Source of the DNA: Marsupella aquatica
Taxonomy: Eukaryota > Plantae > Marchantiophyta
Assembly: GCA_973895155.1 (NCBI GenBank)
Contig: OZ316896.1
Span: forward strand, 5,630,066-5,694,065
Length of the DNA stretch: 64,000 nucleotides
Reading direction: 5' to 3'
Translations under genes and position numbers: made by a program
Notes under the pieces: model-generated
Told to the model about the DNA's origin: nothing
Seen by the model: the letters and a program-made list of their open reading frames with translations, nothing else
Databases searched by the model: none
Part shown: positions 1 through 64,000 of the stretch, in pieces
Layout: the number at the start of each line of letters is the position of its first letter
Numbering within the stretch: the stretch's first letter is position 1

Positions 1-2741
1 GCCGAAGCTGACGTGAAGCGTATTGATCGTAAGTTGAAAATATGCCGTAATCCTGGTCTGCAGGACGAAAATAAAAAACGTGAAAGAAAAAGTAAGCACA
101 AGCCAAGGCGTGGCCAAGCCGTGCCTCCTGGGCAGGATGTTTCCGTTTCGGATATAGACCTAAATCATGGTGTGAAACGAAAGGCACAGTGATCCCAGTT
201 CAAGAAGAAGGCAGAGAGTAACCATTGCTCAACATGCGCCAACTGTTAAGATGCTATATCTCTGCTAAAGAGTACAAATTCATCGGAGCAGTCGTCCAGG
301 TGCATGACCATTGTCGTTTGATCCTGCTGCTCTGGGCGGCGTTGTTTATCGATCTGTAGGTCGCGGAGTACCCGTTCAATCTTACGGCGCTTCAATTTTT
401 TGGGTGCGCCTCCCTGTGCACCAGGAAGAAAAGTTTAAGGAAGCTGTAACACGGTACAAATTCTATCTCGACGTCGTCTAGGTATAGTGCTGTGGTGGTT
501 TGCCTTTTCTGTACCTGGGCAGACTTGGGCACCAGGCGGGAAGGATAAAAGACGCAAAACCTCTTCGAAAGGGTGAAATTTCGCTGGATATTCTGCAAGT
601 TTATCGGAGCAATCATCCACTAACATCAGTGTTGTGGTTGACTTCTGCTGCTCTGTCCCTGTAAACCAAGCAGCATGTAAATATCCATTATCTTTGCCGA
701 AGAATGGAATTTTATATGAGATGTCCTTCAATTGGATCGTTGCTGTAGTTTGCTTATGCTCTGGCATCAGGCTGGATGATGCACTTGGGCAAATGCATCA
801 TAGGCGCGAATTGCTGCTGCTGCTCTGTCCCGAGGCACCGGGTTGGAAATTGTAAACGTGCAGTGCCTCTGCTTAAGGGTGCGAATATATCTTGACAATA
901 GTCCAGCTGCATTGCTGTTGTGGCTGACATCTACTCCTCTATCTCTGGGAACCTGGGAGGAAATTATGAAGATGCCATATGCAATTAAGTGTTTAACTTC
1001 ATTAGACCATTTGTCCAAGTGTATTACTCTTGTTGTGGTTTACTCCAGCTGCTCTATTCCTGGGCCAGGCATGGAAGCGTAAAGGTGGAGAGTCTATCCT
1101 GTACAAATAGGAAACCATTTAAGAAATCTGTTGCGGTTTTCGTCTTGGCTATATTGCTGGCACCAGGCTCATTCGGTACATGCCAATTCATTTTGTTGAT
1201 GAGACTGAGTAGTTCTATTTCATGAAAATAGATCATTCTTCTGTACCAGGGCTTTGATCTACTCATAGATATCGTGAGCCTTGATGTTCGTATCAAGAAC
1301 ATTGCTCAATCGCGAATTGTAAACATTATTATTAAAAGTTCTCTGCCCTAATCGGCTGAATACTCTTCTACGCGGATGATCTCCACCCCCAGAAGGATTT
1401 CGAACTTTCAAAAATAATGTGGTCATTACTGTGCTATACAATCATGGCTAGATTGTAATTTATTCAGAAGAGTCAACCCAGAATATAATTTGTAGACAGC
1501 ACATCACAAAGACCTAGTCGTCATGACGAGCCATGGCACTTCCTATTTTTCTGGAACGGAGAACCATATCAAAATTTCGAGTGGGCTATGTGTGTTGAAC
1601 CGTTTAGCACTCTCCATCGAGTCGTGGATGCCAGAGGCGATCTGATACACAGATGAAGTCAAATAAAGTTATTTGGATGTGCAATGGCTTATGCCTGCCT
1701 GCCCAAACTACCCTGAAGATCGTCTGCTTCGAATGATTTTGGTTTTCTAGTCATTTCAGGGCAATGTTGTCAGCACGAAAGGGACTCTTGGGTTTGGAAC
1801 TTTGCGGAAGGACCTCACTCACTTTAGTTGATCCGATGTTAAATTTTGAAGCTCTGAATGAGGCACGCTCCGGCCAGTCGAGAATGCTGCCAGTCATTAG
1901 GTTCAGAGTGCCAACAACGTTTCTTGCTTGAATATTGAATGGCTTCTATATGTTTATGCCGAGAAAGCCAACAAAATTCTTCCTTGAACATCCAAGGCTA
2001 GCGAATTTTTCACGGATGTTATGGGCAGTCTTGGTCTCATATTATTTCAACAAATGCTTCACATGATTTTCAGGAAATGAGATTCGTGTCTACGAGGTGT
2101 AAAATTTTGACCCATAATTTTCCGTGATGTCCGCAAAGTGTGCATTCGTCTGTACTGCATCAGCAAGGAATAAGCTTGGATCGAAGGGCTCAAAAACTTA
2201 TTTTGCCACACTTTCAAGCAGAAATCTTAAGCGTCTCAAGAGCATCACGCTAAGCATAAACTTAACATATTTTGTCAGGTAACTTTCAAGCAGAATAATC
2301 AAGCCTCTCCAGAGTATCACGTTAAGCATAAACTTGGCAAGGAAGAGAACTGCAAGTACCATGCATTAAATTGTCGCTGTCTGAGAACTTGCCAAGCGAC
2401 CTTCCCCTCTCAAGAGCATCACTCAAATATTCATGTGTCCAGGAACTTGGGCACGGGACCCTAGCCTTTCAAGACAATCATGCAAAAGTTCTGCGTAATC
2501 TATGAAGTCTGTAAGGGATCTTGCAAGATTGCATCATGCCCATGTTTATGTTGAACGTACCATGTAACATCACAACAAGCTGGAAAGCTGTTCTCCAACA
2601 ACCCTGGATCGAAAATAACATTAATTTTCCAACTGTACAATTGATTTGCCACATCATGCATTATGAGTAACCAGCACATCAATGTTCCACTTGACGGTCA
2701 CTACTGTAGACAATATCGGCAGGAGCTAAAGTGGAACTTTC

Positions 2742-4957
2742 TCATCCTTTCGTGGAAGACCTTTTCTTCCCCCTCTGGTAGTAGTTTCTTGGTATTTTGT
2801 ACCGCTTTCTACGTGCACGAGGTCTACCTTCAACCTTGATCTTGCAAGATTGATCAACTTCAACATTTACATCATCTTTGTGCGTGATAGTGTCCTCATT
2901 TTCTAATTCTCCATCAAGTTCAAGATCTCCTTCCTCCGTTACATCAGGAGAAGCGTCCACTGGACGGTCACTACTGTGGAAACTATCGGCAGGAGCTACA
3001 ACTGGATCCACCAAGGGAATGTCAGCAACAGGTGAATGTAATTCGCTCCTCGGTCTCTTTGTTCTCTCCTCAGGTGATTGTAATTCGCTCCTCGGTCTCT
3101 TTGTTCTCTCCTCAGGTGATTGTAATTCGCTCCTCGATCTCTTTGTTCTATCCCTGGTTTTGACTGTTGGGGTTGTTGGGGTTGTTGCAGAAGTGGGACA
3201 TACCCCGAGAGTTTCCGTCCTTGTTGCTACGTCTGGTCCTGCTGTAAATAAAGGTGACTGTAATATGCTCTGTACAAGATCCGCTTCTGGAGATATGGTT
3301 GTTCCTAGACAGTCTTTGATTGTATTTCCGGTGATTCCTGGTGGTCCAGCTGAACTGGTTGGACTTGCAGAAGGTGACGGTATGCCAGGAGAAGAACTCT
3401 TCGGAACACCTTTTCGCATATTCAACAGCATGTAGACCCATGCAGAGGGAAACCCAATCATGAAGCATTGGACTAGCTGCACATGGCATATCCAAGAAAC
3501 AGTAAGACAACCAAAAGACGGAAGTGCAATTCAGACTGAATGACAAAGAAAGAACACTAAGAGCCTCAAGAGTGTAAGAATATGAAATTTTGGGCTATGA
3601 AGATTGATGGTGAAACGGATGCTCACAGAGGGCGAAAAGCCGCTGGCAATGGACTTTTCTATGTTGATCATGCCCATCAATCCAACCTCCAGTCCGTCAG
3701 TTGTGCGCAGCTTCCACCTTTCTAACCGCTCCACCACAGTCCCGGCTTCGAAATAGTCTTGGTCTTCCATTCTGCATGACTCGCAGATTTCAGAGTTAGA
3801 CTCGACCAGAGATCCTGGAAGGTATTTCTAGGGATTCAATTGTCATACCGATTTATCCCTTTTAGAATGTCAGAGTGCTTCGAATAGAGAAGGGTAATGT
3901 GCTTAGCCAAGGAGAATTCCACACAGCGATCAAACTGATGCATTTTCTTTCCATTCGTTCCATTCATTGAAATTCCTTCTATTTCGTTTCGCACTATCCC
4001 TTTGACCCTGATGCGTTCCCTCTCAATAGAGGAAGGCATCTATCATGAAAACGAGGGATGTGGAAACGAGTACAGACCGAGGGCACCGATAGCCACCAAT
4101 AGCCACACTCGAGAATCTGGAGGGGTCTGCAGCATAACCTTCGCGGGGGGGTTTCATCAGATGCCAGCCATAGAGAATTATCTGCGAGGGCAACAATTAT
4201 GGTTGAATTGACGCCAAAAATCTCTTCAGCCTATCTCGACAGAAGATAATTCTCTAAACACACGGGAAAAAGTGCAAGAGAAATGCAATACCTGTTTTAG
4301 CGGAGCCTTCGTTTGCGTGGGAGAATTGGCCATGAATCCTGGGCGCAACGAGGAGCTCCTCGTCTCAACTTCCCCGCGAATTAATGGAAAGTTTGGCATG
4401 CCACCAACAGCCGCAGCGTTTTGCTGAAACTCGAGGGACTCGACAAACAAGGAGCTTCGGCTTCTGGCCCTCGTTCTCTCGACCATACAGTTTGCTGAAC
4501 CACTCCTTTCACGGCGCATCGCTACAGAGCCACAGCAGCCACGGTCGCAAATGTTATTCGGGCGGCCAGTTTGGTCACTAATGGGAGTAGAGGAACCGGT
4601 TATTCCGTGGCAGTATCTCTTATGACTCGAGCTCTGATGATGATCATGATCGTCGTAGATGAGTTCTGGTTGTTGGCATCCACTGCAACTGCATGTCAGA
4701 TGAACGGAACCTCTTTGAACGTGACCAGCTCCATAGAGGAAAGCTTCACTATGAAGCTCGCCCATGTCCGGCTGCATATCAGGAAATCTCCCCGGCAAGC
4801 ACGCTATCTGATTACCGTAAAACTCATCCCTATAGTTCCTTTGGTGGCACTCCCCAGTTGTCACATGGCCTGAACGGATAGCTCCTCCATTCCTTATGTC
4901 AACACTTTCATATCTTCTTGGCGGCAGTTCCCCAGCGTAGAACATAGAGGAATTCAT
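2742..4957 (-). CDS. Putative multi-exon gene of unknown function with a low-complexity S/P/T- and K/R-rich C-terminus
   Basis: Successive minus-strand open segments (about 4957-4292, 4040-3849, 3771-3628, 3476-2742) are bounded by plausible GT donors (4291, 3848, 3627) and tgcAG acceptors (3772, 3477). No recognisable domain; the exon model is not verified. Confidence 0.35.
3030..3150. repeat. 42-bp coding tandem repeat, about 3 copies (ELQSPEERTKRPRS on the minus strand)
   Basis: caggtga(a/t)tgtaattcgctcctcg(g/a)tctctttgttct recurs with a 42-nt period. Confidence 0.9.
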
Positions 4958-6299
4958 ACTCGTTACCAATGGACAATGGAGAACCAAAGCAAGCAGCCCG
5001 CAAAAATGCAGCTCGACTCCCGACCTCTCCAACTTCCTTCAAGCTGCCAAATCATTTAATCCCAACTCCAATGCCAAGATTCGAAGAGCTGTGGGAGAAA
5101 GAGCGAAGCGCTCTGCAGCCAAAATGTAGAGAGCATATCAGTAGACGTAAGCAATGTGCGTTCGAGTAGACCAAGCTCGCAACAAGACATAAACCCACGA
5201 CGAGGCGAGACGTTGAGAAACTGAAATCGCGCCAGCAAGCGAAACTTCCACATTCCAAGCCAAAGTTGATTTTACTTCGGACATGAGAGCCAGCAACAAC
5301 GCAGGGAAGAACCCCGAGCCATCCCCAAAAGAGTCCTCGTCGGTCAGTAAACTTCGGAGAGCGTTTCCTAGTTCGAGACACCTGACGAAATTCGTTTAGA
5401 GACAGAAAGCTGGAGGGCCGTGAACTTTCCCGCCAAGGTATGACAGAATATTCATTGGAACTAGCACAAGAGAGCGAACACAGTCATGTGGAATCAGAAA
5501 GGGCGTCAGAGAGGGTCCTTCAATCTTCCACGAGACCGTAACAGTCTTGCCATGCAACAACGAGAAGTGAGACATCGTGCTCTTAAAAACACGCGGTATG
5601 CTGGAAACGATCATACCCATTGATTGAGAAGCTCCGCCAACACTGACGGAACGACCCATCCGTCAATCGTTTCCACCAGAACTGCATAGGGCTGGCCCCG
5701 AAAGAACCCAACTGGAACGACGACGCTCTAGCAATTCCTCAAGCTCATCCCCGAAGGAAACTCTCCAGCCTCCTCGCCCCCTCGCCTCTACTCGCCAAAA
5801 CAACCATCCCCGTCCTCGAGTGAGCACCGCAGTGATTTCAGAAACGCCTGAGGAAGGATGTGCGTGACAACGCGCCAGCAAATGCTGAAAAACTCTCTCG
5901 ACCGCAGTTTCCATACACCAAAACAAAACTCACTGGACCACAGTTTGCGTTCGAGACCAAAAACTAAATAGAATCGCTCTCGAGGTCGACGATTACCATA
6001 CTTTGCAGATTGGGTTGACGTCGGGCGGTTCCCTGCAGTGTGTGATGTCCACCTGCTAATGGTGAATTCTTGGTGAGAGGAAACAGCGAACGAAATAATA
6101 CGCAGGAGGTGCTGAGTTGGGCATTTTGAGGGTTTTACAGGGTTTTGCCGTCCCGCCAAATGAGCACCGGGATACGGTATGGGTTTGAATGGAAAAGTTT
6201 GTTTCAAGAGAGACATAATAGTTGAAGGGACCCCATGAAAAATATTATCTGATGGACCCACTGATGGACCCCATGAGGGATCTATGCTCATGATGAAGC

Positions 6300-6725
6300 T
6301 TAAATCAAGGTACCCAAAATCTCATGGGGCCTCATGGAGTCCACCACATAGCACTTTTCAATTTAGGACTTGAAATGAAGGTACCCAAAATCTCATGGGG
6401 TTTCATGGAGTCCATCCGGTACCACTATCCAATTACTACCTGAAATCAGGGTACCCAAAATCTCATGGAGTCCATCAAGTAACACTTTTTCAATATAGTA
6501 CCTTAAAAGAAGGTATCTAAAATCTCATGGGGTCTCATGTAGTACATCAAGTAACACTTTTCAATTTAGTACCTTAAATCAAGGCACCCAAAATCTCATG
6601 GGGCCTCATGGAGTCCATCAAGTAACACTTTCCAATTTAGTACCTGAAATCAAGGTAATCAAAATCTCATGGGAACTTATGGAGTCCATCAAATAACACT
6701 TTTCAATTTAGGGGTCCATCAAGTA
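6300..6725. repeat. Tandem array of about 6 copies of a ~71-bp unit
   Basis: The unit aaatcaaggtacccaaaatctcatggggcctcatggagtccatcaagtaacacttttcaatttagtacc(t) is repeated with variation. Inverted partial copies (gatggacccc atgag) lie at about 6225-6280. Confidence 0.9.
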
Positions 6726-8163
6726 TATTTTTTTTCTTAACCACAAGGTACAAGTTACTTGTGTCTTGATTAGAGCACATCAAAATGTCACAATATATGG
6801 AGTACAATAAACATCACTCAGCGATGAAGATTGAGTTTATCATGGTATGGAGTGTCACACTACATTATATATTGTCCCATTTTGATGTGCAATTACCGGA
6901 ATGCCACTTTATATATTAGAGGATGATCCCAATGGGAATTATAGGATCCATTAACCAAACCAACTCCTGATCAATAATATTGAATAATCTTGCAAGTACC
7001 GGTCGAGTTAGATGAAATAGTTGATTTTAGAGCCTCTAGCCAAATTCCTTTCAAAGACCCTCCTATGCAGTACCTGGGAGCTCTACCAGACTTATCAGTC
7101 TACTGATAGTTCGGGTTTTAGCTTTTTAGTTCATGGTGATTGTTGCAGGGACTTTTTCATAGGATTCCTGTGTTTACGGACCCCACTAGAGGTCCCTTCC
7201 AAAATTCCTGGCACCACAGCATGCCACGTCAGCAACAACCGCAACAAACAAGAATGGTCATGTTTGCGCAACGAATAAACTCCTCTCCATCTTGTTTACG
7301 TCGCTTTTCGTGTAATTTTATGGACGCCGTGCCGTCAAAACATAATGTAAAAGTAATTAAAAGTAATTCATCCAAATCTATTGATACAAAGGGTGAGATT
7401 AAAAACATTCACCCATATTCTCTTTACTTAAATTTATAAAGTTTTTTTATAAAAGTAAATAGTGCTCAACATTGAAAATAACCGTATTCCTGTGTAACTG
7501 CCGAAATAAAACCGTCAGAACAAAAAAAGCAAATCAACATTTCGGATAGGGAGGCTAACGTTGCTGGAGCCGAGGTGTTAACAGAACAACCAGCGAAGGC
7601 AAAACCAGTGCGCATTGGATTCATTTTGGGCGAGATTCTGCAATTGTTTCCCGAATCCCCTCATGAACTTCTAATTTACTTTCCACAACGGATAATGGAA
7701 CACCACAGATAGACTAGGTAACATATCAAGCTTCCTCGAGCAATCCCTCCACCAGCCAAGTACGACCAGTCTTCATGCTGTTCAGACTCCTTCAGCCTCC
7801 CTAGACGAAGCTACCGTCCTCGCCTCCTTCGACCTAGCAAATGTCCGAGATCTCGAGAGAAGCAAAGAATTCAAGCAGCTGTCGAACCACAACCCGAGTC
7901 TCACACACAGAGCAGCCGTCAATTAGGAGAAATTCCTAAGCATGTAGGAACGAACACACTACCTCTTTCCCGAGTGCCGATTGCCTCGCTCCCCTTCCTG
8001 AAGAGCCGTAGACGAGATGAGCACTAACTGTGAAGGAAACTGGCGTACAAGTCGTGGCATCCGAACCGAGTAGGCGTCCACCACCGGCTGCCCAAACTAG
8101 CATGCAAACAGAAACAACATCACAGCCGGACCACATTTGCGGAGGGGGAAACGGTGATGGCGG

Positions 8164-8673
8164 ATGGGCATTTTTCCAATTTTCTGGAAACCCCAGTCAG
8201 ATCGTCAAGGCAGTCAAAATGCAGGTGCATTTGAGAATTCGCATGTATTCCAAAACCAAAGAGGTGGAAAGGACATTCTATCGTACCTCAGGGCCAGAGA
8301 TCTGAATTTCAGAAAAGAGGCGCAACACATCTTAATCAGAAACAAATAGATCGAGCAGAAAGAAGTAGAAGCAAAGAGAATTGATAAGGACATTGACAAG
8401 ATCGAGAGAAAGCCTCGCATAGAAGAGCAGAAAGGCAGCGACCTGAGCAGAAGAAAAAGGCAAAAGCAGATCGATCGAGACAGAAAGAAAAGTGAAACTG
8501 AACCCCGATCTAAGGCCGAAAACTCACAAGCAAAAGAGAGAATTGAAGCAGCAGAAGTATCGGGAGGCACTGGCGAAAGAGATTTGACAAGGAGATTTGA
8601 AAAGCATATAAAGGCTCTGAAAATTGAAGAACGAGAAATAGAAGCGCCGGCCCCGGAAGGAACTCAAAACTGA
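8164..8673 (+). pseudogene. Decayed K/E/R-rich coiled-coil-like ORF, possibly a retrotransposon accessory-ORF remnant
   Basis: The frame reads ...QHILIRNK*IEQKEVEAKRIDKDIDKIERK...EGTQN* with one internal TAG. No diagnostic domain. Confidence 0.25.
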
Positions 8674-9125
8674 AATCGAACAAGGTCAACTTTCATTGTT
8701 GAACTCTTCTCTTGATTCTGACTTGTTAAGGCTTTTAAGGATTCTATTCGTCAGACTCTTGCTTCTTGTTGTACTTTTTTAGTAGGAGTAGTGGTCGTCA
8801 TCGAATTCCTGGTTGTAGTCATTTGAGTGAAGGACGCTTTTGAACACTTGTCTGAACTCTAAGCAGTTGCAGGATTACGTACTGAACAATTATAGCACAT
8901 GAGGAAACTGAGTCAGTTTGCATTTAGCTTGCGATAGGATGTCTTGTTTTGTTACTATTCGAAAGTTTCTGTGTTGGTGCTGGAAACGAAAATGGAATTA
9001 TAGATCATCATGTTATAGAGATAAATGGCCGAGAGGGAGAGAACATTATGTTTCCAACCTTATGCCGCGCGTATGTGAGAGCTATTTCCTGGACCACAGA
9101 ATCAACGCACGGGACTCAAATGTGC

Positions 9126-9303
9126 ATTTTTGTTTCCCAGTTAGAAAGGGCTCATCAATTATTTGCCGTAAGTTTTAAGATCCTATGACATAGATCATCC
9201 CGAGCTCCTTTGGGATTTTTGTTTCCCAGTTAGAAAGGGCTCATCAATTATTTGCCGTAAGTTTTAAGATCCTATGATAGAGATCGTCCCGAGCTCCTTT
9301 GGG
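9126..9303. repeat. 89-bp tandem duplication
   Basis: atttttgtttcccagttagaaagggctcatcaattatttgccgtaagttttaagatcctatga...cccgagctcctttggg occurs twice, nearly identical. Confidence 0.9.
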
Positions 9304-12300
9304 GCCGGTAAGCCAGTCTCTCGAGGACTTTTTTAGTAGGAGTAGTCGATGTTTGAAACAAGGCCCCGAGAGCTCTCTGAATTATGACCACAAAATTCAA
9401 ATTCCGCATTGGCGCTCCCTCCTCGGAATCGGCGGTCGATGCCACTGGACTATCCTGGATGTCAAGGGCTCTGCTGCTAGGCTATTGTTTGTAACCCAAC
9501 TTTTCCTGTCATTCCTCTCATCCCACTTTCGTGATTCACCAAACGAAAACGATTTGGGCCCCGCAGCTGAAAAGCATATCGCCTGCCTTTGAACCAAAAA
9601 AACAACTCTAGTTGCTCCTCCTGCTGTTTCTTCAGGACGCCTTTTCCCTCCCACAACTTTCACCGATCTCTTGGCCAGTCCACTTACATTATCCCCCGAA
9701 AATACAAAGGAACCCAATAGAGACTCGGAATAGGCACTTTGCCCTGTCGAAACACGCCATTGGGCAAGAGCTGTCATCGTGCGTGCTTGACGCCCCGTCC
9801 GCCCTCCACTAAAGCACACAGCCAAGCTGGTGCCTCGTCTTAAATCTCTCCTTGTCATCCGTGTCCTACACCATCTAGCAAATTTAAATCTACACTAACC
9901 GCACTTCAAGCGCACTACTCAAATTGAAGAAGAATCATGACAGGTCAAACTAGCCAAAGGCACTGCCACTGCAAGGAGCGGCTTGACATCAAAACAGTTC
10001 AGTCATCCATTCACTAACTCAGTGAAACACTTCTCCCATCATAGCACAACCATTCTCCCTCAGTGTAGCAAACCAACTCCTTCCATTTAAGCCCTTTCCC
10101 TTCCAGAATGTCTAAGATATCGGCATCCCGAGTGGATGTTCACTTCAGGCTCGATCAATGAACAAACGCCATCGGGACCTAGGCCCTCCAATCTACTGCA
10201 CATGTACCCTAATTCCTCAAGCGCGGTGCAACACCGGTCCCGCTGAAAGATCCTCCCATGCCTCCCGGCTCCGTTACTCCTTCCCCTTCATCTCACTCAC
10301 TGGCCTCCCTTCCTTCCTCCTCCTCTTCCTCCTCACCTCGTACCTTGCTACATCAAATTCCACCGCGCCAATGCTCCCAAGCTCTCAACTACAATCCAAT
10401 CCAATCCGTCCTCTGTCTCACTCACTCTACGTCTCCCTGTCCTACGAAATTCTATGTCTATGGACGATGGCGTGGAAGCACTTCAATCAAGCAAATTCAA
10501 TCAATCAATCGATCCATCACTCGATCAATCAATGAGGGGAGACGAGAAACACAGAGAGCTACAAGACGAGAATATGAAATCCTCAAATTGCAAGTGTCGA
10601 CAATTGTCACTGCTCCTCCTCCACGAGACTGAAAGGCGAATACGAAGTGAGCATTTTTGTTTGGAGCTTCTTGGCGGCCCAATGAGAAGTCTCTTGCCAC
10701 TCGTTTAAAAAGTGTTGCTAGGTTCCATTGGTGAAACTCGGGCGACAAACACTGCCGACTTTTATTTGATATACACATAGAATCTTTTATTTATATTATA
10801 TTATATTATTTTCCCTTCCGTGGCCAGTCATCGATACGAGCATCTCCAGAGGTGACTACTATAGGGATTTATTTGTAAGGATGCAAAGAGTATGGCAATT
10901 TAAAACATTGTAACTTCTCTGCTGAATGCAGGAAATGCTTAGACTGGGATCGAATCACAGACCGAGAGATCGAGAGGTGAAAGACTGAAAGCTGGACATC
11001 ATGTGACCTATAATTAGAGAGACACCTTAAATAAAGTGAGTCAAGCAACTTACACTTAGAGCCTATAATTAGACTGAAATTTATAACTAGATTGACACCT
11101 GAAATAAACTTAAGTGAGTCACAATTTTATGTGAGATGTATTTTATAGGCTAAGCTATCTTACTAATAATTTGCAAAGCTACTTAAGGCCTATGGTCTAG
11201 AGTTGGCAACTCCCAATAAAGACAAAACTGATAATGAGTCTTTAATAATCACACAACTTAAAAAATGAAAAAAAAAGTATGGGGGAGGGTGGACAAAGAA
11301 CTAGATTGGCACAGACGAACCCAAATTAAAGCATACTTAGAATTGTTTCCGTGTTAGTCAGGGTGTTAGTGTAACTTACTAGAGGTTTAAAGTTTGTTTG
11401 GTACTCACACAAGTCTTCTTGCAGAAAGGGCAGGTGTGTCGGCTGACTTACTTAATGGTGTTCGGGAAGTTGGACGTGAGTTTTCAAGTTACCTAGAGAA
11501 GAGAAGCTTCGGATAAGTTAAACAGCGCTTCTACATACAGGTTTGCTGTCTCCTAACATCAAGTTCTTCCTGCTTTTTGTGTGGTCCCTAACATGATTAT
11601 TGAACCCTAATTTCCTTACTATTTTCTAATATAATTTTTGGTTATTTAATTTGGCATTTACTCTGTTGCGGTCCTTTTAAGACGGTTTAGTGTGCTTCGA
11701 ATCCGGACCAACTCCAAATCATAGCCATGTTTGAATTGCTTTTTGTCATTACAATTTTGAATTGCAACAAAGATCCTCACTTTGTAAAGAACATGAAGTA
11801 AAAAAAGTTTATATATACAAATATATCTTTATATTGACTGAGTATTAAACTTATATAATTCATTAGATTAGATTACAAGGTTCTATAGTTGCCTGTACCA
11901 TTAGCATATTGTCCAAATGCAAGACTTGATCCCGGTTGGGATCATCGTCTTGGACAAATTTCTTGATTCGGCTTTAGGGGTGATACCCAAAACTGGGAGA
12001 ACTATGCCTTGACTTGGTACAAGTCTTGGAAGAAGTCGCAAGAGGACTCCTCCTTGCCGTTAACTTGGGAAATCCTAGTTGAGGGTCTTCGTGCTCATGT
12101 CACCACTAAGTACCTAGAGCGGCACGCTTAGAGATGTGTAACGTAAATGAGCTTTAGGGGTGATATCCAAATGATCATCACTTATTATCAAAACCAGTTG
12201 GTGTGTATCCCGACGGGGCAAGAGACACTACATACACAACTGCACAACTTTCTAGTGATTCACGAGTGGCGCCATGGGTCATCATTGTAGTAAGGATTGT

Positions 12301-12699
12301 TCCACCAAAGGTGGCAAGCCGAGCAGAGATGGAGGGCAGAAGGGCATTAAGTAATGCTCTAACCGAAATACCTAGGAGAACTATGCCTTGACTTGGTACA
12401 AGTCTTGGTAAATGAGCTTTAGGGGTGATATCCAAAAGCTCATCACTTATTATCAAAACCAGTTGGAAGTTAACGGCAATCACTTATTATGTCACAAGTT
12501 CTAACGGTAATCTGGGTGTTGCGTTGGTGGATACAGGCGCGGCCGCCTGCTTCATGAGTGGCATGACCTTCGAGTAGTGTTTATGGCATGACTTTGAAGA
12601 GGTGCTTGGCGCTCTGCTAACTTGGGCTGGAGCCAAGCAACCAACTCTTCTTGGTAACTACGAGATCGCGATAAGCAAGTCTCGTTTCTGAAATTTCAT

Positions 12700-13087
12700 T
12701 GAGCGAATTTTGGATGGACCCTAGCTAAAGATCAACCACACAGTTCACGAGAACAAGTTCATCTCGGGATAGCAAACCCATCGGAAATCCACTTTCCCTC
12801 TCATGCTCGGATACGCCATAACAGGTCACAAAAGCCAAGGTTGCACACTAGCGGGCAAGGTCGTGCTAGAAATATACAGTGCATTCACACCGGGACTGGT
12901 GTACGTTATGTTGAGTAGGGTCACAAATAGAGCATCCATGCGCATTGTTGGAGATCTTACGCCGCCGGACTTCAAAGTGTTCCACTTACCAATTCGTCGT
13001 GTTCAACAAGCAGATGTCGACCACCAAAGGCAACAAGGCAGCGAAGGCATCACAACAACAATGAGAAACAATGACAGGCGCAAATAG
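12700..13087 (+). pseudogene. C-terminal fragment of a PIF1-family (SF1B) helicase, likely Helitron- or other TE-derived
   Basis: Motifs FPLMLGYAITGHKSQG (motif V) and GLVYVMLSRV (motif VI) are present. Walker A/B motifs are missing and there are upstream in-frame stops. Confidence 0.8.
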
Positions 13088-13258
13088 CAATCCGACGAGC
13101 GCTACTCCTACAACAGTTTAGGTAAACAGTGTCCACATCATACTTCACCTTGTTGATGCAAGCGATATACAATGAAATGATGATACGAAAGTTGCAAGAT
13201 TCATTAACATTGACGGGCACTATTGTTCTAACACATTGTTCACGTCTTTCCTATGCAG

Positions 13259-13883
13259 CCCATGACAGCCGTGGAGATGGCAAGGATGATCATGAGAGAG
13301 CTGCCGTCGGATGACTTCCGGACTGACGAGGAGGTAACGGCTAAACAAATTGATTTCGGCAACGGTCTCGGAATCGAGACAACTGAGATGGTGAACGGGA
13401 TCAAGAGGAGAGATCTGTCGAAGATGATCGAGGAGAGGAAAGTGTTCAAGGCAGACTTCTACGATCATTACGGAGATAAACCGGCGACTGGTAAGCACAA
13501 AGAGAAAACCCCCAATAAAAAATGAATTCAACCATCTCATGCACACATTAAGCACTAACTCCGTGTTGAAAACAAATGCAGGTGTCATGAAGGAGATTCT
13601 TAGGTACATGGCAGTTCCGTTCGAGGAAGACCAGCTCACTTACAAGGACGGGATGCGCGAGTACATCCAGGTCACAAAGGGAGCTCGTCTAGAGCAACTG
13701 ACCAGATTGAGGCATGATTTCAAGATGCCACTTGATATGTTGGTAGGGCTGACACATCAGCAATCCCAGTCCCTGATCGACAGGGTGAGGAGGAGCAGCA
13801 ACCAGGGGCTGCTATCTGACGTCCCTGCCCAAACAACAACGGAACAACCCACCACATCCAAGCGCAAATTCAACGCAATGTGA
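13259..13883 (+). pseudogene. Unknown ORF downstream of the helicase fragment, split by a frameshift in an A-run near 13520
   Basis: Adjacent ORFs 13253-13525 and 13539-13883 have coding-like composition and are preceded by a plausible intron (gtaaac at ~13122 to atgcag at 13258). Confidence 0.35.
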
Positions 13884-14905
13884 CAGTTGTTTCCATGATG
13901 TAGTACAAGTTTCATTTTTCAGAACAATGTGGTGTATCATGCAAAAACAAATTATGACATGTCCCAATAAAGATACCCATTGCCGGAAACATATTTATCT
14001 ATATCAAAAATAACTATCTACTTTTTAACACATTTTTTATTTGTATCAATAACTATCCACTTTTCAATCTCAATCGAATAAAAACAGGTGGGGGTCCACG
14101 AACTAATTTTGGCTTTTCTTGGGGTTTTCCCTTGTTGCTTTCCCTTTATTTGATCTCCTGTCTCTTAGATCTTGTCCCCTGGATGAATCTTGTCCCCTGG
14201 ATGACTGCCTTTTGGTTTTTGACAGTGAGTTATATGTATCTGCTAGGCGTTTGTCTTGTTGATTAGCCAGTTTCCCACCTAGCCACACCCCATGTTAGCC
14301 AAAATCTGATAATTATCCTTAAATATAACTTTTGCCATTTGTAAAAGAAAAAGAATCCTAAATAATTACCTTGGTTCTTGCAATGATATTTGGTACAAAG
14401 CACATTTGTTCCCACCAAAGAAAATAGGAGGCCCTTCTTGTTATAACAATAGACTCCGGACCAAACTCGTTTGAAATGAAGGTCAATAAATTGCAACTCC
14501 ATTGAATGGAGGAGCCCAAGTTTAGCCACAGAGGTAGTCTAAAATTCAAGACAATATAAACACTACACATTAGCATTTATTTGGGATCACTGCTTGCCGT
14601 GTAGGATATGTAAACACCCTACCTGAATGGGCCCCAGATTCATGTAAAACCAATTGCATCAGTTTCTCCTCATTGTATGGTCTGACCAAATTTTGTCAGG
14701 GAGGAATTTAAAAGAAACAATGGTCCCCACTTCTTGTAAGGCCACTCTAAAGTACTCAAGGGAACCCATAGTACTCATTTGAACACATACAGTATTAAAG
14801 AACATATCCTATTAAACCCAGATGACACTACTGCAGTTGAAGAAGGGGATACTTTCCCTTCGTTTCTCCCTTTTATTGGGCCTCCTGCCTTTGGCATCTT
14901 CTCTC

Positions 14906-15249
14906 TGTTGAGCATAGACGACATTCGCAACGGCAAGCCCATGAACCATCCAACGCACAATAGTCGACACAGAGAGATACGTGGTTCACCTCCACATGAG
15001 GCTACGTCCACGGGAACACACAAGAGCTTTACTGCACTCTAGGCCGACCGGCCATACCAAACATCCACAGCACAAGCTCTCCCTATCTCTCAACTAGCTC
15101 CGTAACAATGAGCCTAAGTTCCACCAGGGTCTAGCATCAGCCCTGGCTATATGCACACCAACACTACCGCTAACATTAGCTAAGTCCTAACCAGAGTTAG
15201 ACTAACTGTGGTTAGCTCATGAGTCACAAGACTAGAGCAATATCTAACA
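14906..15249 (-). mobile_element. Copia solo LTR (344 bp)
   Basis: TGTTG...TAACA ends with a perfect 5-bp TSD CTCTC (14901-14905, 15250-15254). The first ~200 bp are highly similar to the LTRs at 38863 and 45266. Confidence 0.93.
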
Positions 15250-18200
15250 CTCTCCTTATGTGGGCCTCCCTTTGGTATGTTGTCTTAAGGTTTGATTTTT
15301 TCTGGTTCTTTGGCAATTGATATATATAAACTAGGATACTATCTCTCACTTGATTCAATCAATCATGAGATTGTTGAACTTACCTCAGGGTGCAACTGAA
15401 GACTCCAGCCGAGGAATGTTTTGCCTAATCCACACGCAAGACCCCAAACTGCAAAAGGGATTGGAGGCATTCAAGTGAATCAAGTGGGATGATTTGTGAA
15501 TCCGGATTATCAAGGAGGTTGTTAACCCCATCAATAATCATTCACCTATATCAACGAAGCTCACCAGCCTTGCCCAATTCAGACAACGTCTTGACGGTCA
15601 TCTGTTTTTCAACTCATAAAATTTGCACTTGGCTGACCTTGATGATTCACTTTTTACCTATGAATAGACTAAATACAATAGCCTTAGTGTATGTGAGAAG
15701 TTATGCTCAAGGAGGTGACACTGAATTTGACTCCAGTCTTTTTTTCTAAGGCTGATTAGTTAACGCTTTACTCTGGCACACTCACTTTCCATTTCTTATC
15801 CAATTGACACTTAACAAGTTGACCTTACTTGCTTATAGAGGGGTGACAATTTCCAATCCTTCAATCTACTGAGCTAAGCAGAGAAGCTTCAGTAGCGACC
15901 ATCTTCATGAACCAATGCTAGATTCGATGTATTGCCACAACTACACCCACACATCGCTCAAAGAATGATGGAAACCTACCGCCGGTCAATCAATCTAGCA
16001 ATGCGGATTAGGCACATTCAACTGAGATTGAGAACTTTCTTGAAGTAACAAGCCCACGGTATCTGCATCATCGCTACGAAGGGGAAAGGAGATCTTGCCA
16101 AACCAACTCCCTCCCATCTCAGTGTTGTTCTAGTGGTGACCTTCTTACCCGTAGAAGCTCCTTGTAGCTCCACTACTATAATGTTGACAGACAGATATGT
16201 TGACTATATAGACAGCTAATGTTGACTATAAAGTTTGGCAGACAACTATGGGAGTGCTTGCAAACAAACTGAACATCCGTCTCCTTATTTTTCTGGTTTC
16301 CGTGATCACTAGGTCTCTCAACAAGTGCAACCGTGTAGATTTTGTGGGATGGAGGGGTGGAGACGTTTGCTTGAATGTACAACAACAGGAAAGGGTTTAT
16401 CAGCGACCGAAGGGTGAGATTGAATAGGTTTTGCAGGGGAGTGCCTTTGTGATGTCTACAACGTGACCATGGATGGGTTTGGCAGGGACATACCTTGGGG
16501 CGTTTACCTAGTGTATATATGCTAGTACCACGTGCAATTGTAGCCTAATTAAAATACTCGTATTTTTGCTTAGCAATTTGGGGAATATACCTATTTTATT
16601 TTTTGGGGGTCAATATATTGAGGGGTATTTTAACTTCTAAAATTATCATTTTGAAAAATAAACATACCTATTTTGCTTGCAAAATTTTGTTTGTTAACCA
16701 ACACATCTACCGCGGCGCCAGAGACATTAACCCTTCAATGTCAGACACTTACAAATGTATCAACGGTACATGTAAGGTTCAACTAAGGTTTAACTCAGTA
16801 GATTGTGACTTTGCAACATAGGATACTTGATGCACAATACAAGTAATTTCAACAACTTGCATGAAAGATGTTGAAGATCAAACATGAATTTAATGCATTA
16901 AAGAAGTTGAAAATCAATCTTCTATAGAAGGTTATCTACTATTTTTGGTTAAATTTCTTAAAATTATAAGCTTTGGACATAATCAAGCAAGCCTTGTTAT
17001 AAATAATATTGATCTAGGTATTTATTAGAAACATGTATTTACATCTCCAAATCACTAGCTAATGATGCTACAAGATTAAAAGACTTGTATACCTGTAGGT
17101 AAAATAATTGAACTCCCAAATTAGCCCAAATTCTGGAAAATTAGAGCCGCCTCCACTCTTTGCTCTTATCACTTTAGGGTGCTATAACAACATTACCCTA
17201 CAATGAATATTTACTATTACTCACACCTATCCAAGCTTGCTCCAAGGTTGGCAATATGTCATTATATGAAGTATCAATATATATCTTATGTATTTTTCAA
17301 GGCATTTTATATGTGGACTAATAGGACAATGCCAAATGGACCAATGAAACTATGACATTTGTCATGTAATATGTTTTGGAAAATAACCTATTTTGTAAAT
17401 TACTTTTTTCTAAAATAAAAATAATGAAGTGCCTATTTGACTTTATAAACTCATCCAATGGCTTAAAACACCTTCTTTTGCATCTTATGCTTTTTAATAC
17501 TATGGCTAATTTTTATCGAAAGTACCTATTTTGGATCGGCATGTGGTTCCTAAAGTTTTTGATAGTCGACCCCCCGAGGGACATACCTCCGAGTTACAAG
17601 GGTGGGACGTTTTGCTGCCATGATGAGACACATTGCCCATTGAGGACTAGCGGTGCTTTGCGATAGCTTTGGACAGCTCCTAGAAGCAGTCAACAAGAAT
17701 GAATTTAGGCAATGAAGGCAATTGCCCCAATTTTTGGTTCAAAACTAGCTATTCTACTCAATGCCAAATGTGAACCAATAAGCGTGGATCGATTCTTCAC
17801 CATGAGATTGATTCAATGTAGAGTATCATTTTGGCTGAAGCATCGTCCTTCATTAGCTCACTGACATTTACAAGAACAAGTAATAATATTTTGAAGCACA
17901 TTACTCTCAGTCGAGTTGACAAACAATGTGATTCATTACTCAAGCTCAATGCAGTCAGGCAAAAAAAGACTACTTGCTCTTGGTTGAGTTGACAAGTAGG
18001 CGTGAATATTCCTTCAAACAATGCAGAGAAGCGCAACATAGGGTCGAGGCAATGTAAACAATTTTTTTATGATAAAGAGGCTTCAACTTGAAGTTTGCAT
18101 AAGGAACATCAATCGGAAGAATGAACATCTTTGGCGTACCTGTGCCACTCACGATCTTGCCTTGGCATTTTTGTGTAATGTGGATCGGGCTTAAGAATCA

Positions 18201-18854
18201 TTTTAGCCTTCGCCCAATACTCCCGAATCAGCTTCCCCTCGTTGCCATTCTTTGTCGTCGCTGCCTCAATTGTTATTACATGTGGAAGTAACCTCTATAT
18301 TCTTGAATGCAACACAACAAAACAATGATCTAAACACTCCCTGAACTCTTTTCATTCCCGCATGTCCTCTAATCTCCATTTATCCTTTGGTTCGATGATC
18401 TGCTGCTTAAACAAATTTTTCTCAATCAACTTCTCAAGATAAACTTCAACCACATTAGGCCTGGATGTAGCTTGTGAGGTAACTGCCCTCCTTGTTGTTC
18501 CTCGTCGTGGGCCGTGTGGTGTCCTGCGAGTTGACTGAGGCAAAGTCAATCTAGGTGCTGCCTGAGAAGCATTGGGAGATCTTGTTCTCAGCGGTGTTAA
18601 GGCTAGCTCAGGTTCATCCGGTTGAAGATAACCATGCTCAAACACTCTGTAGCTCTACCAGGCTTTTGAATTCTCCGCCCACTAGGGGTTTAGTTTTCTT
18701 TGCTCCTTTGGGGGCTCTTGGGTTTTTGTGGTTGTTCCTCCGTTGTGATGGGTCTCCTTGCCTTGTTCCACCTCTTGGGTCTTCTTGAGTTCTTGGGTCC
18801 ATTCTCTCTTCTGTTTCCTTCCCTTTTATTATATCTATATTGTGTGCTTTGCCT

Positions 18855-19000
18855 CTGGCACCCTTTCTCCCAGTTTGGCGTTTTTGTCCTCTGGCACTTT
18901 GATATATAAAGTAAATTGAAGAAACAGCTGGCACCCTTTCTTCCAGTTTGGCGTTTTTGTCCTCTGGCACTTTGATATACAAAGTAAATGGAAGAAACAG
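18855..19000. repeat. 73-bp tandem duplication
   Basis: ctggcaccctttct(c/t)ccagtttggcgtttttgtcctctggcactttgatata...gaagaaacag occurs twice. Confidence 0.9.
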
Positions 19001-19410
19001 CAGAAGTTTATGACAGACCAAAAAGTTTGATTCGAAGTACTGCCTTATCTGTAATATGACGAGCCGCCAGCAGTGGCAGGTTCGACGACGTCATCATGGA
19101 CTTCAGGATCGTTGGAGACGTCATGGATTGCAGTCTTCCCATTGTACAAATCCCTTTCGTGCCGGTCGTCTAGAAGTTCTACTGCTCGAGCTACTGTTAC
19201 AGGGTGCTTATTTCAGGGGCAGCATTCTTGCTATCTGTTCTTTGTTAGGAGATTTTTCATGGAGAAGAGAATGTCCTGTTCCAGTTCCCGAGTAACTCTT
19301 CACATTTCTGTCGTTTGAAAGCTCGCCATCCGAGAGGTCGTGCTTGGATTGCTTCCTCGGATTACTGTCGTGACGTCCTCTTTCTCGAGCTTGCATTCAG
19401 TTGGCTTCAC

Positions 19411-19755
19411 TTGTAAGCAGTTCTGCAGAGACACGACGGATCTGGTGTATTTTTTTGCCTTGAAATTTTTATTGAACTCCACAACATATCCAGTATACCA
19501 CGGATTAGCTGATGATATTGTGCTTTGCAAGCAGTTCTGCAGAGCCATGACGGGTCTTATGTATTTTTGTTGCCTTGAAAATTTCATTGAATTCCACGAC
19601 ATATCCAGTATACCACGAATTAGCTGATGATATTGTGCTTTGCAAGCAGTTCTGCACAGCGGTGACAGATCTGTTATATATATTTTTTGCCTTGAAACTT
19701 TGATTGAATCCCATGTATATATGCAGTATACCACGGATCAGCTGATGATTTTGCG
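19411..19755. repeat. About 114-bp tandem repeat, 3 copies, immediately upstream of the MDR gene
   Basis: aagcagttctgca...ttgccttgaaa...cagtataccacg(g/a)at(t/c)agctgatgat recurs, anchored at 19417, 19531 and 19646. Confidence 0.88.
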
Positions 19756-19945
19756 CTGCGTCTGACGGAGAATAGAAGCTGCCATTGAGCACTAGCTTGC
19801 TGGCCGACAGTGGACTTAGTGACTGATAGACTGGAGGAAGGTTTCCACCGACCACGGCATGTTGGTGACGTTTCCTCGTTTAATCTTCTGGGAATTCGGG
19901 AAGACAATTCAATAACGTAGAGCGTGGTGTGTGTGAATTATCATC

Positions 19946-22258
19946 ATGACTTCGAGAGCGGTGAAGCTGACACGACATTCGGGTAAGCCCGAGGAGATTT
20001 ATGAGCTGGTCACCGAAGCGAAGCCACGAGCATCTCCGGGTCACGTTGTGATTCGCATGACCCTAATGCCTGTGAATCCGAAAGATCTCCAAAATGGCGC
20101 AGGGCGCATGTGGCTTACGCTCGATCTGAAGGACATCTACGTCGGTGCTGAAGGGACTGGTGTTGTAGAAGAGGTGATCGTCCACAATTCTCCAGCCCGT
20201 GATGTCCAGAATCAGTAACGAATGAAAAACATTTTCAATTTCTTTGGGAGCTCGCACTTAGGGCAAACTCTCAACAGTTGTGGATGCATTTTGTGATATT
20301 TCCCTCCTCTGTCGCAATAACTCCGACTGACAAACTGTCAAATGCTTTGAACTTCCGCAACTCTGTATTTTTCTCATGCCACTGGTATGACATCAACCTC
20401 TTACTCCGTCTCTTATTCTATGAGTTGGAAAGCATGAAGTGTGGAGTTAGCGTTATCCCTCATATGTGGGGATTGTAGATTCATCTCCCAAAGGATCTGT
20501 TTCTGTGTCTTAGCAATCCCGCCGAGTCAGCAAGGAATTGCACCCGCTCTGACTCGTAGAATCTAGATGCAATTAATTTCATTCACGAGAATTGTTTCGA
20601 TCACATTCATTTGGTGGTGCGAGTGTTAATTCTCCGGAAGACATCCTGTGAATTCCATACAGGTCGGAGAAGGGGTGACCAATTTTATTGTGGGACAAAG
20701 AGTCATACCTTTGATATTCGATCGGTACGTTGCTGAAGGATTTGGTGTCTGGAGAGACTATGTGGAGATCCCTGAAGTGGATCTGATTAGTGTACCGGAG
20801 GATGTTCCTGATGAATTAGCTGCTCAATTTTTCATCACCCCTTGGCTCGTCTATGGGATTCTCAAGGAGATTGATATACCCAAGGGAGGTTATCTTGTTT
20901 CAAATGCTGCTGGATCAGTTGTTGGAAGGTGCGTTTAAGTGATCAGCAGTCTTCTTTGATCAGCAGATCATTAAAGGAAATACGTCCATCAGATTTTTCC
21001 TGCAAATGAAATCCACCGCTAGCATTCCAAAAAGCTTAGACAATGACAATGACTTCCACGTGTTCTACCTGTTGAGCAGACAAATAGTTCAGCTGGCGAA
21101 GCATTGGGGCATTAAAACCATCAACGTTGTAAGAAGACAGGAGCACGTCAAAGATCTAAAAGCTCTAGGGGCAGACGAAGTCATCAATTCCTCGACTGAA
21201 GGTGTGACCGTAGATCTGATATGTCCTCTTTCAAAAATTGCGTGCCTGAACTAAACCAATGTTGAGGGGAGAGTTGGCGTTACGATTTGGTTGCCACATC
21301 TCTTATTGAAAGAATTATTCCCCTAGATCATGGTCTGATGAAAGCCTTGCACTTAGGAATAGCGCTTTTGCCTCTGTATATGTATATGAACAGCTATCCC
21401 ATCAAATTTCTTGTAATTCCTATTGTAACAGTCACACTGATTATATCCCTCACAAATCGTATGTTCATTACTTTGGGGAATACCTCACCCTTAAGTATTA
21501 AAATTAATGCCTTCAAAACGATTCATTGTAGAAAATGAAGTCTTATATACTTGACACAATAGGGTGTCCCTGCTTCATTTTGGCAACAATTCGTTTTGGT
21601 GTCCAACAGGACATAATTATCCTAGAAGTGCTGACAAAAGTGTCTTAAGTCTCTCAGACGTGTTTGCTCGAGTGAAAGAAATTACTGGAGGAAAACTTGC
21701 TTACGGCGTTGTTGATCCAGTAGCTGGTGAAAGTACAAAGGTCCGCAGAGCCCGACTCTTCCCGACTTCAATTCGAAATACTTCGTTCAAATTACAACAG
21801 CGTTACAAAATTCAATGAAATCTTCTTCAATATTCAATTAGAGGTATTGTATATTCAATTAGAGGTATTGTATATTTAAGGGGGAAGATGGAACTGATTA
21901 TTGTGTTTTATCTTGGTGTGGAATCTGTGGAATTATGATGCAGATCTTAGCTACTTGCGTACGAAATGGTGGCAAAGTCTTTCTCTATGGAAGACAGTCG
22001 TCTAACGATGTTATATTCGGTGTAACGGAGTTGGTCAGACAAGTGAGCTTGCGCTTCTTCATTATCAGTGATCTTGGCCACGATCCTTCGAAAAGAAACG
22101 CGACAGTTACTGAAGTGTTCCAACTTCTGCAACAAGGAGTCATTGAACCAATCGTCGGCAAGAGATTTCTGCTGAAGGACTTCAAAGAAGCTATTATAGA
22201 AACTCAGAAGCCGGGTCGTGTTGGGAAGGTTTTACTCATGAACGAGTCCCAGACTTAG
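19946..22258 (+). CDS. Medium-chain dehydrogenase/reductase (quinone oxidoreductase / enoyl-thioester reductase-like), 5 exons, 337 aa
   Basis: Exons 19946-20173, 20663-20928, 21080-21201, 21658-21740 and 21944-22258 have GT-AG introns and total 1014 nt in frame. Motifs: PVNPKD, GAEGTGVVEEVG, NAAGSVVGRQIVQLAKHWGIKTINVVRR, LGADEVI, GKVLL. Confidence 0.93.
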
Positions 22259-23907
22259 AAAAAACTTTCTTCAGGGATTCTGTAAAGTTGTCAGGATGCA
22301 AAGTTGTAAGCTACACAACGACTTGAAGTGGAAACACTTCAACAATAAGGATACTTTGATACAATGCCAGATTCATCCATTCGAAGTTGCCTTCTGACAG
22401 TCAATGTGAAGTTTTCGTGCAAATATACAATTCACAGATGCCCAAACCTCGCATATCTCTGTTATATTTTTGCCTTCAAATCGAAAGACCATGCACCCAT
22501 CAGTAGACTATCATCTTGTGGCATACCCCTGTCGTTCAACACACGACCGTCTGTCAAGAGGAATCATGCATACTTCAAGGTACTGACCGAATGCGAATGA
22601 ACACGGACACCAGGTTACGGAAGGGAACATTTCCTGCGAATTAAAGCTCTGTTTCCATCTCTTTCGCATAAAACGGTTCTTGGCGCCTGTTGCGGATGGT
22701 TTCCTTCCAATGTGAAAGTCTTGCCCGAAATGCCTGGGTCTCTCTGGATACGTTCAGTACTGAACAAGTCTGCAAGAAATGGATCACCAATTGCTGACAT
22801 CAGAATGACCAGGTCTTTCGCCGTGGATTGTAAGGCAACAACGAGAGCCGCGAATGCACACTCTGCCTTGACAAGCAGCGCCCATCCTGCAAAGTCTCTC
22901 CCGTGTGATCTTTCTTACGTTGGCGCGGCGTCACAGTCTTGCCCCTGCAGTCATTTCCATCCTTTGTTTATTGCTTGGTGCCCATGTCCTAGTGCAATCT
23001 CACCATTCCTAGTCTTGCGGGCAGAGTCAGATCCAGAGTCAGATCTCAGCTATGCGCCTCTCGAAAAACAAACCTCGACCAATCAGCTGGGGCATATTCG
23101 GTCCTCCGGTGGTGACAACAACGTGGTGGACCTTCATTTGATGCCTCACCCCTGGCCTTTCAAGTTCGAAAGCTGTCCCGGCCTGCCGTACCACCCCATT
23201 TGGCAGCATCCTGCTCACACTCCACAGCCACAAGACTTCGTGGCCATTTGACTGGGATAGGACGATCACAATTCGCATCCTTCCTGGTTCTTCGCTCCGC
23301 AGCGCTCTTGAATCTTCTGATTGTAGTTTTGTTCTTTCCTCCAAAGCTAAGATCTTCCTAAACGCGTAGTAGATATCGTACGGGCATTGGATCAATTTCT
23401 GTGTAAAGCCAACTTAATCTTAATTTGATCGAGACAAAAATGCATGTGAGTTGAACGTATCGTTGACATTACAAAAAATAAAAATAAAAATAAAATGGCA
23501 AAATAAAGACTCCTAAGAGAAGCTGCCACAGAGCTGCAAGACGACGGGAACAGTCATGTCAAACGGGAAGGGATCAAATCAAGTGAAATTGACAATGGTA
23601 GAGTGCTAGAAAAAGTGCTCTGAACTTCTATGGGCTATGGCGAGAGTGTACGTTCCTAAGGTTGCCTTGTGGCACAAGCGATGTCAAAGGACGGGCTGTA
23701 GTTCTGTTTCTCCGTACCTTGGAAAGCTGACAGTTGCTAGGCAGCGGGAAGAGGCAGCGGGAAGAATAGATTCGGATTCCTGACGAGTGGGAAGCATAAA
23801 TTCGGAGGTCAGCTGGAGAGTCCCTTCATTTGGTCACGAGCTTTGAAAGGTTTTGGCTGCCGATTCGTTCATTATTTGTAACTCGATGGCCACGACTAGC
23901 TAAGACG

Positions 23908-26140
23908 ATGGTTGAATCTGATCTTACTAACCCTCTACTGAAGAAAAATGACCGAGCTGATGGACACGAAGCCACTGAAGTCGATGCGTCCCTTGTGGAG
24001 AAAGGGTTTCCTCTCAGTGATGCTAAGGAGTCGTCACTCCAGGAGAATACCGTCGATACTCGTGGGAAAACTTCATTTTGGCCGACCACCATGAACCTTG
24101 TCAACATTTTGATAGGTCAGTTCAGCTCAATTTTTGGTAGCATTCAAGTGTCGATCCCCTCAGTCCCTCTTTTCGTGCCAGTCGAGCTCATTTGTGTCCG
24201 TGGCCAACTGAAATTTATGACCAGCTGATCGACAATGTTATTTGTTGTCCACAGGTATGGGACTGATAGCTCTTCCAGCTACTTTCGAAGAAGGGGGCTG
24301 GCTGTCGCTAGTTTTACTCTTAGGCTTCGCTTGCATCTGTTGTTATACAGGATTGCTGTTGGGCCGCTGCATGGAAAGGAAATCGGGCATCAAGACCTAC
24401 CCAGATATTGCAGATGCAGCTTTTGGTTCTCGGGGCCGAAACATAATGATGGCAATCATCTTCTTGGATATCTCTGCTTTCCTGGTTGGAAATACCATAG
24501 CGCTGGGTGACAATCTAGCCCGAATCTTTCCAAATGCTAGACTGAATCTCCCATGGTTCGACATCGCGCTGGAGCCTTCGCAGGTTCTTGTTATAATCGC
24601 TGTGTTGGTGGCTTTACCAAGTACATGGCTAAGAGATATGAGTTCGCTTTCCTTTATTTCCGTGGGAGGTGTGGCGACATCTTTTGTTGTAATTGCAGCT
24701 CTGGCATGGGCAGGGCTGTTTGGTGGGGTGGGGTTTCACTATTCTCCCCCACTTTTCAACTTGTGGAATGTGCCAATCGTATCCGGGATCTACGCTTATT
24801 GCTATGCTGGACATATTCTCATACCGAACATCTATAGCGGCATGGCTACTCCAGCTCAGTTTCCACGGGTAAGATCTCAATTGCTAAGTTTTGACTCCCT
24901 CTTTGATTGCCTAATCATTATGCTCCTGGTGCTGAGTGACCGTAATTTATTTTTCGCAGATTGCATTGGTGTGTCACGGTCTTTTGTGAAATTCTATGTT
25001 TCCGTTCTTTGAAATCGTGGAGAATTAAAGGAAGACGTTGGTCAAAATTTTCTTCAGATGATGAACTTAGAGGTGAATTTCCAAACTTGTAAGCAAAGCA
25101 AACTTTTCTGGACTTCACCCGGGAATTTTCATTGTCATGTTCTCCGCGCATTCCAGGGCTGTTCACAGTCAATTGCTGATTAATTCGAGGTTTGTTTATA
25201 ACTTTTTGGTCCGCCGCCGTTGTGGGGAAAAACAAATTGCTCCAGGCATAAAAGTTGTTACACACGACGATAAGAGCAGTGACGCGGCTTTAAATAAACT
25301 GGTGTTCATAAGAGTGCACTACGTGGAAAAAGAACGATGACGATAGCTCTGCTACAGACTCATGAGTCGTCTTTTGGATGTTCGGGCTCCATATTCATCT
25401 TGTGTTGTAGAAACTAAGTGTTCTCGCTCTGTTTTTCATATAATATTTCTTGATCAGTCGGTACTATTGTTTGAGAATGATGTCGCTAGATTGGTTCCTG
25501 CCAACTGCCTCATGGCCGTCTACTATGAAGGTCAGTGCTAACAGCTTCAATCAGGTGATTAATCTCTGCTGAATCTCAAAGTCATAATTCAATTTGGGTG
25601 TGTGTTTGACAGGCTTTGATTGCAGCGTTCTCTATTGCTTCGGTAGTTTACGCAACAACCGCGATCCTCGGGGTTACCATGTTTGGCGAGGACACTCAAT
25701 CTCAAATTACTCTCAACATACCCAGAGATCTTACTGTGGCAACCATTGCCTTATGGACAACAGTGCTCACGCCTCTCAGTAAATATGGTTTGGCCGTAGC
25801 TCCAGCAGCCGAGCAGATCGAAGGCTTCCTTCGATTTCCACAAGATTCAAGGGAGTTTCTGACCCTGAGTACACTCATCCGCACCTTGATTTTATTTTCT
25901 GTGACAGCCATCGCAATAGCACTGCCTTTCTTCCACAACATTCTCGCCCTGTGTGGAGCTTCAATTGCCATGACAATGACAATAACGTTCCCTGCAATCT
26001 GTAACATCAAAATGTTCCGAAGATCACTGTCCTATGCTGAGATTGGTTGCAGTCTGGCCTGCATTGTTGTGGGCGTTTTGTTCTCAATTCTTGGCACTGA
26101 AACTTCAGTCAGGGCTCTAATTGAGGACTTGAGGAGCTGA
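23908..26140 (+). CDS. AVT1: Amino acid transporter, AAAP/Aa_trans family (AVT1-like), 3 exons, 449 aa
   Basis: Exons 23908-24115, 24255-24868 and 25613-26140 (GT-AG, 1350 nt in frame). Motifs: NLVNILIGMGLIALP, GGWLSL, CCYTGLLLGRCM, TYPDIADAAFG, LPSTWLRDMSSLSFIS, YCYAGH, MFGEDTQSQITLNIP. Multiple hydrophobic helices. The symbol is family-level only. Confidence 0.93.
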
Positions 26141-28295
26141 CAGTTTCTTCACTTGATTCCATAGCCTTTGAAGAAGTTCCGCGTTCAGTAGACTCAAGTC
26201 AAAAGTGATGCTCAGATTTCTCGTTAGATTTCTTGATCAAAAAGCTCTTGACCAATTAGGACTGTTGAGCATGGAGCTACGTGGAAGTGAGCCTTAGGAC
26301 TGATTGAAGCTAGGTTTTTCTTTCAGACAGTGGTGTCGATTTTTTCTTCAGACATTAGTGTCTTCAGCTTAATGGAAAATTAATATCATTTCTGAGACTA
26401 GGAAGAAAGCATTGAGGAGGAAGACGCCATAGAAATGATATTATCTCTCCAGGATCTTAGAATTTAGACAATGTCCTTAGTAAACTAATTCATCTCGACT
26501 TCAGGGTTGAGGATTTGGAGGCATTTCCAAAGTATCCCAGCTCAGCATTCTCAGGATTCAATTGGGCTGGCAAAACTAGTTTCACCCAAACCATACAAAT
26601 GAAGACTCCTGAGATATAAGAGCATCAGATATTTCAATTCTCAATTTGTCACCTGCCACGTTAGTATATTCACGAAATGCGTTTTGTTATTCACATAGTT
26701 TTCAAAAATTTCATAACTATATAATTATATTTTTGTTCATAATAGTCAATGTGTTTCGTGGATATACTGGCGTGGGCGAGTGACAAATTGCATCGCATAT
26801 AAACAATTTATGGATATGAAAAACAAAAATCATGAAATATCAAAACTTGGAAACAAGTATGAACCAAGTAAGTTGGAGCTAGAGGAGCGTGGAGGAGGGG
26901 CTGGAAACAAGGGAGGAGAACATCAACTGAGGCATGTTAAAATTGGCAGAGCTTTCAGATTCAGATACAAAAGATGATTTTGCTTTGACATAGGACAAGA
27001 GTCACTCCTCTATTGTGTCATGGGGTGGCATCAAGTTCAAATACCACATGTAAGCTTAAACCCAAATAGCAAGTGGTCCAATTTTATATGTTGATAAGTT
27101 GCAGGCCAATGGATTCCTTGCTAAGATTAATTCAATCCCTCTTTGGCGAGAAAGAGTAATAGTTGCAAGGCTCAAGAGATAGGGTTGGGCAGGGGTTGAG
27201 CAGCCAATCCCACACATTTTTCCTGTCCTTGTGATTGAAAGGCAAGCATGATAAATCCGAATTGGATGATTCAAAAGCAATATGAATTGCATTGGTAGAA
27301 AGCTAAGTTTGCTTGGGCTTCAATTCCAAGTAACTGGGCCACTCAACTGCATGGGGCACTCAGGTGAGGGAAAACAGTAACCCCCACCCCTTTTTTCCTT
27401 GTAGTTTAAGGGGAGGTTCCGGCCTCATAATCCCCAGCCAGCATCAGCAAGTCTCAAATTCTAAAAATGAGTTTCAAAATTTTATGTGAAAAAGAGTGTC
27501 CAATGTTAGGCTTGCTAACCCTTAGTCTGCTTGGAGTCCACCCCTCGGGTTACCCTACACAAAGTATGTAGCTATTGAATTGCCAGTGGGAAGCATTCCA
27601 AGATGAAACCATGTTTCAGGTGAAATCCTTACTAGGAATTCCCCACCCTCGCCCTATTTCAGATCTTGTGCAACAAAACCGTTCAAGAGGATGCAGTGCT
27701 TTGCAGTTAACCAAACGTGTCCCATACCGCCTTGATGTCCCTACAAGCCCGGTTTTCACTATCGGACAAGATGTGTCCTTGTCCGACACGACAAATGACA
27801 ACTTGTCCGTCCAAAAACTGTCTATTTGTCCAATAGTCCTTTATATTCCCCGGCCCGGACCAAACATGCAATTCCCGACCCCTCCCGGCCGAGCACCACA
27901 CTCTCCCGACCCTCCCGGCCTGGTCGAAACCAATTCCCGGCCCGGTCCTAAAATCCCCCGGCCCGGCCCGGCCGGGGTTTCGGGAAGGGGGCGGGGTCGG
28001 GAGGGACGGGGGAGGACGGGGTCGGGAGGGACAGGGCCGGGGCGGGGGGGGGAGAAGAGGGCGGTCGGGAGGGACGGGGCGGGGGGTCGGGAGGGGAGGG
28101 AGGTGGGGAGGGTGGTCGGGAGAGAGTGGGCCGGGGCGGGGGGGGAGGGAGGGAGGTGGGGAGGGACGGGGCCGAGGCGGGGGGTGGGAGGCCGGGGCAG
28201 GGGGCGGGGAGGGAGGCCGGGGGGAGGGGAGGGAGGCTTTGCAATTCTTCTTAGTTTTATTGTCTTATAATGATATGTCCTCCCTTAGTGAATTG

Positions 28296-28660
28296 TAATG
28301 GAGGAATATATAAGAATTCTTGTATGCGTGGGTCTGGAGCCTCGGCTCGGCTTGGGATATTTCATAAAAGAGTTCTATATATTACCTTAACAACTTGACG
28401 TCATTTATTTACTAAGCAAAAAAATTTCAAAGGATAGAGAAACCCATGTGCGTAGGCTTGGAGCCTTGGCTCAGTCTGTGATATTTCACATGTGTGTCAC
28501 GATTTTCCTGAAAATATTTTTGCTTTATAAAGAAATGATTGTTAAGTTATACATATTCTATAACTTAGGACGAAGTAGGGATGTAAGCAAGTATGAGAGA
28601 TCGGGAAACGATGGTGCGTAATCTTGGAATCTTGGCTCAGGTTGTGGTAATTCATCAAAG
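28296..28660 (+). repeat. Left arm of a ~350-bp internal inverted repeat (three ggagcctcggctcggcttgggatatttc-type units) upstream of the transposase
   Basis: Aligns by eye to the reverse complement of 35908-36254, including spacers such as gataga(g/a)aaacccatgt. Confidence 0.8.
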
Positions 28661-28729
28661 TGTCATCATTCCACTATCCCTAGGCATGGAGCAAATCATT
28701 CGCGAGAGCATGGTGCAAAATTTTCTACG

Positions 28730-31160
28730 ATGTGGAAATATTTCTAACAATGTGATGCGCCTTTAACATCTAATGATGTGAACCGTATCTATCGAAAATG
28801 CAAGTTTTGTAAAACATATAATATTTTTTATGCAACACGAGCCAAAGCACATTTGATGGGAAACATCATCAAAGGGAATGCACCAACATGCCTAGGCCTA
28901 TATGGTCATGTGGAGTTGGATGAAATCAACAGAATGTACAATGTAATCAAACTTCCATCAAACATCAACTACAAACGAAGGGATGGAACCCATATCTTGC
29001 GGGATGTAAGGGGTCACAAGCCAGAGATTGGAACTTCCAATTCACAAGCATCCACACGAGAGTCAAACCATTTTCAAATGGAGAATGAGTCAAATACGAC
29101 TTATATGGCTAGGGCGCGCATGAAGTCTTTCGAACCCGATTATGGATGCTTATCAAATTCCACATAGAACGTATTTGGACAAGCTTTGGGCAAACGATTT
29201 CTACACAAGTGGTATTGCATTCAATGTTCCACATAATCCTTATTTTTGAAAAGCAGTACATGAGACTTCAAAAGGTATTGTAAATGGGTATTCTCTTCCC
29301 ATTATGCGGAATTTGCGAGTGAAGTTGTTGGAGGAAGCCAAGGAAGATCTTACAAACAACATCACCAAAACCATGAAGGAAACAAAACCTTTTGGTTATT
29401 CGCTTTCATCAGATGGATGGGAAAACATCCGTATGGAACCTTTGATGAACGTGATGTTGTTGACTTCCAAAGGAGATTTTTTCATAGATGGTTGGAATGC
29501 TGCGCAAGCAGATAGAAAAGATGGAAAATATCTTGGAGAAATGTGGCTGCAATATATTGATGAAATTGCGCCAGAACACATTATACAAATAGTCACTGAT
29601 GGCACACCTGCAAATCGTGTAGCAGGTTGTGACATAGTGATGAAAAAATATCCACATGTCACTTGGAGTTGATGTGCTGCACGAGGTGCTACCCATGTGT
29701 TCAATTGTTGTTAGAAGATGTGTGCAATCATAAGAATGTAGTGCTAGATGAGAGCAGACAAAATCCATTCAAAAACATTTTTAAACGCTTGAGATGGATA
29801 GTAAAAGCAGTTTCATCATCCCAAAAGCTCTCCGCAATATTTGTGAGAAAATCTGCTTACAAAAAACTACTAAATCCATGCAACAAGATTTGCAACGAAT
29901 TTTCTCATGGCGCAAAAAGCATTGGAGCTAAGAGGAGCTCTGCAACAAATGGTCATTGATGATAAATGAGAGTCTTATCGTGATAGACTTCCTGTGCAAG
30001 CAAAGTCAAATGGGCACATGACAAGGGCCAAGGCAGAAGAACTCAAAGCGTGGATACAACAAGATAAATTTTGGGTTGATGTGAAGGCTACAATGAACTT
30101 TTTTCTTCCGTTGGTGAAGATGCTTTGCAAATTTGATGGTGCTTCACCCCAGTCAGCCCTCGAGTCAGCCTGGTTGTATTGGAGTTTGAAAAGAGGGATT
30201 AGTGATTTAAAGGCAAGCATGGAGGAATGTCCATTGGTAACAGAGTTCTTGAAGCCAAGGATATTAAAAGTGTACATGGATCGAAGAGAATCTCTTACCA
30301 CTGATTTTATGCTAGCTATAGCATATATCAATCCTCAAATGTTTTTTATGAAGACCTAGATATTATTGGAGATGGAGAAATGTGTTGAGGTTTCAATGAG
30401 TACATTGCCCGATGTGCAGAACACAAGGTAAAGGAAGGGATCAATCATGATCGTGAGGTTAATGCACTCATTTTTGCCATACAATTGCAAGCAATTGATG
30501 CGCAAAAGAAATTACCAAACATAACAGTAACCATGAGAGGAGCCCAATCAAGTATAGGTCAAGTAAGTCCAAGAGAGTGGTGACATTCATACGGTGCTGA
30601 TTATCCAGATTTAAGAGTTATGGCTAGAAAAATCTGTCACCAATAGATTGACAAATGATTGAGTAAAGAATTTAGTGTTTGTTTTCACAAACATGAGAGT
30701 GGAGAAAGGGCTTACAAAAGTAAGAAATCCCCATACGTTTATATATAAACGTTATGAGGAAAGAAGAGCAACAAATGACGGTGTTAGGTCATTATCCACT
30801 GAGAAGATTGACACTGAAGGGTATGATGCAACATGTGCCGCCCATGGACAAGAAGATGTCGAAGATTTTGATGCAATTGATGATGCATATGAAGCCTTGG
30901 AAGGATTATCATTACATAAAGAGGGTGACTTCTTGACTCGTCTTCCACCAGATACAGATGTAAGTGATGCAGGTGATTGGGAGAATGAAATGGATTTTGA
31001 GATGTATCATACAATTGACGAGTTGCAAATTGAAGATGAAGATCATGCATCATTGTATTCAGATTTTGCAACACCTTCCCAACCAAAGGCATCTTGGGTT
31101 TATCCATCATTGAACGTCCACAATGATGTCGACCCAAACAGATCATATTTTATTCAATAA
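28730..31160 (+). pseudogene. hAT transposase (BED finger, DUF659-type DDE core, C-terminal dimerisation region), disrupted
   Basis: WKYF...CKFC...RAKAHL...C (BED); LSSDGWENI..PLMNVML; IIQIVTDG; KKYPHVTWS*CAA; PREW*HSYGADYPDLRVMARKI; LVFVFTNMR. Several stops, frameshifts and an internal deletion. Confidence 0.9.
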
Positions 31161-32269
31161 TGCACTACCATACAAGGGCATCATTCAGAGAGATCAGCTA
31201 TTTTTCAACAACCATATAATGTTCAAGGTACATCTTTGGACAACACACGTGCACCATGGGAACAAGCTGCTACAATCTTCAATGAGTATGGAGGTCAGAG
31301 TGTGACGAATCCATATACATCGAACAATCCTATTGATAGTGAATTTCAAACAACATCATCATTTCAATAAGCTCAGAGGAATGCTCATACGCAAAATCAC
31401 GACCCAATTGCATGGGCTGCAGAGGAAGAGTGGAATCAAGCTTTGCAACAAAATCACAACAAAAATACTAGGAATTTTCTTTCACAGCCTTGAGAAATGT
31501 TGTCATTACTATATTAACATGCTTTGTTACTATTGTATTGTCTTTACTGACAATAACAATGTTATCATATGTTTTTTTGTCATGAATATAAGTTTTTGAG
31601 TTTTATAAGTGTCACGATTCGCAAAATAATGTTTCACGACCAGGTATTTGTATCCATTTTTCAAATCTACCTTGTGTCTAGTTTAAACTTTATGCCTCAT
31701 AGGATTTGTGTAAATATGTTTAGGTAGTTATACTACAAAATGGGCTAAATCATCTATAGTGTAAAATACACAAACACATCACACGAGCTCGGCCAAAATG
31801 CGACTCCATGGCAAGGGATATATGATGTCACTACAATATTTCTTTACCAATTACACTTGAAAACAATTGTCCAAGATGATTTTGCAGGTGCTAGCAAAAA
31901 AAGTCTCTAATAGTAACTACATCAAAATCACATCAAAATCTAGAGACTATTGCTTTCATATCTTTTTTCTAGTTGATGTCAATAGCTTCTGCTTTCACTT
32001 TTGCCTCCTGTTGACATCGTCAATGACGACGAATAGATCGTTGCATATTTTGTTTGTCTATTGATGGCTGGTTGGCTGTAGCATATTCTTTCTATTCATT
32101 AATCGACCACTAAGAAGCAACCTGTCAAATTCGTCATCTAACAAATTATACTCATTGATTGTGAACTATTCAATGGGAGTGGAGAATCTATTTGTGTCAT
32201 CGCTACACTCTCTTGTGTCATTTCTTAAGTGTCTTCATTGTTGTGTCTCCATTGATGACATTTGGTCCA

Positions 32270-33932
32270 ACAATCCTCGTTGCCAATATTCACGTTCATG
32301 AAATGGTGTGACACCAACATTTCCTCTCTTCTTCAACCATTTAAACAAACAAGCATGATGTCATATATGTCCACAAGTTCCCAACATGGAAACAGATTCA
32401 GGCCCCATGGATATAGGCACCAAGTACACTTGTCATCTTTTTCACGAACAAATGCTGTCATAGTTTCATCATTCTTTCACTTATCAAAATATTTATCAAT
32501 ACCTTCTGCACTAGCCTCCACAATCTAGAAAAAGGGTGTTGTATCATGTAGAATCAATAATCTGCATTTGAACAAAATCTTCTGATGTTCTTTTTTTACC
32601 CACATCCCAAATCACCATTGTTGAAATTGGTAATCTCCTCGTGCAAATTTGTTATGATGAGTTGTTGAGATGCAAGCTCATTTTAAGGATGATGATTTTT
32701 TTCTTCTTTTTAAGTTCTAGCACTTGATTAGATTGACCTTCTCTGTTGGCAAGTTGTTGAGTCAACTTCTTGATTTCTTCCATCTTGTCAAATAATTGAA
32801 CCTTGTACATAATCACCTCAGAATTGGTCGCCGATTCCATAAGCCTCTTCTCTAGTGATCGTATCTTCAAATTAGCCTCTTGTAGTTTTGCCTTGTATCT
32901 TTTCATGCTGCCAGATTCACAAAGCTCAACAACATACTTTGTGCGAAGATTCTTCTCAAGCAAATCACCAATCTCTGCTCCCAAGCTCTTGCATACATGT
33001 TGCATGCTGAGCCTCTTCTTGTTAGGAGGTTTGATGTTGATTACATGAGGAGTTATGCTTCCAACCCCTGAAATATTTGGTCTTTTGTTGATGGTAGACT
33101 CCACATTGCTTGGTGTGGTTGCTGGCTCAGGCTTCACAAGGAATTGCAAAATAAGTGTCGGTTTCTCCCTTTGGTTGTGTATTCACCTTTTGCACCTCAT
33201 CCATTTTTCTTTTGCACCCCTTGTTAGAGGTCATGATTGGAACATCTTTCTTTGCACTTTTGCCTCTGTTGTTGTAATAGCATGCACTGATTTATGCACA
33301 TAATGGGTCACCATGTTGCCATCGTTGTTTTCCCAATGGTAATCCACCTTCCATTTTAGAATGAACTCGACAATCAAATATCAAAGAAAAGGAGGATAAG
33401 AAGAACTAACTTTCCCGTTTACCTTATTTGGAGCATATTCCCAAAATCTTTGTTGCCAATGCGTGGTGGCATCTCGACGTGTTAGCCTTGACATGGTAAA
33501 TTTGTCCTGTAACCACGATTTTATTGTCCATATTTTTGGATCGTCAAAAAGCTTTTTCACAAATTTGCCAAACTCTGCTTTGGGCATCAAAATCTCTAAT
33601 TCTTTAGCGTTGATTGGCCATTCATCATGAGGAGGTTTCATGTTTTCTGTTGTGATGTTCCATTCCAAATCGACACTTTCATCCTCCAACTTAGTTGGAT
33701 TTGGCAAGGGGTTCTTGTCGCCCGTACCAATGTCACAAGTATTGGGTTCAGACTCATCTTCCAACCCATTTGTTGGAGATAGCGAGTTTCCATGAATATC
33801 ATGGTCAAAGTGATCGTAATAAGCATCTTGAGCGTCTTGCATGTATAAATGATCATATTTCTCTTTTGGAACTTTTTCATCATCATCAGAATCCAAATTC
33901 CATTTTGTCATGTTTGCAAGATCTATAAACAT
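32270..33932 (-). pseudogene. Cargo gene: acidic N-terminus, coiled-coil and C-terminal RING-H2-like finger, disrupted
   Basis: ORFs 33381-33932 and 32652-33149 (heptad-rich KAKLQEANLKIRSLEKRL). Manual translation of ~32430-32310 with one frameshift gives DDKCTWCLYPWG/PESVSMLGTCGHI*HHACLFKWLKKRG. Confidence 0.6.
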
Positions 33933-34078
33933 ACAAATATATTTAGAAAAAATTCAAATATTCATGAAATGACATGGCATAATAATATGAACAAATAAGA
34001 TATCACTTTATAACAACCATGTGATTGTTTGTGACTTCATGACTTCATGTAGTAATTAGAGGGCCAAGTTTCACATGT

Positions 34079-35767
34079 CTAATCTCTAAGATAAGGACTA
34101 TTTTTGGCAAATAGTTTACAATCTGGGAATGTCCGAACCATCTTCAAACTCCAAAAGGCACAATCTTGCATTTTCTTCACCTCGGTGGCCATCATATCAC
34201 AAACCATTTCTTCCAATTTAGGATCATGCTCCAAGGCATTCCAACCCCTACCCAACCACCGTGTCCTCATAAACGCTCCATCCCAATTCTCTAAAAATAG
34301 ACTCTCAAAAATGTTGCCCAAAACATATATATCAATTGCAGCATTATACTCTATTAAGATGGGCGAACCAAGCTCTGGAGTCAATTGTGAATATTGTTTT
34401 TGATAGGCTACAACTTTATCTATAGGAGTATACCACATTTGATTCTTTGGTAGTTTGCATTGTTACTTATGTTTGGACAAGTCAAAATCATATAAGCCAA
34501 CATACACCTTGATGGCTACATCCTCCTCATAGTCAAAATGTAGAAGAATATTTTCAAAGTGAAGATCACAATGGAATCGGTTGTGGTCATGCAAATATTG
34601 CAACTTCTCAAGCAGTGCCAACACAATTCCCAATCGGTTCTCCAGAAAGAGTTTCTTTTCATAAACAAACTTGAAATCAATGTTGGAGAAACCTTGTGAT
34701 TTCCCTTTGCTATTTGACCAGAATCCGCATCTATCTATGAAGCTTCCCGAATCACCTCCATTATACTGATCATACACAAGTCTTGGTGGATCATCAATCG
34801 TCATTGCCAAAGCCCCAACAATTCTCTTATGATTTAGTCCTTCCATAAGCATTTCTTGTAATGCATCTGTTCCTCTCTTCTGCTTATTTCTTTTTTTGAA
34901 TTTTTTTGCCACTAGTGTGACATTCATCGGAATAAGTGGACAATCTAATACGTGACAAGTGTACACCTCCCCTTGCACGCCTTTTCCGATGGGATTAGCA
35001 TTTTGCACCTGCTCAGGCTTCAAGAAATGGATACTCCTCACATCCGAAAGTACACGTGATGGACATCTTTCTTTTGCATCACTTTTGATACTCACATCCC
35101 CAAACTGCATCACCTTGTTTACATATTTCATGTTGCTTTCTGCTTTTGTCATTGCCAACTCTTTACTCTAAGTTGATAACAAGTCCCTCTTGTGCTTATA
35201 CATCCCAGGATTTTCAAGCATTGTAGTATCACCCAAGCTCAATTTTGCCACCATCAAATCTCAAATAATAAACTCCAAATTCACTGCCAAATTGTCAATA
35301 AATCCAGCTGGTTTCTCCCACTCAACTACAAATGCGTCATTATGCTCTCGTGTGAAACTATCTTCATCCTCTACACTTTCACACATATAACAAGTGATCT
35401 CATTCACAAACTTCTTGTATCCTTTCAGACCGTGCTTTGTAAAATCTATCTCAAATGCATTCTCCTCATATTGCTTTGGTTGAGTGTAACGATGTAGTAC
35501 TCCTTTCCAGATCGCCACTACTGCATTAAATCGGACTTGTTTGACCTCAACATTCTTCCCTCTTCGTTTCCTCTTCCCAGTCACTTTGCCAGTAGTTGGT
35601 TTATACTCAAGAGTGTTTCGTGTATTCCTAAGTGCTTGGAGGGCCACATGATCCGGTTCAGCCCCCTCATCAAGAACTGTAGTGATTGTTTCCAGCAATA
35701 GCCTGTATTCTACACGACTAGTCGAGTCCATTGTGGCTTCACCGGAATGGTCCATCACCTTACCCAC
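34079..35767 (-). pseudogene. Cargo gene: protein kinase with an N-terminal extension (~560 codons, 3 in-frame stops)
   Basis: ORFs 35261-35767, 34463-35158 and 34079-34438 share one frame. Kinase motifs: IGKGVQGEVY, VAKK, E-helix/LNHKRIV, LQYLH, HCDLHFENILL, DFD (DFG), TPE (APE), DIYVLG. Confidence 0.88.
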
Positions 35768-35907
35768 TCAATGAACTGCCCACAAACACCCTGAGAATCA
35801 CGGATTGACGTGATTGTTATGCACTACATCTTTCATTTTTGTCTTTTATTGCAATTCATTTTTATTAATGTTTTGAATGTCACAACGGTAAAAGAAGGGA
35901 GAACATA

Positions 35908-36254
35908 TTTGTGAATTATCCCATGCCGAGCCTAAGCTCCAAGCACGTGCACAAAAGTTTTTTTTTTTCAAAGTTACGACATTCCTACTTGGATCTATGT
36001 GATATCTATAATTTAATAATCATTTGCCAATTGAGTGAAAATAATTTCGAAGAATTGTGATATCCATGTAAAATATCACATGCCGAGACAAAGCTCCAAG
36101 CTTGCATACATGGGTTTTTCTATCTCCATAAATATTTTGCTCATTTGAAAATAATGATAAAGGTGATATGAAAAGACTCCTAATACGAAATATCCCATGC
36201 CGAGCCGAAGCTCCAAACACAAGCGCACAGGAATCTTTTTATATCCCTCCATTA
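35908..36254 (-). repeat. Right arm of the internal inverted repeat, upstream of the kinase gene
   Basis: Three atc(c/a)catgccgag...agctccaa units at about 35915, 36070 and 36190, reverse-complementary to the units at about 28335, 28455 and 28625. Confidence 0.8.
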
Positions 36255-37856
36255 ATCTAAATTTTATTTTTTTATGGTTTAGGGCACAAACTCAATTTAG
36301 GGTTTGGATTTAGGGCACAAACAAAATTTAGGGGTTTAGGTTTAGGGCATAAACAAAACATAAATATATACACTATACAAACAAAGTACATACAATTCTA
36401 AAATAATATTCATACATACAGAGATAAGTAATCTCATCAGTTATCAGTCACTTTCATCAGTGTACCTGATATCAGCTGCCACCTCATCTCAGAGAGGCCA
36501 CCAAGTTGCGATGCAAAAAAGAAAAAAATGAAGAAAAAAAATTCTTGAATTTTTCTTCAAAATTTGAAGGAAAACTTTTTTTTTCAAAATTTTTTTGCCA
36601 TGAGGCGTCCGTACCGTACGGACACATATCTCGGCGAGCCCAACATTTTAAAAAAAAAATTTGGGAAAATTTTTGGTTTTTTTTTTCCACGTTTTTTTCA
36701 GTCCGTACGCCCCATCTCGGCGAGGCTAGCTGAGATGGAGAAAAAATTTTCAAATTTTTTTTTCAAATTTTTTTTTCAGGAAATTCTTTTTGGTTTTTTA
36801 TTTTTTATTTGTTTTCGGTCCGTACGCCCATCTCGGCGAGGTCAGCCGAGATTGAATCAACCTCGGCTACCCAGCTGAGATGAGCGGAAGTTCGAAGGCC
36901 CCATCTCAACTCCTCAGCTGAGATTCTATAATATATCAGCGACTGATATCAGTTATCAACCACTGATAACTGATGATGTTGTGTATCCCATATGTACATT
37001 CCAAAATAATATTCATACATACATTCCAAAATTACATTCATACATACATTCAAAACAATATACATACATATATACATTCAAAATAAAACTTAAATCAAAA
37101 CATAAATCAAAACATACACCATAACATAAATCAAAACATAAAACACAAAACAAACTTACCTCTATACACCTTTGAACCTTCCCTCCCTCTCCTTGCTTCA
37201 CTCTTGGCCTCCACAAAGCACAATGAGCCCTCCCTCTTCCTCTCCCCCCTTTTATGCTCCCGGCTCGACCCCTCCCTGCTCTCGCTCGCTCCCGGCTCCC
37301 GGCTCCCGAACCCTAATCCTCCCGAATCCGCTCGCCCAAAAACCCTAAATCCAGACCCAGCCGACAGCCCGGCCTGGTTCGCCCGCCATTCCCGGCCCGG
37401 CCCGGTCCATTTCCTCTCCCCCCCTCCCCACCCTTCCCAGCCTGGGCTCACTTCCTCTCCCCCCCCCCCTCCCCACCCTTCCTCCCCACCCTTCCCGGCC
37501 CGGACCGGGGCTCATTTCCTCTCTCCCCCCTCCCCCTTCCCAGGCTCCTCCATTCCCGGCCCTCTATCACATCCCGGCCCGGCTCTACTTTCTCCCGGCC
37601 CAACCTCGTCACCAGCCGGTATCGGCCGGGATGACATATGTCATCTGTCGTCCCAAATACTCCTATTTGTCCGACAAGTCCAAACCGGGCCTACAAGCCT
37701 ATTTTTTAAGTTTTGTTTTTTTCCATCGAGTGGAAAATATCACCTAGTGTGAAGCATTTCTAAAAATATTCTTTACATAATGTGTTTAGTCTAATTCTTT
37801 ATCATAGATCTCATTAGATTTAAGGAGAACAGTCAGATTCTGGCAAATTAGGTCCC

Positions 37857-38230
37857 AAAAGATGGGTACCTCATCAGGTTTTTTTCTCTGATAAAATGCA
37901 CAGCAAGTGGATATTATCCTGTAGCCATGATGATTTGGAGATATACGTTGACAAATGTAACAGATGTATTTTTTTTCTCTGATAAAATGCACAGCAAGTG
38001 GATATTATCCTGTAGCCATGATAATTTGGAGATATACGTTGACAAATGTAACAGATGGAAGCTCAACAAGTGGAAGGCACGGAGAAATTGGGTAGCAAAA
38101 GATGGGTACCTCATCAGGTTTTTTTCTCTGATAAAATGCACAGCAAGTGGAAATCCTTTTCCTGTAGCCATGATGATTTGGAGATATAAGTTGACAAAAC
38201 TAACAGATGGAAGCTCAACAAGTGGAAGGC
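37857..38230. repeat. Three near-identical copies of an ~85-110-bp unit
   Basis: ttttctctgataaaatgcacagcaagtgga...cctgtagccatgat(g/a)atttggagatata..ttgacaaa..taacagatg at about 37880, 37970 and 38120. Confidence 0.88.
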
Positions 38231-38862
38231 ATGGAGTGGACAAGTGTCAAGGGGCATGGGCTCTCGCCAGCTCTAGCTATGATGATATGAAAAAGGACCT
38301 TGAAAAAGCACATCCACGCAAAAATACCTTGTTCACACCAACTTAATACTAGGAAAAAGGACGAATTTACCGAAAAGGGCCAAACATACAACAAAGTAAA
38401 AGCAATTTATGGACAAACACCAAACTCATTTAAAGAGGTAGGGCGGGGCCAGAGACGACCAAGACCAAACTCAATTTAGTGGTTTTCCCAACTGAGTCCC
38501 AATGGCCAATGCTCAACAGACCTGTTACTTGTTAACGTCTGAAACGTCTTAGTGTGACTCGATGCTAATGTTTGCTGGTTCCTATATTTTTTTCAAATCA
38601 CGTGAAGGGAAACCATGCCTGGAAACTCATTACATTGAAGCTGCTATAATGGTGAATGCACATTTCAGATTTTGTCTTATTCCAATTTTTGTGTCATGTA
38701 TTTTCATTTCAATCTGCCTTATCAAGGGGCAGCCTTTGTATTCTATACATTTTTAATTAATTTTTAGACCCCTTTAGTTTTAGGTATTTTAGAGTGTTTT
38801 GAACTTATTTTGGCAGTCCCCTTTCATAGTATGTGTTTTCTTAGAGAAGAAACCAAAGGCTC

Positions 38863-39206
38863 TGTTGAGCATAGACGACAATCGCAACGGCAAGCCCATG
38901 AACCATCCAATGCACAAGAGTCGACACAGAGAGATACGTGGTTCACCTCCTTATGAGGCTACGTCCACGGGAACACACGAGAGCTTTACTGCACTCTAGG
39001 CTGATCGCCATTCCAAGCATCCACAACGAAAGCTCTCTCTATCTCTCAACTAGCTCCGTAACAATGAGCATGAGTTCCCCCTCACCAAGCAAACACCGCT
39101 TGGTTATAGAGTGTGCACAACATGACTAACCTAACCAAGTCTACGACTAAGGTTAGCCTTAACTACGGTACAGTCGTAACTCTAGACCTAAGAGTAAATC
39201 CTAACA
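38863..39206 (-). repeat. 3' LTR of copia A (344 bp)
   Basis: About 8 substitutions and 1 indel relative to 45266-45610 by manual comparison. The PPT (minus strand gtcaagggggatat) is adjacent at 39207-39220. Confidence 0.96.
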
Positions 39207-39397
39207 ATATCCCCCTTGACTCTGGTCTAGGGGAGGGTAAAGACTGCTACCAATATGATTGCTCAGCGAGAAGTTTTGGAAAGAAAAACCAAACCGGTTT
39301 TTCCCTCTTTATACGAGAGTAGATCAGAACTAAGCCGTAGCCTATACAAGGAATGAGTAAGAGCATATCTCAGTATCTACACAAATGTTAAGTAACC

Positions 39398-42300
39398 CTA
39401 CTTGTGAGGCAATTGCAAAACCTGCAACGCATCACGGTGTCTAGAAAAACTCTCCAAAGGAATCACTTTGGTAAAAGCGTCAGCCGGGTTGAGTTTACCG
39501 TCAATCTTGACTAGCTCAAACATATTATCAGACACAGCTTGCCTGATAAAATGATACTTGACATCAATGTGCTTCACTCTACTGTCCATCACCTGGTTCA
39601 CAGCAAAGTGAAGCGCACTCTGACTATCACAATGGAGCTTCACATTCCCCTATGGCAATCCCATTTCAGTGATTAGTCTATCCAACCAAATCGCTTCCTT
39701 TGCTGCTTCCGCTGCTGCAACATACTCCGCTTCTGTAGTAGACTGAGCAATACACCTCTACAAGGTAGACCTCCAACTTATGCATCCACCTCCCAGTGTG
39801 AACACATAACCTGTTGTTGACCTCCTCCGATCCAGATCCTGTGCATAGTCAGCATCTATATAGCCCATCAATGATCTAGCATTATCAGCATGTGCATCAA
39901 ACAGTAGACCATGATCCACGGTACCCTTCAAATACTGAATAATCCACTTCACTGCTTCCCAGTGTACCTTCCCTGGATTTGACATGTACCTGCTCACCTT
40001 GCCCATAGCCATGGCAAGATCAGGTCTAGTACAAGTCATCAAAATACATGAGACTCCCCACTGCCTTGTCATACGGAACCTTTGACATCAACCCCTTTTC
40101 TGTGTCATCCGTAGGACAGAAAGCTGATGACAACTTGAAGTGTGGAGCCAACGGGGTACTTACTGACTTGCTATCCCCCATGTTGAACCTTGCAATTACC
40201 TTCCTTGCATAACTGCCCTGCGTCAACCATAGCTTACCAGCCTTCAAGTCCCTAGTGATCTCCATACCCAAAATTCTCTTAGCTGGCCCTAAGTCCTTCA
40301 TCTTAAACTCTGCACTAAGCAGTGCTTTGAGCTTAACAATCTCAGACCTATCCTTGGCCACAATAAACATGTCATCCACATAAAGTACTAAAACAATGAA
40401 CCCAAAAACAACATTCTTCACCGGTTTAAGATACACACATGGGTCAAACACACTCCTGTGAAAGCCTTGTGCATGGATCCAATCATCAAACCACTTATTC
40501 CATTGTCTTGGTGACTGCTTCAACCCGTACAAGGATCTCAGCAATCTGCAAACCAAATCCTCTTGCCCTTTCTTCACAAAACCTAACGGCTATCTCATGA
40601 AGATCAACTCTTCCACGGTGCCATAGAGGAAAGCTGTGACAACATCCATCTGATCTAGCAGCAGACCAAACATAACAACAAGCACACACAATAGCCGTAT
40701 TGTTGAGTACTTAGCAACTGGTGAGAAGATCGACCTCATTGTAATCCACACCTTTTTCCTGTGTGAATCCTTTGGCTACCAACCTAGCCTTGTAGACCTT
40801 CGATCCACCTCATGTGGACTGATTCTTCAACTTGTATATCCACTTGCAATCCACCACTTGCTGTCCCTCAGGCAGCTTGACAAGCTCCCAAGTTTTGTTG
40901 TCCTTCAGTGACTGCATCTCCGTTTGCATTGCTACAGTCCACTCCTGCTTCTCCTTTGAAGCACTTGTTTCATGAAATGAAGAAGGTTCCCTTTCTTCCA
41001 AAATCAACGCATCACCCTCATCATCAGTAAAAAAGTCCTCCTCTTGCAACTGAGATGAATTAACCCATTGTCCATACCTTGGTGGAGCGCGTACAGTGCG
41101 ACCAGATGTTCTTCTAGCCGATGACTCCGGTTGATCTGCGTGTGCTGGTATAATTTGAAGCTCAGCAACATCCACTTGCTACTCACCAGCATCAACAAAC
41201 TCCTCTGGTTCCTCTGGCACAGGAACCAACTCCATAATTGGAGCAACTCCTTCTCTCCGGTCATGCACCTCATGACCAATCTTCCCCTCAACAAGATCCA
41301 GGATAGGAGATTTTTCTTTGTCAGCACGGGAGACCTGAGTATTCTCCCCCTCTTTCAATAATCTGGATTCATTGAAGGAAACATCCCTACTGACAACGAG
41401 CTTACAGGCAATAGGATCCCATAGCCTATAGGCTTTCACACCACTCTGGTACCCAAGAAAAACACATTTCTTGGAGGTAGGATCCAACTTGGTCCTATTC
41501 TGCTTCGGTGTGAGAGCATATGCATCACTTCCAAAAACTACCAAGCCATGATAGTCTGCTTGCCGCTTATAGCGCATCTCAAACGACGTTTTGAAATTGA
41601 TAGCACTAGAAGGAGAAAGATTTATCAAATAAGCTGCGGTATTCACAGCTTCTGCCCAAAATTCCTGTGGTAAACCTGATTGGCTCAACATACTCCGTGA
41701 CCGCTCCAATAGTGTCCGATTGAGCCTTTTAGCGACACCATTCTACTGCGGAGTATAAACTATGGTGAGATGACGAGTTATCCCCTGTTCTGAACAGTAC
41801 TCTTCAAATTCCGTTGAAGTGTACTCCCCGCCGTTGTCTGACCTTAGACTCTTCACCCTTGTATCCAAACACTTGATTGTATTTTCAGTCTGATTCTCCA
41901 TCTAGGCCTTCCACTTCTTAAAAATGGATAAGACGTCAGACTTATGCGTCATGAAATGAATCCACACAAATCTTGAGTAATCATCAATAAATGATACATA
42001 GTACAACTTTCCAGAATGTGAGGAAGTCGGGGATGGATCCCACACGTCACTATGTATGTACTCAAGAACCGCTTTAGAATTATGAGTTCCAACACCGAAA
42101 GCACAACGATGCTGCTTTCCAAGAATGCAATGCTTACAAAACTCTAATTTACAAGATTGCAAATCAGAAATGAGTCCATTCTTCCGTAAGATAGCCAAAC
42201 CCTTCTCACTCATGTGGCCTAACCGTGAATGTCACAGTTGAGTCATCTCCTCGTGAGACTTGGTTACATTGGCCTCTCCACATATAGTATTGCCCTGTAA

Positions 42301-43715
42301 CACATACAAATTCTTCTGTCTGCTCCCCTTCAAAATCACTGTCTCTCCCGACCTGACTTGAAGTTCACCATCAATAACGCTCCATTGATGACCATTTGAA
42401 TCCAACACACCGAGTGAAATCAGATTCTTACGCATGTCAGGTACATACCTGACTTCGGACACTGTGCGCACAGCGCCATCAAACATTTGAATCTTCACAG
42501 ACCCAATTCCCTCAATTTGATAGGAGTGATCATTTTCCATCAGAACTGAACTGTTTGAAACAGAGTAAGAACTGAAAAACTCACGAATGTAACAAATATG
42601 AAAAGAGCAAGCACAATCAAGAATCCACACATCATCTACTCCCCTAGATGACGTGCACAGGGCATACCCCCGGCTTCATAAAACATACTCATCATTGAGT
42701 AAATCAGCTTCTCCATCAAGCCTAGCCACATTTGTCGATGAAGATTCCGCTGCCTTTCCCTTACAGTCTCGCTTGAAGTGTCCAACTTGGTTGCACTTCC
42801 AACATGTCACTTGCCTCCTCTGAGGGGATTTACCCCTGGACTTAGATCTGGATTTAGATCTAAACTGGGTTCTACGGTCTCCAGTTGGTCGTTGCATACT
42901 CCTCCCACGGTTAATATTGAGGGCAGCACCAGATGATGAAGGCTGTGACGTGATGTACATCTTCTACTGAAGATCATCACTAAGCAGAGAACTTACCACG
43001 TCATTGTATGAAATGGTATCCCTATCACGATACAACAACACTCGTGATAGGGACTGGTAAGATGGAGGCAATGAACTGAGAAGCTGCAGAGCCTTCGTCT
43101 CATCATTCAAAGTCTCCCCAAGATTTTCCAAGTCAATGACCATGTCGTTGAAAGCATCCACATGGTCTTGTAACTTTGTACCAGATTCCTTTATCCTGAA
43201 ACTCATCAGTTTGTAGGAAGTGTAGAGCCGGTTTGATAACTCCTTGCGGTGATACTTGCTCTGCAATTCCGCAAACAAGGACATGCAATCCTTATGTGCA
43301 CCCAACTGCTTGATGATGGGAGGCATGAGATAGAGTGTAACAACCACACTCCCTGCTCCTGCATGCGGTCCCATTGTTTCTCATCAACATCATCTTCACG
43401 AGGGCTCAGCAGTTGGCCCATCCCTGACGCATAGAGCACTCCCTTCACCTGCTTCTCCCATAGCAAGTAGTCAGAGCGCCCATCATACTTTGTCACTTCA
43501 TACTTGGGACCCCCAAGCTTGAAAGTCCCCATCTTCTTCTTTGGCACTACTGTGAGCTCTAGTAGTAGTACTGCTTCCTCCACCACACGCCGCACCAATG
43601 ATGGTACCGGTGTCACGTGCTCTTCCTCCTGCTCCTCTCTCTGTCCCTCTAACCACCGCGGTGATCCTCGTGCTTCAAGTTCCACGTCTTCAAAAAACTC
43701 CTCCGAATCACTCAT
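39398..43715 (-). pseudogene. gag-pol: Copia A gag-pol, with multiple stops and frameshifts
   Basis: YDGRSDYLLW (gag), CWKCNQVGHFKRDC (zinc knuckle), WILDCAC (protease), CKHC...IHSDVW...FIDDYSR (integrase), LYGLKQSPRQW and LYVDDM (RT), CDSQSA...KHIDVKYHFIR (RNase H). Confidence 0.95.
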
Positions 43716-45251
43716 ATGAGAAAATCACAAAAAATATCATTTTTCAACCTTCTCAAAAAACTTGAAACTCAACACCGCCGCGTAGCCCACAAAGCTAGGA
43801 GTCCAATGCTGAAAACCAAAATCAAAATCAAAATTTGACGGAAGAGTTATTCAAATTTCGGTCGGGGTGGGTAAAACCTTGGGAAACTCCCCCGTTTTGA
43901 CCACCTCAAGGAATAACCAAAATACCAAGTACAACTCGTCGTCGGAATCGCGATGTGATCGGTGCGCCGCGTTGCCAACTTCAATGGCTACGACCTCGCC
44001 GAAAAAGAACCAAAAAAGTTACCGTTTGGCGGACGGAATCTTTGTCGGATGGCCAAAAAACAACTCTCTGTTTTTTGGGAATATTCTCGCACAGTCCGAC
44101 AGGTCTCACAGGGGGCCGTTCCCCCTGTCTAAGCGGTTAAAATGGAGGGTCACAGGGCCCAGGATGCGGCACAACCAATGAGGAGGAAGAGAAAAAAATA
44201 AAAATAAAAATAAAAATCAGAAAAAACACTTTAAAGGGGTCTTAAAGCCCCTGGAAAAGGCGCACGTATTCGCAGCCACGCGCGCGTATTCGTGACCAGA
44301 ATCGCGTATAAACTGCCAAAAAACGTGAAAAAACGGGTTTAAAGGGGTCAAAACGTGCGTATTTTTGCATATTCGGGCCGTATAAGGGCGTTTTGGGCCG
44401 TATTTTCACCAGAAAAAGCACATTTTCGCGCTTAAAGGGGTGTGGGAGGCCGGGGCGTGCGCCGGGGCATATGGCGAAGTAGGTTTGTCGGGATTTGAAG
44501 GTATACAGGCCATATGGGGGCAAAAAAATGCCCTAAACTAACCTTAAAATGTGCCAAAAAATGACACAAAGGCAGTGTTACAAACCTCAGGTGCCTCCGC
44601 TTTGGTTTCCAATGAGAAAAGTGATGACTGCCGACATGAAATATTGCCAAATTGCACCGGCACGTCTGCAGCTCCACCAGAGAAGAGAAAACCTCCGCCG
44701 TGTCTTACTCTCTCCGCGTCAAGGGCCAATCTCGGACTCGAAACGATCGCCTCACCACGATCTCTCCGTTGAGCCTCAGCACTTCGCGTTTCTTCCTCCA
44801 AGACAAGCGTCACGACGAGTAATCCGGTTCAGGGAAAAACAAGCACCATAGCTTGTCAAAAAACCAGAACTCAACTTTCACTCGTCACGACGCACTCGCT
44901 CCACAAACGCCAGCAAACCAGGTACCAAAACGACCAGCTCGCTTCAACCTTCAACTTGAGCTATAACATGCGATGCCTCCCGCACCGCACAGCTCACACC
45001 GTTGAAAAAAAAATCTCTGGTCTCTCTCCCGAAATCCCGTCGAACACGAATAAACCCTGAATGATGCAAACTTCAATTCCTCCGCACCACGGATACCGAT
45101 CAGCAAGTTCTAACCACCGTTAGAAAGCCCTCTCACTAACCTATTCGCTCAGCCACACACATTCGAGTTTCATGCGACGAAACCCCAAATGCAACACCAA
45201 TAATGAATGCTGGAAAACCGTCACGAAAAAACCTCGTCACCTCCCAGACAT

Positions 45252-45263
45252 GCTCTAATACCA
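45252..45263 (-). promoter_or_regulatory. Primer binding site, tRNA-iMet type
   Basis: Minus strand TGGTATTAGAGC, one mismatch to the canonical TGGTATCAGAGC, 2 nt from the LTR. Confidence 0.9.
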
Positions 45264-45265
45264 TT

Positions 45266-45610
45266 TGTTGAGCATAGACGACAATCGCAAAGGCAAGCCC
45301 ATGAACCATCCAACGCACAAGAGTCAACACAGAGAGATACGTGGTTCACCTCCTTATGAGGCTACGTCCACGGGAACACACGAGAGCTTTACTGCACTCT
45401 AGGCCGATCGCCATTCCAAGCATCCACAACGCAAGCTCTCTCTATCTCTCAACTAGCTCCGTAACAATGAGCCTGAGTTTCCCCTCACCAAAGCAAACAC
45501 CGCTTGGTTATAGAGTGTGCACAACATGACTAACCTAACCAAGTCTACGACTAAGATTAGCCTTAACTACGGTACAGTCGTAACTCTAGACCTAAGAGTA
45601 AATCCTAACA
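45266..45610 (-). repeat. 5' LTR of copia A (345 bp)
   Basis: TGTTG...TAACA ends, followed on the minus strand by the PBS. Confidence 0.96.
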
Positions 45611-46234
45611 GGCTCCACTACCACGAAGTGAGAGAAATGATGCTGAAAAACATGAATGCATAGCCTCTTAAGTTCTCCTCATGTTCTCGGGGGTCTCACT
45701 CCGCAAAAATCTCATATCACGTGCGACGAAGTATAGGGTCCGTTAATTGGGTTTCTCGGAAGACTTAAGAAGATTTGTGTAAGAACAATAGGGCCAACTT
45801 TATATGTTGGACAACTTGTAAGAATAATAGGGATATTAATATTTTTGACTTTGTAGATGGAAGGCATACAAAGAAGTTAGGGGGTCTTTGTGTCGGACTA
45901 TGTAAAGTACACGTGTCACTATGTCATTGGTACACGTGGCACACATAACATTCCCAATATATTTTCCTAATTTTTCTAATATGTTAACATGGCAAGAATT
46001 TGAGAATGATCTGGTTTTATGGGGACTCACGTTTAGGGTTTGACCAGGATTAAGTTTGAAATTTTTCTGTTTAACGTGTCTCGTTTACCTCAATTGGCCC
46101 TTGTCAGTCTCCTCCCGTGTCGTTTCCCTCCACTGTCCCTTTGGCCCCACCCGCTCTTTGCCTCAACAGAGTCTCTTTTGTTTGTACCTTGCAGCAAATG
46201 GTCTAAACGGGGTCTAAACCAGTTGTGCTCCTGC

Positions 46235-47015
46235 TTGGAGTGAAGGTCGGATCGAGCGAGAGTGTGCTCTCGACTACACTGTTGCTGGAGTGAAGGATCG
46301 ACTCCTGTTGTGCTCTCGACTGCACTGCTGCTGCGGCTGGAGTGAAGGATCGAGCTGCATTGCTGCTGCGGCTGGAGTGAAGGATCAAGCTACGGCTGGA
46401 GTGAAGGATCGAGCTGCGGCTGGAGTGAAGGATCGAGCTGCGTTGCTGCTGCGGCTGGAGTGAAGGATCAAGCAAGATTTCTCGGAGAAGGATCGAGCTG
46501 CGTTGCTGCTGCGGCTGGAGTGAAAGATCAAGCAAGAGTTCTCGGCGAAGGATCGAGCGAAGGAGTGAAGGGGAGAGCGAGAGTGAAGGGGAGAGCGAGA
46601 GTTCTCGGCGAAGGATCGAGCGAAGGATCGAGTGAAGCGCTGCTACTTGGAGTGAAGGGGAGAGCGAGAGTGTTGCGCTCTCGGCTGTGCTGCTGCCGTT
46701 GCAGCTTGAAGTGAAGGATCGACCAAGAGTTCCTGGCTGCGCTGCTGTTTAGAGTGAAGGGAAGAGCGAGACATCTCAGCTGCGCTGCTGCTTAGAGTGA
46801 AGGGGAGAGCGAGACTTCTCAGTTGCGTGCGCTGATTAGAGTGAAGGGGAGAGCGAGACTTCTCAGTTGCGTGTGCTGATTAGAGTGAAGGGGAGAGCGA
46901 GACTTTGCAGCTGCGCTGCTGCTTGAAGTGAACCCGGGAGTGAAGGGGAGAGCGAGACTTTGCAGCTGCGTTGCTGCTTGAAGTGAACCCGGGAGTGAAG
47001 GATCGAGCAAGAGTG
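46235..47015. repeat. Complex subterminal tandem array inside the P-like element
   Basis: More than 20 copies of (g)gagtgaaggatcga / gagtgaaggggagagcgaga cores interspersed with gctgctgc tracts. Confidence 0.9.
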
Positions 47016-48247
47016 TTGCGCTCCGGGAGGTGGGTGTCGAGAGTGTTGCATTGCTGCTTTCTAAAACGGGAGCTGCTAGCTTGCTGAAACGGGAGGTGGC
47101 TACTGTAGGGAGTGTTGCAATATCTCAAACCGGAGTGCCAGGATTGGAGCTGCATTGCTGCGTTGCTCAATCGGGAGGTAGGCGCTGCCTACTTTGACGA
47201 TCGTACTTGCTTGCTTGCTACTATTTGACGCCCAAATCTATCACGCATGGCACACCTAGAGTCGATCTGGTAGCGGTCATAGACGAGAAGCACCTGATCT
47301 GCCCGTTTAGCTTTTCAGCTATAAAATTCCTGTTCTGAGCTCCGTGAATGGCGATAAGCTCTTTGAGTATTTTGTCCTCCAGAGCTCGCCATGCCCTCGC
47401 AGATAAGGTTTGGAGCCACTGCTGAGATCCAGCTCCAACTTCCCAGCCGAATACTAGCTCAGTATTGTCATCATTTGTCTCGACGTTGTCCATACTCATC
47501 TCTCCTTCTGTGTCTGCATCGACGACTTGACGCACATGTTTTTTGGATGCATCGTTAGAGTAACCGCGAGTACAGGTCTCCAATGATTGCACTTGCCATG
47601 ATTGACCACCTTACATGATCTCCATCCGTGGGCTGGACCCCAGGAAAAAAATCTTGTAACTTGACTTCTGTCGTCCCCCACACACCCGCACAAATCTGGT
47701 TCTCTATTACATGCCTTGGTGTCCCGTTGGCTGGTTCCTGCAATTTTCTTTAAGTCATCTAGAAGAGAAGACTTCTTTAAGTGTTTACTCAGCCAGGGGG
47801 GACCACAGCCTCCAGCCATACTGGGTGGCGGGCCTGGTCAAGACGTGGATGACGCTCGTGCTTGATTTTAAATTCTCTTTTGTTTCTCAAGCTTCTGGGC
47901 AAGGGCATTACCATTCTGGATTCTGAACTTGATCCTATTCAGGTTAGCTATTCAGGTCTGTTGAGCGATTGGGTTATTATTTTATTGCTGTAGTAACATG
48001 CATGGCCAATTGGTTGTCTTCATGTAATGGGAAGTTTTTGAAACTTAGAAATTGAATGGTGGTTTCAATTTTGTTCACAGGTTGCAAAAGGAATTGTAGA
48101 GGTTGTCATCAGCGCTTGCAGCAGTGAGCACCAACACTTGCGGTGAAGCAGTTTGCTAGAACACATAGGGTACCTAGTGAATTGTAAGTTGCCTGTCATT
48201 GCACGTCTAATCGTCTGGCCATTCACCGAGTATAAAAAAATAGTGCC

Positions 48248-48646
48248 ATGGCTATATTGGGCATTACATTAGAAGCGAATTATGAGAAGCTCCTTCTGCA
48301 GCATCCAGATGAATGCTGCTGGTGTGAACCTTGTGTCAAGTGCAGGGTTGGTGATGGGAATTTTGAATGGTTCCATTGCTTCTGCTTGAAAATGCGTGGA
48401 AGGCTTGTTACTAGGACATACATGGGAAAGCATGGCAAAGTTGTCACACGTCGTTGGAAGTGCTCTTGTATAAGGCCAACCATTTGGCCTCAAAATGAGT
48501 GTCTTTTACGCAAGATTGTCATCCCGGACACGCTTGACATTGTAGTCCCTGATAGTATTCCACATTCAACTGAGCTTGATATTGTAGCCCCAGATAGTAT
48601 TCCAGATCAAGCTAAGGTTACAACCCATGGATGCTTGACATTGTAG
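48248..48646 (+). CDS. Small ORF with an ING-like PHD-finger pattern and a short acidic repeat (132 aa)
   Basis: CCWC...VKC...EWFHCFCL...WKCSC resembles the C4HC3 PHD with the ING-type EWFH motif, though ligand spacing is imperfect. LDIV(V/A)PDSIP is repeated. Confidence 0.5.
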   Translation: MAILGITLEANYEKLLLQHPDECCWCEPCVKCRVGDGNFEWFHCFCLKMRGRLVTRTYMGKHGKVVTRRWKCSCIRPTIWPQNECLLRKIVIPDTLDIVVPDSIPHSTELDIVAPDSIPDQAKVTTHGCLTL

Positions 48647-48962
48647 TCCCTGATAGTACATGGATGCGTTGTTCATATATGACTAGGCCTTTGTTTGCAA
48701 GGCTGCAATTGTACCATCCATGATATATGAGAATATTTTTCATTCCCATTATGTGGCAAAGTTTTGCAAGCTGGCATTGTATTTATGTATGTCTTGGTTG
48801 GTGGGTGTTCAGGTTGCACTGTGTAGTTGACTTCATCTGGGAGGGAGGTTTGCAGATCATTGGAGCAGGTGCTATGATTAACCTTATCTTTGTCTATGGA
48901 TTGCTCACTATCATCATGTCCCCCTCATATGTGATGTGCTTTGTGATGATTGCAGTTGAACC

Positions 48963-49637
48963 ATGCCGACAAGGACTTCAAACATAAAGAAAGCAACACA
49001 GTCCTCTGACAGAGGAGCCTCTTTGGAAGAGGTATTGCATATTCCGTTGTTCTCTGAGCAAGAGATTCTACAAACTAGCCCTCATGTTTGTGCAATTTGT
49101 GAGCATGGTGGGAAGTTGGTAATTTGTGATGGGCCATGTCACAGGCAATTTCATTATGTGGTTGGAGATGAAGCCCCTAATGACTCTTGCCCCTGTGTAG
49201 TCCTTCCCCTCCATCATGGAGGGAAGCCATGGTTTTGCCCAAATTGTAACCAGGACCAGGCCATGTGTTATGGGTGCCGCACTGTGGGACCGTCACCTAC
49301 AATTGTGCGAAAATGCTCTGATCGTTTTTGTGTACGATTTTATTGCTTTGGGTGTTTGGTAGCTGATGCAAAGTCCTGCCCACTGCATACATGTGTGACA
49401 TGTTATCAGAGTCTTGAGGGTCAGATGGTCAAGAACATGGTACAATGTCTACGATGTCCAAATGCCTGGCATACAGATTGTCTCCAGATGATCAAAAGCA
49501 AAGGGTTCGCTCATGATAGGGACATCTGGGACCATGAAGCACATGGACAACAGCGACAGATGTTTTATTGCCCCCGTCATCCTATTGATCCACACCTCAA
49601 GACTCCAATCAGGGACCACATTTCATGGCTCCAGTGA
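48963..49637 (+). CDS. Stand-alone EDM2-type (NSD-like) composite PHD-finger protein, 224 aa, uninterrupted
   Basis: VCAICEHGGKLVICDGPCHRQFH...WFCPNC...CYGC...C...C.RFYC..C...CPLHTCVTC...CLRCPNAWH..CL...RQMFYCPRHPIDPHLKTPIRDH follows the plant EDM2 PHD region as I recall it (CAICDNGG...FCPNC...CPLHKC...CRRCPKSYH...LIYC..H.ID..L.TP.RDH). Confidence 0.85.
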   Translation: MPTRTSNIKKATQSSDRGASLEEVLHIPLFSEQEILQTSPHVCAICEHGGKLVICDGPCHRQFHYVVGDEAPNDSCPCVVLPLHHGGKPWFCPNCNQDQAMCYGCRTVGPSPTIVRKCSDRFCVRFYCFGCLVADAKSCPLHTCVTCYQSLEGQMVKNMVQCLRCPNAWHTDCLQMIKSKGFAHDRDIWDHEAHGQQRQMFYCPRHPIDPHLKTPIRDHISWLQ

Positions 49638-50132
49638 TCTGAATAATGAACAAACCTATTACTTAGGTTTCAACGTCTTAGTGGGGTATGAGCAAGGCAC
49701 ATACTTAAGGTGCATCATGGGTGGTAGTACCCAATTTTATTAGTGTTGACATTTTGTCATAATTAAGGTCACTAATAGTGCTGCATTTTGATGAGCAGAA
49801 GCACTAAACTTCGGGAATTGTTAGAAAAGCAGGTGAAAAGGATATTTTGTCCAAAGATATTTTATCCAACTTTAGCGGTATATCATGATTTTCACTGAAT
49901 ACATTTGCATGTATGATGGATTGCATTATAAAGTGTTTTGGCCTATTAGCACTTCTATTGTTAAATGTATGCTGACATTATGTACATTACATGAGAATGT
50001 GTATGTTGTCATTGCATCTCTTGAAGATCCTAATGTGTTTCCCTTGTGTGTATTTCAAATGTATTTGTGCAGGTCTTTCTGTTATCAACTCCAAAAGCAA
50101 TGGTGCTATGCATGTTCTAGATTTGTATTGCA

Positions 50133-53100
50133 ATGGCAGCCCCTAAACCCAACTCTGTTAAATTAATACGCAAAGTTGGGGATGACAAGGCTGATTTACC
50201 AATTTGTGTTTTGTCATTCAAAGAAGGACACACCCTACATGATTTTAGGGCTCGTATTGCCTCTACTCTAGACTTTGACTTTGATTTTTGGGATGAGAGA
50301 CTTCCTGGTCGAGTGAAACTTGTACATGAGAAATTAATTGATCTGTCTGAGCTGGATGGAAGAGTTATTGTTGTACAACAAGAACTTGGAGATGGTGGGA
50401 GGATCCCACCAGTACCCTGTCATCCTTGCACTCCTGCATCATTGGGTCCAAATACTGGGACACCACAACTGGGGCCAACGGCACTAGCACCCTCCCCTGT
50501 AAGGGCTTCTTTTGAGTCACAATTGATGGGAGATGTCCCATCAAAGCTATGGAAAGATGAGTGGATGAGGTTAGAGAAATGGGTACATAAGAAGGGTTAT
50601 GGTGATCACAATTGGAGAATTCGTACCTGGGATGAAGGGACAGATGTTCGAGGGCATCTGGAGTGTCTTGAATGTAGGGAAACTTATGGCAATGCAGACA
50701 ACTCTCAGAACCCTAAATCCATCTCCAATTGCTTTAGTAATTTTAAGACCAAACACTTGGTCTTCAATAAGCACAAGGATAACTATTGTCGGAGAAGGGG
50801 CATTCCTTCTACTTTGGTTCAGGTAGCAGACATCTCTGAGAAGCCAGAATATGATCATGCAGACGCCATCAAAGTAGGTGTTGAGATAGTTCAGCGATTG
50901 AATGCTGAGCTTGGGGATGATGGCAAACTATTCTCTATTGTTCCTGATCCCAGTACTCCTGAGTATGTAAACAGGTCTTTCCTGTTTAAGGTTCGCTGTA
51001 CTGTCTGTGGAATGCTTCACACTGACTTGTGCCCCAAGAAGCTTACCTTGGAGCCCAATTTGAGGACACACTTAGTGAGTCGAGATCACTTGGATGCATT
51101 GGAGACTAGGCATGACACAAAAATGCTTGCCTTGAGGTCTGGGAAGAGGGGCAGGCCAAAGAGGACTGATTCTAGGGACCTACATCCTGGTCAGAGCGGG
51201 ATTTTGAAGTTCTTTAAAGATGATGGGTCCCGGACAGGCAGCAGTTCAGGTTCAGGTGTGTGTGAATCTGTTGATCTTGGTCTGAGTTTGCTTTGCTGGG
51301 GATTATGGGTAGAGAGAGGTGTGCCTCGACTGTTATGGAAGGGTATATCTTATGATATTTCTGGCATTTTAGATGATCAGTCTGGGGGAATTACATGGCA
51401 TTGTGAGCCAAGTTGTTGCTTGGATGTTTTCCATCCAAGTAGAGAGAGTGTTGTGAGTATAGCAGGCTGTTTTAGACACAAGGATTGCTTGAGGTTATCA
51501 CAGAATGGAGGAGGATTTGAAAATCTAACTTGTAGTGAATGTGATTCTATAACACTAGAAGATGATTTTCGTGGACGGGTGCACAGGGAAGCGGAAGCAG
51601 TAGTCCACAGAGGGAGCCGAACCACTGCTGGTGGTATACGTTTGGATTATTTGACCAACACAGAGTTAAGAGATCAAGTGCACAACCTGAACTCTGTGCG
51701 ACGAAAAGAGCGTTGGTTGTTAGCTTTGCAGGCTCAGAAAGTATGTGCCTTGAGCACCAGGAAATGAAAACTAGAGGAGTTGTTAGGAGTTGCAGCAGAC
51801 AGGAAGGATTTGAGATTGTTTCTTAGGAGTATTTTGAATGGACACAGGAATGGTGCATTTGGTGGTAAGGAGGGTTTGTGGGATTTCTTGAAGGATGTAG
51901 CTCGCAATTTAGGCAGGAAGCCAAAAGGTAATCGTTACAGTAATAGGACTCGAGCTATTGCTCAGGCTATGTTCCAATTTGGGGGCCGTCAAGTTGCTCA
52001 TTGTTTTGCACGAAACTTGACAGCCCCTAGCCTTGTGACCCTAAAACGTGATAGAGCAAAACTCACACCTTTTCGAACCGGGTTACGGAAGGAAACCTTT
52101 CAGGAGATTGCTAGAGTGTTGTCTGCTGCAAAGCACTCATTGGGCATTGAGGGGGATGTGCCTGTTATCTTTGCTGAGGATGAAACAAGGATCAAAGAAC
52201 GCCCTAGGTAATTGGAACTGGACATTTTTCCAATTGTTTTTTTAATGACTTTACAAGTAGCACTTGGGTGGAATTGCTGTCATATTGAAAAATTGCATGT
52301 CTGTGTTTCAGGTGGGAGGCAAAGTATGATACTCTCATTGGTTTCTGTGGACCTTCAGAGCAGCATGTATGCTCCTATGGTTTGGAAATTCTAGTAGGTG
52401 AAGGTGATGAGGGGTATGATAAAATTGTAAGTACATTTGAACAATGCCCCAAGTGCATGTATGCCCCAAGTGCATGTATGAGTCCTTACCTAAATTGGCT
52501 GTGTGTGCACTTCCAACTTGTAATAAGTTCACAGCTTCTTGGGTACGAGAGCATTGGGTCCAGTTAAAGGCTTTTTGGGATGAATATTGTAGAGCTATGG
52601 TAGGCCCTTTGCTTGGACATGCTAGTGATGGTGATGCACGTCGCCGAAAGCTGATGCTGGAAGATTACAGAGGGCAGAATGGATCATACCCAAGGTATGG
52701 AGTTGGGTGGGAAGGGTGGACATACTCTGTGTCAATTCTACCAAATGGAGATTTGTATGGCTTTGGTGACCAAGACCAACCTCATAATGGGAAAAAGATG
52801 ATAAACCCCTTAGACAGAGTGTCTTCTTTACTGGTGCTAGGAGATCAACATGCATCTTTATCTTATGTAGCTAATGTCTACAATCATTATCCAATTCATG
52901 AACATGGCATGGCTTGGGATGATGTGAATAGGACTGACCGGCAGAATTGGGCAGGTCCACAACGAATAGCAGCAAGAAGAGTGCAGCAATGTCTGAAAGA
53001 TATGTATGAGAGGAGAGATGTACAACATGAACGAAGTTTAGGAACTCAGTTGTACTTGGAGATTTGTGCAGATTACTTAGATATTTTCTTTTCTCCAGTT

Positions 53101-54690
53101 CATGATTTGAGGTCCCGTATTGTGTTAGCATCCAAGGTTTCATTCTTTCTACGTTTGTGGAGATTGTGGTTGAGGTTTGGTGACCATTCAGTGGGTGGGA
53201 ACTTTGCAGCACACACTGAGAAAGACATGATGTCTATTCAGGCTTTTCATGATGTTAACATGTCATGTCATTTCATTGTGCTGTTAATTTGTGCCTTTCG
53301 AGATAAGTTCCCACATCTAGGTGTTCCCTTCCACTTGCTAGGTTCAGATTGTTGTGAGATTTTCTTCAGCAAGGTAGGAGGCATGAGTGGCCATGAGCGG
53401 AATTATGATTTTGGCTCTCTGTTGGATAGTGCTGTTGGACTGAACCGGCTTGCTGCCCTAGAATATGGACCAGAAGGCTTGAAGATAGGTCGTTCACATA
53501 AGAAACAAGATCATGTATGGGGGAAGATTCATCCTATAGGGGAAGGGGAGGAAGCACCAAATCTACTTGACTATTCTCTCATTGAGACTAATGAATTAGT
53601 GGTTGCAGCCCTTAAAGAAGGTTTTGTTGCTGCTAAGGATCTTATGCATCAATTGCAGATGTCTCCACGAAGTTCCTTACCAGCAGCTAGAAAGAGATGG
53701 TGGACATGTCCTTGGGTTATGGAAAGTGAGACCTGGCCACTAGAGGTGGTTCTGAAGGAAGCAATTGTTTGCAATGATTCTGAGGAGCAAGTAGAGCACC
53801 AACCACCAGACATAGGTCCTCGCCCAACTGGAGATTTTCATGAATTGGAAGATCCTGAGGATGATTTGAATAGAATAGATGCATGGTTAACAGAACCAGA
53901 TCCCATTGTTGTTCCTGAGATGCATTCAGATGATGTACACAGAGATGATATACAGTTTGATGTAGACCCCTCAGATGAGCTTGAGACATTAGGTCATGAA
54001 GTTCGGCATGTGTTTGGATCAGTTGTCCATGCTGTAACTAATGTACAGAATCGTACCAAGGTAGTGCCTACTGTTGCTTATGAAGGCAAGGTGATTTACA
54101 AATCCACTCTGGTAAGCCAGTTGGTAGGAAATCCGCATTTGTCAAAAGATAGGCTGACAAGGGTGAAACAAGTGCTATACTATAGTACTGGCAAGAGAAA
54201 AGTGCAAGAAGTCAATCCTAACTCATGTTTTGTTGATGTTGGCACTGATTGTGCAATTGCATTTGAGTCTGATGATAGTCCTGCTCCAAGTACTAGATTT
54301 GGAAAAAGAAAGAGAGGAAAGAATAAGGTTGTGGTGGAGGCAATCTCAGCAGGTAAGAAATATTTTTGGTTGGGTCGGATTGTCCAAATGAGACAGAAGT
54401 ATGGCAGTAGGTGGGGCAATTGTCGGTCACCAATTGATTTGATGGATAGGCCAACTCCACTTGCAGGGCAATCAGGTAACATTTGTGAACTGTTGTTAAA
54501 TTGGTATAGTCCTATTGGTAAGAGCAAAAGTGAATTCAGATATGATACCACTGATTTGAAATGGATGGATATTGAAATGGTCATTGCTAGTGTTAGTTTA
54601 ACCATGAAAGAAGGGGTTATGGATCGTATCTATGTGTTGGATCCAATAGATAGACGTGCTTTGGATCAGTATCTTCAAACAATGGTATGA
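50133..54690 (+). pseudogene. Large P-element-type DDE transposase (~1480 codons), one intron, two lesions
   Basis: ORFs 50133-51767 and 51780-52211 are in frame across a TGA. Intron 52208-52311 (GT..AG) joins to give IFAEDETRIKERPRWEAKYDTLIGFCG. Catalytic candidates: D 52179, ASDGD 52627, DxxH (DQPH) 52774, DRQN, SDCCEIFFS E 53356. There is a frameshift at a 17-bp duplication (52444-52477). Confidence 0.8.
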
Positions 54691-55560
54691 ATATCATGTT
54701 ACTGTTTAGTTTTTGAGAGTCTGTATATATGTTTTATTTTGTTGTTTAGTTTTTGAGAGTCTGTATATATGTTTTATTTTGTTAATATTAGTGGGTGTAG
54801 TGGGATAGGATAGGGGGTGACGGATTGGCAACTTGAGATCCTTTCTCAATTAGGGGTTCAATTCCCCTCCGTCACATGTTACATCTCTCAACATAAGTTT
54901 TAAATGGAGTATGGATGGAGCATGGGATTGGTGATCAATGGGTGGAATGGATTATTTATGTTGTGACCTTAAAGGCCATCCCACTTATGCACGTAAGGTT
55001 TATATTGGGATGACCTTTTAGGTACACAATATAAATGATGCATTGAAATGATCAAAGTTTAAGGTCGACAAAGGTGCAAGAACTGTTGCAGGGCGTGTCA
55101 TGTCTGACATACGACTTCACAAGGTACTGACATAGACTTATCTTTTCTTTCTAGGCATTTTATATTGATATGTGACACTTTACTTCACAAATTATAGGGG
55201 CAATACAATTTGGATTTTAGACTCTTAGAAGAAAGAAAGAGGGAGGAAAAAAAATTTCAACTTAATAAGTATGGGGGTCTAGGCATGAAAACGTCGCATG
55301 TGATGGGGGGGTCCTCCATATAGTGAGACCCCCGAGCTCATGTTTTTCTTTCCTAGGTTTATGGTTTTTATTGAAAGGAGTGTCATTCATAAGGCACCCT
55401 GAGTTAAGTGCACACATCTTAGCATCGTTTGACTGTACCTTTTCTTGGTCACTGTGCTTTTCTTGGCAGATACTTTACTTATATAACAACACTTCTATGC
55501 TCTCATATTTTATTTACTTTCAGATCACTACAAGACAAAAAATAAAGCATGTTCTAGGAT

Positions 55561-57243
55561 CACTAGTACATTTTACCTCCTTTTTCCGATTCTCTCCACA
55601 TCGGATGCCTTTGTAAAATAAAATTTGAAAAACCATATATCCGATACTACTAGCATCGCAACATGCCATTTTAATAGTATCGGATATCGACAATCGGACT
55701 TCTATCGGAAAGTCCGATGGTGGGAGAATGGGAAAGTCCGATGGTGGGAGAATGGGAAAGTCCGATGCTAGGAGAATGAGAAAGTCCGATGGTGAGAGAA
55801 TGGGAAAGTCCGATGCTAGGAGAATGGGAAAGTCCGATGGTGAGAGAATGGGAAAGTCCGATGCTAGGAGAATGGGAAAGTCCGAAGCAATCAAAATGGG
55901 ATATGCATGTCAGCGGACGCGACATGCTCAGGTCACCCATCTCTTCCTTTAATTGGGTTTCTACTTTCATTTGGAACTATGAGCTAGGTGCCCATCTCCC
56001 TTGACATGTGAACTCTTCAAATTTTCTCAACTAATTGGTCACCCATCCCAATTGCTATTCCTCCAACATGAGCTTAACTTTGTGGTTCTTATTCCTTACA
56101 TTGTACATGCAAGCTTAGCACTTTTGTTGTTTGACTTAGAGTGTTTGGGGATTTTATACACTTGTGAGTTTACTAAGACCCATAATTTGGACCCATTCTT
56201 GATCCATTTTTCTCTATCATGCGATTAGATCTTTGCATCAAGTGACCTATTCTAGTTACCCTATTACATTCCCCTAGGAGAAACCAATAGAAATCTGGCA
56301 GGGGTCATTCATCGATAGTAAAGCCCTCCTTCATTAGATTTGATATAGGATAATTATGGCTTATTAGTTATGGATGATATTTTGGTCCTTCCAAAGCCTC
56401 AGCGTCAATGGCTCCTGATTGTCTCATCTTTTATCAACTATGTTGTTGTTGGACTTGCAACAAAGACTACATGGGACAAGCAACCTCCTTCTAGATGATG
56501 TATTTTGGACTTGGCATGTTGAGCACATATTTCCGTAAGGGAACAATATGTTGGGTCTTGGAATGAGGCAAAAACAACACTCAAGTCCATTTGCCTCAAG
56601 TATGAAGTTATTCATGCATGCAAGAATGATTGCATCTTTTGGGAAGAGTATGTCGGTGCAACCACATACCCCATCTAACACATCAAAACTTTTCATTCTA
56701 ACACAATCAAAAAATTTCTTTTTGTCATAACCAGACTTTCCCATACTCCCAGCATCGGACTTTCCCATTCTTCTAGCATCGGACTTTCCCATACTCCCAG
56801 CATCGGACTTTCCCATTCTTCCAGCATCGGACTTTCCCATTCTTCTAGCATCGGACTTTCCCATACTCCCAGCATCGGACTTTCCCATTCTCCCAACATC
56901 GGACTTTGCCATGTTAGCACAATCGGATATAATATCCGTTATTATTAACTACGAAAAGTTTCTGATCAATATTGTAACGCACATCATTTTTGTTACAAAA
57001 AACATCGGACATATCAATCAAAGTTTCTGTTGAGGGATCCGATGTGTTTTCTAACGGATATAATCCGTTTTTTAACGCATCGGAAAGGTTCCGTTGTCAA
57101 TTATATCGGAAATGAAGGTATTCGAAGCCGAGAGTATGGCATATTGCCATTTTTTGATAATCGGAATTTCCGATGCTAAAAGAATCGGACGCCGATTGTT
57201 CACAAAAATTAAGCATCGGAAATCAGCTTAATATGTACTAGTG
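55561..57243. mobile_element. Non-autonomous CACTA (En/Spm) element, 1.68 kb
   Basis: 11-bp TIR CACTAGTACAT at both ends and a 3-bp TSD GAT (55558-55560, 57244-57246). Inverted arrays of a 24-bp unit (gagaatgggaaagtccgatg...) lie at ~55705-55885 and ~56733-56910. Many subterminal ATCGGA/TCCGAT motifs. No transposase. Confidence 0.93.
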
Positions 57244-57921
57244 GATGAGCATGCTATATAAATAATTGTTTGCAACTGGCACCACCTTTCAGGTGCGGAA
57301 AACCCCTAATCATAAGTACAGAGGGGATCAGTCAAAACATGAAAGGTGGTCCACATCCATTTATGTAATCAAAACAAACTCAACTCACCAGTTAAGTAGC
57401 GTAGCATCCAACCTGGATCCCCAATCACTAAAGTTTGGGCATCCATCAATTCAAACGAACCCACCTAATCTGTCTATATTTTGATAGAGCTCGCAAACAC
57501 AAGTTTGCCATCCCAAAAGGTTTGGCCGTCAATCCTGATGAGATGAAAGGTGGCAATTTCACAATAAGCTGGAGAGCATAGAGGACTACATCTCACATTC
57601 ATGTTTATGATTTGTCACATTATAGAATTTTCTAGATAAGTTAGCAATAGCCCAACTTGACCTTCAATAAGGATGGGGAGCCCTTTCTTGACAGACTCTT
57701 TTCTGGTCCTATATGGAAAAATGTGGGCCAATTGTTTGCTGAGGTGTAAGGGCCAATTCCTCAGGTTTTTAAGACCATCTCTGATGCAAGTATTCTCAAA
57801 TGGCCTTTGAGGTCATCCTTAATGTATTCCTCAATTTGTTCAATTTATTTGTTAGTACTCGTTCATGAATGCAAAAGCAAACTCTAAGATGGTTTTTGTG
57901 GGCAGAGTCAAGGGGCCAGGT

Positions 57922-58253
57922 TGTTGAACTAAGACGTCATTCGCAACGACCATACAACCATGACTCATTCCATGCACATGTAGTCGACACAATCTCTACG
58001 TGGTTCACCTTTTCTCCAAGGCTACGTCCACACGAACACTCAAGCTTTACTTTAAGAGTAGACGAACACACATCCTTTCCCTCTTTCTCAAGTTGCTCTG
58101 TTACAATGAGTAAGCACCACACACCAGCGGCTTACACTAGCCCTGGTATATACAAGGTCACACACGACTAATCTAACCTCAGCTAAGATCCTAACTGTGG
58201 TTAGCCTAAGTGCCGTAACCTATGAGTCACAAGACTAAGAGCAATCCTTAACA
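57922..58253 (-). repeat. 3' LTR of copia B (332 bp)
   Basis: TGTTG...TAACA ends, adjacent PPT (minus strand gtcaagggggagtt), and distant similarity to the family A LTR (cgtggttcacc...ggctacgtccac). Confidence 0.88.
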
Positions 58254-58447
58254 AACTCCCCCTTGACTCTAGTCTTGGGGACTGCAATTTCTGCTATCCA
58301 TATGAGATACTCAGCGGGAAATTCTAGACAATCACCTAAAACCATAGGTGTCCCCCTAAAAACCATTTAAGGTTAACTAAGGGTTAACTAGAATTAAGCC
58401 GTAGCCATAACAGGATTGAGTAACCCATATACAGAAATTACATATTG

Positions 58448-61400
58448 TTAAGTTACTCTACTTGTGCTGCAAATGCAAAACTTGCAAGTAGCACGGTGTC
58501 TTGAGTAACTCTCCAAAGGAATCACTTTGGTAAAAGCATCAGCCGGGTTGAGCTTTCCATCAATCTTGACTAGCTCAAACATTTTATCAGACACTGCTTG
58601 CCTAATAAAATGGTACCTGATGTCAATGTGTTTCACCCTACTATCCATAACCTGGTTAATAGCTAGGTGAAGCGCACTTTGGCTGTCACAATGAAGAGTC
58701 ATTTTTCCATGCTCCAATCCCATCTCAGTGACCAGCTTATCCAACCAAATTGCTTCCTTTGCTGCTTCTGCTGCTGCAACATATTCTGCTTCTGTAGTAG
58801 ATTGAGATACACACTTCTGCAAGGTAGATCTCCAACTTATGCATCCTCTTCCAAGAGTAAACACATACCCAGTCGTTGACCTCCTTGTTTCCAGACAGCC
58901 TCCGTAGTCAGAATCTACATAGCCAACCAAAGATTTGGTTTTGTTTGATCTACTATCAAACAACAGACCATAGTCTATTGTGCCCTTAAGATACCTGAGA
59001 ATCCATTTTACAGCCTCCCAATGTACCTTCCCTGGATTTGACATGAATCTACTCACTTTGCCCATTGCTAGGGCTAGATCAGGCCTGGTACATGTCATCA
59101 AATACATTAGACTGCCCACTGCCTTCTCATATGGAACCTTAGTCATCAAACCTCTCTCCACTGGATCCGTGGGGCAGAAAGCCGATGATAACTTGAAATA
59201 TGGAGCCAAAGGAATACTTATTGGCTTACAATTTTCCATGTTGAATCTTGCAAGTACCTTTTCAGCATACTTGCCTTGATTCAACCACAACTGTCCAGTT
59301 TCAAAGTTCCTCGTAATCTCCATACCTAAGATCCTCTTGGCTTTCCCAAGATCCTTCATTCGGAATTCAGAACTCAATTTTGCTTTGAGTTTGTCAACCT
59401 CAGTTTGATCCTTAGCCACAATCAACATGTCATCCACATAGAGCACCAGAATGAGCAAACCAAACACACCATTCTTGACTGATTTTGTATACACACAAAG
59501 GTCATACACCATCCTAGTGAATCCTTGTGCAAGCATGAAATCATCAAACCGCTTGTTCCACTGCCGAGGAGCTTGCTTCAATCCATACAAGGACTTAAGT
59601 AACCTGCAAACTAAACTCTCTTGGCCCTTCTTCACAAAGCCCAGTGGTTGCCTCATGAAAATTTGTTCCTCCAAGGTGCCATAGAGAAAAGCAGTAACAA
59701 CATCCATTTGATCTAACACCAGATCAAAAAACACAACAAGTTGACACAAAATTCGTATCGTGGAATACTTGGCAACTGGAGAGAAGACCTCATTGTAATC
59801 CACTCCCTTCTCTTGAGTGAATCCCTTGGCAACAAGCCTTGCCTTGTATATCTTGTCTCCTCCATCTGAAGAGTTGTCCTTCAGCTTGTAAATCCACTTG
59901 CTATCCACCACTTGTTGATCACTTGGCAGCTGCACCAGCTCCCATGTTCTATTGTCACTTAAAGATTGCAACTCCCTCTGCATCGCTGCATTCCATTCAT
60001 CTTTCTCGTCTGAAATGCACGCCTCATGATAAGAAGAAGGTTCTCCTTATTCCAAGATCAGTGCTCTGTCATCATCATCAGGTGCAATGTCAACATCATC
60101 TAACCTTGATGAATCTGTCCATTGTCCATACCTTGTAGGAGCTCGAGTAGTACGTCTCGATTTTCTAGCTGATGATTCTGGTTGATCTTGTTCTGTTGGT
60201 TGAATTTGAGGTATTCCATCAACAGCCTACTCCTCTTGTTCCATTACCGGAACCAACTCCATTCTCGGAGCACCTCCTTCATTTATGTCATGAAAACTCT
60301 CATGACCAATCTCCCCCACAACATGGTCCAGGATAGGAGATTTATCTTTGTCAGTACGGGAAGCCTGAGCATTATCCCCCTCCTTTGATGATCTGGATTC
60401 ATTAAAGGATACATCTCTACTGACAAGCAACGTACAAGCTTTTGGATCCCATACCTTGTAACCTTTCACACCTGGTTGATAACCAAGAAAAAGACACTTC
60501 TTGGAAGTAGAATCTAGTTTAGATCGATTCTGCTTAGGTGTGAGAGCATATGCATCACTTCCAAAGACTCTCACAACCTGATAGTCTGCGTGCCGTCCAT
60601 ACCTCATTTCAAACGGCGTCTTGAAATTGATTGCACTTGAAGGAGAAAGATTTACCAAATAAGCTGCCATATTTATAGCTTCAGCCCAAAATTCATGCGG
60701 TAAACCTGATTGGCTCAACATACTCCTCGATCGCTCCAATAGTATTCGGTTTAGCCGCTCACAAACACCATTCTGTTGAGGAGTATAAACTGTCGTGAGA
60801 TGACGAGTAATCCCTTGCTCTGCACAATATAGTTCAAGCTCACTTGAACTGTACTCCCCGCCGTTATCTGATCGCAGATATCTCATCTTGGATCCAGTCT
60901 GATTCTCAATTTGGGTTTTCCACTTCTTAAAAGTGCCAAAAACTTCAGACTTGGCGTGTAGAAATGTGATCCACACATACCGTGAGTAATCATCAATGAA
61001 CGTAACATAGTACAATTTTCCAGAAAGTGAGGGAGTTGGGGCTGGACCCCACACATCACTATGTACATACTCAAGTATAGCTTTGGTATTGTGAGTTCCA
61101 ACACCAAAGGTTCTCCTGTGCTGCTTCCCAAGCACACAGTGTTCACAAAAATCTAGCTTAGTAGATTCCAAATTAGAAAGAAGTCCTTTCCTGCGAAGTA
61201 CCGCCAAACCCCTTTCACTCATGTGTCCCAATCTGCAGTGCCATAACTGAGTCATCTCGCCTTGAGATCTAGTTACATTGGCTTCTTCACAAATCACGTT
61301 GCCCTCCAACAAATATAGATTCCTGTGCCGCTTACCCTTCATGACAACCTTGCCTCCGGTTGACACTTGAAGAATACTATCAGCAGAACTCCACCGACAT

Positions 61401-61684
61401 CCATTTGCTTCTAGCATTCCAAGAGAAATCAAGTTCTTTTTCATGTCAGGTATGTGTCTGACATTACTCACTGTTTGCACAGCTCCATCAAACATCCGAA
61501 TTTTCACGGATCCAATTCCAACAATTTGACAAGGATGGTCATTCCCCATCAACACGGAACCGGTTGATACTGAGTAAGAAGTAAAAAACTCTTTTATACA
61601 ACAAATATGATAGGTACAGGCACAATCTAAAATCCATTGATCACCGTTGTTACTGGATGAAATGCAAAGGGCAACATCTGGACT
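58448..61684 (-). pseudogene. pol: Copia B pol (PR-IN-RT-RNaseH), with two stops in the IN-RT linker and a terminal frameshift
   Basis: [70 protein letters not shown]. Stops: TAG at 60229-60227 and TAA at ~60050. Confidence 0.95.
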
Positions 61685-62611
61685 TCACAAGATTTCATCA
61701 TCAAGCAAGTCAATCATATCAAGATTAGTGGCTGCGTTCGCTGATGGTTGATGAGTCTGCTTGACTCGACAGTCTCGTTTCATGTGGCCAGGCTTGTTAC
61801 ATTTCCAGCATATAATTGGTTTCCTTTCTAGAGATTTCTCTCTAGACCTGGATCTAGACTTAGACCGAGCCTTCTCCTTGCCTCTATTTCGTGAGGGGTA
61901 CGTTTGTGAAAAGGATCTGTTTTCACCAGTCATCCGCTGTTGAGTCCTCCCGTGGTTCACATTCAATGCACTGCCAGATGAAGATGGTGTCTGGACATGA
62001 TCCAGTTTCTTCTGTGCATCATCTGACAACAAAGAGCTTACCACCTCATCATATGAAATGGTTTTGAGATCTCTATACAAGAGAACCTGCTTCAAACCTT
62101 GATACGATGGGGGTAAGGAACTGAGAAGAAGCAATGCCTTATCTTCATCTTCCACTCCCTTGCCAAGATTTGACAAATCTACAGCTAGGCTGTCGAATTC
62201 ATCCAAGTGATCTCGAAGTTTGCCTCCTTCTTTTAGTCTCAAGCTCATCAAGAGAGACTTCTTGTACAACCGATCTGAGGCATCCTCTCGGTAGTACTTC
62301 TCTCTGAGGGCCTTGAATAAGGATACGCAATCCTCGTAGTCGTCCAGCTTCTTAATGATATGCGGCTTCAGATACAGCATAACCGCATTCACAGCAATCA
62401 CTTGCTCTTGCCTCCATTTCCTCAACGGGATCTCCTCCTCACTGCTAGACTCCTCCCGAGTCGATAGCAGATGATCTAGGCCCATAGCACGAAAAATTCC
62501 CTTAACCTGCTTCTCCCATAGCAAATAATCTGTGCGTCCATCATATTTTTCCACCTCAAACTTGACACCTCCAAACTTGGATGCCATCGTTGTCCTCCCA
62601 ACGTTCTCCAC
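61685..62611 (-). CDS. gag: Copia B Gag, open 308-aa frame
   Basis: KFEVEKYDGRTDYLLW, DKALLLLSSLPPSY (UBN2-like), and the CWKCNKPGHMKRDC zinc knuckle. Confidence 0.9.
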   Translation of the reverse strand: MENVGRTTMASKFGGVKFEVEKYDGRTDYLLWEKQVKGIFRAMGLDHLLSTREESSSEEEIPLRKWRQEQVIAVNAVMLYLKPHIIKKLDDYEDCVSLFKALREKYYREDASDRLYKKSLLMSLRLKEGGKLRDHLDEFDSLAVDLSNLGKGVEDEDKALLLLSSLPPSYQGLKQVLLYRDLKTISYDEVVSSLLSDDAQKKLDHVQTPSSSGSALNVNHGRTQQRMTGENRSFSQTYPSRNRGKEKARSKSRSRSREKSLERKPIICWKCNKPGHMKRDCRVKQTHQPSANAATNLDMIDLLDDEIL

Positions 62612-64000
62612 GTGCTATTGCTGTGCTGCTCCCTATATGCTTTTTCCTTCCTTCCTTCGCGTTGACTCAAATCCAAATCACGAAAAAATGTCGTTTTTCG
62701 CAACTTTCCAAAAAACTTGAAACTTGTCACCGCCACTTAGCCCACCAACCTAGCAAGCCAACGCTGAAATCCAAAATCGAAACCGAGTTCCGACGAAAAA
62801 CTTTTTCACATTTCGGTCGGGGTGGGTAAAACTCAAAAATTCTCCCCCGTTTTGACCACCTCGGGGAATAAGAAAAATTCCAAGTACCACCCGTCGTCGG
62901 AAATGGAAATCGAGTGGTGCACCGCGTTGCTAGCTTCAGTGGCTACGTTCTCGCCAAAAAAGATCCGATAAAAGTTACCGTTCGGACCTTGGAATCTTCG
63001 ACTAAAGGCCAAAAAACAGCTCTCTGTTTTTTCAGAATATTCCTTGGACTGTGCAACAGGTCTCACAGGGGGCCGTTCCCCCTGTCCAAGCGGTTAATTT
63101 GGTGGGTCACCGGGCCTGGGATGCCGCTTAACCAATGAGGAGCCTGGAAAGGATTAAAAAACGGGCCTAAGGGGGTTTAAGCCCCTTAACACAAAAATAC
63201 TGTCTTAAAAAAGGCACATCCGCGTCGTATAGGCGATGCGTGACGGGCCAGGCAGTGCACAGGGGGCCGGAGAGTCAAAAACCGAGTTAAAATGGGCAGG
63301 GATGGAGCTGTGACGGCCGGGACGTCCGGGATGGCCGCGACGGCCGTGATGGTCGGGACGTCTGTGCCGGCTGCGACGTCCGCGCCGGCCGCGACATCTG
63401 GGACGGCCGGGACGTCTGGGACGTCCGTGCCGGCTGCGACGTCCGCGCCGGCCAGGACGTCCGCGACGTCCGCGATGGGAGTATTAGCAAGGAGGAGGAG
63501 GGGGTCGCCAACGGGGTATTGACAGGGGTGCAAGGGTCGGGAGGGTGTGTATACACACCACCAAAAAGGCCCTATTCTAAGGCAAAATGTGCACAAAAAA
63601 ATTTTTGTTGGGTTACTCACACTGCCGTTATCACTTTACACCAAATAAAGACTAGTTGTCAACGGGAAATGTTACCGAATTGCACCGGCACCGTTTGCAA
63701 CTTTAGCAGAGTAAAAAATTCCCGTCACGACTCCTCCACTTCGCGTCAAGTGTCAATCTTGGACTCAAAACGACCACTGCACCGCGATCTCTCCGTTGAG
63801 CCGTTGCACTTCCCGTTTCTTCCTTTGAGTCGAACGCAACGACAAGAAACCCCGCTTCAGTCAAAAGAAGACTCCATAGCCAGTCAGAAACTCAGAACGG
63901 CTCTTTTGCTTGGTACATCGCACTCACTACACCCTCGATAGCAAACCAGCTACCAAAATGATCAGCTTTGCCCGATCTACGATTTGAGCTAAAGGTTGTG

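Follow-up and report, generated by a model that had tools for sequence, protein, structure and literature searches.

Transposons that encode accessory proteins beside their transposase are familiar from several superfamilies, with the Myb-like ORF of PIF/Harbinger, TnpA of En/Spm, mudrB of MuDR and VANC of VANDAL as examples. The autonomous hAT elements of plants, such as Ac/Ds, Tam3 and Tag1, have one gene. Fungal elements come closer to the locus described here. In the portions of his paper on which we draw, Kojima (2025, PMC12730594) describes hAT7 and IS3EU families, positive for TET/JBP, in which an entire enzyme gene is retained between the terminal inverted repeats (TIRs); the IS3EU families also bear an alpha-kinase gene opposite to the transposase, and the partner genes vary by lineage. 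According to the sections of PMC6710886 that we cite, a DUF659-type hAT of Dothideomycete fungi carries and amplifies a complete histone H3 gene, the copies of which are inactivated. A hAT carrying both a protein kinase and a RING protein was not found in the main texts of the open-access papers searched.

We think it probable that positions 27748-37689 of the window (the whole stretch of 64,000 nucleotides that was analysed) are one decayed copy of a multi-copy hAT in which two extra genes, predicted to be accessory, have resided for a long time. As read from the window, the element is 9,942 bp long and is bounded by an 8-bp duplication and inverted ends. The target-site duplication (TSD) CCTACAAG can be read directly at 27740..27747 and again at 37690..37697 (no strand in either case). 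Adjoining the left copy is the left TIR (27748..27773, plus strand, CCCGGTTTTCAC...), which starts with CCCGGTTT, and adjoining the right copy is the right TIR (37664..37689, minus strand, ...GTCCAAACCGGG), which terminates in AAACCGGG. The outer 8 of 8 nucleotides are perfectly inverted and the alignment of the pair runs to about 26 nt with one gap. The left TIR occurs once in the window, even when up to 3 mismatches are allowed. A flank duplication of 10 nt (CCTACAAGCC) was considered and dropped because only the 8-nt reading makes the ends symmetric. Two run contigs from the left flank end at 27780, within 3 nt of the break predicted for a k=31 assembly graph meeting a repeat that starts at 27748. 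The perfect TSD and TIRs that the first-pass annotation placed around three genes are thus there to be read, and 8-bp TSD, short TIRs and a DUF659 transposase core are together what places the element among the hATs.

Inside the TIRs the two ends mirror each other for about 1 kb. Going inwards, each side shows the TIR, then the CCCGGCC repeats and a G-rich tract, then a module of about 65 nt in triplicate, and lastly an inward-facing gene. The left subterminal region (27849..28240, plus strand, G+C 0.70) holds seven CCCGGCC motifs at 27849-27973 followed by a G-rich tract of about 270 nt; the right one (37180..37640, plus strand) holds another seven with a C-rich tract that is inverted to the left G-rich tract. 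All but one of the 15 plus-strand CCCGGCC motifs in the window fall within these two ends. The module, with the core TGGAGCYTNGGCTCGGCNTGGGATATTT, stands three times upstream of the transposase (28296..28677, plus strand) and, as a mirror image, three times upstream of the kinase (35902..36251, minus strand). The window contains 6 matches where 0 are expected, so that the repeat module that had been noticed ahead of the kinase is real; this conserved module is a candidate transposon promoter or protein-binding site. The transposase is the inward-facing gene of the left end and the kinase that of the right; the middle gene lies behind the kinase on the same strand. An Rfam search of 27000-38500 returned no match at E up to 0.1.

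Two further features lie between the right-hand modules and the C-rich tract. Six plant telomere-like TTTAGGG motifs can be read directly at 36278..36345 (plus strand). A nested MITE-like insertion occupies 36421..36989 (no strand), with inverted arms at 36423-36448 and 36962-36987. It has the peak contig depth of the whole stretch, and contigs of runs X2, X3 and X4 skip 36365-37014. Other copies do not have this insertion, and it is outside the common structure of the element family.

The contigs of four public runs from two studies show that the element family is repetitive in the source organism and that its junctions are kept. Summed contig depth, which is not copy number, is 14-127 in the flank bins, 220-20,846 in the transposase bins, 158-29,117 in the middle-gene bins and 112-9,727 in the kinase bins; all three genes stand at 10-100 times flank depth in 4/4 runs. 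The junction between kinase and middle gene is spanned by a diverged X2 contig (record 10, 33814-34296, 59 differing letters), and that between kinase and module by X2 record 14 and X3 record 22 (35454 to about 36000, 82-83 differing letters). An X2 joint from 30913 to 32027 bridges transposase and middle gene in a deletion derivative. The cargo is therefore not unique to this copy, as the depth and the bridging diverged contigs of 4/4 runs make clear. Defects that could be checked are private to this copy: the stops at 35169, 32361 and 32477 and the deletion at 32400 are missing from most other copies.

All three genes are dead in this copy. The transposase pseudogene (28679..31160, plus strand) has a BED-like CxxC...H, DUF659, a remnant of the hAT dimerisation region and an acidic tail. 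Its ORF matches DUF659 in Pfam at E 9e-21 (74.5 bits, cut-off 34.7), and its protein is 79% identical to P0021 and 61% to P0022, both DUF659 proteins; P0022, of 807 aa, has both DUF659 and the hAT dimerisation domain (PF05699, E 1e-10). This bears out the assignment of a plus-strand hAT transposase. Stops, frameshifts and a deletion break the gene, and tblastn lays P0022 onto the locus in 5 pieces and P0021 in 3, with changes of frame. Residues 566-665 and 688-787 of P0022 map to the window and residues 666-687, including CERNWS, are missing. PF05699 has no Pfam match on the window's own ORFs.

The kinase pseudogene (34082..35755, minus strand) is a single frame with a helical N-terminal domain and a divergent kinase domain. 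A kinase of about 560 codons in one intronless frame had been described; the 558 codons contain no intron and no indel, but they do contain three in-frame stops (TGA at codon 165, TAG at codon 196 and TAA at codon 431). The window ORF matches PK_Tyr_Ser-Thr at 43.7 bits (cut-off 23.1) and Pkinase at 40 bits (cut-off 31.7), with DFD in place of DFG and TPE in place of APE. At the codon 196 stop (35169), all 29 differing contigs of the 4 runs read TGG, and they make up 94-100% of local depth per run. Relatives have W, W and S at the three stop positions (S in 5/6, A in 1/6 at the last). Stops 165 and 431 were judged private from relatives only; 196 is the one of the three among the contig matches listed. 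We predict that the kinase family is active and that this copy, with its replacements and stops, is not.

The family behind this pseudogene looks very different. Eight relatives were examined, and the window kinase is colinear over its full length with intact ones of 540-553 aa. Among relatives covering the motifs, DFG is found in 7/7, HxD..N in 9/9 and APE in 6/8, and Lys, Glu, HxD, Asn, DFG and APE are preserved in nearly all, so that full length and catalytic motifs are kept across 45-64% protein identity. An intact relative, P0010, matches PK_Tyr_Ser-Thr at 60.2 bits and Pkinase at 55.8 bits. In 3/3 pairs pN is 0.30-0.35 against a pS of 0.69-0.76, which is saturated, and by this measure the family shows the mark of long-term purifying selection. 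The first-pass annotation had proposed looking at whether the cargo ORFs are intact and under selection: those of this copy are broken, and it is the kinase relatives that are intact and constrained. That constraint could, however, stem from members of the family that are host genes.

Judged by sequence similarity, the kinase family is remote from cellular kinases. The closest solved kinase is at E 3e-7. Of 1.84 billion representatives no more than 672 reach E 0.001, and the scores drop to generic kinase-domain matches beyond some 40 family clusters, of which many are fragments. The kinase profile found no relative in viral contigs or prokaryote genomes, a PHROGs search gave no match, and the metagenome contigs searched yielded 2 loci only, L001 and L002. 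P0010 finds generic kinases only in the ESM Atlas. Its AlphaFold model (11 sequences, mean pLDDT 51) is confident in the helical N-domain alone, at about residues 62-197. When this model was compared with 48,161 chains by VIA-align the best Z was 7.5, kinases matching the poorly modelled C-terminal half; the N-domain found nothing above helical-bundle noise (Z about 5).

The middle gene (32010..33911, minus strand, the 32010 end approximate) was delimited by tblastn of P0019 and P0020 and by alignment. It is a single intronless frame of about 630 codons, colinear with these two proteins across 400-458 residues. The layout is an acidic N-terminus, a conserved domain, a coiled coil, a RING-H2-like motif and a short conserved C-terminus. 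A GT at 33423 was tried as an intron donor and rejected because relatives read on through the site. At least five stops (33383, 33233, 33185, 32477 and 32361) and a 1-nt deletion at 32400 break the frame in this copy. In other copies 32361 and 32477 read TGG (38 and 48 contigs respectively) and the missing base at 32400 is present (21 contigs). Common differences between copies in the C-terminal part are 13 synonymous and 11 non-synonymous, a synonymous excess over the expected share of about 0.32 (binomial p = 0.02).

The RING-H2-like motif, C-x2-C-x14-C-x-H-x2-H-x2-C at 32300..32428 (minus strand), is interrupted by the 32400 deletion and the 32361 stop. Its first six ligands can be read across these two defects, which most other copies do not share; the last ligand pair, for which loose ends of other copies are the only source, is C-W-C (C-x-C) and not C-x2-C. 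The half-domain scores against 11 RING families at E below 1, all of them under cut-off: zf-ANAPC11 comes first (E 2.4e-5, 24.7 bits, cut-off 25), with zf-rbx1 (24.1, cut-off 31) and zf-RING_2 (21.3, cut-off 27.3) lower. A coiled-coil/RING-H2 gene had been read here by the first-pass annotation. A minus-strand, intronless coiled-coil gene with a RING-H2-like motif is what we find, but it is broken by stops and the deletion and has an atypical last ligand pair. The Calypogeia fissa model P0019 does not have the RING stretch. P0019 finds nothing at 0.9 in the ESM Atlas, whose own model has a pLDDT of 0.40, and a PDB sequence search with the middle gene gave no match.

Two other sources bear on whether these genes travel together. 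L001, the only related contig that includes flanks, is a metagenome contig with a kinase 46% identical in protein to that of the window. A profile built from the window's six modules alone has 3 matches upstream of the L001 kinase (E 2.6e-8, 0.006 and 0.03); the highest score over 200 shuffles was 12 bits, against 26. On L001 the kinase is followed by a gene for a DUF6729-domain protein of at least 1,000 aa, which is related neither to the transposase nor to the middle gene. A PDB sequence search with this neighbour gene gave no match, the large ORFs of L001 have no likeness to the window's unexplained ORFs at 50-55 kb, and no paper on DUF6729 (PF20499) was found among the main texts of the open-access papers searched. 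In C. fissa all three gene kinds are present, with 6 transposase, 1 middle-gene and 10 kinase entries seen; the kinase models number at least 10, are dispersed, and include an intact 547-aa protein. No two models of different gene kinds have neighbouring accession numbers. This speaks only mildly against linkage because transposon genes are patchily annotated. Linkage in related genomes extends to module and kinase on L001, but the partner gene there is a different one, and the trio was seen linked in no second genome.

We believe the kinase and the middle gene are likely to be integral genes of the element that selection has maintained. The transposase would bind the TIR and subterminal repeats and mobilise the element by the cut-and-paste mechanism of hATs, and the 65-nt module would be a promoter or control element shared by both end genes. 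NLS-like basic clusters are present in the kinase as well as in the RING protein, and the two would act in the nucleus, where the one would phosphorylate and the other ubiquitinate proteins of the host or the element. Their most likely purpose would be to dampen silencing or repair responses of the host, or to set the timing of transposase activity. That the pair is used specifically against the host seems doubtful to us. Only tentatively do we suggest a larger picture, in which a liverwort hAT lineage has its own protein-modification kit against silencing or repair and the module-kinase cassette can be swapped between partner genes. In this kit a remote nuclear kinase, with a helical N-domain private to it, would be joined by a RING-H2 ligase containing a coiled coil, and the mirrored triplicate module would drive both; the swapped partner would be the RING protein here and the giant DUF6729 protein on L001.

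Other explanations have to be weighed against this one. We find it scarcely credible that the 8-bp repeat and inverted ends arose by chance around three pseudogenes that are neighbours in a repeat-rich region. The TIR is indeed short and imperfect beyond 8 nt, and no empty target site was found among the contig matches listed, but a perfect 8-mer lies directly outside perfectly inverted 8-mers, depth rises between these ends in every run with flank contigs stopping at 27780, and the subterminal layout of the two ends is mirrored. It is very unlikely, in our view, that the kinase and middle gene came from another mobile unit, consisting of module, kinase and a variable partner, that joined a one-gene hAT. 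The module-kinase pair does recur on L001, where the downstream gene is a different one and no hAT gene lies closer than 5.8 kb, and fungal cargo genes are described, in the passages we cite of PMC12730594, as moving from one transposon superfamily to another with no terminal signatures of their own. Yet there is no second TIR/TSD pair around 31.2-36.3 kb. The module also stands, mirrored, ahead of the transposase and is therefore part of the hAT proper, and L001 begins within a module, so the end of that element and any transposase lie off the contig. A separate nested insertion is likewise hard to maintain for cargo that has no TIR or TSD of its own and a kinase that sits behind the mirror of the transposase's module.

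A more serious argument is that the hAT took up two complete host genes, which then multiplied with it as passengers and with no gain to the element, in which case the intact relatives in the databases would be host genes. Capture of a whole host gene by a hAT is known, histone H3 in Dothideomycete fungi being the case given in the consulted portion of PMC6710886. None of the three genes is intact here, the annotated C. fissa models show no linkage, and L001 pairs the kinase with a different gene. Against this, no cellular kinase comes near the one found here, a single non-coding module stands ahead of the window kinase, the kinase of a 46%-identical relative and the transposase alike, and the middle gene has its synonymous excess between element copies. 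We consider such passenger capture unlikely. As for random gene fragments, the kinase does not match pieces of host genes: it is colinear with its relatives over the full length, is far from ordinary kinases and appears to be under purifying selection. The proposal that the cargo are dedicated genes is partly supported for the family, this copy being dead.

We return to integral, selected cargo as the reading we prefer. Viruses use phosphorylation and ubiquitination enzymes to disarm their hosts. If the kinase and RING protein serve the element, we would have here a plant DNA transposon of the cut-and-paste type that is equipped with enzymes for both, and a testable approach to how DNA transposons escape silencing in bryophytes. 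There is a consequence for annotation as well. Liverwort models of this kinase family, labelled serine/threonine kinase or unnamed protein, are probably transposon genes or their wrecks, and the C. fissa set would then not be host signalling genes.

The comparison with known systems brings out what is shared and what is not. Like Ac/Ds, Tam3 and Tag1, the element has an 8-bp TSD, short imperfect TIRs and short subterminal repeats, and its transposase combines a BED-like finger and an RNase-H-like core (DUF659) with the remnant of a C-terminal hAT dimerisation region; GTTTTCAC in the TIR presumably resembles Tag1. Unlike them it is 9.9 kb long and carries two more full-length genes, which run opposite to the transposase; its ends begin with CCCGG where theirs begin with CA/TA, and a triplicate 65-nt module precedes both end genes. 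With PIF/Harbinger, En/Spm, MuDR and VANDAL the cargo would share the principle of a second element-encoded protein that is required for transposition or escape from silencing, or aids it, but those belong to other superfamilies and their accessory proteins are DNA-binding or anti-silencing, not a kinase/E3-like pair. The Dothideomycete hAT, as far as the cited part of PMC6710886 describes it, has a recent copy of a housekeeping gene, whereas the cargo here has no near cellular relative and bears signs of long-term constraint. The fungal hAT7 and IS3EU families are likewise cut-and-paste elements with enzyme cargo inside the TIRs and, in IS3EU, a kinase opposite the transposase. The host here is a liverwort, the kinase has the eukaryotic protein-kinase fold (Pfam Pkinase) and not that of an alpha-kinase, and the second cargo is a RING-H2-like coiled-coil protein and not TET/JBP, to go by the cited portions of PMC12730594. 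The element is a new, multi-gene variant of hAT, with precedents among the fungi in hAT and IS3EU elements that carry enzyme genes.

The stretch from 27748 to 37689 is a hAT element with defined ends, and its family is repeated. The first-pass annotation gave the element's coordinates exactly, and both its ends and its duplication can be read directly there. The target-site duplication CCTACAAG lies at 27740-27747 and again at 37690-37697; directly within it the element begins with CCCGGTTTTCAC and ends with GTCCAAACCGGG. The terminal inverted repeats are a perfect inversion over the first 8 nt, and about 26 nt can be aligned with one gap. The flank repeat could also be read as the 10-nt CCTACAAGCC because the element begins with CC; the ends are symmetric only under the 8-nt reading. 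The left terminal 20-mer occurs once in the window even when 3 mismatches are allowed, therefore there is one copy of the element here.

The element is 9,942 bp long and is built as a mirror image. Going inward from either end one meets the inverted repeat, seven CCCGGCC, a G-rich tract, three copies of a non-coding module and an inward-facing gene, which is the transposase at the left end and a kinase at the right. A coiled-coil gene, the middle gene, follows 170 nt after the kinase on the same strand. On the plus strand 14 of the window's 15 CCCGGCC fall within the two ends of the element, and all 8 occurrences of CCGGCCCGG do so too. The G-rich tract is on the sense strand of the adjoining gene (G+C 0.65-0.70). 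The module is about 65 nt long with the core TGGAGCYTNGGCTCGGCNTGGGATATTT, and it has six matches in the window, three per strand, versus none expected.

The arms differ in detail. Segments 27880-27911 and 28114-28145 of the left arm, which lie in the C-rich block of CCCGGCC motifs and in the next G-rich tract, are 78% complementary, and on this pairing the left arm could fold back on itself. Six TTTAGGG motifs (plant telomere or telobox-like) stand at 36278-36345, flanked by AT-rich repeats and by the modules of the kinase side; they are confined to the right arm and the left has no counterpart. The right arm also carries a nested MITE-like insert at 36421-36989 with its own inverted arms (36423-36448 and 36962-36987). 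This is a separate high-copy family, because contigs of three runs, representing other copies, skip 36365-37014 and the insert has the deepest contig coverage of the stretch.

All three genes are broken in the window copy. The transposase pseudogene (28679-31160, plus strand; DUF659 match, E 9e-21) contains in-frame stops. It is 79% identical to the Calypogeia fissa protein P0021 and 61% identical to a second relative, P0022 (807 aa, with DUF659 and Dimer_Tnp_hAT), which aligns as five pieces with the frame changing between them and whose residues 666-687 (CERNWS) have no counterpart in the window. The kinase pseudogene (35755-34082, minus strand) had been described as one long intronless frame. 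The single frame of 558 codons without indels holds up; it is not open, being stopped by TGA at codon 165, TAG at codon 196 and TAA at codon 431. The middle-gene pseudogene runs on the minus strand from 33911 to about 32010 as one intronless frame. We take it as a single intronless gene and reject a candidate intron at 33423, since the frame continues there without a break in two relatives, P0019 (543 aa, from C. fissa) and P0020 (471 aa). TGA interrupts the frame at 33383, 33233 and 33185; further stops lie at 32477 and 32361, and one nucleotide is deleted at 32400. The three intronless genes contrast with a host-like amino-acid transporter gene at 24221-26140 (Aa_trans, E 3e-33), which is split into at least two exons.

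From N to C terminus the middle gene encodes an acidic N-terminus, a conserved domain, a coiled coil, a zinc motif and a short conserved C-terminus, where residues 511-539 of P0019 match 32096-32010 at 79%. Reading across the deletion gives a zinc motif of C-x2-C-x14-C-x-H-x2-H-x2-C, which corresponds to ligands one to six of a RING-H2 domain. The 56-residue half past the deletion, with stops as X, matches 11 RING families, all below their cut-offs; the best are zf-ANAPC11 (E 2.4e-5, 24.7 bits against a cut-off of 25) and zf-rbx1 (24.1 bits against 31). The last ligand pair is lost in the window copy, and in other copies, seen at loose contig ends, it reads ...K-C-W-C-R-T-P-F..., that is C-x-C versus the canonical C-x2-C. 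The motif stretch is absent from P0019, and P0020 stops short of it. The earlier label of RING-H2 therefore needs softening: the six ligands and the family matches make "RING-H2-like" a fair description of the sequence, and a full RING-H2 domain is putative.

The element is present in four public runs (two organism labels, two studies). Contig depth summed at 80% likeness or more, which is not copy number and is used only to say "repeated", was 14-127 in the flank bins, 220-20,846 in the transposase, 158-29,117 in the middle gene and 112-9,727 in the kinase across the four runs. The cargo, kinase and middle gene, is thus not unique to this copy, as the first-pass annotation had allowed it might be: the bins of all three genes are repeated and the junctions are kept in diverged contigs. 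All three genes lie within the element ends. Two left-flank contigs stop at 27780, at most 3 nt from the k=31 graph break expected for a repeat starting at 27748. The junction of kinase end and middle-gene start is bridged over 33814-34296 by a diverged contig with 59 differences, and that of kinase start and module from 35454 to about 36000 by diverged contigs with 82-83. In a deletion derivative the transposase, at 30913, is fused to the end of the middle gene, at 32027.

The checked defects of the window copy are private. At 35169 (kinase stop 196) 29 contigs from four runs have the base that gives TGG, making up 94-100% of local depth per run. The middle-gene stops at 32361 and 32477 are TGG in 38 and 48 contigs, and 21 contigs carry the nucleotide that is deleted at 32400. 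Stop 196 is the only kinase stop among the contig differences listed, and the other two are judged from relatives: codon 165 is W in 8 of 8, codon 431 is S in 5 of 6 and A in one. The 11 kinase differences listed (10 residue-changing, 1 stop-removing) fit decay of the window copy, and several restore the residue of distant relatives.

The kinase lineage is constrained and remote from other kinases. A word-indexed search of metagenomes and run assemblies found 8 relatives at 45-64% identity, all unnamed or annotated as "serine/threonine protein kinase"; the intact ones include proteins of 540, 544, 547, 550 and 553 aa. When 1.84 billion representatives were searched with a profile, 672 reached E 0.001, of which 59 reached 1e-10 and 19 reached 1e-30. 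Family members fill roughly the first 40 ranks, many as fragments of 100-290 aa and some with just the N-domain, and lower ranks are generic kinase-domain matches. The best solved kinases (DDR1, ALK, ROCO4, RIPK1) match the family no better than E 3e-7. Nearly every relative that covers them retains the Gly-loop, Lys, Glu, HxD..N, DFG and APE; the window kinase has DFD for DFG and TPE for APE. A basic cluster (GKRKRRGK in the window) is kept in 9 of 9 covering sequences, the window copy included, and may be a nuclear localization signal. In the AlphaFold model of one relative the N-domain (about residues 62-197) is all-helical and confident, at pLDDT 80-93, and the kinase half is poorly predicted; in fold comparison with solved structures no match to the N-domain stands out.

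All three gene kinds are dispersed in C. fissa, a named liverwort, where the kinase models number at least 10 and occupy 9 scaffolds, beside six transposase models (one 90% cluster) and one middle-gene model. This makes a liverwort the probable host of the window. One kinase model is intact (547 aa, 48% identical to the window kinase) and two are fragments at 72%. Among these models none of different gene kinds have neighbouring accession numbers, and linkage was not seen. The metagenome contig L001 (5.8 kb) carries an intact 547-aa kinase at 46-49% identity. A profile based on just the window's six modules picks up three copies of the module immediately upstream of that kinase and oriented like it (E 2.6e-8, 0.006 and 0.03; 26 bits, versus 12 for the best of 200 shuffles). 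The non-coding module is thus common to both end genes and to a distant relative. Downstream, L001 2527-5821 encodes, in two frames, a protein of 1,000 aa or more that begins with DUF6729 (E 2e-11) and otherwise has no family, PDB or PHROG match. This protein bears no relation to either the middle gene or the transposase of the window, and it may itself be a transposase or else a cargo gene. A second metagenome contig, L002, has a kinase copy with in-frame stops.

Other repeats surround the element. Directly to its right are three copies of an 88-nt repeat (37845-38210, 68-99% alike), and another repeat follows because depth rises again from 38319. Two Ty1/copia-type bodies lie on the minus strand at 58448-62614 and 40026-43724; one is nearly whole, with gag (309 aa), protease-integrase (485 aa) and RT-RNase H (532 aa) in adjoining frames, and the other is degraded. 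A minus-strand ORF at 56424-56948 is built from the peptide MGKSDAG(S/R) repeated in tandem. At 48960-49637 a PHD/NSD-like zinc-finger ORF is followed by giant ORFs of 548 and 147 aa, one stop between them, and then 749 aa; up to 54690 these have no Pfam or PHROG match and are unrelated to the large L001 protein. Possibly 48960-54690 is another large mobile element.

The cargo probably serves the element. The module would be the element's promoter or control site, and the kinase and RING protein would be accessory proteins that act on proteins of the host or the element within the nucleus, most likely countering silencing or repair, or timing transposition. The cargo could instead be functionless transduplication. 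Kinase pairs among the window, L001 and L002 have pN 0.30-0.35 and pS 0.69-0.76 (saturated) in all three pairs. In the C-terminal part of the middle gene, differences found in at least 40% of reads and in homology-supported frames (13 rows lacking such a frame are excluded) comprise 13 synonymous and 11 non-synonymous changes, with 2 more that remove a stop and 1 that creates one. Synonymous changes would be expected to make up 0.35 of transitions and 0.14 of transversions (binomial p against 0.32 = 0.02), and the excess is modest evidence for constraint. We consider functionless transduplication unlikely, though it is the strongest of the rivals. A chimeric origin from a hAT and a module-kinase unit seems less probable still. 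L001 keeps module and kinase with another downstream gene, so the conserved unit is these two with a variable partner; in the element the junctions of all three genes are kept across diverged copies. That the arrangement is due to chance is very improbable.

The window copy is then an ordinary-looking but real dead copy of an unusual family, a new multi-gene form of hAT whose cargo function is putative. In the open-access literature searched we found no paper on a hAT with protein-kinase and RING cargo. Cargo genes are known from related systems: histone H3 has been captured by hAT elements (PMC6710886), and PMC12730594 describes TET/JBP carried by fungal DNA transposons, hAT7 among them, as well as IS3EU families in which a transposase and TET/JBP are accompanied by an alpha-kinase of opposite orientation.

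Follow-up and report, generated by a model that had tools for sequence, protein, structure and literature searches.

A broken P-related transposon in the liverwort Marsupella aquatica with a predicted BAH-like transposase tail and a PHD-only gene

We analysed a 64,000-nucleotide stretch of Marsupella aquatica DNA (the window) and found that 45686-55336, an element of 9651 bp bounded by an exact 8-bp target-site duplication (TSD), is almost certainly a P-related transposon. To the fuller reading, that of a broken 9.65-kb cut-and-paste P-type transposon with a BAH-like tail on its transposase and a PHD-only gene as accessory chromatin reader, we give an even chance. The features of the element, and of a smaller one in the same window, are as follows.

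45678-45685, no strand: left TSD copy, host DNA, identical to 55337-55344
45686-45700, + strand: left 15-bp terminal inverted repeat (TIR), which begins CTC, has a G run and ends CACT; perfect complement of 55322-55336
45718-45725, + strand: left subterminal 8-bp motif, 17 nt inward of the TIR
46220-47100, + strand: GC-rich, CpG-retaining array of 12-60-bp repeat units; CpG observed/expected 0.82 over 45686-47500
48248-48646, + strand: 132-aa Cys/His-rich ORF, with a candidate 3' splice site at 48080
48963-49637, + strand: intact 224-aa EDM2/NSD-type PHD-only gene (Pfam PHDvar_NSD, E 5.8e-8; NSD2, E 4.6e-6)
50133-52207, + strand: transposase exon 1, with two CxxC..H..H fingers, an HxxC..CxxC motif, a coiled coil and the first catalytic Asp
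52208-52311, + strand: predicted 104-nt GT-AG intron, a gap in the alignment to intact relatives
52312-54690, + strand: transposase exon 2, encoding the RNase H core and its P-type helical insertion, with the second Asp, DxxH and SDxxE
54220-54690, + strand: C-terminal beta-barrel domain, predicted BAH-like
55295-55302, - strand: right subterminal motif, 19 nt inward of the TIR, one mismatch
55322-55336, - strand: right 15-bp TIR, pairing with the left one; the element terminates in a 3' G
55337-55344, no strand: right TSD copy, identical to the left copy
16494-17578, no strand: a second, non-coding element of 1085 bp that shares the bipartite ends and has an exact 8-bp TSD of its own (16486-16493 = 17579-17586)

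The boundaries were fixed by a scan of shifted positions. With the ends at 45680/55342, as first proposed, the flanks agreed at only 5/7 or 5/8 bases. When both ends were moved inward by six bases, the flanks became exact 8-mers (45678-45685 and 55337-55344; chance of an exact match ~2e-5), and the ends at 45686/55336 formed a perfect 15-bp TIR pair with 5' CTC. The sequence-only reading had described CATG-initiated TIRs of 21 bp. An inverted repeat does lie at its positions (19/21 bases complementary), but the true TIR is the 15-bp one. CATG is the palindromic core of the TSD and stands outside the element; the longer repeat seemed to begin with it because CATG is the centre of the target site. 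The CA-type termini of that reading likewise gave way to CTC/CCC. P superfamily termini are 5'-CA...TG-3', and because this defining feature was looked for and the ends proved different, we class the element in a lineage related to P and working in the same way rather than among canonical P elements. The proposed TSD of 7-8 bp held: exact 8-mers flank three of the four elements with both ends, the large window element among them.

The end structure recurred elsewhere. In a comparison set of 49 related metagenome loci, L001, L004 and others proved to share the end motif of the 15-bp TIR. L004 (6.1 kb), which shows a transposase only, has TIRs of the same type at 192 and 6287 and is flanked by an exact 8-bp TSD of its own; in L001 the two ends lie at 308 and 9065, where no TSD was found. 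The third exact TSD belongs to the 1085-bp element of the window, whose left end was located by looking for the TSD across 17.5 kb of upstream sequence (two matches, one of them followed by the end motif). This element is non-autonomous; it shows no coding likeness to the large element and no internal DNA similarity to it beyond one 29-bp match. TSD-defined ends begin with CTC or CTT and keep the terminal C/G pair, and 13 of the 14 ends listed begin with CT or CC, the remaining one, without TSD support, beginning with CAC. At 11/14 ends the subterminal 8-bp motif occurs 17-20 nt inward of the TIR (at most two mismatches; background rate 0.0165), a figure that is partly circular since the motif was derived from the same ends. 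A combined scan for the bipartite pattern gave 19 matches, a few of them inside ORFs, versus 0-5 in ten base shuffles. The subterminal motif is likely a transposase-binding site. One more loose bipartite match near 5318 (- strand) may be due to chance. Among the loci we also observed a 174-aa ORF without a Pfam match between the TIRs of L001, downstream of the transposase (7003-7524), in L037, downstream of the core, an apparent N-terminal piece of transposase in inverted orientation (3006-3581, - strand), and an inverted repeat of >500 bp at both contig ends of L021, possibly an assembly artefact.

The transposase of ~1480 codons with D...D...DxxH...E motifs that had been read from the letters was recovered, including SDxxE, and its intact relatives measure 1423-1530 aa. 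The window copy itself is unable to make the enzyme because exon 1 carries a premature stop at 51765-51767 and exon 2 a frameshift at a 17-bp tandem duplication (52444-52480). The predicted intron occupies the same position in L006 and is absent in L001 and L004. Across the family rows, the catalytic residues were highly conserved (Asp in 55/55, Asp in 69/71 and Glu in 74/74), and 67/74 rows have an Asp at -3 from the last Glu. A DxxH after the second Asp is a defining feature of the P superfamily; here both its Asp and its His are present in 71/71 rows. Toward the N-terminus, the window transposase and 7/9 long relatives have two CxxC..H..H fingers (the other two relatives have one), and the HxxC..CxxC motif occurs in 9/9. 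As for a THAP domain, there was no Pfam match, the C2CH spacing is absent from the window and 7/9 long relatives, and no THAP row was listed for the N-terminal model, which is of low confidence (pTM 0.33) and has no clear fold match; the evidence leans to absence of THAP from the family. In the model, the first 65 residues (50154-50345) fold into a small alpha/beta domain that is conserved and looks ubiquitin-like, a likeness that the fold searches did not bear out.

We compared the predicted structure with Drosophila P transposase and THAP9, as the sequence-only reading had suggested. The model of a relative gave the P-type catalytic fold, a split RNase H fold interrupted by the helical (GTP-binding) insertion typical of P. 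The Asp three residues before the last Glu matches D528/E531 of P (numbering after PMC7776569), an equivalence drawn from spacing, not from residue-level superposition. Beside D528, the GTP-contact residues of P include K385, K400, V401, S409, F443, D444 and N447; the P superfamily is further marked by a GTP requirement and end cleavage with a 17-nt stagger. By spacing only, the family has Asn/Trp at 400/401, Ser at 409 in 22/71 rows and Asp or Glu at 444 in 61/72, with no Asn at 447.

The C-terminal 749 aa of the transposase retrieved 103 relatives among 7997 candidates, and nine longer relatives were found among 4429, six of them (1423-1530 aa) 40-42% identical. Where a relative's source is named, it is Riccia, Calypogeia, Adiantum, the coral Desmophyllum or the sea spider Nymphon. 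A quick tree restricted to family members (71/74 rows, three short rows dropped) placed the window transposase in one group (SH-aLRT 97) with four proteins of Riccia sorocarpa and two unnamed ones. The next sister was a Calypogeia clade (97), all within a 32-row clade holding every named plant row (100), in agreement with the land-plant P-like family postulated earlier. This placement points to a liverwort or other bryophyte as the likely host. The family is one of divergent P-related transposons found in early land-plant lineages and in some marine animals. Among its distant members, P0084 and P0089 have a C-terminal PTM/DIR17-like Tudor domain (E 1.6e-8 and 9.7e-10), P0097 an N-terminal Ulp1 protease and P0111 a C1 domain; a Gypsy element has been called the first reported transposable element with a Tudor domain (PMC12477816).

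We think it rather unlikely that the family is a P subgroup already catalogued in Repbase or Dfam and ordinary save for a chance passenger. Its occurrence in a coral and in a sea spider would suit such a subgroup, as would the one member that passes the Pfam TNP-like_RNaseH_N cut-off. P elements are recorded in rust fungi and Allomyces (PMC5751038), and a 'P-Fungi' label appears in print. However, nearly all the named relatives bear the annotation hypothetical or uncharacterized, and full-text searches yielded no description of land-plant P elements, no BAH-bearing P transposase and no EDM2-type gene in a transposon; Repbase, Dfam, the transposon tables of bryophyte and fern genomes and subscription journals may already list the family.

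The C-terminus of the transposase (54220-54690) is probably a BAH-like domain, as judged from the model. Aromatic residues are common at its W-x-x-R and W-[YF] positions, candidates for the aromatic cage by which BAH would hold methyl-lysine; the next position is not aromatic. The predicted BAH-like tail would be a more general chromatin-reader candidate than the PHD gene.

The layout between the TIRs was as first read: three ORFs, the transposase among them, all on the + strand, and a repeat array, the GC-rich one at about 46220-47100. The CpG ratio of the leader region stands against 0.23-0.37 in the ORFs. The array, which had no Rfam match, is likely a promoter or leader. The 132-aa ORF had been called PHD-like, a label that was not confirmed: it had no Pfam match and no usable Atlas match, its only hit being YNG1 (E 2.6), and none of 304 fetched proteins was a significant relative. 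It is at best a decayed ING-type PHD piece.

The EDM2-type PHD ORF noted between the TIRs was confirmed by the Pfam and NSD2 matches given above. The PHD protein has six stand-alone relatives of 213-304 aa (44-83% identical) with near-identical start and end points. A search of 1.84 billion representatives returned 264 matches to it. The nearest named long relatives are PHD proteins of Marchantia, Riccia and Calypogeia and Selaginella EDM2; an RFD domain was found in 6/26 relatives scanned, all of at least 851 aa. A quick tree was built from 66 rows, comprising every short or named row and the best 30 of the remaining long rows (144 of 157 usable). In it, 14 short PHD proteins formed their own long-branched clade (SH-aLRT 95), in whose printed rows the acidic residues before the first Cys are missing. 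The CpG depletion of the gene equals that of the transposase. Clade, boundaries and CpG depletion fit a long-resident transposon gene, and we lean slightly towards its being a maintained part of a sublineage; its product is likely an accessory chromatin reader.

The expected co-occurrence of PHD genes between the TIRs across copies was not seen among distant relatives. No PHD relative was present in any of the 49 related loci, including both with two ends, these loci being distant (41%) relatives outside the window's own clade; a PHD gene between the TIRs was seen in the window copy alone. These absences, the 132-aa ORF without relatives and the different 174-aa ORF of L001, by which passengers vary, would suit a single-gene P-related transposon that passively gained an EDM2-like PHD fragment and a junk ORF, by Pack-type capture or nested insertion, with no role in transposition. 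We consider passive gain somewhat unlikely. The common boundaries and long branch of the stand-alone clade, with one relative at 83%, speak against a recent host fragment, as does the shared CpG depletion, and no convincing inner TIR pair brackets the gene among the 25 longest inverted repeats listed.

In the mechanism that we propose, the N-terminal zinc fingers would bind the subterminal motif, replacing THAP. A transposase dimer would pair the ends and insert them with an 8-bp stagger, probably using GTP, because the 3'-terminal G and the Asp three before the last catalytic Glu are kept. The BAH-like tail may contact nucleosomes and bias target capture. The PHD-only gene would derive from an EDM2-type host gene and have been retained by a liverwort-type sublineage, and its protein may aid transcription and processing of the downstream transposase in silenced chromatin, the setting of host EDM2. 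In the host, EDM2 binds H3K9me2 and, with the BAH protein ASI1, promotes polyadenylation at distal rather than proximal sites (PMC7529245, PMC7472560). We favour this expression role because of that distal preference and because, of the three ORFs that share a strand behind the CpG-rich leader, the transposase lies farthest downstream; that the PHD protein helps to keep the transposase expressed in silenced chromatin is, by this analogy, a speculative proposal. Without the other domains of EDM2, the protein might equally act as a decoy or a tether, or be a passenger.

It is quite unlikely that the PHD-only protein is a true accessory in target choice, a second subunit tethering the transpososome to marked nucleosomes. 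BAH and PHD readers do occur together in solved host modules (ORC1b BAH-PHD, Ash1L PHD-BAH), and chromatin readers on integrases have been linked to targeted insertion (PMC12477816). But the PHD-less L004 transposed and left an exact TSD, which makes the PHD gene dispensable. Returning to the expression role, its broadest form is doubtful: a THAP-less P-type branch, hitherto undescribed, of liverworts, ferns and marine animals with a BAH reader, in which a liverwort-type sublineage co-opted an EDM2 reader module to stay expressed when silenced.

Bryophyte and fern repeat sets may miss a P-type family that is almost invisible to Pfam. With its other ends and DNA-binding fingers, an enzyme of P type such as this tests the generality of the GTP-dependent P mechanism, and the intact natural transposase ORFs P0104-P0109 are possible tools. 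A BAH domain on a transposase, if true, would be a new route to chromatin-guided insertion, and an element-borne EDM2 module, if true, a new counter-silencing strategy at RNA processing.

Elsewhere in the window, two inverted arrays of 24-bp repeats ~850 bp apart (55707-55885 and 56734-56912), right of the element, are probably a separate foldback-type element. ORF translations point to the remnants of two Copia-like LTR retrotransposons (about 40000-43700 and 58400-62600, - strand). An AT-rich, CpG-poor ORF cluster with a divergent protein kinase (32652-35767, - strand; Pfam E 2.9e-11) is possibly another mobile element, and a host amino-acid transporter gene lies at 24221-26140 (+ strand; Aa_trans E 3.1e-33).

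Compared with Drosophila P and THAP9 (PDB 6P5A, 6PE2; Pfam TNP-like PF21787-PF21789), the family is 12-15% identical over the aligned core. P elements end with CA, whereas the window family has CTC/CCC and a 15-bp TIR. The window-type transposase (~1480 aa) is much longer than that of Drosophila P, has C2H2-type fingers where THAP was sought and not found, and ends in a predicted beta-barrel where the C-terminal domain of P is all-helical (PMC7776569). The window copy, unlike the P element, also holds an extra gene within its TIRs.

VANDAL elements, to which the logic of the element had been likened, are Mutator-type, and no Mutator-type transposase with a VANC-type anti-silencing gene was found in the window element. 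Like VANDAL21/VANC21, it is a DNA transposon carrying an additional gene with a possible effect on the element's own chromatin (PMC8616336). VANC causes sequence-specific hypomethylation and is no PHD protein, whereas any anti-silencing by the window element is putative. With EDM2 and the bryophyte EDM2-like PHD proteins (AAE complex), the PHD protein shares the NSD-type tandem PHD module ending in a DH-I motif. Unlike EDM2, it has 224 aa and PHD only, stops right after the module with no RFD domain or long C-terminal part, belongs to a separate fast-evolving clade and lacks acidic residues ahead of the first Cys. In chromodomain- or Tudor-bearing Gypsy integrases, a reader fold is fused to the C-terminus of a DDE enzyme, as here (PMC12477816); those are LTR retrotransposons, whereas the predicted BAH-like domain here is carried by a DNA transposase.

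Follow-up and report, generated by a model that had tools for sequence, protein, structure and literature searches.

A stand-alone EDM2-type PHD gene inside a multicopy P-like DNA transposon of the liverwort Marsupella aquatica

The window analysed here is a stretch of 64,000 nucleotides from the liverwort Marsupella aquatica (contig OZ316896.1, forward-strand positions 5,630,066 to 5,694,065). It holds a P-like DNA transposon with two genes on the same strand, a transposase gene and, 495 bp upstream of the transposase start, an intronless open reading frame (ORF) of 224 residues plus stop that encodes a composite PHD cassette of the EDM2 type. The features of the element are the following, with the evidence for each in brackets:

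45686–55336, plus strand: whole P-like DNA transposon, 9,651 bp (terminal inverted repeat (TIR) pair and target-site duplication (TSD), contig joints, coverage)
45678–45685, plus strand: left 8-bp TSD CTCATGTT (identical to 55337–55344)
45686–45700, plus strand: left TIR, 15 bp perfect, with a weaker match to about 50 bp (inverted-repeat search)
46227–47032, no strand assigned: left subterminal tandem repeats with a GAGTGAAGG core and periods of 24–60 bp (repeat search)
47221–47610, minus strand: decayed Myb-like fragment (Pfam Myb_DNA-binding, E 0.009, below the cut-off; PDB WER, E 0.81)
48236–48646, plus strand: Cys-rich 136-aa stop-to-stop frame (3′ part differs in other copies)
48954–48959, plus strand: candidate splice acceptor AG and in-frame TGA, a putative 5′ UTR junction (sequence inspection)
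48963–49637, plus strand: stand-alone EDM2-type composite PHD ORF, 224 aa (translation, Pfam, relatives, profile search, ligands)
48963–49088, plus strand: basic leader of the PHD ORF, aa 1–42 (conserved F[ST][DE].E motif; family comparison)
49089–49628, plus strand: PHD cassette, aa 43–222 (24 Cys/His positions, terminal TP.RDHI.W motif)
50133–52207, plus strand: predicted transposase exon 1 (tblastn of homologues P0013, P0021 and P0042)
52208–52311, plus strand: predicted GT-AG intron of the transposase (gap in homologue alignments, splice sites)
52312–54690, plus strand: predicted transposase exon 2 (homologue alignments, motifs, fold of a homologue)
55322–55336, minus strand: right TIR (inverted-repeat search)
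55337–55344, plus strand: right 8-bp TSD (identical to the left 8-mer)

An earlier, sequence-only reading of the locus had described an uninterrupted, intronless 224-aa ORF that ends right after TPIRDH and consists almost entirely of the PHD cassette. Translation of 48963–49637 agrees with the first two points, the C-terminus being TPIRDHISWLQ with the stop two codons past the cassette; the third holds for residues 43–222 and not for residues 1–42, which form the basic leader. The ORF is not a chance frame, as its Pfam and PDB matches, its relatives and its zinc ligands attest. PHDvar_NSD matches above the Pfam cut-off (E 5.8e-8), PHD-1st_NSD at E 2e-5, and three PHD-type families match below the cut-off; the PDB match is to PHD1-3 of NSD2 (E 4e-6). 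Six stand-alone relatives of 213–304 aa are found at E 1e-51 or better with 44–83% identity, and all 24 zinc-ligand positions of the composite 2.5-PHD cassette are present, which are predicted to make up six zinc sites. A domain search found no kelch domain and neither the SET nor the PWWP domain of NSD/ASHH methyltransferases. There is no RFD-like N-terminus either (Pfam DNMT1-RFD is present in host matches), its place being taken by the 42-aa leader, and no C-terminal N6-adenine methyltransferase-like (ELP) domain, the relatives ending likewise. A search for longer fused forms, a weak test, returned one CHD-type host protein only.

The TGA at 48957–48959 is in frame with the PHD ORF and lies directly behind the candidate acceptor AG at 48954–48955. 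Most other copies carry an additional T after 48958, which keeps the TGA in frame at two codons upstream of the ATG. With this in-frame TGA in both allele forms, an upstream exon cannot be fused to the ORF via the 48955 acceptor, as had been argued for the window copy; splicing into acceptors inside the ORF is possible from the sequence. Upstream, the Myb-like fragment is probably separate, passive cargo. The Cys-rich frame at 48236–48646 has no Pfam match at E 10 and contains the words WFHCFC and WKCSC, which look faintly PHD-like; the stretch 48582–48682 is replaced in other copies, as seen in contigs of the sequencing runs.

The location of the ORF inside a transposon, also proposed from the sequence, is borne out by the perfect 15-bp TIRs and the 8-bp TSD that delimit 45686–55336, and by contigs of three of four runs (X1, X3, X6) in which position 45677 is joined directly to 55337. 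These joints may stem from other copies of the target repeat; the ends of the element are fixed in either case. The P-like element itself sits inside another high-copy repeat (45611–45685 and 55337–55560), with many loose ends at 45610 and 55560. Seven of the nine listed runs contain part of the stretch, and four, which together with the others fall under four organism codes, contain at least half of its words; the run with the highest word share may be the window's own source. In another run (X7, share 0.06) only short, unrelated PHD matches fall within the ORF. All 30 bins of the element are covered in 4/4 runs, by pieces whose identities span every band from below 90% to above 99%, and the ORF is thus not confined to this one copy. 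Linkage of the ORF to the transposase is seen in the window, no listed contig spanning both genes. The P-like DNA transposon is multicopy, and the PHD ORF forms its second gene, separate from that of the transposase.

Exon 1 of the transposase encodes a C2H2-like N-terminal part and the first catalytic Asp, in EDET at 52176, and exon 2 encodes ASDGD (52621), DQPH, which represents D(2)H (52774), SDCCE (53344) and a C-terminal barrel domain. The window copy is broken by a premature TGA at 51765–51767 in exon 1 and a small deletion near 52468 in exon 2. Of 49 homologues, those with names come from Riccia; ASDGD, DQPH and SDCCE are kept in at least 90% of 29 homologues. Pfam gave no match to the window transposase, its N-terminal part included, where THAP was looked for (this part is modelled with low confidence in the homologue), and the sequence profile gave no PDB relative and one weak TNP-like RNaseH match (E 0.012, for 1 of 29). 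The assignment was settled by fold. The model of P0013, a homologue 41% identical to the C-terminal part of the window transposase (pLDDT 69.8, core above 85), finds Drosophila P transposase (6p5a) first in both structure searches, with Foldseek at E 4e-11 and with VIA-align at Z 22.7 and an rmsd of 3.2 over 355 residues, the next match having Z 8.6. The motifs EDET, ASDGD, DQPH and SDCCE also fit the signature described for the P superfamily, DDE plus D(2)H (PMC8230255). From model and motifs, the host element is predicted to be a transposon of the Drosophila P-element type; assignments to Kolobok, hAT or CACTA were ruled out by TSD length, motif and fold.

Members of the P superfamily normally have short TIRs and target duplications of 7–8 bp, their ends usually read CA..TG, and an N-terminal THAP domain is usual but not universal; the ends of the window element read CT..AG. 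With the Drosophila P element and THAP9 (6p5a, 6pe2) it has in common the catalytic fold (via P0013), DDE plus D(2)H, short TIRs and the 8-bp TSD. It differs in having no Pfam THAP match, in a much longer transposase with a C-terminal barrel, in its plant host and in its second gene. The predicted barrel (54040–54690) weakly resembles BAH and chromo domains (Z 5.6–6.7, possibly a common arrangement); if this resemblance is real, one element would encode BAH-like and PHD modules together.

Directly to the right of the P-like element lies a non-autonomous CACTA-type element (55561–57243), which has CACTAGTAC termini, a 3-bp duplication and a 24-bp repeat in inverted arrays; at about 55527 there is a second CACTACAAG start. 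The region is flanked by two minus-strand Copia LTR retrotransposons (38863–45610 and 57922–64000) that are related to each other, with 74% likeness over 3.8 kb; the LTRs of the first are 97% alike. A hAT-like element with long imperfect TIRs and a broken DUF659 transposase on the plus strand occupies 28296–36254, and the protein-kinase-like ORF inside it (34463–35167, minus strand) makes it another transposon with cargo. Host genes lie at 21863–26140, where an exon resembles a zinc-binding dehydrogenase and another gene encodes an amino-acid transporter (Aa_trans).

When 1.84 billion representatives were searched with a profile, short stand-alone proteins related to the PHD ORF ranked first (E 1e-79 to 1e-29), with EDM2-like host proteins next. 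The stand-alone family comprises 22 sequences, the window ORF included (counted over P0001-07, P0058-62, P0064, P0067, P0080, P0083, P0123, P0206, P0215-17 and the locus L001). The six relatives of 213–304 aa end in DHISW[LI], with one exception that ends 19 residues later. In a quick tree of 60 rows all 16 family rows form one clade with a support of 98, and in a careful tree of 41 rows, which left out 19 long-branched, partial or redundant rows, 13 family rows form one clade (100/100) on a long stem. Cys or His fills 420 of 433 ligand cells across 20 family rows, and His is replaced by Cys at ligand 128 in 17/21 family sequences versus 0/140 hosts. Several members are truncated or broken; the loci L001 (1.9 kb) and L002 (1.5 kb) have a stop and a frameshift, respectively, which is the usual look of transposon copies. 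Neither of these two short sequences includes a transposase, and the transposon context is seen for the window lineage only. Names from sequenced plant genomes were found for none of 16 family proteins checked, and the viral and prokaryotic contigs scanned yielded no relatives. Two further candidate loci, L003 and L004, were ruled out as family members, being NSD-type SET genes from a different group of organisms.

The family is kept by purifying selection. Past the leader, the window ORF, L001 and L002 have 49–55% residue identity; in 3/3 pairs silent sites are saturated (pS 0.78–0.90, with four-fold sites alike in 7/30, 9/29 and 10/29), against a pN of 0.31–0.36. For the near copies, variants were taken from 40 of 57 variant rows, which were attributed to contigs according to depth. 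The ORF contains 38 of them, and 37 were used, the row dropped (49107) being a replacement present only in a short, indel-bearing X6 contig. Eighteen of the 37 are silent and 19 are replacements, where 21–27% silent would be expected (p 0.0002–0.004), which corresponds to a pN/pS of 0.28–0.39. The signal is uneven: in one X4 piece, which is about 8% diverged and differs at 13 positions over 156 bp, 11 changes are silent and 2 are replacements (p < 3e-5), another X4 piece is neutral (3 silent and 10 replacement changes among 13 of its 16 differences), and the remaining 11 variant rows (4 silent, 7 replacement) are not significant. Low-depth contigs contain frameshifts and, in one, a 268-bp deletion, and in long pieces of three runs the ORF is intact with 0–2 differences. 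Such a mix of constrained and neutral copies is as expected of a functional transposon gene with dead copies. Neutral evolution and Pack-type passive capture, both of which the sequence-only reading had raised as ways in which it could fail, do not describe the ORF, given its identity of about 30% to known hosts and a pN far below pS in the old and most of the young comparisons. The observed/expected ratio of CpG is 0.30 in the PHD ORF, 0.24–0.32 in the transposase and 0.61–0.64 in two host exons; the depletion in both element genes reflects long residence in methylated DNA.

As to the origin of the cassette, an EDM2-family source had been proposed and is upheld by the family profile: its best host matches are EDM2-like (E 1e-33 to 1e-14), with Selaginella EDM2 named among them, and NSD-type cassettes follow far below at E 1e-14 or weaker. 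Identity to host cassettes is about 30%. Among the top host matches are EDM2-like proteins of Riccia, Marchantia and Calypogeia without the methyltransferase motif (Riccia R1sor_003797, Marchantia Mp1g03210 and Mp4g03050, M. paleacea Mapa_015239, and Calypogeia), which rank 2–5 among host matches and end 2–46 residues past the cassette. They belong to a liverwort clade of EDM2-like proteins without a methyltransferase domain (P0065, P0066, P0068, P0069, P0091, P0106). Two characters link this clade to the family: CxRCPxxW is found in 16/16 family members, 6/6 liverwort paralogues and 9/130 other hosts, and an aromatic-x-H/Q before the last ligand pair in 16/16, 6/6 and 4/130. Unlike the family, the liverwort paralogues have a long N-terminal part in five of six cases, and none has lost the acid before PHD1 or the His at ligand 128. 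Marchantia Mp4g03050 is almost PHD-only, and its leader, PRPKMKASK, resembles that of the family. Short PHD-only EDM2-like proteins also occur in Triticeae and Miscanthus (clusters P0071 and P0087), in a clade separate from the family.

The careful tree places the family inside the EDM2-like group (84/96) and leaves its position within that group unresolved. In the free quick tree the family falls beside the NSD-type outgroup, probably owing to long-branch pull; a tree that forces the family together with the liverwort paralogues has a log-likelihood 13 above it (p-AU 0.835), and joining the family to canonical EDM2 is not rejected either (p 0.30). On these characters and trees, the likeliest donor would be a liverwort EDM2 paralogue already without the methyltransferase domain. 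The earlier view that the transposon captured only the reader module needs revision accordingly in one respect: the two shared characters point to paralogues that already ended at the cassette. The PHD ORF is a derivative of the EDM2 cassette and, in architecture, not a member of the EDM2 family.

The residues that bear on histone binding have changed in part. An acidic residue within the four positions before Cys1 is present in 0/19 family members, 115/122 hosts and 6/6 liverwort paralogues, and the acidic stretch before PHD1 has gone with it (the median net acid is 11 for hosts against about 0 for the family). In other PHD fingers, the acid before Cys1 contacts H3K4. An Asp after Cys3 is kept in 18/19 family members, with an acidic residue after Cys2 in 19/19; we take this Asp to occupy the same place as the H3R2-binding Asp of BAZ2B. 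In the published account of the BAZ2B PHD finger, the equivalent Asp is described as binding H3R2 (PMC5663869). According to published work, Arabidopsis EDM2 combines 2.5 atypical PHDs with acidic domains and a methyltransferase-like domain, its PHDs recognise H3K9me2 among other marks, and the ASI1-AIPP1-EDM2 (AAE) complex promotes distal polyadenylation (PMC7529245, PMC7472560). The sequence-only reading started from H3K9me2 reading by Arabidopsis EDM2 and suggested that the captured module could recruit or titrate the host complex or guide the transposase to chromatin. Because the acidic residue before PHD1 has been lost, family-wide and together with the acidic stretch, neither H3K9me2 reading nor AAE recruitment can be assumed from the cassette.

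The leader has a feature of its own. [AST]-R-x-K occurs in 14 of 17 family leaders; among these 14, position 7 is Ala in 9 and position 9 is Lys in 9. Compared with the leaders, the order of H3 residues 1–9 scores 67; 4000 permutations of the same letters average 47.5, and two of them reach 67. A stricter pattern, drawn up after the fact, is found in 11/19 members versus 2/114 hosts. The motif was noticed after viewing the data, and the members are homologous; the H3-like leader may be a nuclear localisation signal. It is absent in the window copy, P0002 and P0060, and since the window lineage is the recently amplified one, a mimic is not needed for success.

Our tentative explanation, held with rather less than even confidence, is that the PHD protein serves the element as a chromatin reader or decoy that would blunt host silencing. 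Capture would have occurred long ago, most likely from a liverwort-type EDM2 paralogue without a methyltransferase domain, by way of a copy that was spliced or poor in introns. The basic leader would bring the protein to the nucleus, and there it is predicted to bind the tail of histone H3, PHD1 retaining the H3R2-type Asp; with the acid before Cys1 lost, the mark preference of PHD1 is likely unlike that of Arabidopsis EDM2. Lacking a catalytic or RFD-like domain, the protein would act by occupancy, in competition with host EDM2-type readers or silencing enzymes on element chromatin, and in most relatives the H3(1–9)-like leader would serve additionally as a decoy or a self-inhibiting peptide. 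Several points weigh against this anti-silencing role. The CpG depletion means that, over time, the element did not stay clear of CG methylation, and the loss of the acid before PHD1 may amount to weak or no histone binding. One near-copy piece is neutral, the window copy has no H3-like leader, and no transposase is seen beside a distant relative (L001, L002). The missing family names from sequenced plant genomes, set beside the many named transposase matches from Riccia, weakly suggest that the PHD gene is an optional accessory and not an obligatory transposase subunit, though annotation may miss the gene.

Somewhat unlikely, and drawn by analogy, is a role in targeting or tethering, in which the PHD protein would bind the transposase and steer insertion to marked nucleosomes, as RAG2 and RAG2L do for RAG1-type transposases. 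The tandem arrangement of the two genes on one strand and the retained H3R2-type Asp would suit such a partnership, and invertebrate RAG2L proteins are reported to have a PHD finger, one of which binds methylated H3K4 (PMC7204232). The weakly BAH/chromo-like C-terminal domain of the transposase also fits, a pairing of BAH and PHD being described in plants (PMC7718874). The ORF has no kelch or other recognisable docking domain, however, and, as a weak counterpoint, no stand-alone PHD protein is named from Riccia genomes rich in transposase relatives. We regard as unlikely a more far-reaching form of the decoy idea, in which non-seed-plant transposons have an ancient, purpose-built decoy, an H3(1–9) mimic fused to an EDM2-derived reader, that would block or soak up H3K4/H3K9 readers and writers at element chromatin and ride the land-plant P branch and possibly other superfamilies.

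It is quite improbable that the ORF is passive cargo, that is, a member of a host gene family of non-seed plants, selected in the host, that the element took up recently and carries neutrally. Short PHD-only EDM2-like host proteins do exist (Marchantia Mp4g03050, Triticeae, Miscanthus), but they fall outside the family clade; no distant member is seen inside a transposon, yet broken members are frequent in the family and the CpG depletion matches that of the transposase. One near-copy piece is neutral and the decayed Myb fragment rides in the same element, against which stand the 11 versus 2 changes in the piece about 8% diverged from the window element and the intact ORF in long pieces of three runs. 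AAE recruitment, by which the protein would read H3K9me2 like Arabidopsis EDM2 and draw AIPP1/EDM3 and ASI1/IBM2 to yield full-length transcripts through element heterochromatin, is very improbable: the cassette is of the EDM2 family with all ligands present, and the marks and polyadenylation described above for EDM2 and AAE would suit it, but identity to host cassettes is low, the stem branch is long, the acidic flank and the RFD-like and methyltransferase-like domains are gone, and the likeliest donor is a paralogue to which no function has been assigned. That histone reading was lost altogether, leaving a zinc module for DNA binding or protein scaffolding, e.g. on the subterminal repeats, is hardly probable at all, since the lost acidic flank, the His-to-Cys change at ligand 128 and the presence of such repeats are set against an H3R2-type Asp in 18/19 and an acidic residue after Cys2 in 19/19 members.

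DNA transposons reported to encode a PHD finger are the AcademHP elements, which belong to another superfamily, occur in animals and fungi and have a PHD that is not known to derive from EDM2. With Arabidopsis EDM2 and AAE the protein of the window element shares the 24 Cys/His positions as well as the YC..H...TP.RDH motif at the end of the cassette; it differs in being transposon-encoded, only distantly similar and devoid of the RFD-like and methyltransferase-like domains and the acidic flank, and it is known from its sequence. RAG-like transposons with RAG2L are likewise two-gene DNA transposons whose second gene, as described, includes a histone-binding PHD finger; RAG2L combines a transposase-binding kelch propeller with a single, unrelated PHD, whereas the window ORF is an EDM2-type cassette only (PMC7204232). 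The VANDAL elements, too, are plant DNA transposons with an accessory gene, VANC, for which a role against silencing is proposed, but VANC is reported as a sequence-specific binder of element DNA with no PHD and with demonstrated activity, while the activity of the window ORF is a proposal (PMC5735166, PMC10398659).

A search of the openly accessible literature, main texts only, found no report of an EDM2-derived PHD in a transposon, of a PHD-carrying plant DNA transposon, of a land-plant P element or of the liverwort EDM2 paralogue clade. In a survey of 1007 plant genomes P elements were sought by means of Pfam, and its accessible text does not mention PHD (PMC12973397); a term search in the accessible text of two recent works on captured or TE-encoded genes returned neither PHD nor EDM2 (PMC13317346, PMC13547354). 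The system described here is real, conserved and unusual, and it belongs to a kind already known, the transposon accessory chromatin gene.

Few counter-silencing proteins of plant transposons are known, and the known ones act via DNA sequence. If the reader-or-decoy explanation is true, a catalytically empty copy of a host heterochromatin reader represents a different strategy, in which a host anti-silencing reader, perhaps with a histone mimic, has been turned to the element's use. With an intronless protein of 224 aa, the persistence of DNA transposons in methylated plant genomes becomes testable, and the finding also marks an undescribed clade of liverwort EDM2 paralogues and a P-like transposon lineage in land plants.
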